A DNA stretch of 64,000 nucleotides. Origin: an uncultured Clostridia bacterium (GTDB lineage Bacteria; Bacillota; Clostridia; Christensenellales; UBA1242). The stretch spans positions 665 to 64,664 of the forward strand of contig CANQYX010000003.1 in NCBI GenBank assembly GCA_947628205.1. The letters run 5' to 3'. Shown here piece after piece: positions 1-64,000 of the stretch; within the stretch, counting starts at the first letter, position 1, and each line of letters starts with the position of its first letter. The notes below the pieces were generated by a model, which saw only the letters and a program-made list of their open reading frames with translations, had not been told where the DNA came from and ran no database searches. The position numbers and the translations under genes were made by a program.

Positions 1-6
1 GTTTTT

Positions 7-1851
7 ATGAAAAATGCAAAGGAAAAATTGAAATTAGTTAAAGATTTGGAAATGGTGTTTACTTCTAAATGGGAATTTGATGCTTTTTTTGATTTTTTTG
101 AAAAAATTTGCATCTCTTACAGAGATTTATATGTAAAGCCTTATTTTGGCGCATTTGGCAAGCATTTGGCGCCGATGAAATTTGATAGAACTCCGCCACA
201 AAAGGTTACTGAAAATGATGAGACATATTATACTGGTGGTTTTGCTGGATTTTACCAGCCTGAAGATAACACTGTAACAATGCATATTGGAATTTTAATT
301 AATATTGATGATGATAACGAAGCATCATATAATGGTTTTACAATTCAAGGTATATTAGAGATGCTATCTGCAGTTGGGCATGAATATGAACATAATTTTC
401 AATATAAAGGTGGTGAAGTTGCTGAGCAATTTGCGGAAAACAAAGAAAGATTTCGAGCAAAAATTAATGCTATAACAGACAAATATGCTTATGAACTTGG
501 TGAAATTGAAACTGATTGGAACCCAGACAAAGAGGAAATTCAAGCGCTACTTGAAATGACAGATTCTTATAAGGAATTTGACACCTTCCGCTCTAAAGAT
601 CGTATTGTTGATGTATGTAGTTCGGCGGTTTATTATAATCGATATTTAGAAGTTGATGCCCGATCGGTGCAACGTAAAATTTTTAATACTTTTATTAAAG
701 ACACAATAAAATTGACCAAAAACAAAAAATTTATAGGCTTGCTCAAAAGCGTTTCTCATTTTATGAAATTTTGGGATGAACATGTAACCGAAACAAAATA
801 TTACTTTAGTGACGGTAGTTATTACAAAAAATATGTAGATGTTATTGATAAACTATCTAAAAAAGATTATATAGAATATGCAAAAACTGTTATAAAAGCC
901 ATGGACAAAGAGTATTATGAGCAGTTAAAACAACATATTGAAAATGGGCAGCCATTCCCTAAAGAAGATTATATTTATGGGCAGTTTGAACGAGATATTT
1001 TAACAAAAGCATTTTTCTTTTTTGGCGATAAATCTATGGATAAAACGATGTTTTCTAAGGATATTAACGCAAACAAAGCATTAAATTTGCAATTGGCATT
1101 TTTAAAATTTGGTGTGCCTGTTGAAGATTATCTATTATCGCAAAGATATAATTTTGTAAACGACGAAAAAGACAAACTTTTAGAAAAATATTTTGATATG
1201 TTGAAAAATGGAAACATTTCGTTTAATAGTTTTTTTAAAGTTAACGAACTTAGTTTAGACCAACAAAAAGAATTGTTATACACATATTTGAATCGCGGAC
1301 AAACTGAGTTTGTGTCAAGCATGTTATATGAAGTGGAATGGGATAAACGCGAAGCACTTTTAACGGGCGATCTAAACCCAAAACACGCGTTCACAAACAA
1401 CATTTTGGACCAAATTGAGAAAAAACTTTATCGCATGGCTTTAGATTTAGAAAATAAGAACAATAAAAAACCTTTAAAATATGATGATATTAATGACATT
1501 TTAAATATGCTATCACATATCTGCCAGATTACTGGCGTGCCTTATTATGATGAAACGATTGATTTAACAAATTGCAGTAAAGATGTAAGCCAAGAGTTTA
1601 GCAAAAAATTGCATGAACTATATGTTTTGGCGGAAAAAGTGGGTTATGATACTGTTTGCAAAATTGACGGCATCAAGCCCCGCCCTGACGCATATAGATA
1701 TGCCCACCCTGTGGATAGGCAAAAATATGTTGTTGAAGGGCAAGATGCCGACGAGCGCAGAAAGGTGATTTATGGGCCGATTGCAATTTATCAAGAACAA
1801 TGGGAAGAAGAACTTAGTAAAAACAATGACAGCATCATAGCAGGTTTATAA
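7..1851 (+). CDS. Hypothetical 614-aa soluble protein with one HExxH (HEYEH) zincin-like motif
   Basis: Uninterrupted ORF from ATG at 7; the upstream context is cut by the window edge. TAA at 1849-1851 is followed directly by a terminator hairpin. GHEYEH is encoded at 379-393. No signal peptide or TM segment. Family not recognised. Confidence 0.65.
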   Translation: MKNAKEKLKLVKDLEMVFTSKWEFDAFFDFFEKICISYRDLYVKPYFGAFGKHLAPMKFDRTPPQKVTENDETYYTGGFAGFYQPEDNTVTMHIGILINIDDDNEASYNGFTIQGILEMLSAVGHEYEHNFQYKGGEVAEQFAENKERFRAKINAITDKYAYELGEIETDWNPDKEEIQALLEMTDSYKEFDTFRSKDRIVDVCSSAVYYNRYLEVDARSVQRKIFNTFIKDTIKLTKNKKFIGLLKSVSHFMKFWDEHVTETKYYFSDGSYYKKYVDVIDKLSKKDYIEYAKTVIKAMDKEYYEQLKQHIENGQPFPKEDYIYGQFERDILTKAFFFFGDKSMDKTMFSKDINANKALNLQLAFLKFGVPVEDYLLSQRYNFVNDEKDKLLEKYFDMLKNGNISFNSFFKVNELSLDQQKELLYTYLNRGQTEFVSSMLYEVEWDKREALLTGDLNPKHAFTNNILDQIEKKLYRMALDLENKNNKKPLKYDDINDILNMLSHICQITGVPYYDETIDLTNCSKDVSQEFSKKLHELYVLAEKVGYDTVCKIDGIKPRPDAYRYAHPVDRQKYVVEGQDADERRKVIYGPIAIYQEQWEEELSKNNDSIIAGL

Positions 1852-1876
1852 AAAGAGAGCAAATCTCTCTTTTTTA
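1852..1876 (+). terminator. Rho-independent terminator
   Basis: Stem AGAGAG (1854-1859) / CTCTCT (1865-1870), 5-nt loop, T-run 1871-1875. Confidence 0.7.
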
Positions 1877-1954
1877 TTGTCCTACTAAAATAATCTATAT
1901 AAAAAGGCGGCTGTTGCCACCTCATAAAAAGAGAACGCGCGTCCTCTTTTTTTA

Positions 1955-2692
1955 TTATTTTATTAAATTGTAAGTTTGTTTTATTAAATATTTTGCATAT
2001 TGCTCGTCTGTTTGTTTATTAAACCTAAACGCATATTGCGCGGCCGTCCATTGACGATTTGAAATATCGTAAGTGAGGTCATGCGGGTCACTTATCGTTT
2101 GCCTTTTGGCGTTTAAAACAACTTCAAGCGAATTAGATTTTGGCCAAACAGAAATTACGTTGTGATTTTTAGATTTTTTAAATACAATATAATTTTTTGT
2201 TTGCACAATTCTTAAATTTGGGTCTATTGATAAAGTTATGTTTTTAATTTTTTCAAACAGCTCGGCAACCAAAGTTCCGTCTGGAAACAATTCATCTTTT
2301 GAGTGGGCATATGTACGATTGTTTTTTTCTGGGTCTTTGAAAAACACATTTTTCTTGTTTTGCACCAATTTATCCAACCTGCCATGAATTTTTGCCATCG
2401 CTTCAAGAATATCGTAAGCATCCCAAGGTTCAATCTCAAAAAATTCTCTATTTGCGGTCAACCTCAATTCAGGATTCAATTTTTGGATTAGGGCATGAAA
2501 AGATTTATCCGCCATGCCGGTGGCAGGAACTTCATATGTTGCATAAACTTCAAACGGAGTTGGAACTGAAGTGTTATATAGTGTTCTTAACCTTTGCTGC
2601 AAATTTTCAGTGTAACCAATTTTAACGCAATTGGATTTGTGAAATGCCTCATTTGTTAAAATATAAATATAACCAACTTTTTCTTTTTCCAT
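1955..2692 (-). CDS. GIY-YIG superfamily / T5orf172 (MUG113-like) domain protein with a C-terminal DUF5655-like module
   Basis: N-terminus GYIYILTNEAF...VKIGYTENLQQRLRTLYNTSVPTPFEV fits the T5orf172/GIY-YIG pattern as I remember it. AGGAGG lies 4 nt upstream of the ATG at 2692. Confidence 0.6.
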   Translation of the reverse strand: MEKEKVGYIYILTNEAFHKSNCVKIGYTENLQQRLRTLYNTSVPTPFEVYATYEVPATGMADKSFHALIQKLNPELRLTANREFFEIEPWDAYDILEAMAKIHGRLDKLVQNKKNVFFKDPEKNNRTYAHSKDELFPDGTLVAELFEKIKNITLSIDPNLRIVQTKNYIVFKKSKNHNVISVWPKSNSLEVVLNAKRQTISDPHDLTYDISNRQWTAAQYAFRFNKQTDEQYAKYLIKQTYNLIK

Positions 2693-2716
2693 TTTTCCTC
2701 CTTAGAATTAACTACG

Positions 2717-5413
2717 TTATTTCTCATTTTTTCCACAACAGTTCTTATACTTCTTCCCACTTCCACATGGGCATAAATCGTTGCGGCCGATATGTGATGA
2801 GTTTGAGCGTGCGGCGGCTGGCTTATCTTTCCCATTTGTCTGCCCCATGGCAACTGGGCCGGTTGGGCGAGGCGCGATGCGAACTTCAACACGCATCCTA
2901 AACAGCGTGCAAGCCACCATTTCGCGCATGTCGCCAATCATTTTGTCGAACATGTCAAATCCTTCGTTTTTATATGCCACTATAGGGTCTTTTTGGCCGT
3001 ATGCTAAAATGCCAATTTCGTTGCGGAGAGTGTCCATCGCATCGATATGGTCGGTCCAGAACCTATCCACCAAACGAAGCAGCACATCGCGCTCGGCAAT
3101 GGCGAAATCAAAGCCAATTTTCTTAATTTCGGCAATTTTCTTTTCGTAACGATCTAAAATATTTTCAAAAATCAACTGGCTAGCGCCGGCAACGTCCTGC
3201 CCTTCAACAAATTCGGCGGTAACAAGATTTTCGCCACGCTCTAGCAATTTGTCCTCCAAGGCCTTATTTAGTGGCTCTAACTCCCACTCGTAACTTGGTT
3301 TTGTTTCGTCTAGGTAACTTGCGCAAAGGTCGAATACAAAATCTTTAATCATCTCCACAATTTGCGGATGAATATCTATGCCGTCAAGCACTTTGTCGCG
3401 CTCGCCATAAATGATTTGGCGTTGTTTGTTTAGCACATCGTCATATTGCAAAACGTGTTTGCGCGCATCGAAATTGGCGTTTTCCACCTTCTTTTGCGCG
3501 GTTTCAAAAAAGCGTGTTAAAATGCGTGATTGCAACGGCATATCCTCATTACCGCGGAAAGCAATTGAAAACCAACTTTTCATTCTGTCCTCGCCAAAAC
3601 GTTGAGGCAAATCGTCTTCAAGCGAAATGAAGAAAATACTGCTGCCGGGGTCGCCCTGACGCCCGGCACGGCCGCGCAACTGGTTATCAATACGCCTAGA
3701 TTCGTGCCTTTCAGTGCCTAAAATGTGCAAACCGCCAAGTTCGATAACCTTTTGCTTTTCCTCGTCAGTTATTGCTTTAAAATCTGCCAAATATTTATTA
3801 TATTTATCTTTAACTGCTTGTTCTTCCTCGCTAAGTTTGGTGTTGTATGAGGTTATTTTTTCAAGCATATCAGCCGTAACATTTTCATTGAGTAATTTTT
3901 GTTTTGCCAAAAATTCTGGGTTACCGCCCAGCAAGATATCCGTACCACGACCTGCCATGTTGGTGGCAATGGTAACCGCGCCAACGCGGCCGGATTGTGC
4001 CACAATTTGGCTTTCCAACTCGTGATTTTTAGCGTTTAAAAGGTTGTGCGGAATGCCAAGTTTTTTAATTTCTTTTGAAATGCGTTCACTCTTTTCAACC
4101 GAGGCAGTACCCACCAAAATTGGCTGCCCTTTTTCGTGTTTTTCTTTAATTTCCTCAACAATTGCCTTATATTTTGCATCCTCAGTGAAGAAAATCATAT
4201 CTTGCTCGTCTATACGCAAAACTGGCTTGTTGGTTGGAATGGTTACAACGTCCAGATTGTAAATTTTGTTAAATTCAGTTTCCTCAGTTTTGGCAGTACC
4301 TGTCATGCCGCTAAGTTTATCATACAACTTAAAATAGTTTTGCAGCGTGATGGTGGCAAGCGTTTTGTTTTCGTCCTTAATTTTAACGTGCTCTTTTGCC
4401 TCAATTGCTTGGTGCAAGCCATTAGAATAACGCCTGCCCGGCATAATGCGGCCGGTGAACTCGTCAACAATCAAAATTTCGTCATCCTTAACAATATAGT
4501 TAACATCGCGCTCCATAATATAGTTTGCACGCAACGCGTTGTTGATGTGATGGTTAAGCTCCAAATTTTCAATGTCCGAAAGGTTTTCAATTTTAAAGAA
4601 ATTTTCTGCCTTGCTAACGCCCGTTTCGGTCAGCCTAATTTGCTTGCGTTTAATGTCTATTTCATAATCCTCCGGCCTTAAAAAGCGCTTAACAAAATTA
4701 TCTGCCGCGCCATAAAGTTCGCTAATTTTGCCGCCCGCGCCCGAAATAATCAACGGTGTGCGTGCCTCATCAATTAAAATAGAGTCCACTTCGTCCACAA
4801 TGCAGAAATGATGGCCGCGCTGAACTTTATATCTTTTATCCACCTGCATGTTGTCGCGCAAATAGTCAAAGCCAAACTCGCTATTTGTGCCGTAAGTTAT
4901 GTCGCACTCATACGCGCGCTTTTTCTCCTCCGGGCTTTGCTGCGAAAGGGTTACACCAATTGTAAGCCCCAAAAATTTATACAACCTGCCCATCATTTCC
5001 GCTTGATAGGTTGCCAAATATTCGTTGACCGTTATAACATGCACATTGTTGCCAGTAAGCGCGTTCAAATACACCGCTGTGGTGGCGGTTAGGGTTTTAC
5101 CTTCACCCGTTTTCATTTCGGCAATTCTGCCCTGATGCAACACCACGCCGCCAATCAACTGCACGTGGAAATGCCTCTGCCCCAAAACGCGCGTGGAGGC
5201 CTCGCGCACCAACGCAAAAGCATCTGGCAAAATGTCATCCAACTTTTCGCCATTTGCTAACCTTTCCTTTAAAATTGGTGTTTGAGCCTGCAATTCGTCA
5301 TCACTCATTGCCGCATATTTATCCGCCAAAGCCTCAATTTTGGCAACAACTTTTTCAATTTTAATTAAACTACGTTTGTTGTCCGATGCAAATAGATAAG
5401 AAAATAATCCCAT
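2717..5413 (-). CDS. secA: Preprotein translocase ATPase SecA
   Basis: 898 aa. Walker A MKTGEGKTL, DEAD-like VDEVDSILIDEARTPLIISG, C-terminal zinc finger CPCGSGKKYKNCCG. GGAG Shine-Dalgarno upstream. Confidence 0.97.
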   Translation of the reverse strand: MGLFSYLFASDNKRSLIKIEKVVAKIEALADKYAAMSDDELQAQTPILKERLANGEKLDDILPDAFALVREASTRVLGQRHFHVQLIGGVVLHQGRIAEMKTGEGKTLTATTAVYLNALTGNNVHVITVNEYLATYQAEMMGRLYKFLGLTIGVTLSQQSPEEKKRAYECDITYGTNSEFGFDYLRDNMQVDKRYKVQRGHHFCIVDEVDSILIDEARTPLIISGAGGKISELYGAADNFVKRFLRPEDYEIDIKRKQIRLTETGVSKAENFFKIENLSDIENLELNHHINNALRANYIMERDVNYIVKDDEILIVDEFTGRIMPGRRYSNGLHQAIEAKEHVKIKDENKTLATITLQNYFKLYDKLSGMTGTAKTEETEFNKIYNLDVVTIPTNKPVLRIDEQDMIFFTEDAKYKAIVEEIKEKHEKGQPILVGTASVEKSERISKEIKKLGIPHNLLNAKNHELESQIVAQSGRVGAVTIATNMAGRGTDILLGGNPEFLAKQKLLNENVTADMLEKITSYNTKLSEEEQAVKDKYNKYLADFKAITDEEKQKVIELGGLHILGTERHESRRIDNQLRGRAGRQGDPGSSIFFISLEDDLPQRFGEDRMKSWFSIAFRGNEDMPLQSRILTRFFETAQKKVENANFDARKHVLQYDDVLNKQRQIIYGERDKVLDGIDIHPQIVEMIKDFVFDLCASYLDETKPSYEWELEPLNKALEDKLLERGENLVTAEFVEGQDVAGASQLIFENILDRYEKKIAEIKKIGFDFAIAERDVLLRLVDRFWTDHIDAMDTLRNEIGILAYGQKDPIVAYKNEGFDMFDKMIGDMREMVACTLFRMRVEVRIAPRPTGPVAMGQTNGKDKPAAARSNSSHIGRNDLCPCGSGKKYKNCCGKNEK

Positions 5414-5452
5414 AAAATCTCCTAATTAAATGATATTTCATGTTGACCCAGC

Positions 5453-5579
5453 TGTCATACCGACCAAGTTAGCAAGGCGAACGCGTAGAGTGTATCTCAT
5501 CCTCATGTCATACCGAGCGAAACAAATGGCGAGATACACTCCACGCGTGAAACTGACATTTCACTTGGTCGGTATGACA
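5453..5579. repeat. Long imperfect inverted repeat (127 nt, two-tier hairpin) built from GTCATACCGA boxes
   Basis: Outer arms TGTCATACCGACCAAGT (5453-5469) and ACTTGGTCGGTATGACA (5563-5579) form a perfect 17 bp stem. Inner arms ACGCGTAGAGTGTATCTC / GAGATACACTCCACGCGT pair at 17 of 18 positions. The loop carries another GTCATACCGAGCGAAAC box. Confidence 0.8.
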
Positions 5580-5656
5580 ACCGCCATTTGTGCAGTCGAG
5601 TGTATCTCTCGGCCCTGCAAGAACTTTGTTCGCAGTGGAGTAATGGCAAAGAATCT

Positions 5657-5735
5657 AGATGTTTCGACTCCACTTCGTTTCGCTCAACATGACATTTTGT
5701 CATTCTGAGCGAGTGAAACGAGTCGAAGAATCTCT
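5657..5735. repeat. Second imperfect inverted repeat of the same box family
   Basis: Left arm ...GTTTCGACTCCACTTCGTTTCGCTCAACATGAC is the approximate reverse complement of right arm GTCATTCTGAGCGAGTGAAACGAGTCGAAGAATCT. The arms are separated by about 7 nt. Confidence 0.7.
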
Positions 5736-5739
5736 CAAT

Positions 5740-5841
5740 GTCATTGCTAGCTCCTATGTCATTCTGAGCTCCTATGTCATTCTGAGCACCTATGATGTCA
5801 TTGCGAGCTCCTATGTCATTCTGAGCGTAGCGAAGAATCTC
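5740..5841. repeat. Tandem 18-21 nt repeats (TCCTATGTCATTCTGAGC) ending in GTCATTCTGAGCGTAGCGAAGAATCTC
   Basis: Units at 5752-5769, 5770-5787, 5788-5808 (21-nt variant) and 5809-5826. They are preceded by GTCATTGCTAGC and have no spacers between them. Confidence 0.85.
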
Positions 5842-5950
5842 AACACAAAATATCATTACAATACTTAACTTGTATATTTTAGCATATTAAAAAAAATTTG
5901 TCTAGCAATTTAAGCCAAACAAATTTTTAACCAAAATTTAGACAAAATTT

Positions 5951-7906
5951 TTATTTTTTGTACACAGTGTAATCTTTCCCATTAATACTTTCAGTTGTAA
6001 TAGTTGGGAAATTGGTTTTGTTAATATATGCATGCCCATTTTCTGCGTAGTCATCAGGGTCAGTTGGGATAAGGCTGGTCAACACCCTAATCGTTTTGGC
6101 ATAATTTAATAATTCTTCACACGCCGATCTACTTGTTGCTTCGGTGTAAACATATTCGCTTTCAATTGTAACTTCTGTCAATTTGCTACAACTATTGAAT
6201 GCTCGAAACCCTATATTTGTTACACTGCTAGGAATTGTTACACTTGTTAATCCGCTACATAAAGAAAATGCATAATTTCTTATGTTTGTTACTCCTTGTT
6301 CAATGGTTAAGCCACCATTAAATCCACTGCATTTCTGGAATGCACGATAACCAATAAATGATACACTGCCTGGGATGACCAAATTTCCTGTAAATCCGCT
6401 ACAATTCTCGAATGCACCGTCCCCTATACTTGCTACTCCTTGTGGGATAATTAAGTTTCCGTTAAATCCGCCGCAATTATAGAATGCATTGCTCCCAATA
6501 CTTGTTACACCGCTTGGGATTGTTAAATTTCCTGTAAATCCGCTGCAATCCTCGAATGTTTTATCCCCTATACTTGTTACTCCTTGTGGGATAGTTAAGT
6601 TTCCGTTAAATCCACTACACCCGTCGAATGCACACTTCCCTATACTTTCTACACCGCTTGGGATGGTTAAATCCCCTGTTAATCCGCTACAACTCTGGAA
6701 TGCACCTTCCCCTATATTTGTTACACCGCTTGGGATGGTTATGCTTGTTAATCCTGTGCAGTAAAAGAATGCACTGTTCCCTATATTTATTACACCGCTT
6801 GGGATGGTTATGCTGGTTAATCCTGTGCAGTAAAAGAATGCATTGTTCCCTATATTTATTACACCGCTTGGGATGGTTATGCTGGTTAATCCTGTGCAGA
6901 AATAGAATCCAAGCTTTCCTATGCTTGTACCACCTGTTATTATTACATTTGTTAGTGTTGTGGGTAGGCTAGAATTTTGACTAGTATCTGAAGTTGCGCC
7001 AAAAATATAGCCAAAACATGTTTGGGGGGTTTTTGTTGCCTCTTTAGTTGCCCCAACAAATGGAATAGAAATATATTTTAAGCTTGTGCAATTTTTGTTT
7101 AGCGCGCCTTGCTCTATTTCGGTTACACTATCAGGAATTGTTATTTCGATTAATGTGGATTGGTCTATAATAGCATTTTTTGCAATTTTTGTAATAGGAG
7201 TGCCATCTATTTCAGATGGGATGTGAAGCACAGATAAGTTATTGTTTTTAAGTTTGGTTATTGTGCCTGCGCCATCAAACTCTAAGTCAGATGAATAATC
7301 TTTTCCGTCTAGGTTAAATTGGAATAAACCTGAGTATTTAGCATCACTTGCTATATCCCTAATTTTGGCTAGGATATACACATATTTTGTTTTGTTAGCT
7401 GAGATTGTGGTGGTTGTCCAATCGCCAAAATGAGTGTTAATATTTTCATTGAATTCTGAAGCTATTTCTTCATCCGAATTTAAACAAAATACCGAAATGT
7501 TTGTGTCCTCTATTTCATTATCTTGATAGAATAAATCTATTGCATAATCTTTACCGCCAGAATTGGTGAACTTATATTCAAACACAACATAATCGTTTTC
7601 TGCTGTTAGTTGAATATCCTTATCTGTTGGGCTAAGTGATGCGTTTTGATTGGCTTCAAGGCCAAAAGTAAGTTTGGTAGCACCATTTGCTTCGCCACCC
7701 GTGGTCATATTATGCCACTCTTCACTGCCAACTTTCCAGCGTGCGGTTGCCTCACCACTAACTTCCATGCTGATGTAACGCACCCTTATGGAACTTGTTA
7801 ATTCTCGCCTTGTCGCTGCAAATACGGCAACAACGGCAACGACAGATAAAAACGCTAAGACAGTTGCCAAACTTATGGTTAATAAAATTTTCTTATTTGG
7901 GCTCAT
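5951..7906 (-). CDS. Cell-surface BspA-type leucine-rich-repeat (LRR_5-like) protein with an N-terminal hydrophobic anchor or signal
   Basis: 651 aa. N-terminus ILLTISLATVLAFLSVVAVVAVFA. About a dozen 23-aa repeats of the form C.GL..I.IP..V..IG..AF..C. AAGGAG lies 5 nt upstream of the ATG at 7906. Confidence 0.85.
   Translation of the reverse strand: MSPNKKILLTISLATVLAFLSVVAVVAVFAATRRELTSSIRVRYISMEVSGEATARWKVGSEEWHNMTTGGEANGATKLTFGLEANQNASLSPTDKDIQLTAENDYVVFEYKFTNSGGKDYAIDLFYQDNEIEDTNISVFCLNSDEEIASEFNENINTHFGDWTTTTISANKTKYVYILAKIRDIASDAKYSGLFQFNLDGKDYSSDLEFDGAGTITKLKNNNLSVLHIPSEIDGTPITKIAKNAIIDQSTLIEITIPDSVTEIEQGALNKNCTSLKYISIPFVGATKEATKTPQTCFGYIFGATSDTSQNSSLPTTLTNVIITGGTSIGKLGFYFCTGLTSITIPSGVINIGNNAFFYCTGLTSITIPSGVINIGNSAFFYCTGLTSITIPSGVTNIGEGAFQSCSGLTGDLTIPSGVESIGKCAFDGCSGFNGNLTIPQGVTSIGDKTFEDCSGFTGNLTIPSGVTSIGSNAFYNCGGFNGNLIIPQGVASIGDGAFENCSGFTGNLVIPGSVSFIGYRAFQKCSGFNGGLTIEQGVTNIRNYAFSLCSGLTSVTIPSSVTNIGFRAFNSCSKLTEVTIESEYVYTEATSRSACEELLNYAKTIRVLTSLIPTDPDDYAENGHAYINKTNFPTITTESINGKDYTVYKK
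6721..6899. repeat. 2.6 near-identical tandem copies of a 69-bp (23-codon) LRR unit inside the LRR gene
   Basis: TTACACCGCTTGGGATGG... recurs at 6721, 6790 and 6859, exactly 69 nt apart, with only a few substitutions. Confidence 0.9.
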
Positions 7907-7995
7907 AATTTCTCCTTTTAAATTAATCTAGGCATTCAATTGTGATTATTATTTTTTATGTAAATAATTTTCCCACATTTTTGCCCTATATATTC

Positions 7996-8026
7996 ATGTT
8001 AGCACGTTGCCCCCCCCCCCTGTCAA
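7996..8026 (-). promoter_or_regulatory. Promoter of the LRR gene with a homopolymeric G11 spacer
   Basis: The minus strand reads TTGACA (8026-8021), G11 + CAACGTGC (19-nt spacer), TAACAT (8001-7996), with TG giving an extended -10 TGcTAACAT. No other promoter-like element lies between it and the ATG at 7906. Confidence 0.6.
8010..8020. repeat. Homopolymeric tract, C11 on the plus strand (G11 on the coding-side strand)
   Basis: Read directly: gttgc cccccccccc tgtcaa. Eleven consecutive C. Confidence 0.98.
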
Positions 8027-8112
8027 GCGATTTTATGCTATTTTTTAAAATTTTTTAAAAAAATTTTTAAAAATTTTAGCCAACAACTTAATTTTGGCTG
8101 GTTTTGGGCAAC

Positions 8113-8138
8113 AAAAAAAAGCAACTATTGTGCTTTTT
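8113..8138 (-). terminator. Rho-independent terminator after recR
   Basis: The minus strand reads AAAAAGCA-caatagt-TGCTTTTTTTT, just 3' of the recR stop at 8147. Confidence 0.65.
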
Positions 8139-8146
8139 AAGGGAAA

Positions 8147-8740
8147 TTACATTTCAGTTCTTGAAGAAAGAGCTTTACTTAATGTTACGGCATCGGTATA
8201 TTCAAGTTCGCTGCCCATTGCAATGCCCTGCGCCAAGCGCGACACTTTAACGCCAAGCGGTTTAAGCAAATTGGCGATATACAGTGCGGTTGCTTCGCCT
8301 TCCACATCCGGATTTGTGGCAACAATAACTTCCTGTATATGCTCTTCATTAACGCGTGTTAAAAGCGAACGGATGTTGATATCATTTGGGCCTTTATTTT
8401 CAAGCGGATTAATTACTCCGTGCAAAACGTGATAACTGCCGGCAAAATCTCGCACCTTTTCAAGTGCGGTTACATCTTTTGGCTCTTTAACCACGCAGAT
8501 TATTGGCTGTTTGTTAGGTTTTGCGCAAACTGAGCAAACATCTTTGTCCGTAAAATTGCCGCAAATTTTGCAATAATGAATTTGTTGTTTTGCATCCAAC
8601 ATGGCGGTGGCAAAATCTTTAACCTGTTGTTCGGTTTGGGTTAGCAAAAAATAGGCATATCTTTGTGCCGTTTTGTTGCCAACACCGGGCAAGCGCGAAA
8701 ACTCGTTAACGAGCCTATCCATTGCATCAATCTGATTCAT
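8147..8740 (-). CDS. recR: Recombination protein RecR
   Basis: 197 aa. Helix-hairpin-helix N-terminus (LPGVGNKTAQR), C4 zinc finger CKICGNFTDKDVCSVC, Toprim segment. dnaX-ybaB-recR synteny. Confidence 0.95.
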   Translation of the reverse strand: MNQIDAMDRLVNEFSRLPGVGNKTAQRYAYFLLTQTEQQVKDFATAMLDAKQQIHYCKICGNFTDKDVCSVCAKPNKQPIICVVKEPKDVTALEKVRDFAGSYHVLHGVINPLENKGPNDINIRSLLTRVNEEHIQEVIVATNPDVEGEATALYIANLLKPLGVKVSRLAQGIAMGSELEYTDAVTLSKALSSRTEM

Positions 8741-9075
8741 TAAAACAAACCGCCCATTCCGCCGGCCATGCCGCCCATTTTGCTGTTTTTAAGTTCCTCA
8801 ACCTTGGTTTGTGCGTCTTTAACCGCAACTAAAATAAGGTCCTCCAACATTTCAACATCGTCTGGGTCAACCGCAGTTTTATCTAACTTAATAGATTTAA
8901 ATTCGCCTTTGCCGCTCATTGTAACGGTAACCATTTCGCCACCAGCTTTGCCAACAACTTCGGCTTGCTCCAATTCCTCCTGTGCCTTTTGCATTTGCTC
9001 TTGCATTTTCCTTGCTTGGTTCATAAGGGCGTTCATATTCATGCCGCCACCAAAGCCACCATGACCATATGCCAT
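8740..9075 (-). CDS. ybaB: Nucleoid-associated protein YbaB/EbfC
   Basis: 111 aa with Gly/Met-rich ends and a core MQEQMQKAQEEL...VTVTMSGKGE. Sits between dnaX and recR. AAGGAG Shine-Dalgarno. Confidence 0.9.
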   Translation of the reverse strand: MAYGHGGFGGGMNMNALMNQARKMQEQMQKAQEELEQAEVVGKAGGEMVTVTMSGKGEFKSIKLDKTAVDPDDVEMLEDLILVAVKDAQTKVEELKNSKMGGMAGGMGGLF

Positions 9076-9088
9076 ATAAATTTCTCCT

Positions 9089-10639
9089 TTATTTAAATTG
9101 AATTTTGTTTTTAAAAACTTGCTTTAAATTGTCCTTAACATCCTGCGTGCTGGCATGATCCTTGTCATAAACCACTTCAACGGAAGCAAGGCTATCATCA
9201 AACAACTTTGCTGTTTTTAATATTACATCAATTCGGTCGGGATTGTCAATCATTTCAAAACTAGATAAATCATTTGTGTGCAATATTAATTTATGATTGG
9301 CTTCCTCAACTTTGTTAACCGACCTAAGCGCATTTATAAGCGCAAACATATTGTAATCTTTAAACTTAACAAGCACATTGCCCCATAAGCGTTCAATTTC
9401 GCTGCTTTGTTTTGGTTCGTCCAATTTTGGCTCTGTTGGCAATTGAACTTTATCCAACTGCGCTGGCGCGCTTGGCTGAGGAGTTGCAATTGGGGTTGCC
9501 TGCGTGGCAGGTTTTTGAGGCACAACTGCCGGTTGAACTGAACTTTGAGGTTCGCTAAAATTCGTGTCCACAAGCGACAAGCATGCACTTTCAAACAAAT
9601 TTTCTGGGTTTAAACTATATTTTAAATCCAATTCAACAGCGGCAAATTTTGAAAATGCCTGTTTTAAAAAGCCAATATCAAACTGCGCCGCCATTTCAGA
9701 AAACTGGCTGAATTCGCCCGGCATAATATCCAAAACGGCATAATCTCCAACACCAGATTTTATCATGACAAGATTTTTTATAAAATCTGCCATTTCCTTG
9801 CACAAAACTTGGATGTTTTTGCCCGTTCCCAGCGCGGATTTAACCGCCATAAACAAAGCGGAAATATCTTTATTTGCAATTGCCTGCAAAATGTTTTTTA
9901 TACTATCACGATTAGATAACCCAATAACCTTTTCGCACTGATCTATTGTTATTTTATAGTCACAAAACGAGGCAACGCTATCTGCAATTGAAAGCATATC
10001 TCTAACACTTCCTTCGCCCGCTTTTGCAATGGCGTATAAGCTTTTTTCGTCACACTCAATTTGCTTTTTGCTAAAAACATTTTTAAGGTGGTCTATTAAA
10101 GTGTTAATCGGCAACAGTTTAAAATCGAACCTTGTGCATCGCGAAAGAATTGTGGCTGGCAGTTTGTGAATTTCGGTTGTGGCAAGAATGAAAATTACAT
10201 GTTTAGGCGGTTCTTCCAAGGTTTTTAAAAGTGCGTTAAAGGCACTGTCTGTTAGCATGTGCACTTCGTCTATTATATAAACTTTATATTTGCCAATTAG
10301 GGGCGGGAAATTAACCTTTTCTCGCAAATCTCTAATTTCCTCCACCCGATTATTCGACGCCGCATCTATTTCAATTATGTCGGTGTTTGGCTCGCTTAAC
10401 GCAACGCATTCGGCACATAATCCACACGGATTGCCATCGGTTGAATGGGTGCAATTAACCGCACGTGCAAAAATTTTTGCTGTGCTGGTTTTGCCCGTTC
10501 CTCGTGGGCCACAAAACAAATATGCGTGTGTTAAACGATCCGTTTTAATTTGATTTTGCAGGGTTTTAATTATATATTCTTGCCCAACAACATCATCAAA
10601 ATTTTTCGGCCTAAACTCTCTATACAATGCTAAATTCAT
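9089..10639 (-). CDS. dnaX: DNA polymerase III subunit gamma/tau
   Basis: 516 aa. Walker A GPRGTGKTS, zinc module CGLCAEC, DEVHML box, SRC motif (LSRCTRF). Confidence 0.95.
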   Translation of the reverse strand: MNLALYREFRPKNFDDVVGQEYIIKTLQNQIKTDRLTHAYLFCGPRGTGKTSTAKIFARAVNCTHSTDGNPCGLCAECVALSEPNTDIIEIDAASNNRVEEIRDLREKVNFPPLIGKYKVYIIDEVHMLTDSAFNALLKTLEEPPKHVIFILATTEIHKLPATILSRCTRFDFKLLPINTLIDHLKNVFSKKQIECDEKSLYAIAKAGEGSVRDMLSIADSVASFCDYKITIDQCEKVIGLSNRDSIKNILQAIANKDISALFMAVKSALGTGKNIQVLCKEMADFIKNLVMIKSGVGDYAVLDIMPGEFSQFSEMAAQFDIGFLKQAFSKFAAVELDLKYSLNPENLFESACLSLVDTNFSEPQSSVQPAVVPQKPATQATPIATPQPSAPAQLDKVQLPTEPKLDEPKQSSEIERLWGNVLVKFKDYNMFALINALRSVNKVEEANHKLILHTNDLSSFEMIDNPDRIDVILKTAKLFDDSLASVEVVYDKDHASTQDVKDNLKQVFKNKIQFK

Positions 10640-10657
10640 ATTTTCTCCTTTATAAAT

Positions 10658-11257
10658 TTAAATCTCACCTTTTATGCTGTGCAATTTGCGTTTTATGGCT
10701 TGCAGGGTGTTGTCCACCTGCTTGGTTGTTACATCCAGCATTTCCGCCATCTGCGAATAACTCAGCCCGTTTAAAAACATTTTTAACATATTAAATTGTT
10801 GCTCGGTTAAAAGGTTTTTAACCTTACTTATAACAATTGCTGTTAGTTCTTTGTCTATATACTCTTTTTCAATATCACTATTATCGTCAACAATAACCAA
10901 CTTAAAACTTTTGTTGCCATCGTCGCCCACTCCGCCATAATAATTTATTGGAAGATAGCTGTTTAGTGGGGCGTTTTTTATTCTATTTGCATTTTTAACC
11001 GCATTCTGCAACTGCCTGTGTATGCAAAGCGAGGCAAAGGCACTAAAATTGTGGTTTTTGGTTTTGTCGTAAACCATAATGGCCTTATACAAGCCAATCA
11101 TCCCTTCCTGAATTAAATCATCATCATCGGCACCAATCAAAAAATATTCGCGCGAAATTGCAATTACTTTTGGCTTGAACATGCGCAGCAAATTCTCCAT
11201 CGCTTGCTCGTTTTGTTTTTGTGCCTCTTCAATTAAAGTTAGCACTTCATCTTGCAC
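10658..11257 (-). CDS. sigH: Sigma-70 family sigma factor, SigH-like
   Basis: Region 2 DDLIQEGMIGLYKAI and region 4 HTH LSYSQMAEMLDVTTKQVDNTLQAIKRKL. mrnC-rlmB-sigH order as in Bacillus. I start it at GTG 11257, preceded by AAGGAGG. The ORF-track start at 11284 is a TTG with no Shine-Dalgarno. The start is uncertain. Confidence 0.75.
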   Translation of the reverse strand: MQDEVLTLIEEAQKQNEQAMENLLRMFKPKVIAISREYFLIGADDDDLIQEGMIGLYKAIMVYDKTKNHNFSAFASLCIHRQLQNAVKNANRIKNAPLNSYLPINYYGGVGDDGNKSFKLVIVDDNSDIEKEYIDKELTAIVISKVKNLLTEQQFNMLKMFLNGLSYSQMAEMLDVTTKQVDNTLQAIKRKLHSIKGEI

Positions 11258-11290
11258 AAATCCTCCTTTTCTTTGGTTAAACAAAGTTGT

Positions 11291-12007
11291 TTATTTAACC
11301 CGCTGCCTTAAAACCTCATAAATTCCAATTGCAGCCGCGTTAGATGCATTTAAACTGTTAACTTTGCCAAACATATCTAACGACAAAACCTCATCCACAC
11401 TTTCCTTAACTAAGCGCGAAACGCCCTTGCCTTCGCCCCCAATTACAAGCGCGGTTGGATAGGTGAAATCTGCCTTATAAATACGCTTATTTCCTGCTTC
11501 TAAGGCATAAACCCAAATGCCTGCCTGTTTTAGTTTTTCAATTGTGCGCGTTAAATTTACAACTTTGGCAATCTTAACATGGCAAACCGCGCCCGCGCTG
11601 GTTTTATAAACAGTGTCGGTTATATCACACGCTCTATTTTCTGGAATTATAACGCCATGCACGCCAGCGCATTCACAAGTTCTAATTATCGCGCCCAAAT
11701 TGTGCGGATCCATAATTCCATCTAAAATAACAACAAATGGTTTTTGCCCTTTTTTCTCGGCAAGCGCAAGCATATCTTCCACTTCTACATATTTATAATT
11801 TGGCACGAACGCCAAAACACTCTGCGTATTGGCACGAATTTTATCCAAATCCGTTTTTGCTAAAATTTCCAATTTAACGCCTAAATTTTTTGCGCGTTCA
11901 ACAATTTTTTGCAAATTTAAGTTATTGCTGTTTTCCACCAAAATTTTTTCTATTTTTGAATTAGAATTCAACAATTCATTAACCACATTTATCCCTTCAA
12001 CAATCAT
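11291..12007 (-). CDS. rlmB: 23S rRNA (guanosine-2'-O-)-methyltransferase RlmB (SpoU/TrmH family)
   Basis: 238 aa. SPOUT motifs LDGIMDPHNLGAIIRT, LVIGGEGKGVS, SLNASNAAAIGIYE. Overlaps the mrnC stop by 4 nt. Confidence 0.85.
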   Translation of the reverse strand: MIVEGINVVNELLNSNSKIEKILVENSNNLNLQKIVERAKNLGVKLEILAKTDLDKIRANTQSVLAFVPNYKYVEVEDMLALAEKKGQKPFVVILDGIMDPHNLGAIIRTCECAGVHGVIIPENRACDITDTVYKTSAGAVCHVKIAKVVNLTRTIEKLKQAGIWVYALEAGNKRIYKADFTYPTALVIGGEGKGVSRLVKESVDEVLSLDMFGKVNSLNASNAAAIGIYEVLRQRVK

Positions 12008-12390
12008 AATTTACCCACCACATATTTATTAAAAATTTTTTCCAACCTTTGAAAATCTTGTTTCAAATAAATATAACCTATAACCGCTTCAAATTGGGTG
12101 GCCTTGTTATACTCCTCCACCGAACTATGCTTTGCCTTGCTGTGATTGTGGCTGTTCCTTGCGCGAAGCATAATTTCCAATTCATCGTCAGTTAAATCGC
12201 TTTTTATCTCGTCCAACAAAATGGCTTGAGAGCTGGCGCACACAACCGAATTTGCAATTTTATTTAACCCGCTTGGTTTTAAGTCATGATTTTTAACCAA
12301 ATATTCTCTAACCATTAAACTAAAAACACTATCACCCAAATAGGCAAGTGACAAAACATTTTTTAAATAATAATTAGCATCTTTATCCAC
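12004..12390 (-). CDS. mrnC: Mini-ribonuclease III
   Basis: 128 aa. RNase III signature LAYLGDSVFSLMVREY and QFEAVIGYIYL. GTG start at 12390. Confidence 0.8.
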   Translation of the reverse strand: MDKDANYYLKNVLSLAYLGDSVFSLMVREYLVKNHDLKPSGLNKIANSVVCASSQAILLDEIKSDLTDDELEIMLRARNSHNHSKAKHSSVEEYNKATQFEAVIGYIYLKQDFQRLEKIFNKYVVGKL

Positions 12391-12396
12391 AAAGAT

Positions 12397-12425
12397 ATTA
12401 TATCATAAAATAAAATAAATGTAAA
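12397..12425 (-). promoter_or_regulatory. Promoter of the mrnC string; -10 ends 6 nt before the start codon (leaderless-type)
   Basis: TTTACA (12425-12420), 17 nt, TGaTATAAT (-10 at 12402-12397), ATCTTT, GTG at 12390. No Shine-Dalgarno. Confidence 0.6.
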
Positions 12426-12503
12426 GTATCCCAACCAAAATTTTGTTGTAAAAAAATATAAATAATTTTCTTTTTAACAAAAATTTTTTATAATTATTAA
12501 AAA

Positions 12504-12600
12504 TTTTTAATTTTTTTTATTAATTTTTACGCATTTTTGCAATTTTTTATAATTTTTTTATAATTTTTTTATAATTTTTTGCCCACATATAAAATTTTTT
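12504..12600. repeat. Phased T-tract array (A1-3 T5-8 every 9-11 nt)
   Basis: T-runs start at 12524, 12534, 12543, 12553, 12564 and 12575, giving spacings of 10, 9, 10, 11 and 11. Units such as ATAATTTTTTT are repeated. Confidence 0.85.
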
Positions 12601-12618
12601 GTTTCACATAATATTTTT

Positions 12619-12834
12619 ATGTATTACAACTATCACGCCATCGCAAAAAAATTAATATCTAATGGGCACATATTAGGTGCTTCTTTCTTCGATAGATATA
12701 GGCATATTTCGCCCGCACTTGTTTTATATTTTGATAATCATAAGCCAATTCCAATAAGGGAATATATGTGGGACGTTTATTTGCCAATTTTAAAAGAAAA
12801 ATCAATAAAAATTTTAAAAAATAATGAAAATTAA
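12619..12834 (+). CDS. Small conserved-looking hypothetical protein (71 aa)
   Basis: MYYNYHAIAKKLISNGHILGASFF...ISPALVLYFDNHKPIPIREYMW resembles, from memory only, a small protein family common in Clostridia. No Shine-Dalgarno. CATAAT lies 6 nt upstream of the ATG. Confidence 0.4.
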   Translation: MYYNYHAIAKKLISNGHILGASFFDRYRHISPALVLYFDNHKPIPIREYMWDVYLPILKEKSIKILKNNEN

Positions 12835-12917
12835 TGCAAAAAATTAAAAAAATTCATAAAAAATACTTTAATTTGTTAAAATTTTTCAATTTTTTATATT
12901 TTTATGAATCTTTTAAA

Positions 12918-15900
12918 TTATAATAACTCGCCAGTTTCAATTGAATAAATTAATGTTTTATCCACCTTTTTATTGAAGGCCTTTTCAACTGCCAATTTAT
13001 ACAATTCCAGCTGCTCGCTATATTTTTGTTTTAAAATGTCAATTGGCAAGCGAGAAAATTTATAATCCACAATGGTAATGCTATTTTCATATTCAATTAT
13101 TAAATCCACCACGCCCTGAATTAAAACCTTATCTTTAACCGTGCTATTAACAACTTCATTGTATGGCACATACATCATAAAATCTGCTTCGTGCTTTATG
13201 TTAATTGCATTTTTTGCCAACGGGCTTAAAATTTTGTGGGCTTGTTTTATTTTTTCATAATCCACATCGTCGAACGACCTTTCTGCTTCTATGTAGGGTT
13301 TTGTTAAATCTAAATTTTCCAACTCTTTATGATAATGCACGCCAATTGATGCTCTATCCTCTCCCACCTCATATTGAATTGATGGGCTAAGCCATTTTTT
13401 AGTTTCAAATTTATATTCTTGCGAAATTTTGCTGTTTAAGCCCGTAACCGTGTTTTTAAAAGGAATTGAAAATTTGTCTTTATCCTTATAGTCAAAATTT
13501 TCATAAAATTTGTTTATTTTTCTATTAGATTTTTCTTGCAAATTTTCAAGCTCAATTTTGTCCACAAACTGAAATTGATGATTTGCAGATTCTTCAAAAT
13601 TGTCAAAGCAAGATAATATGATATTCAAATAATTATTCTTTGGCAAATTATTTTTAAAGTTGCCATCCGATTCGCCCGTTATTATCAACTTATTTTTTGC
13701 GCGCGTCATGGCAACATATAAAAGGCGCAACTCCTCTTTATAACCCTTATCAAAATTTGCCAATTTTATTGCATATTTTGTTAAACTATAACATTTTGTT
13801 CGCGTTGGCAAATCAAAATAATCAACGCCAAAGCCGATGTTCGAGTTAAAGTTTATTGCATCTTTTTCGCGCACAAAACCCAACTCTTTAGCACTATTAA
13901 AAATAAACACAACAGGATATTCCAACCCCTTGCTTTTATGAATGGTTTGTATTGTAACACTGTTTTCTCCATCCGTTTGCAAAAAGGTGTTAGATTTAGT
14001 TAAATTGCTTTCAACAAGTTCAACAAACTCGGCAAGATTTAAATTATTTTCGTTGGTTGAAATATGATTTAAGAACTCTTCAATTTGGCCAAGTTCGCGC
14101 TCGCCATTTTCAAGCCTTAAAATGTAATATTTCAATTTGTTGTCGTTTAAAATAGACCTAATTAATTCGCTGTTAGTTTTTGTGTAGGAGTTGTTTTTTA
14201 TGCTTTCTAAAGTGGCAAAACAATTTTTAATTTTTTCGTTTTGCAAATTTTCTATTAAATTTTCTTTAAACGATTTTTTTATATCGCGCAAGGCAATAAT
14301 TTCATTAATTTCCATATCTGTTAAACACAGCAGAACCGCTAAATAATCAACATCGTCAGCAGTGTTGTTAACGCATTTTAAAATGGAAAGAATTAATTTT
14401 ATCCCTTCGCTTTGTGCAATGTTTAATTTGTTGTTGATATTAACAGGTATTCCCCCAGCACGCAAAACATCAATTAAAGTTGACGTTTCTTCATCTTTTT
14501 CAGCACGCGTTAATATTGCAATATCGCTAAATTTTAATATTCGTTTGGTTTTTAAGTTTGCATCATAAAATGTTGTGCCAACCATTTTTGAAATTTGTTT
14601 AAAAACCAAAATCGATTCGTTATATCCCTTTTTAATTTGTTGGCATTCCTCATGGTTTTTCACGCTGTAAACGCCCGAAAGTTGCTCTTTTGTGTCCGAA
14701 TTATATGCCAACAAAATTTTAACTTTATCGTCTACAATATCCTTTCGCTCTGGCTCAATTATGCAATCTTTTTTATAATCCACATCACCACACGATTTCA
14801 ACATTAATTTAGAAAAAACAGTGTTAACAAAATTCAATATTTTGGGGTTAGACCTAAAATTGCAGTTCATGTCAAAAGCCATGCCTTCTTTTTCTTGCTT
14901 GAAGCCATTATATTTTTTTATAAACCATTCCGGACTTGCCCCGCGGAATCCATAAATTGACTGTTTAACATCGCCAACAAAAAACACTTTTGTTTTGTTT
15001 GTTATTATTTTATTTATTAAAGCATCTTGCAGCGGATTAACATCCTGATATTCATCCACAAAAATATGTGTATATTTTTGCTGCAATTCGGATTTAACTT
15101 TTTTGTTTTCCAAAAGTTTTAGCATTAACCTATTTAAATCGTTAAAATCTATATAGTTATTTTTTTGTTTAAGCGTGTTATAATTTTTTATAAAATCCTT
15201 TATCAATTGAATAATCAATTTAAAATAATTTGCAACTTTTGCATTTTTCTCGTCATATTTTTCGTCTATGCCACTTTCCAAAAGCTTATTTACAAAAGCA
15301 TTGTAATTGTCCAACTCGTCAGCGAAAGACATAACATCAACATCTTTTTTTATGTCTGTTTTGGTAAATTTTTTAAATTGTGTTAAAGCTTTTAAATTAT
15401 GTTTTAAAATTAAATTTTTATTAACTTGTTGCAAATTATTATATATTTCGTTCAATCTATCCGCAAAAATTTCAGATTGGCAATTTTTAATTGCAGTTTT
15501 TAGTTTTTCCACTTGAAAAACAATTGCATCGTTAACAATTTTTTCGCTTATTTGCGGGTTTAAATATTCATTTAAACTTTTATTTAAAAACTCTTCGTAT
15601 TCTTCTATATTTATAACTTTGTTGTAGCAATCTAAAATTATTTTTTCTATTTCTGAAATGTGCCTATTTTTGCCACCAAAAAGATCCAACAAAAAGGCAA
15701 GATTATCCCCCTGTTTAGAAAAATTGTTTAATGTAATTTTTATCGCACGGTTCAAATAATAATCGCGCGTAGATTCTGGCAATATTTCAATATTTGGAGA
15801 AATGTTTAATTCATAAAAATATTTTTTTATAGTTTTAGAAGCAAACCCGTCTATTGTATCAATGCTGGCAGTTTTTGTTTGTTCAATTAAATTAAGCAAA

Positions 15901-16160
15901 TGCTCTTTTTCTTGTTCTGTTTTTGCTTGGCCAAGTTTTTCTAAAAAATTTGCAATCAATCTATCTTTCATTTCACCCGCAGCAAGCACGGTAAAAGTTA
16001 CAACCAGCAAATTTTCAATTGGCAGATTTTCATTTAGCACCAGATTAGAAATTTTTTCTATCATAATTGTAGTTTTTCCGCTGCCCGCACCTGCCGAAAC
16101 AAGTTGATTATTATTTTTACAATCTAGAATTTCGCGTTGAACACCTTTAAACTCTTTCAT
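12918..16160 (-). CDS. addA: Helicase-exonuclease AddAB, subunit AddA
   Basis: UvrD-type motifs GAGSGKTT and VDEYQDVNP, plus a C-terminal PD-(D/E)xK segment (QGVVDLIIEY...VDYKF). Start set at ATG 16160 behind GGAGG (16167-16171). Overlaps the addB stop by 14 nt. Confidence 0.9.
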   Translation of the reverse strand: MKEFKGVQREILDCKNNNQLVSAGAGSGKTTIMIEKISNLVLNENLPIENLLVVTFTVLAAGEMKDRLIANFLEKLGQAKTEQEKEHLLNLIEQTKTASIDTIDGFASKTIKKYFYELNISPNIEILPESTRDYYLNRAIKITLNNFSKQGDNLAFLLDLFGGKNRHISEIEKIILDCYNKVINIEEYEEFLNKSLNEYLNPQISEKIVNDAIVFQVEKLKTAIKNCQSEIFADRLNEIYNNLQQVNKNLILKHNLKALTQFKKFTKTDIKKDVDVMSFADELDNYNAFVNKLLESGIDEKYDEKNAKVANYFKLIIQLIKDFIKNYNTLKQKNNYIDFNDLNRLMLKLLENKKVKSELQQKYTHIFVDEYQDVNPLQDALINKIITNKTKVFFVGDVKQSIYGFRGASPEWFIKKYNGFKQEKEGMAFDMNCNFRSNPKILNFVNTVFSKLMLKSCGDVDYKKDCIIEPERKDIVDDKVKILLAYNSDTKEQLSGVYSVKNHEECQQIKKGYNESILVFKQISKMVGTTFYDANLKTKRILKFSDIAILTRAEKDEETSTLIDVLRAGGIPVNINNKLNIAQSEGIKLILSILKCVNNTADDVDYLAVLLCLTDMEINEIIALRDIKKSFKENLIENLQNEKIKNCFATLESIKNNSYTKTNSELIRSILNDNKLKYYILRLENGERELGQIEEFLNHISTNENNLNLAEFVELVESNLTKSNTFLQTDGENSVTIQTIHKSKGLEYPVVFIFNSAKELGFVREKDAINFNSNIGFGVDYFDLPTRTKCYSLTKYAIKLANFDKGYKEELRLLYVAMTRAKNKLIITGESDGNFKNNLPKNNYLNIILSCFDNFEESANHQFQFVDKIELENLQEKSNRKINKFYENFDYKDKDKFSIPFKNTVTGLNSKISQEYKFETKKWLSPSIQYEVGEDRASIGVHYHKELENLDLTKPYIEAERSFDDVDYEKIKQAHKILSPLAKNAINIKHEADFMMYVPYNEVVNSTVKDKVLIQGVVDLIIEYENSITIVDYKFSRLPIDILKQKYSEQLELYKLAVEKAFNKKVDKTLIYSIETGELL

Positions 16161-19100
16161 TTTCTGCCTCCAAGTTAAAACTATCAATTGCAACTTCGCT
16201 AGCAGTTCTATAAATTATATTAGAAGTTGCACGCATGCAAATATGTGAATATGGGCAATAGCTGCATATACTTGTTATTTCTGATGGACTTGGCTTAATA
16301 TATCCGCTTTTAATTTCTTCAACCGCGTTTTCGCTAACCAATTTTACATAATTTTTCAACTTGTCCATCTCGTTAGATTTAAGCTCTTTATTGCCACGAT
16401 AGCTGCGCGCCAACAGGTCATTTGTTAAAGTTATATTAACTATTTCGCTTTTCATTGATGGTTGCAAAGTTTTATCCATGGCATGCACAATGTCTTTATC
16501 ATTAACGAAAAACCCTTTAAGCGAATAATTATTTTTCTCCCCACGTTTAAAATCGTTGTGAATTGGCAGATAGAACTCGCCCACAACTTTCGATTTTAAA
16601 TTTTGTTCCATGGCAAGCGCATATAAAAACAATTGAAGTTTGTTGCCAAAATAAAGCTCTTTTAAGCTTGCATCCGCAACGCCAGATTTGTAATCAATAA
16701 CGCGCAAACTGTTGGTAGATTCATCATAATCCACCCTATCCACTTTGCCAACAATTGCGATGTTGTTAAGTTTAAGTGCGTCTTTATCTTTAAATTCCAG
16801 CTCAAAACGGTATGGCACAAAAAGCGAATTTTCGTCAATGTGATTCAACCCCTCAATAACCCTAAACAATTCATCAATTAAATTGGTTATAATTGGGCTA
16901 TTAGCATTGGTTTTTAAGCGTTCATCTCTATCCAAAATTTGAAATATTTTTGTTTTGCAGAACTCTAAAACATCGCCAACTTGCTTGTTGCGATTGTAAT
17001 ATTCATACAAAATTTCATGAATAATATTGCCCACATCGAGTGATGTTATCTCATTTTTTTCGCGCGGAGAAATTTTTAAAATGTAATTTAAAAAATAATT
17101 AAACGGGCATTTAAAATATGTTTCCAGTTTGGAAGCAGAAATTGTGTTAAAATTATCAAAAATTTTTAAATTTTCTTGTGAAATTTGCAAAAATTCTTTA
17201 TTTTTTATTGTTTTTTCGTTAATTTGCAAATTTTCTTTATCTTTTTTACAATAAAATTCTATTGCATCCCAATATGAAAGTGCAACATATTCATCGTACA
17301 TTATCTCGCTTTTAATTGGAACAGGATTTATGCCATTTTCTGTTTTTATTTTAACTTTGCCAACAATTTCTTTAATTAAATTGCTTGGAGTGTGCGAATA
17401 AGTTGCAGTCAACTTATTTTCAAACATTGTGGCCAAATTAAACAAACGCAATTTGCTTAATCTGTTTATATGTGCAATTGTTGGTGCAAGTTTATTTTTA
17501 AAGTTCAGCTCGTCAATTTCGTTATCCAAAATTATGCCGCAATCCTGCTTTAAGCTTGGCGCAGTTTCGCTTGTGCAATTAATGATGTATAAGTTATTAA
17601 ATATTTCCATAACATTGTCGGCATCCACAATTTTAACAGCATCCAAGTTTAATGGTAAATTATTAAATTTTGCAAGGTTGGAGATGTGCAAAAAAATGTC
17701 TAAAAAATATTCCATTTTTGCATACGAGTATTGCGCACAAATATCATCCACCATATTAAACAAAATATCTTTTGATTTTTTCAACATCAATTGTTCTTGC
17801 AAATCAATTTTTTCGTTGGCAAGCGAAGTTAACGTTTCGTCAAAATTCAATATTTCATCCGCATTTTTTAAAATTTGAACAAATTGAGTTATGGTTGTAT
17901 CGCCATTTATTTCAAAAATATTTAAAAATTTAATTAATTTATTTTGAATTTCGCCATAATCTTTGCCTAAATTTAAATTTTTTATGTTTCCATAATCAAA
18001 ATTTAGCAATTTTTCAATCAATTTTTGTTTTTGCTCAATTTCCATGCTGAAAAATGGCGAATTTATTATATCTATTAAATTTACAATTTCATAACCATTT
18101 AGGTAGTATTTTAACACACTGCAAACAAATTTATATAAAATGCTTTGATTAATCGAAAATTGCGTGTCCAAATAAAAATTTATTTCATATTTTTTAAAAA
18201 TTTCTTTAATTTTGGATATATTTTCAGTCAAATTGTAAACAGCAACTCCAAAATTTTCAAACTTTTTGCCTTTGATGATTTCATTTTTTATGCTTCTTGC
18301 TACCCTTTCAATTTCCATTTCAATGCTGTTGCCAGAAAAAATTTCAAGACAATCTGAGGTTACAATTTCATTTTGTTCTGTTCCAAAAATATTTTTATTT
18401 AAAAATTCTTTAAGTTCGTTTGCCTTGTATTCGCTATTTTCAACTTCAAATTTAAGTTGATTTATATATGCAATATTTTTAAGTTGGCTAAACATTTCGC
18501 TGTTATAAATATACTTGTTTGACGCTTGCGAAAAATAATTTACAACGTTAACCTCGCATTTCTTTGCAAGTTGCTCGATTATTGAATATTCAACCGCAGT
18601 AAAATCGTCAAATCCACAAAAAATCAGTTTTTTATTCTCCACATCGTTCGCAACAGAAAAGGCGGAAAGCAAAAACACATCGGTTGCATCCAGTTTGCCC
18701 GCTTTATCATTTGTATAATATTCATAAACGAGCTGAAGGTCGTGAATTTTGCCAGTTAATTGCGCATTTGAGCAAGCAAAATTTTTCATTTCCTCTGGCT
18801 CAATTTTGGAAGCTTTTAATTGATTTATTGTATTGAAAACACTTTCCGCATAACTAAATGAATATGCTTTATTTTTAAAAACTTCAAATTCGTTTACATG
18901 TTCATTCAAAATTTTGTTAACCAAAATTATTCCGCCAAGCGAAGAAATTTGTTTTTCTTTATCCACAACGCAATTCCGTTTTGCAAATCTATTTAGCGTG
19001 CTAACCTTTATGTTAAAACTTGCAGATATGTTCAATTGTTCAAAAATAAATTTTTCCATGAACAAACTTAGTTTATCTGGCACAATAATTTCAATTTCAT

Positions 19101-19179
19101 CCGCTGCATGTTTGCGGCAAAAATCTGCCACAACATGTTGTGAATTGTAAAAAGATGGCGTATTAATTACCCTAATCAT
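16147..19179 (-). CDS. addB: Helicase-exonuclease AddAB, subunit AddB/RexB
   Basis: About 1010 aa, upstream of addA. Nuclease motif GKVDRVD...VIDYKSG and C-terminal Fe-S cysteines CSYCPYSHIC. Start moved to ATG 19179 because the -10 hexamer lies between the two candidate ATGs. Confidence 0.85.
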   Translation of the reverse strand: MIRVINTPSFYNSQHVVADFCRKHAADEIEIIVPDKLSLFMEKFIFEQLNISASFNIKVSTLNRFAKRNCVVDKEKQISSLGGIILVNKILNEHVNEFEVFKNKAYSFSYAESVFNTINQLKASKIEPEEMKNFACSNAQLTGKIHDLQLVYEYYTNDKAGKLDATDVFLLSAFSVANDVENKKLIFCGFDDFTAVEYSIIEQLAKKCEVNVVNYFSQASNKYIYNSEMFSQLKNIAYINQLKFEVENSEYKANELKEFLNKNIFGTEQNEIVTSDCLEIFSGNSIEMEIERVARSIKNEIIKGKKFENFGVAVYNLTENISKIKEIFKKYEINFYLDTQFSINQSILYKFVCSVLKYYLNGYEIVNLIDIINSPFFSMEIEQKQKLIEKLLNFDYGNIKNLNLGKDYGEIQNKLIKFLNIFEINGDTTITQFVQILKNADEILNFDETLTSLANEKIDLQEQLMLKKSKDILFNMVDDICAQYSYAKMEYFLDIFLHISNLAKFNNLPLNLDAVKIVDADNVMEIFNNLYIINCTSETAPSLKQDCGIILDNEIDELNFKNKLAPTIAHINRLSKLRLFNLATMFENKLTATYSHTPSNLIKEIVGKVKIKTENGINPVPIKSEIMYDEYVALSYWDAIEFYCKKDKENLQINEKTIKNKEFLQISQENLKIFDNFNTISASKLETYFKCPFNYFLNYILKISPREKNEITSLDVGNIIHEILYEYYNRNKQVGDVLEFCKTKIFQILDRDERLKTNANSPIITNLIDELFRVIEGLNHIDENSLFVPYRFELEFKDKDALKLNNIAIVGKVDRVDYDESTNSLRVIDYKSGVADASLKELYFGNKLQLFLYALAMEQNLKSKVVGEFYLPIHNDFKRGEKNNYSLKGFFVNDKDIVHAMDKTLQPSMKSEIVNITLTNDLLARSYRGNKELKSNEMDKLKNYVKLVSENAVEEIKSGYIKPSPSEITSICSYCPYSHICMRATSNIIYRTASEVAIDSFNLEAENERV

Positions 19180-19185
19180 GCATTC

Positions 19186-19214
19186 ATTGTAGCACATTTC
19201 GCCAATTTTTGCAA
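19186..19214 (-). promoter_or_regulatory. addBA promoter; -10 ends 6 nt before ATG (leaderless-type)
   Basis: TTGCAA (19214-19209), 17 nt, TGcTACAAT (-10 at 19191-19186), GAATGC, ATG at 19179. Confidence 0.55.
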
Positions 19215-19316
19215 TAGTTTAATGTCCAAAAAAACTCCCGTCAATTTTCCAAAATTAGTAAATTTTTAATTGAATATTAAATGTTAAACCGCACAAACTA
19301 AACTTGGAGGTGCTAT

Positions 19317-19478
19317 ATGGCTAAAAATAGATGGACTCCTGGTGAGCAAGTTCCAAAATCTGCAACTTATGTTGCTTATGATGAAATGGGACACAATGGC
19401 GGCAGTTTATACCTAGAAAAAGGTAAAAGATTCCCTGCCACTCAACATTCAGGCAGCTATTATACTTTAGGTGAATAG
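19317..19478 (+). CDS. YjzC-like small protein (53 aa); not in the supplied ORF track
   Basis: MAKNRWTPGEQVPKSATYVAYDEMGHNGGSLYLEKGKRFPATQHSGSYYTLGE. GGAGG at 19306-19310. Followed by a strong terminator. Confidence 0.6.
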   Translation: MAKNRWTPGEQVPKSATYVAYDEMGHNGGSLYLEKGKRFPATQHSGSYYTLGE

Positions 19479-19488
19479 TAACCTATCT

Positions 19489-19511
19489 AAGACCGCATTA
19501 GCGGTCTTTTT
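19489..19511 (+). terminator. Rho-independent terminator
   Basis: AAGACCGC-atta-GCGGTCTT followed by TTT. Confidence 0.85.
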
Positions 19512-19606
19512 CATACTAAATTTTTAGGCATATTTTTAAAAAAAACACAAAAAATGGCATATTTTTTTAAAATTTAATAAAAATTTTACAAAATTTTTAA
19601 TTTCTA

Positions 19607-19635
19607 TTTACTTTTTAACTAATTTATGTTATAAT
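19607..19635 (+). promoter_or_regulatory. Promoter of the riboswitch-led transcript
   Basis: TTTACT (19607-19612), 17 nt, TGtTATAAT (-10 at 19630-19635). The predicted TSS is about 19641-19643, at the first base of helix P1. Confidence 0.6.
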
Positions 19636-19640
19636 ATTAA

Positions 19641-19770
19641 CACCATATAGAGTGTGCGAGGGGCAAGCCTGATAACCACACAGCAACCTGCAATTAAGGT
19701 AAGGTGCTAATGCTTGATGGATGGTGTAATTTAAAATTTGTGCCATCCGTTGATGGCTATTTTTATTTTT
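19641..19770 (+). promoter_or_regulatory. Candidate transcription-terminating riboswitch, SAM-I clan (SAM-I/IV-like) core
   Basis: P1 CACCAU (19641-46) / AUGGUG (19721-26). P2 GUGUG (19652-56) / CACAC (19677-81). Conserved-looking strings GAGUG, GCAACC (19683-88) and AGGUGCUAA (19702-10). Terminator GCCAUC-cguu-GAUGGC (19742-57) plus a U-rich tail. The P1 3' strand GGAUGG can alternatively pair with CCAUCC as an anti-terminator. P3 is short, so the class assignment is tentative. Confidence 0.5.
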
Positions 19771-19781
19771 AGGAGGGAAAA

Positions 19782-20108
19782 ATGGAAGGGGACATTCGCG
19801 GAATTATGAATGTTTATTATGAAGATTACAACAGCGCAAACAAAGGCAATTATTCTAAACCATATTGTGTAAATTGCAAAACCTACAATTCTTCGCTAGA
19901 TTTTTTAAAATATTTAGAAGATTTGGGCTTTTTGGTTGTTGCTGGCCAGGCTCAGGGCTTCTGTGCTGTGCTTGTAAACCTTGAATTAAAGCGTTGCTCA
20001 GGCATACGATTAGCCTGCCATTACACAACGCCTGAAAAAGAATTGGATTACAACGATTTTAAACCTATTTTAGACAAATATTTAAAAAATCAAAATGTAA
20101 ATTTATAA
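19782..20108 (+). CDS. Hypothetical 108-aa protein downstream of the riboswitch candidate
   Basis: AGGAGG 6 nt upstream of the ATG. Contains CVNC and other Cys residues. No family recognised. Confidence 0.6.
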   Translation: MEGDIRGIMNVYYEDYNSANKGNYSKPYCVNCKTYNSSLDFLKYLEDLGFLVVAGQAQGFCAVLVNLELKRCSGIRLACHYTTPEKELDYNDFKPILDKYLKNQNVNL

Positions 20109-20247
20109 CATAATGGCCTTTCAAACTTTTCAACAATTAAAAAATATTTACCTGTCATAATTTTTGCTTATGGATAATAAATTTTAAGCCGATTTAAAAT
20201 TTTTAATTAAACATTAATTATATTTTTAAAAAATTTTTATTTTTAGG

Positions 20248-20276
20248 TTGACAAGTTGAAAATTATTTGCTATAAT
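20248..20276 (+). promoter_or_regulatory. Consensus promoter for tRNA-Ser
   Basis: TTGACA (20248-53), 17 nt, TATAAT (20271-76). The leader is about 70 nt and contains the hairpin GTTGGC-taaaat-GCCAAC. Confidence 0.75.
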
Positions 20277-20350
20277 CAGTTTGTTCGTTTTGATGTTGGC
20301 TAAAATGCCAAACAACCAATCCAAAACTAATTAATTTTAAACTTCGATAT

Positions 20351-20442
20351 GGAGAGTTACTCAAGAGGTCGAAGAGGCGTCCCTGCTAAGGATGTAGGCG
20401 TCTAATAGGCGCGCGAGGGTTCGACTCCCTCACTCTCCGCCA
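20351..20442 (+). tRNA. tRNA-Ser (anticodon GCU), class II with long variable arm, CCA encoded
   Basis: Acceptor GGAGAGU/ACUCUCC, anticodon loop CUGCUAA, T-arm GAGGG-UUCGACU-CCCUC, terminal GCCA. Confidence 0.95.
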
Positions 20443-20508
20443 ACGAATTTTAAACGTGCCAAACACTTTGGCGCAAAAAAGATTAACGAAAGCGATATTT
20501 TAACAAAG

Positions 20509-20534
20509 AAAAAAGTAGGCGGGGCCTACTTTTT
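20509..20534. terminator. Bidirectional terminator
   Basis: AAAAAA-GTAGGC-ggg-GCCTAC-TTTTT, between tRNA-Ser (+) and the lipoprotein gene stop (minus, 20538). Confidence 0.8.
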
Positions 20535-20537
20535 AAT

Positions 20538-23480
20538 TTAATCATTAACATGATTTATCCACGCACCGTTATACACTTTTAGCGAATTTGCACCATCGCT
20601 AGCTGTTAAAATATCTGGCGTGCGGCCAATTTGAGAATTGTTTGCAAGCCATCTTGATTGCGCTGCATCAACAAAGGTTGCAGAAACCAAATTGCATCCA
20701 TTAAACGCCAACGCGCCTATATAGCGCAAGGAAGAAGGAAGAGTTATATTTTTTAATGCTGTGCGCCCATCAAAAGCTTTTGAACAAATGACACGTGTGC
20801 CATCTAATATAGTGTAAGTTTCGTAATTAAAATCAGCATTTGTTGCAATTAAATAATGCGTAGAATTATCTTTTGAGTGCAAATATAAAATTCCGTTATA
20901 TGTTTCGCTTTGATTAGATTTCCAGTTTTCATCATCTAAATAGAACTTTGTGCCAAAGAAAGCGTTGTCACCAATAAAATTAATTTTGTTGCCAACTTTA
21001 ATTGTTGCAAGGTTTGAACACCCATTAAACGCATTTGCGCCTATGCTGGTTACACTGTCTGGCAATGTTACAGAAACAAGGTTTGTATCGTCTCTAAATG
21101 TGCCGGCAGGAATTGAACTAAAGGTGTAATCCGACAAATCTAAATTGGTGTTAGGTTGTTCTGTTTTGTCTGTAATATGGAAACTAACCCCTTCTTTAAG
21201 CGGGCTGGCTTCATCGTTCATAAAATTAATTGCAAGCCACTCTTTAACCGTGCCAGTAAACTCAACTTTTTTCAACGCTGGGCAATTTTTAAACGCATCG
21301 TTGAAAACTTCTTTTATTGTATTAACTAATTTAACCTCAATTAAATTTGTGCAGTTTTCAAAAGCTGATTCTGCAATTCCAACCGTATTTTCTTTAACCG
21401 AGAAAGTTGCAACGCTTTCGTCAACTTTTAACAAATGATTAGCAAGATACAACGCGGTTGAGTTATCTACCCAATTTGATTTATCCAAAACATAATCGGT
21501 GTTTTTAAAAGCGAATGGTCCAACATAGTCAATTTCACCACAGGTTATTGAGCTAAGATTAATGCAATTGCCAAATGCGTATGTCTCCACCCTTTTAATA
21601 CTTTCGGACAAGGTTACGCTTGTTAAATTTTTGATGTCCATAAAAGCATACTCTCTGATTGTGGTAATGCTTGTGCCTTGAATAATTAAGGTTTGAACAC
21701 CGGCATCGTGAGTTGAAAAGGCATAACGGTTAATTTCTTTAACAGGTTTTCCGTTGTAGCTGCCAGAAATGATTATCTTTTTAGAATTTGAACATTGACC
21801 AAAAGCTTTACGATAAGTAGTAAGCCCATTGTATTGAACTTTTTCGCCCAATACGTAATAACTATCTGGGCTGTCAGCATCTCCAATTAAAGTATATTTT
21901 AAGCCATCTGCCTGACACTTTGAACATATATTGGACTCAACAAAATCGTGCGCTTCAATTAATTTTTCCGAGCAATCTTCGTTTTGACATTCTTTATAAC
22001 ACTTTGTATCGTCCTCGGCAACAGGTTTCCAAGCCGACCAGAAATGTTCGTTTTTATCCAGTTCAACAATTTTTTCATAATCGCAGTACGCTTCTTCGCA
22101 ATATGTTTTTATGTAACCCTTTTCCCTACAGGTTGGATCTTTACTTTCTTGTTTAAAAGTGTGTTTATATTTATCTTCTTCTCCGCAAACAGTGCAGGTT
22201 TTAAAATGATTTTCGTCATCCTTTTGCCAGTTTTCGCCCCACTTATGCCCTTCATGATTCAAAGTTTCGTAAGATTTTTGATTTTTGCAAACACGACATC
22301 TAACAATTTTGTATCCATCAACTAAGCATGTTGCATTTTGTTGTTCAATTTCAGTGTTGTCGCATGCCTCAATCAATTCATCGCCGCAACTGCTGCAAAC
22401 TTTTTTATGTTTGCCCTCTAAATAAGAATCATCCGTGCCGTCATATTGCCAATCTTGATAACTGTGGCCGAAATGTTCGGTTTCGTCTGTTTTGTAACTA
22501 AATCCACAATCTTTGCATTTATGCTCAACATAACCATCGATTGTGCACGTTGCATTTACAACATGAATTTCAAAATGACAATTGCTTTCTTCAACGTGTG
22601 TAGGGTCATTTTTGCAAACTCTACGATGACGATTGTTGGTTGGGTCGTTATCGTAATCTTCAATCGGTTCGTAAGGCGAACTTTCATAATCGTGACCGGT
22701 TGCATCGTGGAAATCGCTGTCTTGATAGTTATCGCAATGTTCGCACCATTTTCTTGTGTAACCGGAGCTTTCGCAACCAGCTTCCACAATTTGAGTGTCG
22801 CGATTAAACACGCACGCTTCCTTGTTTTCTAAATCGAGAGCCTCACATTTGGCGCATTGTTTTGCGTGGAAATCTGTGCCCTCCAACCTAACATAAACAT
22901 CATTAAATTGATGCGGTTTAATTGGGTCGATTACATCCACTTCGTGGTTGCAGGCATCGCATTTAAAACGAACATACCCTTCCGAAGTGCATGTTGCTAA
23001 TTTATGGTCAATTTCATGATAAACGCATGGCTCAATTTTAACATCAGATTCGTCGTTGCGGCAATAGCAACTATGCTGATCGTTATTGTGATTACCATCG
23101 CTATCTTCAACATGTTTCCAATCGGTATAATCATGCCCGAGCGCAGGGATTACATGGTGAGTTTCTTGTTCAGAACATCTTGTGCATATTCTATCCTCAA
23201 GGCCTTCCTCTTCACAACTGGCAGGTTTAGTAACATGTTCCTCCCACTCGTGCCCCAGCGCGTTTAAAACAATTGTAACACTATGCCCGCACGAACACTC
23301 GCCAAGTTGCGTGCCAGTTTCAGTGCAAGTTGGATTTTGCGTTATAATATAGCTATAAACATGCTCATGTTGCACAGAATTATCATCTCCGCATGCGGAC
23401 AAAACCGAGCCAACGCCCAAAATGCATGCAAAGAATAAAATTGCAACAAAAATTTTGTTAAATTTATGTAAATTTTTCAT
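20538..23480 (-). CDS. Surface lipoprotein: Cys-rich repeat modules plus C-terminal BspA-type LRR region
   Basis: Start set at ATG 23480 (GGAGG upstream). Signal and lipobox MKNLHKFNKIFVAILFFACILGVGSVLSAC. About 9-10 modules of the form TC..(E/D)G.....C..C...(10-15)...GH. The C-terminal half has IP..V..IG..AF..C LRR units. Confidence 0.8.
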   Translation of the reverse strand: MKNLHKFNKIFVAILFFACILGVGSVLSACGDDNSVQHEHVYSYIITQNPTCTETGTQLGECSCGHSVTIVLNALGHEWEEHVTKPASCEEEGLEDRICTRCSEQETHHVIPALGHDYTDWKHVEDSDGNHNNDQHSCYCRNDESDVKIEPCVYHEIDHKLATCTSEGYVRFKCDACNHEVDVIDPIKPHQFNDVYVRLEGTDFHAKQCAKCEALDLENKEACVFNRDTQIVEAGCESSGYTRKWCEHCDNYQDSDFHDATGHDYESSPYEPIEDYDNDPTNNRHRRVCKNDPTHVEESNCHFEIHVVNATCTIDGYVEHKCKDCGFSYKTDETEHFGHSYQDWQYDGTDDSYLEGKHKKVCSSCGDELIEACDNTEIEQQNATCLVDGYKIVRCRVCKNQKSYETLNHEGHKWGENWQKDDENHFKTCTVCGEEDKYKHTFKQESKDPTCREKGYIKTYCEEAYCDYEKIVELDKNEHFWSAWKPVAEDDTKCYKECQNEDCSEKLIEAHDFVESNICSKCQADGLKYTLIGDADSPDSYYVLGEKVQYNGLTTYRKAFGQCSNSKKIIISGSYNGKPVKEINRYAFSTHDAGVQTLIIQGTSITTIREYAFMDIKNLTSVTLSESIKRVETYAFGNCINLSSITCGEIDYVGPFAFKNTDYVLDKSNWVDNSTALYLANHLLKVDESVATFSVKENTVGIAESAFENCTNLIEVKLVNTIKEVFNDAFKNCPALKKVEFTGTVKEWLAINFMNDEASPLKEGVSFHITDKTEQPNTNLDLSDYTFSSIPAGTFRDDTNLVSVTLPDSVTSIGANAFNGCSNLATIKVGNKINFIGDNAFFGTKFYLDDENWKSNQSETYNGILYLHSKDNSTHYLIATNADFNYETYTILDGTRVICSKAFDGRTALKNITLPSSLRYIGALAFNGCNLVSATFVDAAQSRWLANNSQIGRTPDILTASDGANSLKVYNGAWINHVND

Positions 23481-23505
23481 TTTGCCTCCACAATTTCTTG
23501 AACTG

Positions 23506-23534
23506 ATTTTAACAAACATTAGTTTATAAGTCAA
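23506..23534 (-). promoter_or_regulatory. Promoter of the lipoprotein gene
   Basis: TTGACT (23534-29), 17 nt, TAAAAT (23511-06). Confidence 0.6.
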
Positions 23535-23650
23535 CTTAACTTAGTCATTTTTTTAAAAATTAGTTAATTAATTCAATCTGTTTATATGTTAAATTTGTTT
23601 AAAAGTTATATCATTTAACATAAATTAATTTTTAAGCATACAAAAAAATT

Positions 23651-24106
23651 ATGGAAAACGATTTTAAAATTTTGTCTAATCTCTCTCCTGCTGCTTATGC
23701 CAATATAAAAGGAAATGACGACTATCCCGAAATTAATGGTGTTGTGCAATTTTTTAATTTAGGCAATGGGATTGTTGTGTATGCCGATGTTGAAAATTTG
23801 CCAAAAACCGAAACTAACATTTTTGCCTTCCACATTCATGAGGGTGAAAGTTGCGAAGACAATTTAACCCTCACTGGCGGACATTTTAATCCAACAAATC
23901 AGCCGCACCCAAACCATGCAGGAGATATGCCGCCCTTATTTTCAAATAACGGCAGCGCTTGGTTTGCGTTTTACACTGAACGCTTTAATTTAGACGAAGT
24001 TATTGGAAAAACGGTTATAATTCATGATTCACCAGACGATTTTACAAGTCAACCCTCGGGCAACAGTGGCGAAAAAATTGCATGCGGAATTATAAAAAAA
24101 CTATAA
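23651..24106 (+). CDS. sodC: Cu/Zn superoxide dismutase family protein without a signal peptide
   Basis: 151 aa. FHIHEGESC, GGHFNP, HPNHAGDMPPL and VIIHDSPDD match the SodC metal-ligand regions. Confidence 0.8.
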   Translation: MENDFKILSNLSPAAYANIKGNDDYPEINGVVQFFNLGNGIVVYADVENLPKTETNIFAFHIHEGESCEDNLTLTGGHFNPTNQPHPNHAGDMPPLFSNNGSAWFAFYTERFNLDEVIGKTVIIHDSPDDFTSQPSGNSGEKIACGIIKKL

Positions 24107-24182
24107 AAAATTTTAAAAATTTGTAATTTTTGATGTCTTTTTTTACATTTTTGTTAAAATTTTTATATCTTTTTTAAAAAAC

Positions 24183-24207
24183 AAAAAAATGGCAGTGCCA
24201 TTTTTTT
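24183..24207. terminator. Bidirectional terminator between sodC and leuS
   Basis: AAAAAAATGGC-agt-GCCATTTTTTT. Confidence 0.75.
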
Positions 24208-26614
24208 AAACAACAATATTGAAAATTCGGTTTGGAATATATACAATTTTTTTGTAGCCATTTGTTAAATATGCTTTAACTTCGTTTAGGGCTTTTTCTT
24301 TAATTTCATTTTCGCTGGCAGATTTGCTAACTGTGATTTTTCCACGCAATTTGCCATTAACCTGAATAGGAATTTCGACTTCGTCAACCACCAGTTTGCT
24401 TTCGTCGAACTTTGGCCAACTTTCATAAGCAATTGTGTTGTTGTGGCCGAGTTGTTGCCATAATTCTTCTGTTATAAATGGGCAAATTGGGTTTAACAAT
24501 TTTAAAAACCCTTCTGCGTATTTGCGTGGGAAATTTTGTTCTTTAGCAAGGGCGTTTATAAATATCATCATTTGCGAAATTGCAGTGTTGAAATTTAGAG
24601 TTTCAAAATCCTCGCTAACTTTTTTAACAGTTTGATTATAAATAAAATCTAACTCTTTATTTTCGCCATAGGTGATGGTTTTTTCTTGATAAATTCTATA
24701 AATTCTATCCAAAAATTTGCGTGCGCCGGCAACGCCATTATCGTCCCATGGTTTGCTCATTTCAAGCGGCCCCATAAACATTTCGTAAAGGCGCAAAGTG
24801 TCCGCCCCATATTGCTTAACAATGGTGTTTGGGTCAACCACAAATTGCGGATAACGTTTGCCCATTTTTATGCCATTTGCGCCCAAAATCATGCCTTGAT
24901 GCACAAGTTTTTTAAATGGCTCTTTAACAGGGCTTAGGCCTTTATCGTAAAGATAATTTGTCCACATTCTGCTATACAACAAATGGCTAACCGCGTGTTC
25001 TGGACCGCCCACATAAAGGTCAACAGGCATCCAATGTTTAAGAAGTTTTTGATCGGCAAATTCACTGTCATTTTGCGGGTCGATATACCTCATAAAATAC
25101 CAACTTGAGCCAGCCGTTCCTGGCATAGTATTTGTTTCTCTTTTGGCAGGTTTGCCATCAACTTTAACATTAACCCAATCGGTGGCGCGAGCAAGTGGAC
25201 TGCTGCCATCTTTTGCTGGCTTATAGTCATTAAGTTCGGGCAAAACAAGTGGCAATTCGCTGTCATCAAGCGCTTTGGTTTTTCCATTTTCAAAATGCAC
25301 AATCGGAATAGGCTCGCCCCAATAGCGCTGGCGCGCAAAAGTCCATTCGCGCAATTTAAAGTTGGTTTGCTTTTTTGCAACGCCCATTTTAACAAGTTTA
25401 TCCGTTATGGCAGTTTTTGCTTGTTCAACTGTCAGCCCGTTAAACTCCTCGCTATTAACAAGTTTGCAACCCTTGCCCAAATAATCTTGCTTTTCAAACG
25501 CGCATTCGGTTACATTGCCGCCCGAAATTACTTCTATCATGGGTATTTTGTGGCTAACCGCATATTCAAAATCGCGTTGGTCGTGGCTTGGAACTGCCAT
25601 AACCGCGCCCGTGCCATAACTAGCAAGCACAAAATCGCCCAAATAAACGGGCACGCGCTTGCCATTAACCGGGTTGATTGCATAAATGCCATCTAACTTA
25701 CAGCCCGATTTGGATTTGTTAAGTTGAGTGCGCTCTAACTCGCTTTTCTTTGCCACTTCGGCGCGATATTTTTCAACTTCATCCCAATTATTAATGCGCG
25801 GTTTAAGTTCGTCCACCAATTTGTTTTCGGGCGCAAGCACCATGAAAGTTATGCCATAAATTGTTTCAATGCAAGTGGTGAAAATTGAAAATTTGCCACC
25901 GCCAACAATTTTAAATTGCACCTCCACACCCTCAGATTTGCCAATCCAATTGCGCTGCATTGCTTTGGTGCTTTCTGGCCAATCAATTTCGTCTAGGCCG
26001 GCAAGCAATTTTTCGGCATAAGCAGGAGTATCAATAACCCACTGTTTCATGTTCTTTTTAACAACCGGATAACCACCGCGCTCACTTTTGCCATCTATAA
26101 CTTCATCATTTGCAAGCACGCAGCCCAACTCTTCGCACCAGTTCACAGGCACTTCTTTTAATTGAGCAAGGCCATCTAAATAAAGTTGTTTAAAAATCCA
26201 TTGTGTCCATTTATAAAAACTTGGGTCGCTAGTTTTAATTGCCCTATCCCAATCGAAAGAAAAGCCCAAATTTTTAAGTTGGTCAATAAAATGTTTTGTG
26301 TTTTCTTCAGTAAAAATTACAGGGTTATTGCCCGTGTCTATCGCATATTGTTCGGCAGGCAAGCCAAACGAATCAAACCCCATAGGGTGCAAAACATTAT
26401 AGCCCTGCATGCGCTTCATCCTGCTTACAATATCGGTTGCAGTGTACCCCTCTGGGTGGCCAACATGCAGCCCCGCGCCAGATGGATATGGGAACATATC
26501 CAGCGCATAAAATTTTGGCTTGGAAAAATCCCACACATCGGTTTTAAAAGTTTTGTGTTCGTCCCAATATTTTTTCCATTTTTCTTCAATTTCAATATGA
26601 TTAAATTCGCCCAT
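24206..26614 (-). CDS. leuS: Leucyl-tRNA synthetase
   Basis: 802 aa. Class I HIGH-type motif (GLHVGHPEGY), a KMSKS-like KMGKR, and a CP1 editing region. Confidence 0.97.
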   Translation of the reverse strand: MGEFNHIEIEEKWKKYWDEHKTFKTDVWDFSKPKFYALDMFPYPSGAGLHVGHPEGYTATDIVSRMKRMQGYNVLHPMGFDSFGLPAEQYAIDTGNNPVIFTEENTKHFIDQLKNLGFSFDWDRAIKTSDPSFYKWTQWIFKQLYLDGLAQLKEVPVNWCEELGCVLANDEVIDGKSERGGYPVVKKNMKQWVIDTPAYAEKLLAGLDEIDWPESTKAMQRNWIGKSEGVEVQFKIVGGGKFSIFTTCIETIYGITFMVLAPENKLVDELKPRINNWDEVEKYRAEVAKKSELERTQLNKSKSGCKLDGIYAINPVNGKRVPVYLGDFVLASYGTGAVMAVPSHDQRDFEYAVSHKIPMIEVISGGNVTECAFEKQDYLGKGCKLVNSEEFNGLTVEQAKTAITDKLVKMGVAKKQTNFKLREWTFARQRYWGEPIPIVHFENGKTKALDDSELPLVLPELNDYKPAKDGSSPLARATDWVNVKVDGKPAKRETNTMPGTAGSSWYFMRYIDPQNDSEFADQKLLKHWMPVDLYVGGPEHAVSHLLYSRMWTNYLYDKGLSPVKEPFKKLVHQGMILGANGIKMGKRYPQFVVDPNTIVKQYGADTLRLYEMFMGPLEMSKPWDDNGVAGARKFLDRIYRIYQEKTITYGENKELDFIYNQTVKKVSEDFETLNFNTAISQMMIFINALAKEQNFPRKYAEGFLKLLNPICPFITEELWQQLGHNNTIAYESWPKFDESKLVVDEVEIPIQVNGKLRGKITVSKSASENEIKEKALNEVKAYLTNGYKKIVYIPNRIFNIVV

Positions 26615-26673
26615 AAAAACCTCAAGTTTTTTTATATAACAAAAAATAAAGTTAAAAATTTTTTATCAAAAGC

Positions 26674-26702
26674 ATTTTAAAACAAAACATATAATTTGTC
26701 AA
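26674..26702 (-). promoter_or_regulatory. leuS promoter
   Basis: TTGACA (26702-26697), 17 nt, TAAAAT (26679-26674). The leader is about 55-60 nt with a GAGG Shine-Dalgarno. That is too short for a T-box. Confidence 0.65.
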
Positions 26703-26719
26703 GAAAAAACCCACTTAAG

Positions 26720-26748
26720 TTGACAATATTTCTGCGTTTTGTTATAAT
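26720..26748 (+). promoter_or_regulatory. Consensus promoter of the acyltransferase gene; -10 ends 6 nt before ATG (leaderless-type)
   Basis: TTGACA (26720-25), 17 nt, TGtTATAAT (-10 at 26743-48), GCTTTT, ATG at 26755. No Shine-Dalgarno. Confidence 0.7.
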
Positions 26749-26754
26749 GCTTTT

Positions 26755-27996
26755 ATGGAAAACAAACAAACACGAAGTTCTAATATTGAATTATTAAGAA
26801 TTTTTGCCATGCTACTTGTTGTTATGTCACATTGGGGTTGGGCTTTCCTTGACGTGACATTCACTAATAGTTTCAACTATTATTTTTATCGCCTTTTTAG
26901 AGCGTTTGGTCAACTTGGCGTGATTTTATTTATTTTAATTTCTAGCTATTTTTTATCTAAAAGCAAATTTAAAATTTCGTCAATGTTAAAACTAATTTTG
27001 CAAACCATCCTCTCAATTCTCTTTCTGTTTTTAACCTTTTACATATTAGGTAAATTCGGCGTTGTGTGCCAGGGGGGGGGGTACTATAATTTTTCGGAAT
27101 TTATAACAAATTTATTGATTTTTAATTCGGAATATTGGTTTATAAACATTTATTTAGTTATCTATTTAATTTTCCCATTCCTTAACCTAATAATTAACAA
27201 CTGCTCAAAAAAACAATTTATTTGGTTGATATTAATTCTTTTTATCTGTTTTTCTCTTTTACCAACTTTAACGAAAAATCAAATTACAGAAAATTCCATT
27301 GTCAACAATTTTGGTTGGTACATACTAATATATTTTTTGGGTGCATATTTAAGAAGATTCCCTGATGATTTCAAAATTAACAAACTGCTATTTTTTGGTT
27401 TAATCGGTTGCATTGTTATCTTTATTAACGATATTGATTTTTATCAAACAAGGTCAAACCCATGCATGATTTTAATGGCTATAATTATTTTCTTACTATT
27501 TAGCAAATTAAAAATGAAAAATTTTAGGTTTATCAACGTGGTTGCATCGTCAACTTTTGGTGTGTATTTATTGCACGAAAATCGTTATACACGATTTTTC
27601 GTTTGGAAGGACATTTTTAAATTGCACACCATATCAAACAAATGGTTCTTCCCGTTATATTCAATTTTTTCAGTTGTTGTGGTTTTTGCTATTTGCAGCA
27701 TTATAAGTTTGATTATGCAATATGTGTTAATTAATCCGTTAATAAAACTTTTAAACAAGCCATTATCTAAAATTCCCGTTGCCAAAATTTTTCCAGAAAC
27801 AAAAATTGAAAAAACTAATGATAAGCCAACAGCTATAATGCCTATAAGCATATTAATTTTAATTTCAGTTTTCTTATCCAATGTTATTTATCAATTTACA
27901 AATAAATTAACACCTTTAATATATTTTATTTTTATAGGAGCAGCTTTTTGCTTGCTAATATTAATAATAAAAAAACTATTAAAAAAAAGAGTGTAA
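26755..27996 (+). CDS. Acyltransferase family 3 (O-acyl/acetyltransferase) integral membrane protein
   Basis: 413 aa, about 10 TM segments. N-terminal SSNIELLRIFAMLLVVMSHW is typical of acyltransferase_3. Confidence 0.8.
   Translation: MENKQTRSSNIELLRIFAMLLVVMSHWGWAFLDVTFTNSFNYYFYRLFRAFGQLGVILFILISSYFLSKSKFKISSMLKLILQTILSILFLFLTFYILGKFGVVCQGGGYYNFSEFITNLLIFNSEYWFINIYLVIYLIFPFLNLIINNCSKKQFIWLILILFICFSLLPTLTKNQITENSIVNNFGWYILIYFLGAYLRRFPDDFKINKLLFFGLIGCIVIFINDIDFYQTRSNPCMILMAIIIFLLFSKLKMKNFRFINVVASSTFGVYLLHENRYTRFFVWKDIFKLHTISNKWFFPLYSIFSVVVVFAICSIISLIMQYVLINPLIKLLNKPLSKIPVAKIFPETKIEKTNDKPTAIMPISILILISVFLSNVIYQFTNKLTPLIYFIFIGAAFCLLILIIKKLLKKRV
27072..27081 (+). repeat. Homopolymeric G10 tract inside the acyltransferase CDS
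   Basis: Read directly: c aggggggggg g tac. Decodes in frame as CAG GGG GGG GGG TAC (Q-G-G-G-Y, codons 106-110). Confidence 0.98.
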
Positions 27997-27997
27997 A

Positions 27998-28312
27998 TCA
28001 TCTAGGAACAAAACTGTTGCATGGCGCTTTGTTTTTTTCGCTGCCCACAAAAATGCCATTTGAAAAACATTCGCCATTTTTGTTAAAAATGCAATTGTCC
28101 GTGCTGCAATTTATGTTCATGGTTTTGCAGTGATGATATGGCGCGACATCCGGCTCGTGTTCAAACATATCGAGAGATACATCTTCAACAATTTTATTGT
28201 TATCAATATCCAAATCGTTGCAATCCGAACTGTTGTCCACTTGCAAATTTTTGCGGTTGCATTTTGCCTTTTCGTTATATATGCAACTATATTTTCTGCA
28301 CATCACGTCCAT
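27998..28312 (-). CDS. DUF1540-like Cys-rich small protein (two repeats)
   Basis: 104 aa. CRKYSCIYNEKAKC and CSTDNCIFNKNGEC motifs. AAGGAG Shine-Dalgarno. Confidence 0.65.
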   Translation of the reverse strand: MDVMCRKYSCIYNEKAKCNRKNLQVDNSSDCNDLDIDNNKIVEDVSLDMFEHEPDVAPYHHCKTMNINCSTDNCIFNKNGECFSNGIFVGSEKNKAPCNSFVPR

Positions 28313-28457
28313 AATTTCTCCTTAAAACAATTTTTTAAAAATCATTAAAAAATTTTAAAAAATTAAAAAAACAATGCAAAATTTTAAATTTTTTTGAAAA
28401 TTCAATAATATTTTGCACTGTTTATTATTTTTTATTCCAAATATTTTTAAAACAAGT

Positions 28458-30320
28458 TTACACTTGAAGCATTGTCCCCTCGCTTTTAGATGTGTTTGAA
28501 TTTGAGTTTGCCTTAGATGCTGAATTTGAACTTGGGGCTGGAGCGTTTGAACTGGCTGGCGTTTGGCTTTTTGCACCTGATTGTTTTGAGTGTGAAGACA
28601 AGTTTGAAGATGAGCCTCCGCCCGCATAACTACCTTTAAATTTTCCGGCTATTGCATTGTAATCAATGCCACTTGGAGAATTTGCCAGCATCTCTCCAGC
28701 AAGATTTTGCCAACTGCTAGAAGTTTTGGATTGAGGGTTTTGTTTTTTCTCCACTTTTTGATCCACAAATTTTTCAATTGATTGCATGGTTTTAATTATA
28801 TTATTAACCGCTTCCTTAAGTTTTTCATTTTTGCAAGACAATGGATCTTTTAAAATTTGTTGAACATTTAACGTTAAGTGAGGAATTTTTTTCGATAAAT
28901 TTAATAACTCAGTTAAATTTTGGCAAAGTTGTTCAAAATTTTCTGCCCCTATAAATTTTTTAAAGGATTCAACATCTCCATTTAGATAAAATGTTTTTAT
29001 TTTATCAAGATTTTTATTTAAAAATTCTTCCATTAACGGGAAAGCTGCCGAATAGTTACAGGTTAATTTGGAATCTAAATTTTCCGCTTTACGATTATCA
29101 ATTTTTAAAGCCAAAAATTCGGTTATAACTTCGTTGAGGGCTGTGGTTGTTTCGTGATTATCAAAACCCGTTTTATTTGAATTTTCATCGCTTGAAATTG
29201 CGTGCAATGTTTCGTGTGTTAAACTAAATTGAAAATCTTCGGGCAGAGCAACAAAATTTATTCTTCCATTTTCCGTTTCCAGCGAGGAGTGATACGCGGC
29301 GGCATCATCTAGTTTTTTCATATATATTATAAATCTATTAATGGCATCATCGACATCTTTTACACCCTGATTTTTCAAATATTCTTCCAGTTTGGAAAGA
29401 GTGCCTCTAATTAGCCCGCTATCTTTTTCGTTATCCATCTTTTCAAATTTTTCATGCAAGGTTGAACTTATTTGTGCAATTTGTTTTTCATATTTAGTTT
29501 CATATTCTTGCAAAGATAAATGCTCGCCCGTTAGTTCATCAAACATCCTTTTATAGTCAAACTCATCGTCTGACGACCTCAATTCGGGTTTTTTAGTTAT
29601 ATAATCAATAAAAGTTTTGGAAATATCCTCATTTTCATTTTCAATAATAATGTCCAACAATTTGTTTTTGCCAAAAACTCTGGCAAGCTCTTGCCTACAT
29701 AAAATTTGTTTCGAGTTTAAATACCATTTTAATTGTGCAGCATATTCACTGGATTGACCAAGTTTATAATATTCATAATACATGCGTTTATCAATCCATG
29801 CTCCAAATGCTTCTTTCAAAACTTGAAAACTTTGAATACTGTCAATCCTTTTTTGCAAATTTTCAATAAATTCAGGGTCGTTGAACTTTGCGCGCATTTT
29901 CAAAAAATGTTCATATTTGCCTTGATAGGTGTCAAAATCCTTTGTGTCCAAATTTTCAAAATACGAAGCCCAAAAAGCCCTATATTCAACATTGTCTTTT
30001 ACATTAGGGCTAGATAGCGCCCACTCCTTAAATTTATTAATGAATTTCAGCGTTGAATTTTCATCATGATTTCTTAATAAATCCGGTGCCAAATCCGCGC
30101 CAATTTCTTTTAAAAAATCGTGCAATACGTTAATGGATTTTGAATTTGAGTCTATTCTTTTTCTATCAGCAATTACATAGTTTGAGTTGTAAATTTTTTC
30201 TTCAATTTTGGCCCTATATTCTTCGCCAAAAAATTCAACTAATTTTTCAATTTCGGCCTCAATTACATGCCTAAAAGAACCTTCGGTTAGCGTTCTGCCG
30301 CCGACTTCAAAAACTACCAT
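28458..30320 (-). CDS. Hypothetical 620-aa soluble protein with a thermolysin-like HExxH...NExxxE signature and a Ser-rich tail
   Basis: HETLH is encoded at 29202-29216. ALNEVITEF follows about 24 residues later; compare gluzincin HExxH-(~20)-NExxSD. No signal peptide. C-terminal low-complexity S/N/A-rich stretch of about 70 aa. Confidence 0.7.
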   Translation of the reverse strand: MVVFEVGGRTLTEGSFRHVIEAEIEKLVEFFGEEYRAKIEEKIYNSNYVIADRKRIDSNSKSINVLHDFLKEIGADLAPDLLRNHDENSTLKFINKFKEWALSSPNVKDNVEYRAFWASYFENLDTKDFDTYQGKYEHFLKMRAKFNDPEFIENLQKRIDSIQSFQVLKEAFGAWIDKRMYYEYYKLGQSSEYAAQLKWYLNSKQILCRQELARVFGKNKLLDIIIENENEDISKTFIDYITKKPELRSSDDEFDYKRMFDELTGEHLSLQEYETKYEKQIAQISSTLHEKFEKMDNEKDSGLIRGTLSKLEEYLKNQGVKDVDDAINRFIIYMKKLDDAAAYHSSLETENGRINFVALPEDFQFSLTHETLHAISSDENSNKTGFDNHETTTALNEVITEFLALKIDNRKAENLDSKLTCNYSAAFPLMEEFLNKNLDKIKTFYLNGDVESFKKFIGAENFEQLCQNLTELLNLSKKIPHLTLNVQQILKDPLSCKNEKLKEAVNNIIKTMQSIEKFVDQKVEKKQNPQSKTSSSWQNLAGEMLANSPSGIDYNAIAGKFKGSYAGGGSSSNLSSHSKQSGAKSQTPASSNAPAPSSNSASKANSNSNTSKSEGTMLQV

Positions 30321-30628
30321 ACTTTTGCTTCCTCTAAAAGAAGCATAAACTCATCGAAATTATCTGGGAATTTGTTTAAGCCATCAAATTTATAAACCTT
30401 ACCATCCTTTTTGATGTGCACAAAATAGGATAGACCGTCATTAATTGTATTGTCCTTCATTTCATTTTTCCAACCAGAAACAATGCGCGTTAAATCCCGC
30501 ACAAAAGATTTAATTTGCAAATCAAATTTTTCGCCGTTTAGTTCGGCAGATTGATTGTCGTAATCTATTGTCAGGCTTATTGTTTTGTTTAAGGTCGAAA
30601 CACCTAACATAATTTTATATTTTTCCAT
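30314..30628 (-). CDS. Hypothetical 104-aa protein, translationally coupled to the downstream HExxH protein
   Basis: ATG at 30628; the ORF-track start at 30673 is a TTG inside the promoter. Its TAG overlaps the ATG of the next gene (ATGGTAG, 30314-30320). Confidence 0.6.
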   Translation of the reverse strand: MEKYKIMLGVSTLNKTISLTIDYDNQSAELNGEKFDLQIKSFVRDLTRIVSGWKNEMKDNTINDGLSYFVHIKKDGKVYKFDGLNKFPDNFDEFMLLLEEAKVW

Positions 30629-30644
30629 AACTCTACTCAATATT

Positions 30645-30673
30645 ATTATAGCCGAAAATTTACAAAATCCCAA
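30645..30673 (-). promoter_or_regulatory. Promoter of the 104-aa/620-aa pair
   Basis: TTGGGA (30673-68), 17 nt, TATAAT (30650-45). The ATG lies 16 nt downstream. Confidence 0.55.
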
Positions 30674-30721
30674 CTAAAATGTATGTTTTTCTACATATTT
30701 TTTTAAATAATAAATTAAAAT

Positions 30722-30750
30722 TTGACAATTGCTAAATTTTATGTTAAAAT
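30722..30750 (+). promoter_or_regulatory. rplI promoter
   Basis: TTGACA (30722-27), 17 nt, TGtTAAAAT (-10 at 30745-50). Confidence 0.7.
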
Positions 30751-30766
30751 ATTTATAGAGGTAAAA

Positions 30767-31210
30767 ATGAAAGTTATTTTAATTAAAGAACTTAAAGGCA
30801 AAGGCAAGGCGGGCGAAATTATTGACGTGAACCCCAACTATGCCATGAATGTGTTAATTAAACAAGGCATTGCAAAAGAGGCAACAGCCAGCAATTTGAA
30901 TGACCATAAGGGCAAAATGGATGCACAAGCGTTCCATCATGGCGAAATGGTTAAAGAGTTTGAGGCTCTGGCCAACAAAATTAAAAACAAAGTTTACAAT
31001 TTCACTTTGTCCGTTGGCGCAAACGGCAAGGCATTTGGCAGTATAACTAAGCAGGAAATTTTAACCGCGCTAAACAACGATGGCATTAAGGTTGAAAAGA
31101 ATATGATTAAAGATTTTCCAACCATAAAAGCGGCTGGGCAATATAAAATTACAATTCAATTTATTAAAGAAGTTTCAACCGACATTATCGCCAATGTGAA
31201 TATTAAATAA
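30767..31210 (+). CDS. rplI: 50S ribosomal protein L9
   Basis: [21 protein letters not shown]... 147 aa. AGAGG Shine-Dalgarno. The ORF-track start at 30722 lies in the promoter. Confidence 0.9.
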
Positions 31211-31245
31211 AATTTTTATTTTCTCTTTTTTAAAAAAGAGAAACA

Positions 31246-31273
31246 GAAAAACAAGCAATGCTTGTTTTTTTTT
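31246..31273 (+). terminator. Rho-independent terminator after rplI
   Basis: CAAGC-aat-GCTTG followed by T9. Flanked by two further A/T-rich palindromes at 31222-31241 and 31274-31297. Confidence 0.8.
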
Positions 31274-31325
31274 GCTACTTTTTTTACAAAAAAGTAGATT
31301 TAAAAAATAAAAATAAAAACTTTAT

Positions 31326-31352
31326 AAAAAAATAAAAGTGGCGAATGCCACT
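31326..31352 (-). terminator. Rho-independent terminator after glyQS
   Basis: The minus strand reads AGTGGC-attc-GCCACT then TTTTATTTTTT. The stem overlaps the TAG stop. Confidence 0.75.
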
Positions 31353-32715
31353 AATATTCAATTTTTTTGGTTATATAATCTTTTAACTCGCTTATGTTTA
31401 GGCGGATTTGCTCCATGCTGTCGCGGTCGCGAACGGTTACAGTGTTATCGTTAAGAGTATCAAAATCAATGGTTACGCACATTGGTGTACCAATTTCGTC
31501 TTGGCGGCGGTAGCGCTTGCCGATGCTGCCCGCATCGTCGTAACTCACCATAAAATATTTTGTTAGTTCGTTATAAACCTCGCGTGCTTTGTCGCCAAGA
31601 TTTTTTTGCAACGGCAAAATGGCAACTTTGTAAGGCGCGATTGCCGGATGGAAATGCAACACAACGCGCGTGTCGCCATCTGGCAATGTTTGTTCGTCAT
31701 ACGCCTCGCACAAAACTGCCAAAGTTAGCCTATCTGCACCAATAGAATATTCTATAACATTAGGAATAAATTTTTCGTTAGTGAATGGGTCAGTGTATTG
31801 CATAGATTTGCCGCTAAATTCTTGGTGGCGAGATAAATCCCAATCGCCGCGATGGTGGATGCCATTCAACTCTTCCCAGCCGATTGGATAGTTATATTGA
31901 ATGTCGCACGCGGCCTTGGCGTAATGCGCAAGTTTGTCATGGTCCTTAAAGCGCAAATTTTCTGCCTTAAAGCCGATTGAAAGCAAATAGTCCATTGCCT
32001 TTTGCTTAAAGGTTTTGTAGAATTCCATGCTATCTTCTGCGCGGCAAAACCACTGATGTTCCATTTGTTCAAACTCGATTGTGCGGAAGGTGAAATTGCC
32101 CGGCGTAACTTCGTTTCTGAACGCCTTGCCAATTTGTGCAATGCCAAAAGGAACTTTTGCGCGCATGCTGCGCTGAACATTTAAGAAATTAACAAATTCG
32201 CCTTGTGCGGTTTCTGGGCGAAGGTAAATTAAATTTTGGCTTTCGTCCGTAACGCCACGCGAAGTGGAGAACATAAGGTTGAAATTTCTAATCGGCGTCC
32301 AATCGCACTTGCCGCATTTTGGGCAAGCCACTTTATGCTCGGCAATATATTGTTCCATCTGTTCATTTGTCATTGTGTCTGGGTTGACTTTGCCCTTGCT
32401 GTGCGCCTCGATAAGCGTATCTGCCCTATGCCTGGTTTTGCACGATTTGCAGTCCATTTTCGGGTCGGAAAAACTTGCGGTATGACCGCTTGCTTCCCAC
32501 ACTTTTGGGTGCATAAAAATGTCCGCATCCACGCCAAAAGAATTTGCGCTTTCCTGCACAAATTTTTTCCACCAACTGCGTTTAATGTTGTTTTTTAACT
32601 CAACGCCAACCGGGCCATAATCCCAAGTGTTGGCAAGGCCGTCATAAATATCACTGCCCTGAAAAATGATGCCTCTACTTTTGCATAGATTTACAATTTT
32701 ATCAAAATTTCCCAT
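31351..32715 (-). CDS. glyQS: Glycyl-tRNA synthetase (alpha2 homodimeric type)
   Basis: 454 aa. Class II motifs (YLRPETAQG, GIAQIGKAFRNE, GADR), a Cys cluster insertion and an anticodon-binding C-terminus. Confidence 0.95.
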   Translation of the reverse strand: MGNFDKIVNLCKSRGIIFQGSDIYDGLANTWDYGPVGVELKNNIKRSWWKKFVQESANSFGVDADIFMHPKVWEASGHTASFSDPKMDCKSCKTRHRADTLIEAHSKGKVNPDTMTNEQMEQYIAEHKVACPKCGKCDWTPIRNFNLMFSTSRGVTDESQNLIYLRPETAQGEFVNFLNVQRSMRAKVPFGIAQIGKAFRNEVTPGNFTFRTIEFEQMEHQWFCRAEDSMEFYKTFKQKAMDYLLSIGFKAENLRFKDHDKLAHYAKAACDIQYNYPIGWEELNGIHHRGDWDLSRHQEFSGKSMQYTDPFTNEKFIPNVIEYSIGADRLTLAVLCEAYDEQTLPDGDTRVVLHFHPAIAPYKVAILPLQKNLGDKAREVYNELTKYFMVSYDDAGSIGKRYRRQDEIGTPMCVTIDFDTLNDNTVTVRDRDSMEQIRLNISELKDYITKKIEY

Positions 32716-32733
32716 ACTGCCCTTTTAAATTTT

Positions 32734-35700
32734 TTATAATGCTTTTACATTTTTGTTTGCAACATAAATCATATAATCTTTATATCTTTTTGCTGCTTCG
32801 GTTATTTTTGAAGAATATTTCGTGTGAAGTGACATATATTTTTTTGCTGGTGGATTTTTTAGCACCGCTTTTAAAACATTTTCATTATACTCATAAAGTT
32901 CAACAAGTTTTTTTGCACGCTCTTCCTCACCGCCTATAAGATCATCATCCCCATAATATGCGTCCGTAATATCGTTTAGTTCTTTCATTGCCTTGCAAAC
33001 TTCTATTATTATTTTTTCTACATCTAATTTAGTTAACCCAACAAGTGACCTTCTTTCTGTTGTGCTAATGCTGCGTTTTGATACTGTAGCATCGTGTTCA
33101 ACGCTTGCCGCAGTTTCTGGCGCAACTTCGCGTTCTGCCTCTGCCACAACCTCTGGTGCAACTTCTGCCGTTTCCTCTGCACTGCCTATGCGCATTGCGC
33201 TAATTGCTTCAATTGCACTTGCAGCGGACACACTTGTTTCTGCCGATGTAGACACTTTGCCTTTGCTGCGCAATTTAGAGAATAATCCACTCGCTTTAAA
33301 TGCCTTGTTTCGTTTTCTCCATTCGCGCCTAGAAACTTTTTTGGTTTTATCTTTAGTTGCCTCGCGGACATATTCAAAATCTCGTTTATGTTTATCCACA
33401 ACAATTTCGGTGGCTTTAGCATACGCTTCAATTTGCTTTTTCTGCGCTTTTTCGGCTGCTGTTAAAGCTGAATCTGGTTTATCAAAAACGCTTTCGCCAA
33501 AATATTTAACCATCATAAACCCTTTGGCTTGGTCAATTCTGTCCCTAAGGGTTTGTTGCTCTTTATCCGGATGATTGTCCGCACCCGTTATGCGATAGTT
33601 TTTGCGAATATCTTGAAATTCGTTGTTTTTAACCGCAAGCAAATCCACCTTTTCTTGATGTTGCCTAATTAAATCTTTATCTTTTGGATTTTTATCCATT
33701 TTTTCTTTAAGCACAGAAATTTCTTTGCTTAAATTTTCAATTTCGGTTTTGCGCTCGCCAAGCAATTTAACATATTGCGAATATTCATGCGCGTTGGCTT
33801 GGGTGACCTTGCCTTTGCCGTCCACCATGCTAAATTGCGCGCCCGATTTAGATGCAGAAAGCAAATCAATTTTAGTTTCCTGCAGCGCAATTTCGGCAAG
33901 CAAAAGTTGTTTGCGCTCTTCAATTTTTTGCGCTTTTGCCTCTTCCGTTAAGCCAACCAAACTTTTTTCAAAATCAGGCTGTTTATCTTTAAAGCGATTA
34001 AATATTTCTGCTAGTTCGTCAAATGTTTCGTCCTTAATTTTTTCTGCCTGATATTCGTTTTTGTTTTTATATTTATAATTCTTTTTGGATTCTACTCTGC
34101 GTTTTTTTATTGCGTGATAAATAGGAACACCAATTCCCCACCCAATAACTCCGGCTGCCAAGCCAACAAGTAGGAAAGGCGAAACCAAGGACACAAGCGC
34201 GCCACCTGCACTAAAAGTGAAACCAAGCGCATAAGCCGCGCCCTCACCCCATTTGGAGAAACTGTTTTTAACGCCTTTTTTATAGTCATATTTCGCGCCG
34301 CCAGTAAGTTTTTCCCCGTCAAAAGTAAAGCCACCATCCGGCATATTTAAAAGTTCTTTTAAATTGTTAACCGCACTGTCCTGCATCGGGATAATGTCCG
34401 AAAGCATATAGCGGTGGTTTTCCAAATATTCCTCAAATTCGCCGTCCGCCCTTGGGTTTTCTTGAATTAAAAGTTCGCCGCCCAAATCGTACTGCTTTGA
34501 CTTGTATTTTTCTAAAAATTCGGCGTAAATTTGTTTAATTCGTTCGGCTAGTTGTTGTTTTGTTTCATCGTCCAGCGTGCCGTCAAGCAATTTAACGCTG
34601 TCTTTGCGAATGTTCAAAACTTCGCATTTTTCCGCTCTCGCACCTTTGGTTGAAGTTGTTTGAACAATGTCACTATTATTAATTCCGCCATGTGATTTAA
34701 CAACTTTTTGTGCATCGCCTTTTTTAAATTCAATATTTTCACTGCCAACTGCCAACTTGATAATGTCACTAGACGCGGAATCTATTCTAGATTTTTCAAT
34801 TATATAACTTCGTTCGGAAACTGTTCCTTTGCTTAGCGTTACCACATAAGCATCATAATTTGTTGTGGCTGGGTCATCTACATAATTGTAGCATTTAGGC
34901 TGAACAACATCTGCCTCTTTAACATATTTGCCGTTTTTCAAGCGCAACATTGCGGTGGATTGTGGCTTGGATGGGTCGGTTTCGTCCTTACAAACATCGG
35001 CATCCGAAAACGTTTCGTAATATTCTTTTCTGGTTTCAAAAGGCACAGTTTCGTCCGCTGTTAGTGGCTCTAACTCATAAGGCGTTCTGCCATCCTCACC
35101 TAACGCCCATATTTTTTTGCCAACGCAAGCAGATAATTTTGTTGACGTAAGTCGTTCGCTGCTAGGGTTACCGCTCCCGTCATCCAACCTCAAATGCTCG
35201 ATTGGGCAAGGTGTGTGTGCTCTATCTCCTTTAAGCCTAACAAAAACATATCTGCCATCTTCTGCCTCATATTTATCTGGGGTTCTTATAATTTTTTCAA
35301 GCATTTCAGCAGTGAAAGTGTCTAATGGCCTATATTCGCCATCATCGTCTAAAACATAAAAATTATCGTGCCCCGCACCAAGTTTAGCCAATAATTTTGA
35401 AATGCTGCCAACTTCTACATATTCGCCAAGCACAGCATGGCCATCTTCCATTTTTAATTCATATATTCTATCCGCAGAAACAAATTTTTCTTTTTTTTCG
35501 GATTCATAATTTACTGTAACGGGAATTTTAGTTTTTACAGTTATATCGTAAATGGTTGCATTAAGCATTGCTGGGTCTTTTACCGAACTGCTGCCCTTTG
35601 CCGAACTAAAAACAACAAAGCTGGTTTGCTTATATTGCTCATAAACCTGCCTTGATTTAAGTTTTACCGAACGCCCAGATTTCGTAAATTCGGTTTTAGG

Positions 35701-35859
35701 GTTTTTTAAATCTTTTTCAGCTGGAATACCGCTTGAACCTGTCCTACCCTTAACGCGCAAACTAGAAATTGGAACAAAACTGCCATCTTCCAACTCAACA
35801 TAATTATGTTCACTAAAACTAGCCGGACGATATTTGGTTATGCCTTCAACATCTGCCAT
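32734..35859 (-). CDS. Hypothetical 1041-aa protein with a central TM hairpin and a long C-terminal coiled-coil or charged region
   Basis: Start set at ATG 35859 behind AAGAGGTGG. Hydrophobic pair AAYALGFTFSAGGALVSLVSPFLLVGLAAGVIGWGIGVPIY at mid-protein. K/E-rich heptad-like C-terminal half. Its stop lies 18 nt before the glyQS ATG. Confidence 0.75.
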   Translation of the reverse strand: MADVEGITKYRPASFSEHNYVELEDGSFVPISSLRVKGRTGSSGIPAEKDLKNPKTEFTKSGRSVKLKSRQVYEQYKQTSFVVFSSAKGSSSVKDPAMLNATIYDITVKTKIPVTVNYESEKKEKFVSADRIYELKMEDGHAVLGEYVEVGSISKLLAKLGAGHDNFYVLDDDGEYRPLDTFTAEMLEKIIRTPDKYEAEDGRYVFVRLKGDRAHTPCPIEHLRLDDGSGNPSSERLTSTKLSACVGKKIWALGEDGRTPYELEPLTADETVPFETRKEYYETFSDADVCKDETDPSKPQSTAMLRLKNGKYVKEADVVQPKCYNYVDDPATTNYDAYVVTLSKGTVSERSYIIEKSRIDSASSDIIKLAVGSENIEFKKGDAQKVVKSHGGINNSDIVQTTSTKGARAEKCEVLNIRKDSVKLLDGTLDDETKQQLAERIKQIYAEFLEKYKSKQYDLGGELLIQENPRADGEFEEYLENHRYMLSDIIPMQDSAVNNLKELLNMPDGGFTFDGEKLTGGAKYDYKKGVKNSFSKWGEGAAYALGFTFSAGGALVSLVSPFLLVGLAAGVIGWGIGVPIYHAIKKRRVESKKNYKYKNKNEYQAEKIKDETFDELAEIFNRFKDKQPDFEKSLVGLTEEAKAQKIEERKQLLLAEIALQETKIDLLSASKSGAQFSMVDGKGKVTQANAHEYSQYVKLLGERKTEIENLSKEISVLKEKMDKNPKDKDLIRQHQEKVDLLAVKNNEFQDIRKNYRITGADNHPDKEQQTLRDRIDQAKGFMMVKYFGESVFDKPDSALTAAEKAQKKQIEAYAKATEIVVDKHKRDFEYVREATKDKTKKVSRREWRKRNKAFKASGLFSKLRSKGKVSTSAETSVSAASAIEAISAMRIGSAEETAEVAPEVVAEAEREVAPETAASVEHDATVSKRSISTTERRSLVGLTKLDVEKIIIEVCKAMKELNDITDAYYGDDDLIGGEEERAKKLVELYEYNENVLKAVLKNPPAKKYMSLHTKYSSKITEAAKRYKDYMIYVANKNVKAL

Positions 35860-35877
35860 TTTCCACCTCTTAAAATT

Positions 35878-35906
35878 ATTATACCACATAAAAAACTAAA
35901 AAGCAA
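35878..35906 (-). promoter_or_regulatory. Promoter of the 1041-aa ORF / glyQS unit
   Basis: TTGCTT (35906-01), 17 nt, TGgTATAAT (-10 at 35883-78). Confidence 0.6.
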
Positions 35907-35917
35907 TTGATTAAAAC

Positions 35918-35940
35918 AAAAAAACACGCGTAAAGCGTGC
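35918..35940 (-). terminator. Terminator after tRNA-Asn
   Basis: The minus strand reads CACGC-tttac-GCGTG followed by T7. Confidence 0.65.
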
Positions 35941-35941
35941 T

Positions 35942-36016
35942 TGGCGCCCCGTGTAGGGCTCGAACCTACAACCTATCGGTTAACAGCCGAGTGCTCCACC
36001 ATTGAGCTAACGAGGC
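35942..36016 (-). tRNA. tRNA-Asn (anticodon GUU), CCA encoded
   Basis: The reverse complement reads GCCUCGUUAGCUCAAUGGUGGAGCACUCGGCUGUUAACCGAUAGGUUGUAGGUUCGAGCCCUACACGGGGCGCCA. Anticodon loop CUGUUAA. T-arm GUAGG-UUCGAGC-CCUAC. Confidence 0.93.
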
Positions 36017-36131
36017 AACATTGTTATTATACTATATAAAAATTTAATTGTCAACATATTTATTAAAAATTTCAAAAAATTTTTGTTATTTCTGCACCAA
36101 TTCTTTGCAAAGCACAAAAAATAAAAGCGCC

Positions 36132-38495
36132 CTAAGGTGCTTTTATGTTAATTTGGTCGTACAAATGATATCTGTTTAAAATGTGCAAATAATTTAACTT
36201 TATAAGTTGATTAGTGGCTTCCGATTTAAATAAATTAATTAAATAAGTGTCGGAAAGGACTTTGCCCGTTCTGTTATAGAAAGTTTTTAAATCTAAGGTA
36301 TAGCAATCTTCAGAGAACATTCCGCCAGTGTTAGAATAATAAACCACCAAATCTTTACCCGGTTGCCCAGTTAAAACTTCTTGTGCCAAGCCAGTTTGAC
36401 TATCTATTGCATATACATAGTCCGCCGGGCGGAAAACTGAGTGACCTAAATAATAATTTTCGTTGAAAGGTATCCCTAACAAATCAAGTAAGGTTGGAAT
36501 AATATCGTAGGCCGAGCAAAATCTATCGTTAATGTTATAATCTTTGCCGGTTGTTTTAGCAAGTTGTTTAAGGCCCGGGCTGGACATAATCATCGGGATA
36601 GAATTTAGTTCTATGCTTAAAGTGTCGTCTTGATTAAACCCTTTAACATGGTTTGATAGTGAGCCATAATAACAATAGTGGTCGGAATAAAGAACAAGGG
36701 TTGTTTTATCGTAAATATTTTTTTCTTTCAACTCGTTTATAATAACGCCAATTGCTTCGTCAAGCCCCATTGCACCGCACTCATAATACACCAATTGTTC
36801 GGTTATGCTGTTTTCTTCAAATTTATCCGTATTGGCGTTGTAGGTGCCATAATTTTTTAAAATATTATAATAAAATTCGCTATATTTTTCTTGTTCGGAT
36901 TCAATATCATCCCAATCTGATTTACGTTTCCAAACATAATTGTTATAGGCACTTTTCTTGTCCTCTAACAACTGACAATTGTCCTTTCCATATTTTACAT
37001 AGTCATAATAACGCAAAGCATCGCCATCATTTAAATTATCCTCCGGCGTGTAAGCTCCGTGAGAGGACACATTTAAGTAAAATGTGAAGAAAGGATTTTC
37101 GGTTTCTGGCACAATATAATTTAAAGCGTTGCGTGCAAATTCGGCTTCTGGCGCCCAATTGTTCCACTCTAAATTTGCCCCTTTATAAATTTGGTTTCCG
37201 TTTTCATCCACCAAACTATCTTTAAACACAACCTTGTCGAACCCTAAATTGCCGTGTGTTTCACTTCTACTATAAAATTTGCCCAAATTTGAATGAACAA
37301 AAGTTGTTTGATAGCCCTGCGCTTTCAACATGTTTGGCAAAGTGTAGCCAAACGCGTTCAAGCTTTTATCATAGCCATCGCCAGCAAAAGAGTTTAATGC
37401 TTCTCCAACCGGATAATGCCCTATAAACCCATACCCTTCGCTTATATTGGTTTTAGATTTGGCAAAGAAATTTTTAAATATGGTTGCATCATTTTGCGTG
37501 TTAGAGTTGTTTGTATCGGTTAGATAGTCATCCCCATAAATTATTGAATAAATGTTAGGCGTTAGCTCGTACGAGAGGTTGTTTAAAACCCTTTCGCGGT
37601 CGTATTGGCTTACGCCATTTTCTTCCGTTTTAATGTTGCCATTGCTAAACGCCAACCACTCCATAGATTCCATCATAAGCACAATAACATTGTTGCGCTC
37701 GGTGCCATTAGCTCCTTCGTATTTATCCACGCCAAACATTTCTCGTTTATTGCCCATTTCGTCAATTTCGTTATAAATGTTGCCATTTTTAAAATAATTT
37801 AAAGTTGCCTTTTTATGCGCTTCGTTAATTGAACCAAAGCTGTTAAAAATTAAATTTAACATATATCCATACGAGCCAAACTTAGTGTAACTTGTAGATT
37901 TTAAAAAGCTGGTGTTCATTAAAAAGGCATCGCTTTCGGTGTAATTGGCATCGGTTAAATCGCCCATCACATTTATATAACTTCGCATGTGAGTATAATA
38001 CCCTATAGATAAAAATTGAATGCTTAACAACAAAATAATGTTAAAAATTGAAAAATGTTGTTTAATTTTTATTTTAGCTTTTTTGCACACTTTTAGCATT
38101 ACAAAGCCAACAATGGAAATGGACAAAAAAACTGCAATAAGCTGAAAAATAATTTTAAAATAAACGAAATTTGTTGTTATTGCTGCGGCGGCCTCTCTAA
38201 CCAAATTTAGCATATCAAACGAAAAAAGATCGCCATAAATTGTATATAATGTGTAATTTATATATATTAGCACCACCTGAATAAGCAACAAAATTGTATA
38301 AACGATATATTGTGCGGTAAAATTTGGAATGCAAAATACAATTAAACCCAAAATTAAAATTATGCTTAAATCTAGCAAAAAATATTCAGGCACAACCCCA
38401 AAATGAAGCACTTTAAAGGCAATAAATTCCAAAATTAAAGCGCCCACCACAAAATATAGTATCATTAACAACTTGTTCACTAAGGACTTAATCAT
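36132..38495 (-). CDS. LTA synthase (LtaS) / sulfatase-family membrane protein
   Basis: About five N-terminal TM segments followed by an extracytoplasmic sulfatase-like domain (NVIVLMMESMEW...). Start moved to ATG 38495, because the ATG at 38504 overlaps the -10 hexamer. Confidence 0.8.
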   Translation of the reverse strand: MIKSLVNKLLMILYFVVGALILEFIAFKVLHFGVVPEYFLLDLSIILILGLIVFCIPNFTAQYIVYTILLLIQVVLIYINYTLYTIYGDLFSFDMLNLVREAAAAITTNFVYFKIIFQLIAVFLSISIVGFVMLKVCKKAKIKIKQHFSIFNIILLLSIQFLSIGYYTHMRSYINVMGDLTDANYTESDAFLMNTSFLKSTSYTKFGSYGYMLNLIFNSFGSINEAHKKATLNYFKNGNIYNEIDEMGNKREMFGVDKYEGANGTERNNVIVLMMESMEWLAFSNGNIKTEENGVSQYDRERVLNNLSYELTPNIYSIIYGDDYLTDTNNSNTQNDATIFKNFFAKSKTNISEGYGFIGHYPVGEALNSFAGDGYDKSLNAFGYTLPNMLKAQGYQTTFVHSNLGKFYSRSETHGNLGFDKVVFKDSLVDENGNQIYKGANLEWNNWAPEAEFARNALNYIVPETENPFFTFYLNVSSHGAYTPEDNLNDGDALRYYDYVKYGKDNCQLLEDKKSAYNNYVWKRKSDWDDIESEQEKYSEFYYNILKNYGTYNANTDKFEENSITEQLVYYECGAMGLDEAIGVIINELKEKNIYDKTTLVLYSDHYCYYGSLSNHVKGFNQDDTLSIELNSIPMIMSSPGLKQLAKTTGKDYNINDRFCSAYDIIPTLLDLLGIPFNENYYLGHSVFRPADYVYAIDSQTGLAQEVLTGQPGKDLVVYYSNTGGMFSEDCYTLDLKTFYNRTGKVLSDTYLINLFKSEATNQLIKLNYLHILNRYHLYDQINIKAP

Positions 38496-38502
38496 TGCTT
38501 GC

Positions 38503-38531
38503 ATTATATATCATAACTAAAAAAATGTCAA
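38503..38531 (-). promoter_or_regulatory. Consensus promoter of the LtaS-family gene; -10 ends 7 nt before ATG (leaderless-type)
   Basis: TTGACA (38531-26), 17 nt, TATAAT (38508-03), GCAAGCA, ATG at 38495. Confidence 0.65.
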
Positions 38532-38582
38532 GACATTTTTTGCGGGCGAGCATAAATAAAAGTATAAAATTTGAAAAAACTA

Positions 38583-38610
38583 TTGACTAGATTTAAAAGT
38601 GTGCTATAAT
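38583..38610 (+). promoter_or_regulatory. Promoter of the DUF1858 gene
   Basis: TTGACT (38583-88), 16 nt, TGcTATAAT (-10 at 38605-10). AAGGAG Shine-Dalgarno before the ATG at 38630. Confidence 0.65.
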
Positions 38611-38629
38611 AAAAATAAGGAGTGAATGT

Positions 38630-38815
38630 ATGAAATTCAAAAAAACCGATTTATTATGTGATGTTTTGCAAAAGCACGAAAAGGCAGAAGAAATTTTGTC
38701 TAATTTTGGCTTGGGTTGCATTTATTGCCCAATGGCACAGATGGAGAGTTTGGAAGAAGCGTGCGCTGTGCATGGGTTAGATATTAACGAGTTGCTAAAA
38801 TTATTAAATTCTTAA
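38630..38815 (+). CDS. DUF1858-like small protein (hybrid-cluster-protein-associated redox disulfide type)
   Basis: 61 aa. LLCDVLQKHEKAEEIL..FGLGCIYCPMAQMESLEEAC pattern. Confidence 0.65.
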   Translation: MKFKKTDLLCDVLQKHEKAEEILSNFGLGCIYCPMAQMESLEEACAVHGLDINELLKLLNS

Positions 38816-38841
38816 AAAAAACTGCTTAATGCAGTTTTTTT
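38814..38841. terminator. Bidirectional terminator
   Basis: AAAAAAAACTGC-ttaat-GCAGTTTTTTT between convergent genes. Confidence 0.75.
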
Positions 38842-41020
38842 AACGTTTTCTTTTGCGAATTCGAGTGTTTTTTTCCAGTTCTTTTTGGCTGGCCTCCATT
38901 TTAGCATTTTCTTCGGCAATTTGATTGTCTATTTCTTGCAAATAGCTGTCAATATCACCAATGTCTTTATCGTCCGTTATGGTTACCACCGATACATTTT
39001 TTGCCTTGCCAGATTGATCTTCTGGTTTAGCTTTGTCTTCCTGAGCTGAATCGTTGTCTTGAATAATTATAATTTTTCTTGGCCTACCCCTGCCGCGTTT
39101 TGGTTTGTTTAGTTCCTCTTCTGTCTTTTCCTTCTTTGGGCGGCCTACCGGTCGCTTAGGTTTGTCTGACTCCGTTTTAACCTTACGTGGGCGCCCCCTT
39201 TTGCCCACTTTTTTAGGTTTGCTTTCTGCCTCTTTTTTGGTGGAGTTTGTTTCTTCTAATTTTTCGGTTTCGTCAATTTTAGTTTCTTCAACCTGCTTAT
39301 CTTCTTTTTCGGCGGCGTGGCGGTTATCCTCGCCAATATAAGAACTTATTTTATTAATAATTTCTTGGTTGTCCACAACATTGTAGGCACTGTTTTCGTA
39401 GGTTGTGGTTTCAGGCATTTCCGTATTTTCAGGCAACTGACTGTCGGCTGCCGAATATTCTGAATAAGTTAAATCGTTGTTGCTAGAAGTGTTATAGTTA
39501 TAAGTTGGAGTGTTGTAGTCATCCACAGAAGAGAGATTAGTTTCGGCTGAATAAGATGTTTCTTCGCCCGCATTTGAGGCATATGGTGTTTCTGGCTGAC
39601 TTGGCGCAGGGTTTTGCTGAATTTCCTCGTACTCCTGTATTGGCTGAGCTGTTTTGTTATCTATAAGGTTTTTATTAAGTGAAGTTAAACTTGCAATTTG
39701 TGCTTTTAACTCGCCAATTTCATCTTTTTGGCGTTCGTTTTCGTTATTTGTGCGCTCTTTAACAACGCGCTCAGCATCGGCATAAACCTTTTGGCTATAA
39801 CTATCAAACTCGCTCATCATTCCACGCTCTAGCGCGGTGCGAGCTTGTTTTAATTGCTCGTTAACTTCATCCAACGCTTCTTGCAAGGTTTTTAACATCT
39901 GATTGTGTCGCTCGCTAGCGGTGTCATAATCTCTTTCCAAATTGCGCTGCCTATCCAACTCTTGTTGCTGTTGCTTTTTTAAATAGTTAGCCTCAATGGA
40001 AGAAGAGGCATCGTTAAGTTGTGCTTTAAAGTTATCGAACGTTTCTTTACTAACCTGCATTTCGCGCTGATATTCTTTAGTAATTTCGCGGAAATTGAGT
40101 TCTTCTTGCGTTATTTCGCTGTTAATTTGCTCGGTATCCTGCAAAAATTTGTTACGTTCCGCAATATAGTTCTCCGCTTCTTGCATGGCGCGTTCAAGCA
40201 CTAAAGATTTGGCAACGCCCGCTTCGTCAAAATTGAATTTTTCGTGTTCAACATTTTTCAATCTTGCACGCTCTAACTCGCGTTTTTCCTCATCTGCACG
40301 CCTTTGCAAATATGTATAAAGAACAGGAATACCCTTTTTAATTTCGTTTTTATCAAAAAGAAGTTCATAATCCACATATTCTGGGATGGTTGCCGCTGCT
40401 CTATCAATGTTCAATTCAAAATACTGGTAATTTTGGTTAAGGTCACTAACAATTGCATTGTGCCTAACATCAAAGAAAATTGTTACAAACAAATCAATAA
40501 TTAAAAGCAACACTGGGCATAGCAAGGAGCTTTGCAAAATGGCTGCAAGATTGTCGCCAACCGAATAATAGACATTTAAAATTAAACTGAAAAGTGCAAG
40601 AATAAAACAAATATAGTTTAAAATTTTTACATCTCGCTTATATGTGCTGTTTTTAATTGGGCTGGAAACACAAATTTCAAACGACATATATTCGCTTGCG
40701 CTTTTATCCCTATAAAGCACGAATTGTTGCCACTGTTTGCGAAGTTGTTTAGGAACCTTGCTAGATTTCATTTTGTTGTTAAACTCCAACAAATTTTCCG
40801 CATTTATTTCTGGCTCGCGCATAAAATAATTGTTAAACATATCAATTGCGCGAATAAGTTTTGCTTCATAAGAATTGGCGGTGGAAACTAGCACAATAAA
40901 GAATGCCAAAAGAAATAATGATAACGAAACCACCATAATAGAATTATAATTTAAATAGTTATTAAGTGAACCAAAAAACTTGTCCACAATATTAAAACCA
41001 TTATCAAAAATTGTTAACAT
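38840..41020 (-). CDS. Hypothetical 726-aa membrane protein with coiled-coil, an acidic S/T/N/Y-rich linker and three AT-hook (RGRP) motifs
   Basis: Three N-terminal TM segments. E/K/Q-rich heptad region. KRGRPRK, RPVGRPKK and GRGRPRK are encoded within about 39075-39210. Basic tail RIRKRKR. AGGGG Shine-Dalgarno. Confidence 0.75.
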   Translation of the reverse strand: MLTIFDNGFNIVDKFFGSLNNYLNYNSIMVVSLSLFLLAFFIVLVSTANSYEAKLIRAIDMFNNYFMREPEINAENLLEFNNKMKSSKVPKQLRKQWQQFVLYRDKSASEYMSFEICVSSPIKNSTYKRDVKILNYICFILALFSLILNVYYSVGDNLAAILQSSLLCPVLLLIIDLFVTIFFDVRHNAIVSDLNQNYQYFELNIDRAAATIPEYVDYELLFDKNEIKKGIPVLYTYLQRRADEEKRELERARLKNVEHEKFNFDEAGVAKSLVLERAMQEAENYIAERNKFLQDTEQINSEITQEELNFREITKEYQREMQVSKETFDNFKAQLNDASSSIEANYLKKQQQQELDRQRNLERDYDTASERHNQMLKTLQEALDEVNEQLKQARTALERGMMSEFDSYSQKVYADAERVVKERTNNENERQKDEIGELKAQIASLTSLNKNLIDNKTAQPIQEYEEIQQNPAPSQPETPYASNAGEETSYSAETNLSSVDDYNTPTYNYNTSSNNDLTYSEYSAADSQLPENTEMPETTTYENSAYNVVDNQEIINKISSYIGEDNRHAAEKEDKQVEETKIDETEKLEETNSTKKEAESKPKKVGKRGRPRKVKTESDKPKRPVGRPKKEKTEEELNKPKRGRGRPRKIIIIQDNDSAQEDKAKPEDQSGKAKNVSVVTITDDKDIGDIDSYLQEIDNQIAEENAKMEASQKELEKNTRIRKRKR

Positions 41021-41136
41021 AAATACCCCTAAAATTAATTTTTAATTAATTTTTCAATATTATTATAACACAATAAATAATTAAATACTAATATTTTTTA
41101 ATATTTTTTTAAAATTTTTTAACATTTTTTAAATTT

Positions 41137-41164
41137 ATAAAAAACACCTTAAAATAAGGGTGTT
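41137..41164 (-). terminator. Terminator after alr
   Basis: The minus strand reads AACACC-cttattttaa-GGTGTT followed by a T-run. Confidence 0.55.
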
Positions 41165-41215
41165 TTGTTATTTTAAGGCAATTTTTTATTATTTTATTAA
41201 AAATTTTTATTAATT

Positions 41216-42229
41216 TTAAATAATAATTGTTTTTGCGCGCATAAAACTGAACTTGGTGCCAACCTCATAACATGAAGAAGAAATATATTTTGCATATTTT
41301 TTTAAATTATTTTTTTCGTTTAAAATTTCTATTTCATCACCCTCTTTAAGCCGAGTTTTAGAGATGTCTAGCATAAAGCAATCCATACAGATGTTTAGCA
41401 CCCGACAAGGTGCGTTGTTTATTTTTAATTTTAACCCAAGATATTTCATATCAAACCCGTCCGCATAGCCAACAGGCAAAACGGCAATTTTTACTGGCTT
41501 TTTTGCCACAAAGCGATAGTCGTAACCAACCAGGTCACCTTTTTTAACATTATTTATTTTAACAATTTTGGTTTTTATTTTTAACACGCTTTTAAATTTG
41601 CCTGCCCCGTTATAAAGGTTGTAACCAATGCGAACCATGTCTAAGCTGTGGTTAAACTTTTCGTTAACAAAGCTGTTGTCCGCATGCACAATTGGGTTAA
41701 AGCCAAATTGCTTTGTTATGTTAACAAATTTTTTAAATGTTTTGAATTGCTTTTCAACAAATTGGTCAACCGTTGCAAAATGAGTAAAAACCCCCTCTAA
41801 AAACAGCAAACTTTTTGAAATTTTTTTTAATGCCATTTGATACTCTTTTGTGGAACTAAACCCATATCTGTTCATCCCTGAGTTTATTTTTAAATGAATT
41901 TTAAACGGCAAATTTAAACTAATTAAATAGTTAATGTCTTTTAAACTTTGGCAGGTGTAAGAAAAGGAGTTGTCAAGCTTGCCAAATTCCAGCGGGCCGA
42001 CAATTAAAATTGGATTTTTACAAATTTTTCTAACCGCTTTTGCCTCCATAACGCAGGCAACGCCAAAAAAATTGGCAAAAGGAGAAATAATTTTTACAAC
42101 TTCTTTTAACCCCACCCCATAAGCATTTGCTTTAACCATTGCACAAATTAACGAATTAGGATTTTTTTGTTTTATAAGTTTTATATTGTTAATTAAAGCG
42201 TGGCTGTTTATTATTTTTGTATTAAACAC
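41216..42229 (-). CDS. alr: Alanine racemase (short form, 337 aa)
   Basis: PLP-lysine motif MVKANAYGVG, VHADNS, and a C-terminal beta domain. GTG start 14 nt after the queH stop, with no Shine-Dalgarno. Confidence 0.8.
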   Translation of the reverse strand: MFNTKIINSHALINNIKLIKQKNPNSLICAMVKANAYGVGLKEVVKIISPFANFFGVACVMEAKAVRKICKNPILIVGPLEFGKLDNSFSYTCQSLKDINYLISLNLPFKIHLKINSGMNRYGFSSTKEYQMALKKISKSLLFLEGVFTHFATVDQFVEKQFKTFKKFVNITKQFGFNPIVHADNSFVNEKFNHSLDMVRIGYNLYNGAGKFKSVLKIKTKIVKINNVKKGDLVGYDYRFVAKKPVKIAVLPVGYADGFDMKYLGLKLKINNAPCRVLNICMDCFMLDISKTRLKEGDEIEILNEKNNLKKYAKYISSSCYEVGTKFSFMRAKTIII

Positions 42230-42243
42230 ATATTTATATATGT

Positions 42244-42828
42244 TTATTTTTGATTATTTGAAAAACTAAATTCGCAACCACAATAATTTTGCCTATAAAT
42301 ATTTAAATCCTTACAAACTTCAATTGAGCGCAAATATCCGTTTTCCTTTTTAAAATCGCAATGTAAAAACTTAATTCCATATTGCTTTTCTAACATTTCG
42401 CCCATGCTGTTTATAAATTGCGTGTCTTTATGCGGGCTTATTGAAAGTGTGGTGGTAACCACATCAAAATTATTTTCAACTGCAAATTTAAAAGCTTTGT
42501 CCATGCGATATGCAATGCACAATTTGCACCTTTCGCCACCCTCCTTTTCTTGCTCTTTACCTTTAACCAAACTTAAAAATTCGGCGTGGTTATAACCTAA
42601 TTCCACCACATTTACCCCAAGTTTTTTAAATTCGCCCAAGCGGGTTTTATACTCGGTTTCTGGGTAAATGTTAGGGTTAAAAAACAAAAATGTTATTTCA
42701 AAATGCTCTTTTAATTTTTCTATAACTCCAGACAAGCAAGGTGCACAACAACAATGCAAAACTAACCTTGGCTTAAAGCCAAAGTTAGCAATTTCTTCAT
42801 GCATGAGTTTGTTGTAATCGATTTTCAT
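42244..42828 (-). CDS. queH: Epoxyqueuosine reductase QueH (DUF208)
   Basis: 194 aa. Cys motifs LHCCCAPC, ERCKLC and YCGCEFS. Confidence 0.85.
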   Translation of the reverse strand: MKIDYNKLMHEEIANFGFKPRLVLHCCCAPCLSGVIEKLKEHFEITFLFFNPNIYPETEYKTRLGEFKKLGVNVVELGYNHAEFLSLVKGKEQEKEGGERCKLCIAYRMDKAFKFAVENNFDVVTTTLSISPHKDTQFINSMGEMLEKQYGIKFLHCDFKKENGYLRSIEVCKDLNIYRQNYCGCEFSFSNNQK

Positions 42829-42835
42829 AAAATTT

Positions 42836-42863
42836 ATTTTATCATAAATTTTAAATTTGTCAA
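42836..42863 (-). promoter_or_regulatory. queH promoter; -10 ends 7 nt before ATG (leaderless-type); -35 overlaps the stop codon of the giant gene
   Basis: TTGACA (42863-58), 16 nt, TGaTAAAAT (-10 at 42841-36), AAATTTT, ATG at 42828. The TGA of the 3702-codon ORF is at 42862-42860. Confidence 0.6.
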
Positions 42864-45800
42864 GCCAAAATAAATTTATAAGTTATATTGTTGTTATCGT
42901 TAAGTTTAAAGTTTACTTCAACATAGTTATCCACAAATTCAACCAGCAAAATTTGGTCGGCATCCTTAAAATGTGCCTCATTTTTTGTTGTTATTTCGCT
43001 AACGTTTGGAATAAACGAGTAATTAAATTCAACGCCCAAACTATCGCTAACATCTTCTAGCAAATAAAGTTTACACTCTTGGGCTGACTGTACAGTTGTT
43101 TTAAATTTAACTTCGTTAGATTTTTCAAGGTCTTCGCCGAACTCAACTGTGTAGAGTTTCAACTCGACAATTTGTTCGTTTGTTAAAATGCACATTTGAG
43201 TTGTGTAGCTATCTCGCGCCCAACTGTCTAGCGAACCTAAATTTGCGCCCACAACGTACATAACATATGTGCCAGAAATGCCAGAAATTGTGTTAATAAC
43301 GTTTGCAAATGGTGTGTTGTATTTTATGCCTTCTGGCAGATTTGCATTTGCCACCATGCCCACAGTGTCAATGTCGAAATCGCCATTAAAGGTTATTTGT
43401 TTATTTGCTGCATCGTAGCCATATTTTGAAACAATTTGTTCGTTGTTATATTTCGTGTTCAACTCAAAATTTGCTTGAATTGTGCCAACTGCAAGCCCCA
43501 ACACTTTGCGATACAAAATTGCATCAATCAAACTTGGCCTGCCTGCGCGATATGAATAGAACGAACTTAAATTTTCTAGCCAATAATTTAAACTATCAAT
43601 CGACAGGCTAACATTGTCAATGTATTGAATTTCTGCCTCGTCAAAATATTTTACATCGTTAGGAACAACATAATCGCTTGCGCAAGCATAATTCAACGAG
43701 CCAATTGCCGAAGATGGCATTGTAAACACATCTTTATCTAAAATTGTGCCAACAACGCCGCCCGTATATAGCCCAAGCAGTTTGCCAGAGAATTTTGAAT
43801 TTTTAATATATCCATTAACGCTTCTGCCAACAAGTCCGCCCACAGTTGTGTTAACCACGTTGGAAACATTAACAATATTAAGTTCGGCCGAACAATTTGT
43901 AATTAATCCACCAAGATTTAGGCCAACCAACCCTGCGCAAACGCGCGAATTGCCAAAGATATTTTCCACCTCATTTGCAACTGTAATGCTGCTATCTGCA
44001 ATTATACCGCGATTTTCGCCAATCAAGCCAGCCGCATAATATTGCCCCACAATATTGCAATTTTCAATTTGAACATTGCAGTTGGAAATTTTAACCCTTT
44101 CCCCAACAAAGCCAAACAACGTGCCAACAATGTCGCCTATAACCGTTAGGTTTGAATTAACAGTTATATTTTTAACATTCATATACATATTGTTCAAATA
44201 TCTGGTGTCGTTTATGTTGTAACTTGAATTTAAATATCCATCTAAAATTCCTACCACGCTTCCTGCATAATGGACATCTGATAGGTTGTAATTTATATCA
44301 AAATTATTGTTGCGTGACATGTAGATTGAATAACTAGAACCCGATTTGCTTTCCGCGTTAACATTTGCGCTTGACGTAATGCCATCCAAATCAAAGTTGC
44401 CGCGAACAATACCTGCCAAACCACCAACCGCATTAGAGCCAATTAAAACATTATCTTGCGAAGAAACTTCTATATTGTAAATTTTATAATTTTCAATTAT
44501 GCCAGCCAAAATGCCCACCGCTTGGGTGTGAGATGCGGTAAACCTTGTTGTGTTCAATCTTAAATTTGCCACAACAGGTTGCACTGTGATATCCGAAGTT
44601 GCAACAAGCTCTTTAAACAGGCCTATTGAATTGAGGTTGTTAGACGAAGAAATCATAATATTATCAATAAGCATATTGTTGCCTTGAAGGTTGCCGCTAA
44701 ATGTTCTTGTGCTGGTTGAAGGGTTGTCAATAACCGAACTAAAGTCAAGGTCGGTAACCAATCTAAAGTATTTTGAAGTGTTGTCGGATAAATAGTAATC
44801 CCATGTTGCAATGTTATATAAAATTATTGGATTTGTGCTTGTTCCATACCCGTTATCCAAAAGGACATAATGATATGTGGTTATAATTTGATTGTCCACT
44901 TCAACTTTCGATTCTTCCCTACGGATTGTTCTCAACCCGTAGAACATTGATTCGGTGGATTGACGAACTGTGTCCACCCTCACTTTGTTTTCAACCGATG
45001 TTAAGTGAGGCAATTCTCCGTTCAAAATCTGCCAACTGCCAGTTTCGTTATCCCCAAACATAAATTTGTTATAGGACGATTGTAAAAATCTGTTTTGCAC
45101 TGACACATAATCCACGCCTTCCACCTTATGATTTCTTAAATATTGGTCTTCCCCATAAGGCAAAGAGGAAAGGTCTATAATTTCATAAGAATTTGTTATG
45201 CCGGATGATATGTTGTCGTTCTTAGTTGTAAATTGTGTGCAAGCGGCACGGCTTGAAATAATGCCTTTATTAACATAGGTATAGCACAAATTGATTGTTC
45301 CTGAATTTGTGTCTACAAAACCGGCAAAATTGCTGTTAGTGCCAAACACGGCGTAATTGGTGTAGCAATTGAAAATATTGCCTCGATTAGAGTAAACAAA
45401 CCCACCAACTCTTCCATTTTGCGCAGTTATGTTACTGCTTTGTTGATCTCCCGACAAAGCGCGCCCACCAGCAAGCACATTGCACATTGAAATTTCATTA
45501 ATGTTGGAGTTAAGCCCATCTCCGCCATTAAACACCACAAGTCCGCCAACATACACGGTTGCGCTTGTTTCGTAGGCAAAAATAAATCCGCTGTCGTTTA
45601 TATTAATATGTTCTATGCCATTGCTGTTTTTTGTGCTGTAGAACACTTCTCTATCATTTAAGAAGAAATTTTCATTTTCGGCAAGATAAGAGCAAGAAAC
45701 AATTTTGCCACCATTTGTGTGCACCAAGCCCCCAATATTTGCTCTGCCCACCATTGCCAGCGAGGAATCGCTATGGGTAATATACCCTTGATTTGTGCAA

Positions 45801-48800
45801 ACAAGGCCGCCCATGTTGAAATTTGCTGTGCGTTGGTTTTCAATTGCCGAAACGCGCAAAGCAACGCTGCCACGTACTTGACAATTGGTTATAATGCCCT
45901 CATTTTCCGGTGTGATGCCACCAAAAGAGGCCGATCTATATTCAATTTGGTCGTTAGCACACAAATCTTTAAATATGGAAGAACTTGGGTTCTGTGCGTC
46001 AATTCTGCCAAGAGAATATTCATCGTTAGAAAAGTATATTACTTCCAGGTTAGAAACAACCATGTTTGCATAAATTCTTCTAAACAGGCCTATATATATG
46101 TTGCCATTTTCCGTGTTATCGAACGGAGCAAAACTTTTAATTATAATTTTTCTGCCATTTCCGTCAAACGAAGCGATGTTTACATCTATTGGCACATAAT
46201 TTTCAAGCACCAAATCGTTGCCCAAAATATAGTTCCTTTCTGGAAGGCTAACCATGTTGATAAAATCTTCTTCATCTTTAACAACTTCTGGCTCTAAAAA
46301 CGATGTGGAATTTGCAAAATTTAAAACATATTTATAATTGAATTGCAATTCTGTTTCGCTTTCACTAAATGGCTTAATTTCCCACAAACCATCATCATTT
46401 AACGCCAAGTTAAATTGAAGTTGAAGAACAAGGTTGTTATCATCGTTAGAGTTAACAAGCAAATGAACTTTATGATTCATATCATCAAAAGTCAAGGTCG
46501 CAATTGAACTATCCGTTAACAAATTAAATTTGCCATCTACCATTTTTCCAAGTGAAAGATATTCAAGGGTGTTAATTTCACCCAAAATTGTGTGAATCGA
46601 TTTTAATTGGTCGCTAGCATTGCCTGTTAAAACATTTGGGTTATAAATATATTGACTATCCCAATAAGTGCCATTAGTTTCTAAATAACTTATATCAAAA
46701 TTATTTAAATAGAAATTCAAAACTGTTGGCACGCCAAAATCGCCATTTAAAACACGCTTAGTTTCGCTTTCGGTTTGCCCAAAATTTACTTGGCTATTGT
46801 TAACGCTGACATTATGAATTACATATTGCACAATTTTAAACTGCAAACTTGTTGTTGCGTTTTCAAATGTGCCATCATTTAATGTTAATGTTGTGGTGGC
46901 GGTTAAAGTGAACATCTTGTTTAGCAAATCTTCGCTATATCTGCCCACCAAAACATAATTAGAATTGTTGGTTTGTATTTCAAAATAGTTGTTAAAATCT
47001 AATTCCTGCCCATCAAAACTTCCGCTAAAAATTACATTGCCATTAGAGTTGCGCGTTGTAACAGCCAAATTTGCAGGAACGCCATTTGCTAAATACAAAA
47101 TTCCGCTTGCATTGTCATAATGCACCCCTTGTGGGTTAACATATTCCATTTCAATTTCAGGAAGCATTTTAATATCTATAACAATGCTGTTTGAAGTTAT
47201 TAAATTGCCAAATTTATCGTAAGCAGAAACGCGAACTGTGTGAAGTTTAGAACTTGCGCGAATGTCGATTAGAGTTGAAACATAAGTTGCCCTTTGATTA
47301 GGAATTTTGTTTAATCTTATGCCCTTGCCGTTTGATGTTTCAACATCCATTGTTTCCAACGGCTTGCCATTAATGCCGTCAATTTGTGTAAATATTATAT
47401 TTTCATTGCCCGATTCGTTCAAATCTTCAATTTCCAAATAGCCATAATAACTATTTGCAGGCGAAAGGTTAATTATAATCAATCCGCCACCAACTGGGCG
47501 CAACATATCGCTTGGCTCAATAACAGCAACCCCGTTGTCTGTTTGAACGTGGCCATCTTCATCATATTTATAGATATAATTATTTATTTCGATGTTATCT
47601 ATGCGCTGCGGAACTAAAATAAACGAAATGCTTTCGCCATCATATCCATTTGGCAGTTCAAAGAAAATGGTTAGTTCGGTTTCGTCTTGAACTTCAAGCT
47701 TTTCGTTGAATTTAACCAAATATTTAACAATTTGTTGGTTATTGTCAAAGTTGTTGGCTTTATATTCGATGAACTGTGCAATATCTTCAACATATCTGCC
47801 ATCAAAAATTATGCCATTAACAAGATTTAATGTTTCAAGCTCCTCTTCGCTAAACGGTAAATCGGTTGTAACATAAGCATAAACATCGGCCGTGCCATTA
47901 GGATAAATTATTATCTGGGTGCTGCTTAACTTAATTTCGGTTGGGCCTTGATATGTGTTAAGGTTGAAATTAAAGGTTTGGTCATCTTCGCCAGATTTTT
48001 CAAAAATATCATAACTTGTGCCGCCATAATTTATCTTTGTAAATCGCTTAATTGCAAATTGCAGCACTCTATCTTGCAAATGATTTTTAACCGATATGCT
48101 AAACGCGGTAAGTGGGTCTAACACAACTTTTAATTCAGTTGCCGAATCTACAACTGGCTGAACACCGCTTATTGAAATGTATTTGCCAATTGTGCCTTCA
48201 ATTTGTAAGCCATCCTTTATTGTAACATCAACCTCTAAATAAAGGTCGCTTGTGGTTTTATATTCATAGTCCACACCCAAATAATTTAAACTATTTGAAG
48301 CGACTGAATAATATTCTTTTGTTTTGCCCTTAGCAATTTGTTGCGTGGTGTTTAAAATTGAAGATTTTTCATCTGCCTTACTAGTGCTTAAAACAAAATT
48401 TTCGCCAACCGGTGCAGAAATTATAACATCAACCACGCACCTAACATTATGGTTGAGCGCAGAATAGAACGTAAGTTTGCATTCGCCCAAGCCATTAACC
48501 AACAAATAGTTGCCAGAAACGGATAGAATTGCGCTATCGCTTTCCGCAATAATGCGTATTGTGCCCAAAATGGTTGGTTCAACATCTATGTTGATTAAGT
48601 CCTTTTCGTTATCGTTTGACAATATTCTATATCTATTAAATTTATTGTTAAGTGTGGTTAAAGTGTTTTGATAATTTTCGTTGGTTGAATCTAAAACAAA
48701 ATCGTAATAATATAAGCGCATTAAATATGGTGCATCATCTAAAATTGGGTTTATAACGGTTGAATCAATTTTTGTTGGGCTTTGTTCAAAAATAGGGTTT

Positions 48801-51800
48801 GTGCCATCCAACGTAATAAAGATATAGCCACCATTTAAATTGCTTGCAACTGCCCAATGGTCTTTTGCCGTGTGCAAATCAAACGATTCTGTATTGGCGT
48901 TTGAATAATCGTATTCCTCTAGTTTGCCATTAACAACATTAATTGAATATACATAGTTATATATAGCATTTTTGTCTGCAATTGCCAAGTTGTCTAAAGT
49001 GTCATTTTTTAAATCTAAATCAACTAGAACGCCATCTTGAACTGTTACAATTTTGCCCATGAAATAGGAATTATATATAATCGAGTGGGTGTCCGGGTCA
49101 TTTGCGTTAAAGATGCCATAAACCTTGCCCTCAGTTTGCACGCCCACAAGCGCATTAACGCTGCTATACATAACAGTTGTTAGTGAGTTGTTGTTAGTGG
49201 TGTTATATATTTGTTTATTATTATCTAAATTGCCTAATGTGCTTTCGGTTAAACCAATTAATCCGCCAACATAATCGGCACCTACAATATCTGCATACTG
49301 GGCAGAATTAAAGGTTGAAGTGAGTTCGTTATAATCCCACCTATAACTCATAACAGAGCAATAAGCAAACGTGCCAAACTTAGAAAAGCCAGCAATTCCA
49401 CCAACATAATTTGTGCCTTTTATCGCAGCATCTGTTCCAGCAAGAATTTGAGCATGGCAGTTATAATAACTTCCGCCGTCATCATAACCCACAACGCCGC
49501 CGACATAATCTGCGCCCACAACTACAACAGATGATGTTAAATTTTGAATTTTATATTGTTGGGCAGTTTCAATTGCCTTAATTTCGTCTTGATTAGTAAT
49601 CGACAATTGCAACACGTTAGTTCTGTTTTTGCCAATAATTCCGCCAGCGATGCAATTTGCATTAATTTTTCCGGTTGCGTAAACATCTTTAACTTCGCCC
49701 GTGTTAACGCCAACAACTCCGCCAACCACGCTTGAGCTATCCATTAAATTAGCGGTTACATCCAAATTTGAAACCGCGCCACTATCGCCTAAAACCACGC
49801 TGAAAACGATGTTGCTGTTGGCCTGTTCGGCTTTTGAATAGTTGTTGTTTAACAGCGTTTTTTCCGTGCCATTATATCCTAAGATTGAGCTATTATTTTG
49901 CCCAACCAAGCCACCAAACGAAAGTTGACTGCCTAACAAAGTTATTTTTCCGCTAGTGCCAACAATTTCATTTGATGTGTAAGAGATTGTGCCACTATTT
50001 ACCGATGCCAGTGTGCCAAAATTCACCAATCCGCCCGACACATTTGCCTGCCCATCAACATTTAAAGATAGGTTGGTTAATTTGCCATAGTTGAAATCTA
50101 TAAGCCCTAAATTTTGTTTAGAGGAAGAATAAGCAAACATTATTTCAAAATTTAAGTTTACAAGCGTGCCGTTGAAATTTGTAAATAAATTTACAAAATC
50201 ATTGTTAAGTTCAATGCCTGAAATTGTGTAAACAACAGGAGTTTCAACAGGTGTTCCGTCAATTATTTCGGTGTAAGTATAGGTGTTAATTTCCCCTTTA
50301 AAATTGTCTATTGGCTGATGTTTTAAACTTGCGGTGTTAATGTTGATGTTGTCCATCAAAGTGTAATAATGGTTGTCGTTGCTTTTTATATCCCAAAAAT
50401 CTTCTGGGCTGTTAATTATAAACGGATTATCCTTGCTTCCGTTGGATAAAAACAATTCAATTTCTAAATAGGCATTTTCATGCCCCGCCATAAGCACCGA
50501 TCTTGGGCTGATAATTGAGCTATGTTCTTCAAGTTTTTCAATTAAAGCATCTTTGGCAAATATAATTAATTTGATATTTTTTGCCATATTTACAACAGAA
50601 AGATTGTTGCCTTCAATTGAAATTGCACTAGATTTATTGCCGGCATTATCCACAACCTGAAAAAGCAAATTGTCCGTTTTAAACGTTACATTTCCGCTGT
50701 TAGCCAAGGCATTTGCATTTACTGTTAGCTTGCCAGAATTTTCTTTAATGTCTATATAAAAACTTTGGTTTGCAACATTAATTTGAACAGCTCTTGTGTT
50801 GCCATCTTCTGTGGTTAAGTTCTGCACCTCCACTCTATCGGTTAAAATTGGGGTTGCAAGCCTGATTGTGCAGGTTTTTGAAATCGTTCGGTTAAATTGT
50901 TTAATTGTGGCAGAAATTTCCAAAGATTGTGCAACAAGTTCATCTCCCACAAGGTCAACTTTAATTTCGTAATCTTTTTGGTCTAAAAATTCATATATAT
51001 TAGCAACGCTTGTTGTCCAATTAACAGCATAATCATTTAAATTATTTTGCCCAAAAACCATTTGTTGTTGGCTGTTTTGAACATAATTTTTCAATTCATT
51101 AGCCAATTGCAGTTTTAAATTGATATTTGCCAAATCTTTATAATAAGCGCCTAATTTATTTTTAGAATATCTATAACCATCGGCTGGCACATTAGAGTCA
51201 ATTTGCATGTCGGAAGCAAAAATAGGTTCAAACACAAAGAAAGTTTTGCTTATAGAAATTTCGTTTTGCTCGTTTTCAACTTTAAACAACCTATCAAATT
51301 TACTTAATTTAACAACAAAATTAATGGTTATGTAATTTTTGCCATCAACATATGTGCCACGTTTAAAAATTAGGTCAACTGCATTAGCGTTTTTGCTATC
51401 CACGCTGTTTCGCTTTAAGGTTAAATACTCGTCAATATTTTCTCCCTGCCAAACGGTGGTGTAATCGTAAGAATTAACTATGTTTGACTTTAAAACCGCA
51501 TCATTTATAACAAACCAAAAATTATATCTGCGGTTGAACCCAGCATTGTTGTTTGAATTGTTTGTTGCAACAATGAAATCCGATTCATACCCTTCAAATA
51601 AAGATTCGTTTGCTTCAGTTTTTATATAGGCAAAATCGTTTAGCCCTTCTAAATTATATCCAATTTCTAATGTTTGTTCGGTTAATCCTTCGTAAACAAA
51701 AACTTTTATGTTTTTTTCGTAACCATTTTCGTGGCTAATTGTAATTCGATATTCGCCAACCTGTGTGCGCTCGCCCAAAATTAAGACAATTGAATTGTCC

Positions 51801-53968
51801 ACATAACTTGTGGTGTAAGTGAAATTTTCTATGGTTTCCACGCCTGCAAGGTTTAAACCCAAATTATCTGAATAATGGTCGAATTGCTCAATTTTCAACC
51901 CGTTAGAATTAGGTTCAGCTTCGTTTACATCAATTTTTTGAATAGAAACTTTAAACGAAGCGGAATCCATTTCGTTTTTAGAGTCATCAAAAGACATTGC
52001 AAGCACTTCATTGAAATTTATAACATATGCGCCATAGTCACTTATTAAATTGTTGTAAGCAAGCCTGTCAATGTAAACATCTTTGCTGTTTCCCTCGCCC
52101 AACTCTTCGCCAAAAGAATCAATTTTTATGCCATTATCCGAATAAATCTGCCCAGCATACAAGGTGATTTTTCTAACGCCCAAATCGTTTTCAAAATATG
52201 CATTTACTGCATCGCATCCGCCAATATCTTTTAAATATTGCAAATTACCAGAATAAATATTTTCAACCGAAAATGTAAGGGTGTTAGATTCTCCTCTGTC
52301 GTCATTTTTTACGTATTTAATGTACAAATTATCTTTTTGCGTTATTTGCTCGGACACAAACATCTCTTTGCCAGAATCGTAATAAAAACGCAACGGATGA
52401 GATCCGTCATTAAGATAGAAATTCAATAAATAATTGTTGGTTCGCACATTTCTAAACGAAGCAAAATTTGTGATTTGCTCGCCAGGATTAAAGTTAGAGT
52501 TCGGATAAACAGGCATTAAACCAACCAATTTGTTGTTGAAATTTCCTTTAACATTCAACAAGGATGGCTTAACAGAAATCCTCATTTTTTCCATATCGGC
52601 AAAACTATTTATGCCCAAAGAAGTTCCGTTATCATTCAAATTTGTGTATGGCGCAAAATTGAAGAGTGCGCCCCAGTCATTATTTTCGTGATAATAATCA
52701 TATAACTTATATTTATGCTCTTCATCATTTGTTATAAGTTGCTGCCCATCCATTTTTATGCCAATGGTTTCTGGTTTAAGTTCGGCTTTCACATAAAGAT
52801 TTTTATGAACTTCAAAAATTTCGCCCACGCAGTTTTGGGCAGACAAACAAACATCAACTGTAACTTTTGGAGTTGACAACTTTCCAACCGCGCAAATTAA
52901 AATTCGATTTAAATCCTCATCGTTGCATTTAATGTTGCTGTTATTGGTGGTTATTGAAACATTGTAAAAGTTATAATCATTGGTTAAATTTAAAATTGTG
53001 CCGTTAATTTTTTTGCCCAAAGCAATTGGCAAATAATAATATTCATAGTTCCAAACCGAATTATCTCTGTTTTCAACGCTAACCGCATTGGAATCGTTCG
53101 CAATCAGGGTTATGGTTTCGTCCGCATCCAAATAAGGTTGATGCAAATCGTCCGAAATAAAAGTTAAATTTCTATCGGTTAAAACATTTTTTAAAACAAA
53201 AGTAATGGTTTCCGTTTCATAAATGTCATTTGCATAACCATCCATTACCGCAATTGGATAAACAACAATTTCAGTTTCCGCAGTGTTGGCAGAAATAGTT
53301 AGGCTATCAATAACAACATTACCATTAATATCCAAGGTGGTCAAATTAACATTGCCCGCGTTTATTTGGCGCGTTAATTGTTCATTGCCAGTTGAAGACA
53401 AAGCGTAATAAATTAAATCGGTGCTTTCAGGTGTTATCGCAAACAAATCTTTTTCAAAAGATTTTATTTTATTGTCTGGCAAATTAGGGTTAAAAGACAC
53501 TGTCTTTGAGTTTTCTTCCGGAATTGAAATTATGTATTTATTGTTTAAGCTGTTTAGTTCATGAGATTTTTTATCCACGCGCAAATTCAAACTGCTGGTT
53601 TTGTTCGAGGCCAGATGCCTAACCACAATTTCCCCCACACCCGAAGTTGACGCATAAACATTGAAATAAACAGTGTTTTTAGAATAGGAAATTTCGTTTT
53701 TGGGGATATTTACCTTGCCTTGTGGGCAATAAATTAAAACATCGCCAACTTCGCTAGATTTTATGCCAGAAAATTTTACACCTAATTTGGCGCTATCCAT
53801 AGCATCATCTCTGTTTTCGTCAATAATCAAGCCAAGCTCAACAACTTCTTCCTCGTCCAAATTAATAAAAGACATTTTAAGGTTTTTGTATTTACTGCCG
53901 CACGCCGAGAAAAACACGCACGCAAAAAGTGCGATAAAAGCAATAGCAAAACCACAAAATCTTTTCAT
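42860..53968 (-). CDS. Giant (3702-aa) surface lipoprotein with three GLUG-like beta-helix repeat regions
   Basis: Uninterrupted 11.1-kb ORF. Signal and lipobox MKRFCGFAIAFIALFACVFFSAC. Module heads NPFIINSPEDFWDI (about aa 1180), EEDFINMVSL...FDGNGRKIII (about aa 2560) and TNPIILYNIATWDY...FSGNLQGNNMLI (about aa 3040). Each head is followed by many (Y)VGG(L/V/I)(V/I)G units. AGGGG Shine-Dalgarno. Confidence 0.85.
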   Translation of the reverse strand: MKRFCGFAIAFIALFACVFFSACGSKYKNLKMSFINLDEEEVVELGLIIDENRDDAMDSAKLGVKFSGIKSSEVGDVLIYCPQGKVNIPKNEISYSKNTVYFNVYASTSGVGEIVVRHLASNKTSSLNLRVDKKSHELNSLNNKYIISIPEENSKTVSFNPNLPDNKIKSFEKDLFAITPESTDLIYYALSSTGNEQLTRQINAGNVNLTTLDINGNVVIDSLTISANTAETEIVVYPIAVMDGYANDIYETETITFVLKNVLTDRNLTFISDDLHQPYLDADETITLIANDSNAVSVENRDNSVWNYEYYYLPIALGKKINGTILNLTNDYNFYNVSITTNNSNIKCNDEDLNRILICAVGKLSTPKVTVDVCLSAQNCVGEIFEVHKNLYVKAELKPETIGIKMDGQQLITNDEEHKYKLYDYYHENNDWGALFNFAPYTNLNDNGTSLGINSFADMEKMRISVKPSLLNVKGNFNNKLVGLMPVYPNSNFNPGEQITNFASFRNVRTNNYLLNFYLNDGSHPLRFYYDSGKEMFVSEQITQKDNLYIKYVKNDDRGESNTLTFSVENIYSGNLQYLKDIGGCDAVNAYFENDLGVRKITLYAGQIYSDNGIKIDSFGEELGEGNSKDVYIDRLAYNNLISDYGAYVINFNEVLAMSFDDSKNEMDSASFKVSIQKIDVNEAEPNSNGLKIEQFDHYSDNLGLNLAGVETIENFTYTTSYVDNSIVLILGERTQVGEYRITISHENGYEKNIKVFVYEGLTEQTLEIGYNLEGLNDFAYIKTEANESLFEGYESDFIVATNNSNNNAGFNRRYNFWFVINDAVLKSNIVNSYDYTTVWQGENIDEYLTLKRNSVDSKNANAVDLIFKRGTYVDGKNYITINFVVKLSKFDRLFKVENEQNEISISKTFFVFEPIFASDMQIDSNVPADGYRYSKNKLGAYYKDLANINLKLQLANELKNYVQNSQQQMVFGQNNLNDYAVNWTTSVANIYEFLDQKDYEIKVDLVGDELVAQSLEISATIKQFNRTISKTCTIRLATPILTDRVEVQNLTTEDGNTRAVQINVANQSFYIDIKENSGKLTVNANALANSGNVTFKTDNLLFQVVDNAGNKSSAISIEGNNLSVVNMAKNIKLIIFAKDALIEKLEEHSSIISPRSVLMAGHENAYLEIELFLSNGSKDNPFIINSPEDFWDIKSNDNHYYTLMDNININTASLKHQPIDNFKGEINTYTYTEIIDGTPVETPVVYTISGIELNNDFVNLFTNFNGTLVNLNFEIMFAYSSSKQNLGLIDFNYGKLTNLSLNVDGQANVSGGLVNFGTLASVNSGTISYTSNEIVGTSGKITLLGSQLSFGGLVGQNNSSILGYNGTEKTLLNNNYSKAEQANSNIVFSVVLGDSGAVSNLDVTANLMDSSSVVGGVVGVNTGEVKDVYATGKINANCIAGGIIGKNRTNVLQLSITNQDEIKAIETAQQYKIQNLTSSVVVVGADYVGGVVGYDDGGSYYNCHAQILAGTDAAIKGTNYVGGIAGFSKFGTFAYCSVMSYRWDYNELTSTFNSAQYADIVGADYVGGLIGLTESTLGNLDNNKQIYNTTNNNSLTTVMYSSVNALVGVQTEGKVYGIFNANDPDTHSIIYNSYFMGKIVTVQDGVLVDLDLKNDTLDNLAIADKNAIYNYVYSINVVNGKLEEYDYSNANTESFDLHTAKDHWAVASNLNGGYIFITLDGTNPIFEQSPTKIDSTVINPILDDAPYLMRLYYYDFVLDSTNENYQNTLTTLNNKFNRYRILSNDNEKDLINIDVEPTILGTIRIIAESDSAILSVSGNYLLVNGLGECKLTFYSALNHNVRCVVDVIISAPVGENFVLSTSKADEKSSILNTTQQIAKGKTKEYYSVASNSLNYLGVDYEYKTTSDLYLEVDVTIKDGLQIEGTIGKYISISGVQPVVDSATELKVVLDPLTAFSISVKNHLQDRVLQFAIKRFTKINYGGTSYDIFEKSGEDDQTFNFNLNTYQGPTEIKLSSTQIIIYPNGTADVYAYVTTDLPFSEEELETLNLVNGIIFDGRYVEDIAQFIEYKANNFDNNQQIVKYLVKFNEKLEVQDETELTIFFELPNGYDGESISFILVPQRIDNIEINNYIYKYDEDGHVQTDNGVAVIEPSDMLRPVGGGLIIINLSPANSYYGYLEIEDLNESGNENIIFTQIDGINGKPLETMDVETSNGKGIRLNKIPNQRATYVSTLIDIRASSKLHTVRVSAYDKFGNLITSNSIVIDIKMLPEIEMEYVNPQGVHYDNASGILYLANGVPANLAVTTRNSNGNVIFSGSFDGQELDFNNYFEIQTNNSNYVLVGRYSEDLLNKMFTLTATTTLTLNDGTFENATTSLQFKIVQYVIHNVSVNNSQVNFGQTESETKRVLNGDFGVPTVLNFYLNNFDISYLETNGTYWDSQYIYNPNVLTGNASDQLKSIHTILGEINTLEYLSLGKMVDGKFNLLTDSSIATLTFDDMNHKVHLLVNSNDDNNLVLQLQFNLALNDDGLWEIKPFSESETELQFNYKYVLNFANSTSFLEPEVVKDEEDFINMVSLPERNYILGNDLVLENYVPIDVNIASFDGNGRKIIIKSFAPFDNTENGNIYIGLFRRIYANMVVSNLEVIYFSNDEYSLGRIDAQNPSSSIFKDLCANDQIEYRSASFGGITPENEGIITNCQVRGSVALRVSAIENQRTANFNMGGLVCTNQGYITHSDSSLAMVGRANIGGLVHTNGGKIVSCSYLAENENFFLNDREVFYSTKNSNGIEHININDSGFIFAYETSATVYVGGLVVFNGGDGLNSNINEISMCNVLAGGRALSGDQQSSNITAQNGRVGGFVYSNRGNIFNCYTNYAVFGTNSNFAGFVDTNSGTINLCYTYVNKGIISSRAACTQFTTKNDNISSGITNSYEIIDLSSLPYGEDQYLRNHKVEGVDYVSVQNRFLQSSYNKFMFGDNETGSWQILNGELPHLTSVENKVRVDTVRQSTESMFYGLRTIRREESKVEVDNQIITTYHYVLLDNGYGTSTNPIILYNIATWDYYLSDNTSKYFRLVTDLDFSSVIDNPSTSTRTFSGNLQGNNMLIDNIMISSSNNLNSIGLFKELVATSDITVQPVVANLRLNTTRFTASHTQAVGILAGIIENYKIYNIEVSSQDNVLIGSNAVGGLAGIVRGNFDLDGITSSANVNAESKSGSSYSIYMSRNNNFDINYNLSDVHYAGSVVGILDGYLNSSYNINDTRYLNNMYMNVKNITVNSNLTVIGDIVGTLFGFVGERVKISNCNVQIENCNIVGQYYAAGLIGENRGIIADSSITVANEVENIFGNSRVCAGLVGLNLGGLITNCSAELNIVNVSNVVNTTVGGLVGRSVNGYIKNSKFSGKLLGLYTGGVVGTILDKDVFTMPSSAIGSLNYACASDYVVPNDVKYFDEAEIQYIDNVSLSIDSLNYWLENLSSFYSYRAGRPSLIDAILYRKVLGLAVGTIQANFELNTKYNNEQIVSKYGYDAANKQITFNGDFDIDTVGMVANANLPEGIKYNTPFANVINTISGISGTYVMYVVGANLGSLDSWARDSYTTQMCILTNEQIVELKLYTVEFGEDLEKSNEVKFKTTVQSAQECKLYLLEDVSDSLGVEFNYSFIPNVSEITTKNEAHFKDADQILLVEFVDNYVEVNFKLNDNNNITYKFILA

Positions 53969-54033
53969 AATTTCCCCTATAATTAATTTAACCCAAATGC
54001 CTATAAATATTAAAAATTAAATTAATTAATTTA

Positions 54034-54062
54034 ATTATAAATAAATTGTAGAATATTGTCAA
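54034..54062 (-). promoter_or_regulatory. Consensus promoter of the giant gene
   Basis: TTGACA (54062-57), 17 nt, TATAAT (54039-34). The leader is about 60 nt. Confidence 0.7.
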
Positions 54063-54168
54063 ATAAAATCAGGAAAAATAATAGTAAATTATTTTTTAAT
54101 TATTTTTTAAAAATTTTAATCTGTCATATTTCCAAAATTTTTAAAATAACCTATTTTAAGGGGATATA

Positions 54169-54441
54169 ATGGAAAATAATAAGCAAAATATCGAGCAATG
54201 CATAAATTTGTTAAATAAAAAAGAGTTATCCGTTAGCGGCACAAACAAAATAATAAGCTTGAAACCCGACCTAATTCAGCTGGACACCGTTCTGGGCGGG
54301 CTAATTGTTTGCGGCCAAAATTTAGAATTGATTAAATTAGATAACACCTCCACTCGCGCAGAAATTAAAGGGGAAATAAATTCGCTAAAATTTGTAGAGG
54401 GCAAATCTAAGCAACCATTTTTTAGGAAGATATTTAAATGA
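54169..54441 (+). CDS. yabP: YabP-like protein
   Basis: 90 aa. ...KKELSVSGTNKIISLKPDLIQLDTVLGGLIVCGQNLELIKLD... resembles YabP. yabP-yabQ-divIC order as in Bacillus. Confidence 0.7.
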   Translation: MENNKQNIEQCINLLNKKELSVSGTNKIISLKPDLIQLDTVLGGLIVCGQNLELIKLDNTSTRAEIKGEINSLKFVEGKSKQPFFRKIFK

Positions 54442-54806
54442 TTTTTAGCACAATAAATCAATTAAATTGTTTTTTTATTTTTCTTTTTTGCGGAATTATT
54501 TTCGGAATAATTTATTTATTTTTTTCTACTCTATTTTTAAAAAAATATCAAAAAATTTTTCAAAAAATCATTTTTGACAGCATTTTTTACAGTTTTTTTG
54601 CAATTTTTTATGTATTTTTTATAAATTTTTACAATTTTGGAAAAATTTCTTATGTGTTAATTTTTGGCTACTGCCTAGGATTTTTGTGGATTAAAAAAGT
54701 TTTTAAAAATTTAGTTGTAAAATTAGAAAATAAATGGTATAATTACTTAACACAGAAAAGGAAAAAACATGGAAGAACAACAAAACGAAAAAACCAAACG
54801 CAATAA
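54438..54806 (+). CDS. yabQ: YabQ-like small membrane protein
   Basis: 122 aa, 3-4 TM segments. 4-nt overlap with yabP. Conserved position. Confidence 0.6.
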   Translation: MIFSTINQLNCFFIFLFCGIIFGIIYLFFSTLFLKKYQKIFQKIIFDSIFYSFFAIFYVFFINFYNFGKISYVLIFGYCLGFLWIKKVFKNLVVKLENKWYNYLTQKRKKHGRTTKRKNQTQ

Positions 54807-55002
54807 ACTTTTTATATTTGGGGCAATTGCCCTTGTTGTGTTGCTGTTTGTTCTTGCTGTTGCCGAAATAATTTCAATAAATTCTATGAACAGCAAAATA
54901 AAGCAACAAGAGCAAACCATCGAGCAGCTCAACAATCAATTAAATTATTATAAAGACCATGCCAATCAGAGCGACGATGTTTATGAAGGAGTTGTTGAAT
55001 GA
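54769..55002 (+). CDS. divIC: Septum formation initiator, DivIC/FtsB family
   Basis: 77 aa. Basic N-terminus, one TM segment (LFIFGAIALVVLLFVLAV), then a coiled coil (KIKQQEQTIEQLNNQLNYYK). Confidence 0.7.
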   Translation: MEEQQNEKTKRNKLFIFGAIALVVLLFVLAVAEIISINSMNSKIKQQEQTIEQLNNQLNYYKDHANQSDDVYEGVVE

Positions 55003-55556
55003 TTGTAACAATAACTGGCAAACCTTGCAGCGGAAAAAGTTCAATTGGCAAAGTTTTTGCTGAAAGATACAATTTCAAATTAATGCCTATGGGGGACATC
55101 TTTCGTGAATATGCCAAAAAATTGGGGTTTGGCACGATTACCAAATTTGTTGATGACGAGCGCATTAAACTAATTGATGCAAAAGTGGATGGCCGAATAA
55201 AAAGCATTGGCAAAAAGCAATTAAATGACAATATTGTTTTTGTTTCTCGCACAGCTTGGTTTTTAATCCCGAAATCTTTTAAAGTGTTTTTAGATGTTAG
55301 CATTGATGTTGCCGCCGAGCGATTGGTTGCCGATAAACGCGAGAGCGAACCGGTTAAAAACAAGCGCGAGGCAAAATTGCTGCTAACACAGCGATGGGAA
55401 AGCGAAAATTCAAGATACCAAGAACTTTATAATAAAGATAACACTCATCTGGAAAATTATGATTTGGTTATTTTAACCGACAACAAAACAGTTGATGAAA
55501 TTGTGCTTGAAATATATAATGGTTACAAAAAATTTTTAAAGCAAAACAAAACTTAA
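54999..55556 (+). CDS. Cytidylate kinase-like (short P-loop NMP kinase) family protein
   Basis: 185 aa. P-loop ITGKPCSGKSS. GAAGGAG Shine-Dalgarno. 4-nt overlap with divIC. Confidence 0.65.
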   Translation: MIVTITGKPCSGKSSIGKVFAERYNFKLMPMGDIFREYAKKLGFGTITKFVDDERIKLIDAKVDGRIKSIGKKQLNDNIVFVSRTAWFLIPKSFKVFLDVSIDVAAERLVADKRESEPVKNKREAKLLLTQRWESENSRYQELYNKDNTHLENYDLVILTDNKTVDEIVLEIYNGYKKFLKQNKT

Positions 55557-55566
55557 ATTTTAAATT

Positions 55567-55587
55567 AACAGCTTTTGCTGTTTTTTT
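55567..55587. terminator. Bidirectional terminator
   Basis: AACAGC-tttt-GCTGTT followed by T-run, between convergent genes. Confidence 0.75.
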
Positions 55588-56230
55588 AATCCTTATCTAA
55601 ATATGGATTTTTAAACCCTTGTTTGTTGGTTTGCCTAGAGCGTGCAATTGCGAACTCGTTTTCTTCAACATCCTGATAAATTGTGCTGCCGGCAGCTATA
55701 TACGCATTATCTTTTAAAGTTACAGGAGCAATTAAATTAACATTCGAGCCAACAAAAACATTGTTTCCCAAATAAGATTTTTGCTTAATTTTCCCATTAT
55801 AGTTGCAAAAAACAACCCCACAACCTATGTTGCAATTTTCGCCTAACTCGGCATCTCCAACATATGTTAAGTGCGCAATTTTGCAACCTTTTTTTGTTTT
55901 TGCATTTTTCAATTCAACAAAATTTCCTATTCGGTTGCCTTCGCCAACACAACTGTTCATCCTTATATGCGCAAAAGGCCCAACATGGCTGTTTTTGCCA
56001 ATAAAAGAATTTTCAATTTGGCTGGATAAAATTATAACATTTTCCGCAATTTCGCTCTCTTTAATCACACAAAAACTGCAAACCCTTGTGCCTAAGGCAA
56101 TTGTTGAATTAATAATTGCCACGTTTGGTTCTAAAACTACCCCAGCCGCAATTGTGCTATTTTCGATAACAATATTCATGCGCTTTAATGCGGATTTTGT
56201 TGTTTTTTCGTTATATATTAAAATTTCCAT
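55586..56230 (-). CDS. Stand-alone left-handed beta-helix (hexapeptide) acetyltransferase resembling the GlmU C-terminal domain
   Basis: 214 aa. YVGDAELGENCNIGCGVVFCNYNGKIKQKSYLGNNVFVGSNVNLIAPVTL...AAGSTI matches the GlmU acetyltransferase half. There is no room for a nucleotidyltransferase domain upstream. Confidence 0.7.
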   Translation of the reverse strand: MEILIYNEKTTKSALKRMNIVIENSTIAAGVVLEPNVAIINSTIALGTRVCSFCVIKESEIAENVIILSSQIENSFIGKNSHVGPFAHIRMNSCVGEGNRIGNFVELKNAKTKKGCKIAHLTYVGDAELGENCNIGCGVVFCNYNGKIKQKSYLGNNVFVGSNVNLIAPVTLKDNAYIAAGSTIYQDVEENEFAIARSRQTNKQGFKNPYLDKD

Positions 56231-56272
56231 ATCTTTATATATGAAAAAAATAATTTTAATTTGCTTTTTATT

Positions 56273-56300
56273 TTGATTTCTGTTTCAATTTTTGTATAAT
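56273..56300 (+). promoter_or_regulatory. Promoter of the CPBP operon; -10 ends 6 nt before ATG (leaderless-type)
   Basis: TTGATT (56273-78), 16 nt, TATAAT (56295-300), GATTGT, ATG at 56307. Confidence 0.6.
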
Positions 56301-56306
56301 GATTGT

Positions 56307-57212
56307 ATGGAAAAGAAAGTTTTTTCCGCAAAAGATAGTGCTATAAGCTGGTTGCTGGCATTTGCGTTCAGCCAAGTTGCCTCAGTGGTGTTTACATTAA
56401 TTGGCCTGTTTATTGCATCGTCTTTGGGTTATAACGTATCGCGGTTTGAGGAATTTTTAAATGGTGCAGTTGGTTATGGTTTATCCATGTTGGCATTAGA
56501 TGCTGCGCTGTTTTGTGTTTTTATTTTTTATGGCAAAACGCGCGATAACCACATTGTTTCAAAGCCCAAATTTACAAAAATTTTATTATATATCGCCCTG
56601 GCCATTTTAGCGTTTTTTGCGCTTTATCCTATTGTTTCTTGCCTTGACAGATTGTTTAAATTTCTAGGGGCAAATTTGCAAGGGTTGCCTTTTAATTGGA
56701 GCAGAAAAAATTATTTTATATCAATTATTAGCGTGGCGCTTGTACCCGCCATCTGTGAAGAATTAATTTTCCGCGGTTTAATTTTTAAAGGGCTAAAAAA
56801 ACATGGCAAAGTTGTGTCAATTTTTTTAAGTGCCATAATGTTTGCCATATTTCACATGTCATATCAACAACTTATCTACCCTTTTTTGATGGGTTTGATG
56901 TTCGCAGTTATAATGTATTATGAAAACAACATAATATATACTATTATCGCCCATTTTGTTAACAATTTTATTAGCTTGACCATCAGTTACTTTAACATCA
57001 ATCTATTTAATAGCCATTGGTGGTATATAGTGCTTGCGGTTGTGCTTTTAATTGTTTTCTTAACCATAATTTGCTATTTCGTTTTTAAAAACAAAAACAG
57101 GCAAGAAAATGTAAAATTTGAATTGGACTCAAAAAAATATTTAATAATATCGTTTTGCATAATGTCATTTATTTGGGTTGTATTTAACATTTATAGAATT
57201 TTTTATAGTTGA
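56307..57212 (+). CDS. CPBP family intramembrane glutamic endopeptidase (CAAX protease/Abi)
   Basis: Motifs EELIFRG, FAIFH and HFVNNF in a polytopic membrane protein. Confidence 0.8.
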   Translation: MEKKVFSAKDSAISWLLAFAFSQVASVVFTLIGLFIASSLGYNVSRFEEFLNGAVGYGLSMLALDAALFCVFIFYGKTRDNHIVSKPKFTKILLYIALAILAFFALYPIVSCLDRLFKFLGANLQGLPFNWSRKNYFISIISVALVPAICEELIFRGLIFKGLKKHGKVVSIFLSAIMFAIFHMSYQQLIYPFLMGLMFAVIMYYENNIIYTIIAHFVNNFISLTISYFNINLFNSHWWYIVLAVVLLIVFLTIICYFVFKNKNRQENVKFELDSKKYLIISFCIMSFIWVVFNIYRIFYS

Positions 57213-57214
57213 AA

Positions 57215-58342
57215 ATGAAAATGAAAAACAAAAACTTTTTTAAAATTAATTTTATTTATTTCACAGCAATGATATGTGTTGCTGTCGTTTTTGTTTTGGG
57301 TTATGCGGGCGTAATAAAAAATGAAGTTCTATCTTCTTTCCTTATCCAAATTGTTGTTATGTTCGCCATCCCGTTATTAATGTACACCGTCCTTATTTCG
57401 CGCAACGTAAAACAAACTTTTAAAGATGCAGGATTTAAAAAATTAAGCGGAAAAATGATTGCCTTAACAATTCTTATTGGCATAGTTTTATACTTTGTTA
57501 ACTCGTTTGTTGCAGATGCTTTTTCTAGCATTATAGCGCTGTTTGGTTATGAAAATTTATATGGTGCAACAACCATTAGATTAACTTATAAATATTTGCT
57601 AAAAGATTTTATTTTGTCCGCAATTTTTCCAGCATTTTGCGAGGAGTTTTTGCATCGCGGAATAATGCTTTTTAGTAATAAAAAAGTTAACAATCCTAGA
57701 TATTGTTTAATAATTTCTTCCATCCTTTTTGGCTTAATGCATTTGAACATTAATCAGTTCTTTTATGCGGCCATATTGGGTGGCCTAACGGGTTATGTTG
57801 CCCTTTGCGCAGATAGCATATATTGTTCGATGATAATCCACTTCATAAACAATTTTCTTTCAAGCTATTTCCTATATGGGCTTTATTTAAATTTTCCGCT
57901 GGCAAGATTTGTAAATGGCATTTCAACCGCCATACGCTCAAACATAATAATTTTTATTATAACAGCCACCGCTTTTATTTTGTTGCTGTTTATAAGTTTT
58001 AAACTTTTAACCGACATGTTAAGGCGAGAGCGAGCAAAAAATGAGGTGAAACAAATAATTCAAAACCTCAATTTAGAAAATTTAAGTTACGATGAAATGC
58101 AATCTAAAATCAGTTTGGCAAACGATATTATTTCAAAAAGCAAAATAAGCATATTCGCCCAATCCACCCACACACAAAGCCAAGCACAAGCGGATGATAA
58201 ACAATCTTTGCAAGAAAATAACAATTTAAACACAAACCCTTTAACAAAAAAATCTGTGTTTGTTGATAAAATTTTTCTTATTATGTCGTTTGTTTTAGGC
58301 TCTTTAATTACAATTATGACATTTATTTGGGGGATAATTTAA
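57215..58342 (+). CDS. Second CPBP family intramembrane protease with a C-terminal extension
   Basis: Motifs EEFLHRG, GLMHL and HFINNF. An extra segment of about 100 aa is followed by a final TM segment. ATG at 57215. Confidence 0.8.
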   Translation: MKMKNKNFFKINFIYFTAMICVAVVFVLGYAGVIKNEVLSSFLIQIVVMFAIPLLMYTVLISRNVKQTFKDAGFKKLSGKMIALTILIGIVLYFVNSFVADAFSSIIALFGYENLYGATTIRLTYKYLLKDFILSAIFPAFCEEFLHRGIMLFSNKKVNNPRYCLIISSILFGLMHLNINQFFYAAILGGLTGYVALCADSIYCSMIIHFINNFLSSYFLYGLYLNFPLARFVNGISTAIRSNIIIFIITATAFILLLFISFKLLTDMLRRERAKNEVKQIIQNLNLENLSYDEMQSKISLANDIISKSKISIFAQSTHTQSQAQADDKQSLQENNNLNTNPLTKKSVFVDKIFLIMSFVLGSLITIMTFIWGII

Positions 58343-58812
58343 TGTTGAAAATTAACTTAGTTTGCATGGGGGAAATAAAAGAAAAATTTTTTGCCGATGC
58401 CATTAATGAATATGTTAAGCGCATCTCGCGTTTCGCCCAATTAAAGATTGTTGAATTGAAAGAAAATGTTGCAAAGTCAAGCGCGGAAAAAGATGTTTTG
58501 TCCGCATTAAAAAAGGATGCTTTAGAAATAGAAAAACATATTTCGGGTTATTCAATTTGTTTGGCAATTGAGGGCAAAATGTATGATAGTGTTGCTTTTT
58601 CTAAACATCTTGAACAACTTGCAATTTACAATAGTGAAATATCATTTATAATTGGCGCATCCAACGGCCTAACGCAAGAATTAAAAAATTCGTGCAAAGA
58701 AAAAATTTCCTTTTCTAAAATGACCTTCCCTCATCAGCTTATGCGCGTTGTTTTTTTAGAGCAACTTTATAGGGCGTTTACCATTTCAAACAACATAAAT
58801 TATCATAAATAA
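58342..58812 (+). CDS. rlmH: 23S rRNA (pseudouridine1915-N3)-methyltransferase RlmH
   Basis: 156 aa SPOUT protein (IIGASNGL, MTFPHQLMRV). The ATG overlaps the preceding TAA (TAATG). GGGGGA Shine-Dalgarno. Confidence 0.85.
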   Translation: MLKINLVCMGEIKEKFFADAINEYVKRISRFAQLKIVELKENVAKSSAEKDVLSALKKDALEIEKHISGYSICLAIEGKMYDSVAFSKHLEQLAIYNSEISFIIGASNGLTQELKNSCKEKISFSKMTFPHQLMRVVFLEQLYRAFTISNNINYHK

Positions 58813-58923
58813 TTTTTACTCTTAATCTTAAATTGTTATTTCAAGGCCGGTTGAATTATTTTTTATGCTAATTTAACAAAACTCATTAAAATTTCATATA
58901 AAATTGTGATTTTAAGGAGTGTT

Positions 58924-59925
58924 ATGACATATCAAGAATTAATTGGAAAAATTGTGGCGCTGCAAGATGAGGGGCTTGAACTATTCAACGCTGGCAAATC
59001 GGTTTTGGGCAAAAACTTACTTGCAACACACGTTGGGGATTATTCCGGCCCGCAAGTTTTAATTCAAGCAGGAATCCATGCGCGTGAATATATAACATCG
59101 CTTTTGTTGGTTGAAATGGCAAGAAATTTGTATTTAAATGACTTAGTTCATGGCGGAGGAATTTATTTTGTTTTTTTGGTTAATCCAGACGGAGCGGAAA
59201 TCGTTCTTGACGGAATTGAGTCGGTAAATTGCGACATTACACGCAATTATTTAATTTCAGCAAATAATGGCAGTTTAGATTTTTCGCAATATAAAGCGAA
59301 TATAAATTTAGTAGATTTAAACACAAATTTTAATGCCGATTGGGGCGGAGGAAGTCAAAATGTTTTTTGCCCTTCAACAGAAGATTTTGTAGGGTTCTAC
59401 CCTGAAAGTGAACGAGAGGTTCAATCGCTTATAAATTTTACTTTGCAAACTCGCCCACTTTTAACCATTTCCTACCACACTAAAGGCGAGGTTATATATT
59501 ATGGTTTTGAAAATATGTCAAGCGAAAATCTCACTCGAGATCAACTTATTGGCGAAAGTTTTAGCGAATATACCGGATACCCACTAATTTTTACAGAAAA
59601 TTCAACTGGCGGATATAAAGATTGGTGCATCAACACACTTAAAATTCCTGCCTACACTTTTGAAGTTGGAAGTGCCGATCTGCCGCATCCCATTGGCGAA
59701 GAGAATTTGCCCGAAATATATGAAAAAAATAAAGAAATTCCACTAATTGCGCTTGAAAAAGCAAAAGAATATGCAAATCAAATTGACTTTGCCCTGTCTT
59801 TTGTGCAAAATAAGGTTAAAGGGGAAAGTTATGAAAAAACAAACAAATCCAATGCAACTGGCTACTACGCTAGGTTGCAAAGCAGAATTGAAGGGAGAAA
59901 TTCCAATAGGCGCAGTGATTGTTAG
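58924..59925 (+). CDS. M14 family zinc carboxypeptidase (gamma-D-glutamyl-meso-DAP peptidase-like)
   Basis: Zinc motif QAGIHAREYITS and later YHTKGEVIYY. AAGGAG Shine-Dalgarno before the ATG at 58924. The 3' end overlaps tadA by 95 nt. Confidence 0.75.
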   Translation: MTYQELIGKIVALQDEGLELFNAGKSVLGKNLLATHVGDYSGPQVLIQAGIHAREYITSLLLVEMARNLYLNDLVHGGGIYFVFLVNPDGAEIVLDGIESVNCDITRNYLISANNGSLDFSQYKANINLVDLNTNFNADWGGGSQNVFCPSTEDFVGFYPESEREVQSLINFTLQTRPLLTISYHTKGEVIYYGFENMSSENLTRDQLIGESFSEYTGYPLIFTENSTGGYKDWCINTLKIPAYTFEVGSADLPHPIGEENLPEIYEKNKEIPLIALEKAKEYANQIDFALSFVQNKVKGESYEKTNKSNATGYYARLQSRIEGRNSNRRSDC

Positions 59926-60295
59926 AGATGGAGAAATTATTGCCTCGACCTATAACACACGCGAATCCGACCAAATTGCCACGCACCACGCTGAAATTAA
60001 GGCAATAGAGCGCGCATGCAAAAAATTAAATTCTTGGCGTTTGGACGATTGCGATTTATATGTGACTCTCGAACCCTGCCCTATGTGCGCAGGGGCAATC
60101 GTTAATGCCAGAATTAAAAATGTTTATTTCGCAGTTAAGGATAGCGACAGTGGAGGGATAACGCGCTTTAATATTTTAAACAACACCTTAAATCACACAA
60201 CCGAAGCCAAACAGCTTATTGAATTTGAAGAGGTTAATAAAAATTTAATTCAAAAATTTTTTAAAAATAAAAGAAAAATTCAAAAAAATAAATAA
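59831..60295 (+). CDS. tadA: tRNA adenosine(34) deaminase
   Basis: HAEIKAIE and TLEPCPMCAGAI deaminase motifs. GGGGAAAG Shine-Dalgarno before the ATG at 59831. Confidence 0.9.
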   Translation: MKKQTNPMQLATTLGCKAELKGEIPIGAVIVRDGEIIASTYNTRESDQIATHHAEIKAIERACKKLNSWRLDDCDLYVTLEPCPMCAGAIVNARIKNVYFAVKDSDSGGITRFNILNNTLNHTTEAKQLIEFEEVNKNLIQKFFKNKRKIQKNK

Positions 60296-60351
60296 AAAAC
60301 CTTAAAAAATTAAAAAATTGATATTAAATTTAATATTTTTTAAAATTTATT

Positions 60352-60384
60352 AAAAAAGAAGTGTTTTATTTAACACTTCTTTTT
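60352..60384. terminator. Bidirectional terminator between tadA and hup
   Basis: AAAAAA-GAAGTGTT-ttattt-AACACTTC-TTTTT. The right arm includes the last hup codons. Confidence 0.8.
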
Positions 60385-60638
60385 AAATTGTCGCTCGCTT
60401 TAAAAGAGGGTGTTTTGCGCGCGCCAACAATGTTTGTTTTGCCAGTTTTAAAATTGTACATTGCTTTAGATTTAATTTCGTTAACTTTAAATTTGCCAAA
60501 GTTAGAAAGTGTTACGCTGTCGCCATTTTTTAGCGCATCCTTTATAACATCCAATATTGCATCCAAGCAAAGTTTGCAATCTTTTTTTGTTAAACCGGCT
60601 TTGGTTTTAACAATGTCCACGAATTCGTTTTTGTTCAT
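60366..60638 (-). CDS. hup: DNA-binding protein HU
   Basis: MNKNEFVDIVKTKAGLTKKDCKLCLDAILDVIKDALKNGDSVTLSNFGKFKV...ARKTPSFKAS. 90 aa. GGAGG Shine-Dalgarno. Confidence 0.92.
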   Translation of the reverse strand: MNKNEFVDIVKTKAGLTKKDCKLCLDAILDVIKDALKNGDSVTLSNFGKFKVNEIKSKAMYNFKTGKTNIVGARKTPSFKASDNLKRSVK

Positions 60639-60780
60639 AAGGCCTCCAAACCAATTGTTGCCACAAATCCTGAGTTTAAACATAAATTTAATAAAATGTA
60701 AAAATTAAGTAAAAATTTTTAAAAATTATAATTTTTTTAGCAATTTTTATAGTTTTTTATTAATTTTTTTAATATTTTTA

Positions 60781-62301
60781 TTATTTTTTAATAATTTTTT
60801 GTGTTTTTATCTTTTTATATTTCAACATAGCAATATCTTTTTTATCATAAATTTTAATTACTAGCAAAACTCCTAAATATACCAATCCCGCCAAAGCAAT
60901 AGCCAAAAGCGTTGTAATTGCCGTTAATTTTAAATTTAATAATATAAACAAACTAATCAACATCGCAAAATTTGCAATAACAATTTTTCCAAAAAAGCAA
61001 TTGGATATTTTCAAATTAAAAATTTCTCTAACACAAAAATGATTAAGTGCTGCACAAACCACATAACACATTGTATTAGCCGCCGCAAGCGCGTAAATGT
61101 TTACACCTGTCCACAAAAATCCAATTTCAATTGCAAATTTTATAATAACCGCAATAAGTAAATTTTTTATGGTAACGCTTCGTCTGTCTGCTGCTTGCAA
61201 ACAACTTGAATATATTTGATTAACCGACAAAAACACTACGCCAAAACTAGAAATTGCAAGCAATCTTGACGCTATATTTAACCCATCTAATCCATGCGCA
61301 GACAAACGTGCGCCATATAATAAATTTATAAACTGATTTGGCAACAACAAAAAACACAATGCGCAAGGAATTGTTATAATAAGCACAATTTTTATTGCCA
61401 AATTCAATTTAAAACTTTTGTTAAATGTGTTTTGTTTACCACTAAGATTTGGCAAAATTACGCTTGCAATTGCAAACGAAAAAATTGTTGGCAAACTGAC
61501 TAAATTATTTACCGCACCGCTTTCCAAACCGTACAAATAAATTGAAATCGGCCGAGAAAAATTTAATAGATTTACCACAATTAAACTATCTATAAAACTT
61601 GCAATCGGCAATATTATGTTAGAAATTGTAATTGGCAAGATATCTTTCAAAATTTCCTTGGTTTTTATGTCGGTTTGTACCGATTGAAGTCCACTATTTT
61701 TAAAGCAAATTAACAACACAATAATTGAAACAACTTCACTTACAACAATGCTTGCCATTGCCCCAATTATGGCCGCCAGCAAACTTACACGCAACAAAAC
61801 AAAACTTAATGTTAACCCTAACAACAACTTAACAAATTGTTCAATTATATTGGACAGCGCACTAGGCGTAAAATTTTGTCTGCCCTGAAAATATCCGCGC
61901 AAAACGCTAGCCAAACTAACAATAATAATTGTTGGAGCTAAAATTAAATAACACACCCAAATAGACGGTTCGCCTTGTATGTGTGCCAACCCTTTGCTTG
62001 ACAAAATCAGAATGGCAGTTAACACTAGCGAAACCACGCTCACAAATGCAATTGATTTTTTTAAAACTTGTTTTTCGCTGCCCCTATATTTTGCAATAAC
62101 CTTGGATATAGCCATAGGCAAACCGGCCGTTGCTAAAACAACGCAAAGTGAATAGAAAGGGAAGATAAGTTGATAAATTCCAATTCCTTCCCCACCCAAA
62201 ATGCGCGTTAATCCGATGCGGTAAATTGCACTAAAAATTTTAGCCATAATTCCGCCCACTGAAAGTATAAATGCGCCAGTTATAATGTTGTTCCTTTTCA
62301 T
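60781..62301 (-). CDS. MOP-superfamily polysaccharide/lipid II flippase (SpoVB/MurJ/YtgP-like)
   Basis: 506 aa, about 14 TM segments. N-terminal GAFILSVGGIMAKIFSAIYRIGLTRILGGEGIGIYQ is typical of the family. Confidence 0.75.
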   Translation of the reverse strand: MKRNNIITGAFILSVGGIMAKIFSAIYRIGLTRILGGEGIGIYQLIFPFYSLCVVLATAGLPMAISKVIAKYRGSEKQVLKKSIAFVSVVSLVLTAILILSSKGLAHIQGEPSIWVCYLILAPTIIIVSLASVLRGYFQGRQNFTPSALSNIIEQFVKLLLGLTLSFVLLRVSLLAAIIGAMASIVVSEVVSIIVLLICFKNSGLQSVQTDIKTKEILKDILPITISNIILPIASFIDSLIVVNLLNFSRPISIYLYGLESGAVNNLVSLPTIFSFAIASVILPNLSGKQNTFNKSFKLNLAIKIVLIITIPCALCFLLLPNQFINLLYGARLSAHGLDGLNIASRLLAISSFGVVFLSVNQIYSSCLQAADRRSVTIKNLLIAVIIKFAIEIGFLWTGVNIYALAAANTMCYVVCAALNHFCVREIFNLKISNCFFGKIVIANFAMLISLFILLNLKLTAITTLLAIALAGLVYLGVLLVIKIYDKKDIAMLKYKKIKTQKIIKK

Positions 62302-62345
62302 GTAATTATCTTTTGTAAAATATAAAAAAATATTAAAAAATTAAA

Positions 62346-62428
62346 TTTTTAATGCAATTTTTTAATTTTTTATTAATTTTTGCCATATTTTTTAATTTTT
62401 TAAAAATTTTTTGCTATTTTTTAATTTT
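62346..62428. repeat. Phased T-tract array in a divergent promoter region
   Basis: T-runs start at 62346, 62358, 62366, 62377, 62388, 62396, 62407, 62417 and 62425. Mean spacing is 9.9 nt. Confidence 0.85.
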
Positions 62429-62449
62429 ACAAAAGAAACAAAAAATAAC

Positions 62450-62478
62450 TTGATAAAACGCAACAAATTTATTATAAT
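62450..62478 (+). promoter_or_regulatory. dusB promoter; -10 ends 6 nt before ATG (leaderless-type)
   Basis: TTGATA (62450-55), 17 nt, TATAAT (62473-78), TTTTAT, ATG at 62485. Confidence 0.65.
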
Positions 62479-62484
62479 TTTTAT

Positions 62485-63399
62485 ATGAAAAGATTTAAAT
62501 TCAAAAAATTTATTATCGCTCTTGCACCCATGGCAGGAGTAACCGACTTTGCTTTTAGAAAAATTTGCGCTGATTTTGGCGCGGATATGGTTGTAACTGA
62601 AATGGTTAGCATAAAGGCACTAGACAACAAAAGCATAAAAACCAACAATTTGCTAAGAGAGGAAAGTTCTGCCCTGCGTGCCTGCCAACTTTTTGGTCGT
62701 GATGCGGAAGCGATTAATCGAGTTTTAAAAAATGAAGTTTTTAATAAATTTGATTATATCGATTTCAACTGCGGATGCCCAGCACCTAAAATTGTTAAAA
62801 ATGGAGATGGCTGTACCATGATGAAAAATTTAGAAAAAACGCGCGCGGTAATTTTAGCTTTGGTTAATGCTACAGATAAGCCGGTTTCGGTAAAATTTAG
62901 GCTGGGCATTGACGGGAATGAAAATTATATTCAATTTGCAAAAATGTGCGAGGAATGCGGGGTAAGTTTTTTAACGCTTCACGCTCGCACCCGCGAACAA
63001 GGATATGCAGGAAATGTTGATAAAACTGCCTATAAAAAATTGATTGATGCGGTTAAAATTCCTGTTCTTTGGAGTGGCGACATTAAAACAAAACAAGATG
63101 TTGAATATGCCAAAGAAATAGGGTGTGCAGGCGTTATGATAGGCAGAAATGCACTAGGAAATCCAGAGATATTTTCAACGCTAAAAAACAAAAAACCGCC
63201 TTATTGCAAAAAGCAAGCAATTATAAATCATTTAAAAATGCTAAAAACTCAATTTAAAACTGAACGCACTCTTGTTGCATATTTTAAAAAGCATTTGATG
63301 TGGTATGTGCGCGCAAGCAAAAACGCCACATTAATAAAACAAAAAATTTTAGAATTCACCACACTAAAACAAATTGAAAATTTAATTGATGAGCTGTAA
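62485..63399 (+). CDS. dusB: tRNA-dihydrouridine synthase
   Basis: 304 aa. LAPMAGVTD, NCGCPAPK and HARTR motifs. Confidence 0.9.
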   Translation: MKRFKFKKFIIALAPMAGVTDFAFRKICADFGADMVVTEMVSIKALDNKSIKTNNLLREESSALRACQLFGRDAEAINRVLKNEVFNKFDYIDFNCGCPAPKIVKNGDGCTMMKNLEKTRAVILALVNATDKPVSVKFRLGIDGNENYIQFAKMCEECGVSFLTLHARTREQGYAGNVDKTAYKKLIDAVKIPVLWSGDIKTKQDVEYAKEIGCAGVMIGRNALGNPEIFSTLKNKKPPYCKKQAIINHLKMLKTQFKTERTLVAYFKKHLMWYVRASKNATLIKQKILEFTTLKQIENLIDEL

Positions 63400-63432
63400 C
63401 GTTAAATATTTAAAAATGGGCTTAATTGCCCA

Positions 63433-63564
63433 TTTTTTATAAAAATTTTTAAAAATTTTTAATTTTTTGCCAAATTTTTGGCATTTTTTACTAATTTTTT
63501 AACGATTTTTTGCAATTTTTTATTAATTTTTTATGATTTTTTAATTTTTTATAATTTTATTTTT
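63433..63564. repeat. Phased T-tract array between convergent genes (dusB / ldh)
   Basis: T-runs start at 63433, 63446, 63456, 63463, 63475, 63484, 63495, 63506, 63516, 63527, 63537, 63545 and 63555. Mean spacing is 10.2 nt. Confidence 0.9.
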
Positions 63565-64000
63565 AATTCTTTAACAACATTTTTAATGGTTTTAACCGAA
63601 TTGTTAAATTCTTTTCGCTCGTCTGGGCTCAAGCACAAATCCACCGTTTCACGCACGCCGTTGCGGCAAATTATGGCTGGCTGGCCGATGCATACACCAT
63701 ATTTTTCGTTATAAACCGAAACTGTGAAAATTGAATTTGAATTTTCAAAAATTGCATCGGTAATATTCTTTAAGCACATGCCAATGCCATAAGCAGTGTT
63801 TCCTTTCTTTTCAATAATTTTATATGCGCTTGTGCGAACGTCTTTCAAAATTTTGTTCATTTTGGTTTTAGTTAAATATTTGCTAATAGGTGTTAAGCCA
63901 ATTGTGGCATTGCTCCACGGGATCATTTCGCTATCACCATGTTCACCAATAACATATGCGTGAATATTCTTATAATTTAAATTCACTTCGTTGCCAACCA
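63549..64000 (-). CDS. ldh: L-lactate dehydrogenase, C-terminal part (gene continues beyond the window)
   Basis: ...IHAYVIGEHGDSEMIPWS...SAYKIIEKKGNTAYGIG... The ORF is open to the window edge. Confidence 0.85.
   Translation of the reverse strand, partial: VGNEVNLNYKNIHAYVIGEHGDSEMIPWSNATIGLTPISKYLTKTKMNKILKDVRTSAYKIIEKKGNTAYGIGMCLKNITDAIFENSNSIFTVSVYNEKYGVCIGQPAIICRNGVRETVDLCLSPDERKEFNNSVKTIKNVVKELKIKL

Follow-up and report, generated by a model that had tools for sequence, protein, structure and literature searches.

Within the window, the 64-kb stretch of DNA from an uncultured Clostridia bacterium that was analysed here as a whole, a BspA-type LRR protein, predicted to be membrane-anchored and surface-exposed, is probably driven by a SigA-type promoter that carries a hypermutable run of 11 G's (G11) in the spacer between its -35 and -10 hexamers. 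In the proposed mechanism, slipped-strand mispairing during replication would add or remove G's, and promoter strength would be expected to peak at G9 (17-nt spacer), to be intermediate at G10 (18 nt), and to be weak or OFF at G11 (19 nt, the assembled state). The population would then be a reversible mix of cells with and without the displayed LRR surface protein, and a frameshift switch based on a G10 tract in an acyltransferase gene 19 kb away would act in parallel. This phase-switch reading is plausible and partly supported, having been considerably strengthened by the comparative evidence from related and other genomes.

The candidate promoter and its gene

On the minus strand, the candidate promoter reads TTGACA (8026-8021), G11 (8020-8010), CAACGTGC (8009-8002), and TAACAT (8001-7996), or, with its flanks, ...AAAATCGC-TTGACA-GGGGGGGGGGG-CAACGTGC-TAACAT-GAATATA..., and it sits 90 nt upstream of the gene encoding the 651-aa LRR_5 protein. 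Both hexamers of a housekeeping sigma factor, TTGACA and TGnTAACAT, are thus recognisable upstream of this gene. The G tract lies wholly between them and accounts for 11 of the 19 spacer nucleotides, so that the -10 is 19 nt away from the -35 as assembled and would be 18 nt away with G10 and 17 nt away with G9. The parts of the promoter and the gene that follows are:

8027..8075, minus strand: A/T-tract block (UP-element-like) ending in AAAATCGC, directly 5' of the -35; kept almost base for base in L274 and L210
8021..8026, minus strand: -35 hexamer TTGACA; TTGAC is invariant in three homologous promoters (window, L274, L210)
8010..8020, minus strand: G11 homopolymer (plus strand: C11), directly adjoining the -35; proposed mutable element
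8002..8009, minus strand: remaining spacer CAACGTGC, with an extended -10 TG at 8004-8003 (-15/-14)
7996..8001, minus strand: -10 hexamer TAACAT, a 4/6 match with A2 and T6 kept
7907..7989, minus strand: predicted 5' leader; the TSS is placed near 7989 from the position of the -10; RBS AAGGAGA at 7917-7911
5951..7906, minus strand: gene of the 651-aa protein, ATG at 7906; predicted N-terminal signal anchor, ~170-aa domain, and BspA-type LRR_5 repeats

On re-reading the window, we found the sequence, the coordinates, the 19-nt spacer, the G11, and the extended -10 TG given in a preliminary description of this DNA to be correct. The same description had called this element the only promoter-like one upstream of the gene, which is slightly overstated given that a consensus scan returned a weak TTAAAA-17-TAAAAT match (9/12) at 8058..8030 inside the A/T block; its identification of TTGACA as a real -35 is backed by the homologous promoters described below. 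The consensus scanner accepts spacers of 16-18 nt only and therefore cannot list TTGACA-19-TAACAT.

In order to see which spacing is used elsewhere in the window, we listed every TTGACA together with its best downstream -10. Seven other intergenic TTGACA hexamers were found (20248, 26702, 26720, 30722, 36054, 38531, and 54062), each with a spacer of exactly 17 nt before a TATAAT or TAAAAT, and two of these promoters precede tRNA genes. Because all seven use 17 nt, the 19 nt of the LRR promoter is an outlier and G9 would restore the usual spacing. Nevertheless, the -10 is only a 4/6 match and the TG might loosen the dependence on -35 spacing, in which case the G11 state might not be OFF.

The leader RNA matched no Rfam family and has no significant structure (z=-0.89), on which grounds a riboswitch or another leader RNA was rejected. 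A promoter for an ECF sigma factor was also considered, as an ECF-like sigma gene lies at 10658-11284, and was discarded since no GAAC-type -35 paired at ECF spacing with a CGT-type -10 was seen on inspection. Elsewhere in the window, at 19640-19727 on the plus strand, a SAM (S-box) riboswitch (47.5 bits) precedes a 108-aa ORF (19782-20108) that is not recognisable as a methionine or SAM gene.

The 651-aa protein matches LRR_5 of Pfam with E=4.8e-69 and 230.6 bits, compared with a gathering cut-off of 27.7, whereas its ~170-aa N-terminal domain is without a Pfam match. The hydrophobic N-terminal segment ILLTISLATVLAFLSVVAVVAVFAA, the predicted anchor, is visible in the protein and is kept in its homologues; a wall-anchor motif was not found in the 651 residues. 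The family defined by the N-terminal domain includes P0035 (56-64% identity), P0003 (32-35%), and P0020 (26%). The contig encoding P0035, the 56%-identical homologue, begins 88 nt upstream of the ATG and so leaves the promoter outside. When species-representative genomes were searched, the LRR N-terminus as a single query gave no match and an alignment of the N-terminal domain gave one locus, L210, from a sister species. This locus contains four tandem paralogues of 222, 202, 203, and 205 aa (2501-5345). The first paralogue, small and anchored, is a homologue of the N-terminal domain of the window LRR protein; the tandem array suggests a variable surface-protein family in the lineage.

Two further large genes of the window may be mentioned here. 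A second BspA-type LRR_5 gene (~20538-23480, minus strand) codes for a lipoprotein, with the signal ...LSAC, in which numerous Cys-rich repeats of ~40 aa precede the LRRs; the promoter of the gene is an ordinary TTGACT-17-TAAAAT without a homopolymer. A giant ORF of 3702 aa (42860-53968, minus strand) gave no Pfam match at E<=1e-5 and is preceded by a TTGACA-17-TATAAT promoter at 54062.

Homologous promoters and the history of the locus

DNA upstream of the gene could be recovered for three homologues, with the following promoters:

L210 (same MAG as L006, RecR 88% identical, sister species): AAAAATCGCTTGACT-AATTTTTTTTTAATTTA-TAAAAT; spacer of 17 nt containing T9
L274 (encodes P0003, another metagenome): AAAATCGCTTGACG-CG-CCCCCCCCCC-TAAGTGA-TATACT; spacer of 19 nt containing C10, with TG
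L275 (encodes P0020): TTGACT-17-TAAAAT; no tract

In both L210 and L274, the gene behind the promoter encodes a homologue of the N-terminal domain. Over the A/T block and AAAATCGCTTGAC, these two promoters and that of the window align near-perfectly, and all three diverge exactly at the spacer. Because the three align up to TTGAC and diverge only in the spacer that follows, TTGAC is, judged by this alignment, the -35 of a conserved promoter family. The comparison also shows homopolymers of changing base identity, which appear to have taken up the spacer of this family repeatedly.

The gene order in the window is dnaX-ybaB-recR-[LRR gene]-[repeat-rich segment]-secA. The closest relatives by RecR, 92-77% identical, are MAGs from rabbit, ruminant, and chicken gut that are labelled uncultured Clostridia or Candidatus Onthoplasma, the latter belonging to the Christensenellaceae, order Christensenellales, in the NCBI taxonomy. 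In the sister species L004, secA directly follows recR. Neither L006 nor L007 has an LRR homologue in the recR-secA interval, and none was found there in any relative examined. Both edges of the inserted DNA can be recognised:

8113..8138, minus strand: terminator-like hairpin of recR, AAAAAGCA-CAATAGT-TGCTTTTT plus a T run, then conserved GTTGCCC; upstream edge of the inserted cassette
5876..5904, minus strand: secA promoter TAGACA-17-TAAAAT with TG at 5884-5883, conserved; downstream edge of the inserted cassette

The hairpin and GTTGCCC are also present 3' of recR in L004, and the form 'TGCTAGACAAATTTTTT...TGCTA(A/T)(A/T)AT' of the secA promoter is also found 5' of secA in L004 and L006. 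Since both flanks are recognisable and the LRR gene is missing from the recR-secA interval in relatives, the gene arrived as a cassette of ~2.2 kb with its own A/T-rich block and TTGACA-G11 promoter. The stem of the recR hairpin is weak and was missed by a terminator scan; read-through from recR could consequently bring transcription that is independent of the tract.

Between the secA promoter and the secA start, the 117-aa 'ORF' at 5503-5856 is probably no gene and belongs to a repeat-rich insert (5429-5857). This insert contains six TGTCATTCTGAGC-like units and several inverted repeats of 17-23 nt; with an 18-nt inverted repeat (5429-5446 / 5840-5857) at its two ends, it has a MITE-like look. 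Similar repeats occur 3' of an LRR homologue in L088 (~1925-2078) and 5' of surface-protein genes in L210 (~2200-2260).

Long G tracts in the window and in other genomes

The window has a G+C content of 34.8%, and its G/C runs fall off steeply with length: 14174 runs of length 1, 3030 of 2, 539 of 3, 82 of 4, 10 of 5, one of 6, none of 7-9, and one each of 10 and 11. The sole runs longer than 6 are therefore C11/G11 at 8010-8020 and G10 at 27072-27081. A first-order Markov simulation predicts 0.01 runs of at least 10 nt in 64 kb, compared with the 2 observed, and in ~600 kb of loci centred on recR, taken from 80 related genomes, there are just two G/C runs of 7 or more, both of them G9 and coding. 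Given the Markov expectation and the near absence of such runs from related loci, both tracts are far beyond chance and are not accidents of composition. This spectrum and the simulation agree with the preliminary description, which had named the run at 27072-27081 as the sole companion of G11 and had argued against chance. That description had also placed the companion at a surface-related gene; the run lies in an Acyl_transf_3 ORF, and the tract is a coding one and not a promoter tract.

The two G9 runs of the related loci (L054 3246-3254 and L065 3546-3554), in two different Clostridia species, encode a conserved Gly-Gly-Gly (HN.(V/I)GGGIL). The gene lies near dnaX and has, by eye, an HD-like LGLLHD(V/I)GY motif, making this a coding homopolymer that is conserved across species.

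The companion tract is located as follows:

27072..27081, plus strand: G10 tract inside the Acyl_transf_3 ORF 26755-27996, in frame, codons 106-109, encoding Q-G-G-G-Y

The Q-G-G-G-Y loop is absent from, or not conserved in, homologues of the acyltransferase. A tract of G9 or G11 would end the protein at 116 or 111 aa, respectively, and the gene is served by a strong promoter of its own, TTGACA-17-TATAAT at 26720. G10 was intact in three other assemblies, where the look-up finds exact, in-frame products only. Translational contingency genes classically have this arrangement, and the gene of this membrane acyltransferase is likely a translational phase-variable surface-modification gene.

We then scanned other genomes for the layout of the LRR promoter. 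A first scan, of one genome per species, used TTGACA-G9+-N7-12-TANNNT and yielded at least 118 stretches; a second used CGCTTGACA-G8+ and yielded 70 stretches. Altogether, more than 100 TTGACA-G(8-21) sites were found in species-representative genomes, 49 of them in Bacillota among the matches listed. For measures of enrichment, 84 sites in 80 loci among the matches listed were set against control positions drawn at random from those loci. An exact TATAAT follows 19% of these 84 listed sites and 3.3% of the controls, and TG is present at -15/-14 in 37% of them as opposed to 7% of control positions. A hydrophobic N-terminus is encoded by 32 of the 54 ORFs (59%) downstream of the listed sites, compared with 19% of other ORFs.

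Spacer length among the 49 listed Bacillota sites ranges over 15-21 nt, and lengths of 17, 19, and 20 nt account for 10 sites each. Among the genes downstream of these listed sites are LRR_5 genes in L104, L162, and L187, a gene for a DUF285/LRR_5 pilin-like protein in L149, and others for lipoproteins and a Listeria-Bacteroides-repeat protein; at the site in L184, the downstream gene is homologous to the N-terminal domain of the window protein (hmmsearch E=5e-17). A G17 site in L137, from a Coriobacteriales (Actinomycetota) MAG, is followed by a gene for a CWB2 wall-binding protein. Two MAGs related to the source organism also carry such sites, L207 (same MAG as L009, RecR 81%) and L198 (same MAG as L013, RecR 80%).

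Within one MAG, paralogous promoters can have the same flanks and differ in the number of G's alone:

CAKOLD01: G11, G13, and G14
CANQAT01: G11 (spacer 17) and G13 (spacer 19)
CAKQXG01: G11 and G12
L099: G13 and G15

The layout is also present in the genomes of two isolates, Anaerocaecibacter muris CLA-AA-M11 (G14, 431x; NZ_CALPCE010000011.1, ~10987-11017) and Eubacteriales bacterium KG125 (G10, complete genome CP171222; ~516746 of CP171222.1). From these matches, poly-G that abuts the -35 is common in gut Bacillota upstream of surface proteins, close relatives included, and the window is not unique in this respect.

Three of the sites have features of their own. In L104, from a Firmicutes MAG, a leader of ~390 nt (3506-3897) separates the TTGACA-G14 promoter from the LRR_5 gene and carries a ~115-nt element (GCGAGGCTAA(A/C)C...TTAGGTTGGTTTT...AAAGCGGAAAGCAATTTGCTTTG) twice in direct orientation. 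In L235, from a rabbit-gut Clostridia MAG (minus strand, oriented 7818 and 7903), CTTGACAAA(C/T)GCTTGACA-G9-TAATTGGTAAAAT occurs twice in tandem, 85 nt apart. In L260 (position 1789), from the Clostridia MAG CAZTBU01, CGCTTGACA is followed by G21, in addition to two G14 promoters.

We consider the chances about even that the window promoter is one case of a broad, undescribed system in which homopolymers directly after the -35, common and repeatedly evolved, stochastically control surface proteins. The tracts of such a system may be mostly poly-G, with C10 and T9 in the homologous promoters, and its proteins may be BspA-type LRR, pilin-like, lipoprotein, and wall-binding ones. The lineages involved may include Christensenellales-like Clostridia, low-GC MAGs labelled 'uncultured Bacilli' or 'Tenericutes', Kiritimatiellae, and gut Alphaproteobacteria. 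Phase variation in these lineages has so far been ascribed mainly to DNA inversion.

Tract length, rival explanations, and known systems

Copies of the locus were sought by exact-protein look-ups, which returned three contigs for RecR, four for YbaB, two for 'orf117', and none for the LRR protein or SecA; the species was found in a handful of contigs of 2-3x coverage from one ENA study and one Logan run. The source study comprises the assemblies ERZ27249068, ERZ27249285, ERZ27249300, and ERZ27249295 and the run ERR10663737. L003 was the only recovered contig that spans the tract, and it carries G11 and matches the window letter for letter over the intergenic region and the promoter. The tract was accordingly G11 in 2 of 2 spanning assemblies (window and L003) and no length polymorphism was seen at the locus, the length of an 11-nt homopolymer from a short-read assembly being one that may be off by one. 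No copy turned up in JGI metagenomes, whether these were scanned with the leader or with the promoter at variable G length.

Two other contigs, L001 and L002 (3x coverage), stop inside the tract, after 4 and 8 G's, and the assemblies of the same samples as L001-L003, three in all, do run through the coding G10. The breaks are suggestive, although low coverage and problems with the reading or trimming of poly-G explain them equally well.

L003 differs from the window at one place within the LRR gene. In this contig (sample ERZ27249285), 49 nt of the coding region for the signal anchor are missing at 1888-1889 (window 7828-7876), and TTTG direct repeats flank the gap; the aligned region is otherwise identical. 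The gap would frameshift the LRR gene and, at 2.4x coverage, is either a real knockout variant or an assembly error.

The identity of G11 in two independent assemblies and the presence of the TGn extended -10 would also fit a static weak promoter, in which the tract is effectively stable, 19 nt together with the extended -10 gives constitutive low expression, and the homopolymer is a neutral remnant of the cassette. We regard this explanation as unlikely, though deserving of serious consideration. A neutral 11-mer is very improbable where the G10 is the only other G/C run longer than 6 in 64 kb and such runs are nearly absent from the ~600 kb of relatives. In addition, other homopolymers are found at the same place in the homologous promoters, and the paralogous poly-G promoters elsewhere differ in tract length alone.

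Transcription could instead originate from the upstream TTAAAA-17-TAAAAT match or from recR through read-through, which would leave the tract in the 5' leader to act, if at all, on the RNA. The upstream match does score 9/12 and no strong recR terminator was called, but matches of this kind are expected in a block made of A/T only, and its TAAAAT becomes AAAAAT in L210 whereas TTGAC is invariant in all three aligned promoters. The homologous genes of L210 and L275 have a clean TTGACT-17-TAAAAT at the corresponding place, and the leader is without significant structure. With this evidence, a start elsewhere seems improbable.

Poly-G is a known artefact of Illumina sequencing, and two contigs (L001 and L002) end in G's, so an error of sequencing or assembly, e.g. 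from two-colour chemistry, was also weighed and found very improbable. The tract is internal with unique sequence on both sides and is the same in the assembly of a second sample, a 413-aa ORF stays in frame across the companion G10 in each of four assemblies, and the layout also occurs in high-coverage isolate genomes (Anaerocaecibacter muris at 431x; complete CP171222). An invertible promoter, the usual phase-variation device of gut commensals and here favoured by the gene class alone, was rejected as hardly credible because only low-complexity A/T palindromes and no other inverted repeats flank the promoter and no recombinase gene is adjacent, the neighbours being recR, ybaB, dnaX, and secA.

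The proposed slippage of the G11 spacer has several counterparts among known systems. In the vlp genes of Mycoplasma hyorhinis, poly-A lies in the -35/-10 spacer and several paralogous promoters have different tract lengths. The vlp genes resemble the window in belonging to a Bacillota-related lineage and in having a spacer homopolymer upstream of surface proteins, and they differ in the poly-A tract, the lipoproteins they encode, and their Mollicute host. According to PMC7864442, porA of N. meningitidis has poly-G between -35 and -10 and is best expressed at 17 nt. Like the window promoter, it is a surface-protein promoter of the sigma-70 type whose spacer holds the whole G homopolymer, but porA encodes an outer-membrane porin of a Gram-negative pathogen whereas the window gene encodes an LRR_5 protein of Christensenellales-like Clostridia; moreover, the window tract abuts the -35 and an extended -10 is present. 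Similarly, tp0126 of T. pallidum, an OmpW homologue, has poly-G between -35 and -10 with an optimum of 17 nt and a length that varies within isolates (PMC7864442); it shares poly-G in the spacer with the window, and its host is a spirochaete. Other tracts of T. pallidum, in tpr genes, are located at or near the -10 or the TSS and act differently (PMC7864442). We also considered whether an A-form shortening of poly-G could make 19 nt optimal, which is unlikely since the optimum of porA and tp0126 is 17 nt despite poly-G (PMC7864442).

Closer in protein class are the BspA-like proteins of Candidatus Mycoplasma girerdii, for which repeat-mediated phase variation was detected from metagenomic reads (PMC5476646); however, these genes use dinucleotide repeats in the coding region (translational frameshift) and no promoter-spacer homopolymer (PMC5476646). 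In Streptococcus pyogenes M28, an intergenic T-tract of 9-11 nt at Spy1336/R28 alters the transcript level of a surface adhesin (PMC7098570). This organism also belongs to the Bacillota, but the tract is poly-T between divergent genes, with Spy1337 as regulator, and a spacer effect is not clear (PMC7098570). Our searches of the open-access literature found no description of a promoter-spacer poly-G switch in Clostridia or other gut Firmicutes commensals, in line with the earlier statement that no Clostridia example had been described. The kind of switch proposed here would thus be a known one (porA / tp0126), in a lineage and a gene family that appear to be without an earlier report.

Gut MAGs probably contain many such switches, the window promoter among them. 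Tracts of this type break low-coverage assemblies, and a consensus length represents the majority state only. The isolates that carry the layout (A. muris CLA-AA-M11 and KG125) make the idea testable in culture strains. If the tract slips, a largely uncultured branch of gut Clostridia would vary its surface by the contingency-locus logic of mucosal pathogens, and what varies would be an LRR adhesin-like protein and probably also an O-acyl modification. Such variation would bear on how strains evade host antibody or phage, and on whether the presence of a gene in a MAG may be read as its expression.

Follow-up and report, generated by a model that had tools for sequence, protein, structure and literature searches.

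The question raised by this locus is whether a run of ten G residues, lying in frame within the gene of a membrane acyltransferase, can turn that gene on and off through changes in its own length. The stretch of DNA that was analysed, hereafter the window, comprises 64,000 nucleotides from an uncultured Clostridia bacterium. The LeuRS encoded in it (24206-26614) is 67-86% identical to the LeuRS of genomes recovered from gut metagenomes and labelled uncultured Clostridia, Christensenella or Candidatus Onthoplasma, two of which (L025 and L026) are the Onthoplasma genomes of an earlier study (PMC12306168). This comparison places the window organism as a relative of Candidatus Onthoplasma within Christensenellales UBA1242. 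The Onthoplasma group, which belongs to the Christensenellales family UBA1242, has genomes mostly smaller than 1 Mb and is suspected of a partner-dependent lifestyle (PMC12306168). No publication that connects UBA1242, TANB77 or Onthoplasma with phase variation came up in a literature search. The elements on which the question turns are the following:

26720-26725 and 26743-26748, plus strand: acyltransferase promoter found by the promoter scan, TTGACA and a TG-extended TATAAT separated by a 17-nt spacer
26755-27996, plus strand: gene of an Acyl_transf_3 (AT3) membrane acyltransferase, 413 aa in the ON frame (Pfam PF01757)
27072-27081, plus strand: G10 homopolymer, the proposed slipped-strand switch

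The gene order GlyRS, L9, (hypothetical genes), DUF1540, leuS is common to about 23 related species, in which the acyltransferase is missing from the syntenic slot. No relative of the acyltransferase was found in 185,579 species genomes, and the closest protein among 5.8 billion shares only 34% identity with it. Because it is absent from these relatives and has no close protein relative, the gene is best read as a species-specific accessory insertion, carrying its own promoter, between leuS and the DUF1540 gene. For the same lack of a close relative, no comparison of tract lengths among orthologues is possible. A prophage or mobile-element origin of the insertion was considered and rejected, there being no integrase or phage genes nearby.

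The identity of the product is well supported. The preliminary description had assigned it to the acyltransferase-3 family, and the match to Pfam PF01757 (E = 1.6e-30, 106.7 bits against a cut-off of 31) together with the retention of R15 and H26 bears this out; the alignment places residues 10-317 on profile positions 3-324 of 326. The AT3 motif consists of a conserved Arg and a conserved His in the first membrane helix (R-X10-H). An alignment of 28 sequences (the product and 27 homologues) shows no exception to R15 or to H26, which enclose ten residues, and almost none to H274. The product also matches a PHROG O-acetyltransferase, a phage family, with E = 8.6e-13. The NCBIfam search gave no match for the acyltransferase, and neither did the search of the PDB by sequence profile. 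The AlphaFold model is of good confidence (pLDDT 80.5, pTM 0.80) and all-helical, and its best Foldseek matches, to the solved transmembrane acetyltransferase HGSNAT of humans, are weak (E = 0.28, probability 0.85, TM 0.35-0.39). Taken together, the hydropathy scan and the model give about 10 core helices and two low-confidence ones at the C-terminus, so that about 12 membrane helices are predicted instead of the roughly 10 originally proposed. The core agrees with the polytopic, all-helical AT3 fold, which has about 10 helices. Homologues at 28-34% identity (P0003, P0054 and P0120) sit in polysaccharide clusters alongside Wzx flippases, glycosyltransferases and Rml or other sugar-nucleotide enzymes, an association that supports, by analogy, a surface-glycan substrate for the AT3 subfamily. 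No glycan genes flank the acyltransferase gene in the window, and the cluster context is not specific to this gene.

Positions 27072-27081 of the window read exactly GGGGGGGGGG. Codon 106 starts at 27070 and codons 106-110 are CAG GGG GGG GGG TAC; the tract therefore consists of the last base of codon 106 and of codons 107-109, which specify Gly-Gly-Gly, and the re-reading of the sequence confirmed both the position and the frame first given for it. An interrupted form of the tract would look, in a hypothetical example, like GGTGGAGGG. The G+C content of the window is 34.8%, and the number of G10 runs expected in it is about 0.0007-0.0015, depending on whether base composition or a first-order (dinucleotide) model is used. 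G/C runs of at least 6 in the window number one of 6 and none of 7, 8 or 9, followed by the G10 and one C11. Codon usage points the same way. GGG makes up 14% of the 995 Gly codons in 27 window genes; in the acyltransferase gene the three tract codons are the only GGG, and all 11 of the Gly codons outside the tract are GGT, GGC or GGA. The six other Gly-Gly-Gly tripeptides of the window contain no GGG among their 18 codons. The tenth G comes from a CAG that is likewise the sole one among the nine Gln codons of the gene (CAA is used 455 times and CAG 117 times in the window genes). With about 0.001 such tracts expected, no runs of 7-9 and a tract built from the rare codons GGG and CAG, the G10 is not due to chance and is over-represented relative to both composition and codon usage.

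The tract has the length at which a G/C run is held to be hypermutable (about 8 or more), and it lies where a change of a single unit alters the product, as in a contingency locus. The full-length reading frame is kept at G7, G10 and G13. At G9 and G11 the predicted products have 116 and 111 aa, respectively, since both shifted frames reach a stop after 2-7 codons, and they retain only the first three helices. The prediction that the gain or loss of one G would truncate the protein thus stands, with the end falling after about 110 residues instead of about 106. The Gly-Gly-Gly itself is part of a loop that joins helices 74-100 and 113-120 and is not conserved. This loop, which is unstructured in the AlphaFold model (block pLDDT about 61), is 8 residues longer than in most homologues, whose sequences there are unrelated, and by the positive-inside rule it would face the cell exterior. 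In-frame changes of 3 nt should be tolerated at such a variable loop, whereas changes of 1 nt are null.

The signals that precede the gene bear on how much the tract could matter. The promoter, of the sigma-70 type, shows 12 of 12 consensus matches plus the TG extension, and no other site in the region matches at all 12 positions. Its last base, 26748, lies 6 nt before the ATG at 26755, and upstream of this ATG there is no Shine-Dalgarno sequence of the kind that many other window genes have. Because the promoter ends so close to the start codon, the mRNA is probably leaderless; the earlier claim to this effect agrees with the sequence in both respects, the position of the -10 box and the missing Shine-Dalgarno. 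A -10 box 6-7 nt before the start is also seen at queH (42828), at dus (62485) and at the gene starting at 12390, and because this geometry recurs, leaderless mRNAs seem ordinary in the window organism. Because the gene has a strong constitutive promoter and, probably, a leaderless mRNA, the tract would be its main control, and we infer that it is the only visible one.

The C11 of the window is the second poly-G tract of the preliminary description, which had placed it in a promoter. Read on its coding strand, it is a G11 in the spacer before a BspA gene, in agreement with that placement:

7996-8026, minus strand: promoter-like site read from the sequence, TTGACA (8026-8021), 19-nt spacer, TGc-TAACAT (8001-7996)
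8010-8020, minus strand: G11 on the coding strand (C11 on the plus strand), directly after the -35 hexamer, in the promoter spacer
5951-7906, minus strand: gene of a BspA-type leucine-rich-repeat surface protein of 651 aa (Pfam LRR_5, E = 4.8e-69)

The 19-nt spacer consists of the G11 followed by caacgtgc, and the site lies about 90 nt upstream of the BspA-type gene, whose ATG is preceded by a strong Shine-Dalgarno (aaggag). The promoter scan, which accepted spacers of 16-18 nt, gives no call at 7996-8026, as would be expected if the G11 makes the spacer too long.

Related genomes were found to contain tracts of the same kind. In 543 kb around leuS from 46 close relatives, G/C runs of 5, 6, 7, 8, 9, 10 and 11 nt number 113, 10, 0, 3, 0, 1 and 4, respectively, and in 394 kb from 34 more distant relatives runs of 5, 6 and 7 nt number 83, 10 and 3, with none of 8 or more. 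The run-length distribution is bimodal, with a second mode at 10-11. The tracts of the close relatives lie as follows:

L030: TTGACG-c-G10-aatttgg-TATACT, before the gene of a 1111-aa GLUG / Listeria-Bacteroides-repeat protein
L017 and L019: TTGACA-gaga-C11, before orthologous genes whose proteins are 68% identical
L018: TTGACA-c-G8, giving a 17-nt spacer
L006: G11 adjoining the ATG of a signal-peptide protein
L014: G11 in codons 9-12 of a secreted protein, out of frame (OFF)

Seven G/C tracts reach at least 10 nt, namely the G10 and G11 of the window and those of L006, L014, L017, L019 and L030, and every one of them is so placed that its length can control an accessory gene, in most cases one for a surface protein. 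Four (the window G11, the C11 of L017 and of L019, and the G10 of L030) occupy a promoter spacer 0-4 nt after TTGAC(A/G), and the genes downstream of the tracts include those of BspA leucine-rich-repeat and GLUG / Listeria-Bacteroides-repeat proteins. In L014 the ORF and its signal anchor are regained at G10 or G13. That L017 and L019 carry an equal C11 despite a protein identity of 68% shows selection for the tract and is not evidence of variability. The G8 of L018 (7636-7643) was also considered as a frameshift site and rejected: it is intergenic, the two ABC-transporter ORFs are in the same frame, and a stop lies between them. The suggestion that the organism uses poly-G contingency loci gains support from these genomes, which share the design and include one frameshifted OFF allele.

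The same feature recurs in homologous acyltransferase genes. A set of 120 homologues was screened for Gly or Pro runs and the DNA of the candidates was examined, which yielded these tracts:

P0002 (the nearest homologue, 34%), locus L092: C9 in codons 9-12, within a unique N-terminal extension, in frame
P0054, locus L094: G11 in codons 2-5; the frame of the upstream ATG needs G10, and the gene is likely OFF
P0068, locus L095: G9 in codons 3-6, in frame
P0120, locus L096: C8 in codons 8-10, in frame
Second AT3 gene of the P0120 cluster, locus L096: mid-gene G7, product cut to 200 aa

In the last of these genes G6 or G9 restores a product of 316-317 aa. Two tract-bearing acyltransferase genes, at the L094 and L096 loci, are thus apparently in an OFF state, as read from their sequences.

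Length variation, which the preliminary description had named as the decisive observation, was not seen in four near-identical assemblies at about 3x coverage. The tract is G10 in all four intact assemblies (the window and L001-L003). These are 99.6-100% identical over the locus, have about 3x coverage and come from one set of ENA accession numbers; agreement among strains so similar, at such coverage, is a weak test of variability. The truncated products predicted for G8, G9, G11 and G12 were absent from 15 billion proteins in an exact look-up, and the homology search with the acyltransferase returned no high-identity fragments. Patterns made of the flanks with a variable gap gave nothing in JGI metagenomes for either the G10 or the G11 tract. 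The locus was also sought through its neighbours: the DUF1540 and 620-aa proteins led to the same few contigs and to one more, L088, and for the G11 promoter tract a search with RecR recovered three contigs. No record matches the LeuRS or the BspA protein of the window exactly. Contig L088 ends inside the G10 tract, after six G. At the G11 tract, two of the three contigs from other samples (L089 and L090) also end inside it, after eight and four G, respectively, while the third spans it and reads G11, the same as the window. It is unlikely that contigs break by chance at exactly these 10-11 nt; the breaks could reflect length heterogeneity, or they could reflect Illumina quality loss or the trimming of poly-G reads at low coverage.

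On this evidence the interpretation first given is the best supported, and we regard it as probable that the G10 tract is a functional slippage switch, that is, a simple-sequence contingency locus. Slipped-strand mispairing at replication would add or remove one G and would shift the acyltransferase gene between the 413-aa frame (G10, G7 or G13) and products of 111-116 aa, so that a population would be a mix of cells with and without O-acylation of a cell-envelope glycan. The acyltransferase would then belong, with a few other surface genes, to a phase-variable set in these reduced-genome gut Clostridia. What we say of how often the tract mutates, of whether the change reverses, of the glycan acted on and of what selects for the switch (phage, host antibody or partner cell) is what we infer. 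The agreement of the four intact assemblies on G10 and the want of any OFF product on record would also be expected if the tract were real yet effectively stable, a flexible Gly-Gly-Gly loop in which switching is too rare to matter and whose poly-G spelling was brought in by horizontal acquisition of the gene or is a product of mutation bias at the site. The gene is indeed a recent species-specific insertion, and the identical C11 kept in L017 and L019 is what a stable tract would give. We nevertheless consider such stability unlikely, since the gap in run lengths at 7-9 and the mode at 10-11, in the window and in the 543 kb, are hard to explain without selection, the run is made of rare codons, and OFF-frame alleles occur at tracts in one relative and in homologous genes. 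Hypermutability of G/C runs of at least 9 also argues against it. To our knowledge, such runs are hypermutable in every bacterium in which this has been measured (Campylobacter, Neisseria and Helicobacter).

A switch of this kind acts through DNA length, and the same homopolymer might instead act at a fixed length if RNA polymerase slipped on the G10 and made both in-frame and frameshifted transcripts, which would tune the product or make it more diverse. RNA polymerase is known to slip on long homopolymers in reduced-genome bacteria, but the documented cases concern A or T runs, not G runs. The small genomes of the lineage, below 1 Mb (PMC12306168), speak for slippage in the same manner. It is made very improbable by the shifted frames, which stop after 2-7 codons and leave no alternative product, and by the location of most tracts of the lineage, which lie in promoter spacers and can act there through DNA length only. 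That the G10 is an artefact of sequencing or assembly, such as the poly-G calls of two-colour Illumina chemistry, is scarcely credible. Low-coverage SPAdes-type contigs do end in poly-G at both tracts, but artefactual poly-G is found at read ends and not within a consensus, whereas this run is internal, is exactly in frame between stretches of coding sequence that match the family on either side, and is the same in four independent assemblies.

The wider proposal is that UBA1242 runs a lineage-wide poly-G/C phase-variable set, made up of 10-11-nt tracts located directly after the -35 hexamer or in the coding regions of accessory surface genes, which includes a glycan acyltransferase and would have arisen, in a commensal Clostridia lineage, independently of those of Campylobacter, Neisseria and Mycoplasma; we put the chances of this at about even. 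If it is true, it would imply, together with the tracts of the homologues in other gut metagenome contigs, that the switching of glycan O-acylation by homopolymers is a common trait of uncultured gut Firmicutes. What is known of gut Clostridia with ultra-small genomes comes from metagenomes alone, and they are suspected to be partner-dependent. If the tract switches, it would be the first sign of stochastic surface variation in them, and such variation would bear on their evasion of phage, of host antibody or of recognition by partners. There is also a warning here for genome catalogues: in these genomes contigs break at the tracts and genes look pseudogenic or are given wrong starts (L014, L094 and L096). 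The value of the locus lies in the lineage and in a testable list of candidates, not in a new principle.

The closest parallels to the G10 tract come from Campylobacter jejuni and Neisseria meningitidis, whose intragenic poly-G loci lie in genes for capsule, LOS and surface proteins (PMC8437040, PMC5380846, PMC5084427). There too, G tracts of about 8-11 lie in the ORFs of surface-modifying enzymes, a 1-nt change truncates the product, and a small genome holds several such loci with bimodal run lengths. The differences are that switching has been measured in Campylobacter and Neisseria, which are Gram-negative pathogens in culture, whereas the window belongs to uncultured UBA1242, in which no variant has been observed, and that their tracts lie near the 5′ end, whereas that of the window is at codon 107. 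Of the three genera cited as precedents for poly-G in the preliminary description, Campylobacter and Neisseria are sound and Haemophilus is not, because its examples use tetranucleotide repeats (PMC10505976). Haemophilus influenzae oafA nevertheless provides a functional parallel: it confers phase-variable O-acetylation of LOS, and its ON state alters antibody recognition (PMC10505976, PMC6479036). The likeness is in a membrane O-acetyltransferase of a surface glycan subject to slipped-strand mispairing within the ORF; oafA differs in that its repeat unit has four nucleotides (GCAA/AGCA) and lies at the 5′ end, in that it belongs to a Gram-negative host and in that its substrate has been identified.

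Another parallel is WciZ, a putative member of PF01757. The wciZ gene of Streptococcus pneumoniae encodes a capsule O-acetyltransferase in which a mid-gene TA repeat switches the serotype between 15B and 15C (PMC5028725). As proposed for the window gene, a mid-gene repeat (near nt 413 in wciZ) in a Gram-positive host shifts the frame and turns O-acetylation off. The wciZ repeat, however, is a TA dinucleotide and that of the window a homopolymer, and wciZ lies within the capsule locus, whereas the window gene is a stand-alone insertion between housekeeping genes. Homopolymers in promoter spacers are known from Neisseria meningitidis porA (poly-G) and opc (poly-C) and from Mycoplasma hyorhinis vlp (poly-A). 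As in these, the -35 and -10 hexamers flank the window G11 and the tracts of L017, L019, L030 and L018, and tract length sets the spacer at 17-20 nt; this likeness concerns the companion G11 tract and not the G10 of the acyltransferase. Set beside these systems, the mechanism itself is textbook, and what is new is the lineage.

Homologous AT3 acyltransferase genes on unrelated metagenome contigs carry G/C tracts of their own, 7-11 nt long and located in the majority at the 5′ end of the gene:

L092 2188-2196, one tract
L094 4497-4507, one tract
L095 3523-3531, one tract
L096 5022-5029 and 8484-8490, two tracts

Two of these genes, one on L094 and one on L096, appear to be in the OFF state; the L094 gene requires G10 at its tract, and the L096 gene at 7939-8541 is cut short at G7. 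Tracts are also found on contigs of close relatives. On one of them (L014, 8716-10837), G11 at codons 9-12 splits the gene of a secreted protein, and with G10 or G13 an ORF of at least 700 aa, including the N-terminal signal anchor, is obtained again; a gene caller would assign a wrong start to this gene. On two others, L017 and L019, a C11 tract lies in a promoter spacer (3966-3976 and 4859-4869, respectively). The genes behind these tracts are orthologous, encoding proteins of 440 and 446 aa that are 68% identical and match DUF3173 weakly, and tract length is the same in what are two species. The spacer measures 20 nt if the -10 box is TATACT; the alternative spacer of 15 nt leads to TATGGT in L017 and to TATGAT in L019.

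The window itself contains a promoter of this kind, upstream of a surface protein gene:

7996-8026, minus strand, promoter TTGACA / TGc-TAACAT with a 19-nt spacer filled by a G11 tract
5951-7906, minus strand, BspA-type LRR surface protein gene

Two of the three contigs from other samples terminate inside this G11 tract. The BspA gene has internal repeats of 69-144 bp (6286-6908), which are LRR units seen at the DNA level and where recombinational size variation is possible. A second BspA-type LRR gene (20538-23534) adjoins a Cu/Zn superoxide dismutase gene (23651-24106, plus strand), here carried by a reduced-genome gut anaerobe.

Three window genes start 6-7 nt downstream of a -10 box and have no Shine-Dalgarno sequence:

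42828, start of queH
62485, start of dus
12390, start of a ribonuclease III domain gene

From these sequences, leaderless mRNAs appear to be frequent in this organism. Intergenic A/T-tract arrays with a 10-11 bp period, upstream of promoters (8040-8077, 12480-12580, 41089-41219, 60710-60822 and 63434-63574), look like curved-DNA or UP-element-like sequence. A 108-aa ORF (19782-20108) with no family match lies downstream of a SAM riboswitch (19640-19727, plus strand), whose score of 47.5 bits barely exceeds the gathering threshold. The 3702-aa ORF at 42860-53968 (minus strand), which has a Shine-Dalgarno sequence, gave zero Pfam matches, and the ORFs of 1051 aa (32734-35889), 726 aa (38840-41020) and 614 aa (7-1851) gave no match.

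Envelope and sporulation functions are represented by the following genes:

36132-38504, LtaS-like sulfatase-domain protein
41216-42229, alanine racemase
54169-54806, sporulation genes yabP and yabQ
60781-62301, Wzx/MurJ-like flippase

From this set, a cell wall and sporulation genes are probable for the organism, and lipoteichoic acid is possible; sporulation genes have also been remarked on in UBA1242 (PMC12306168).
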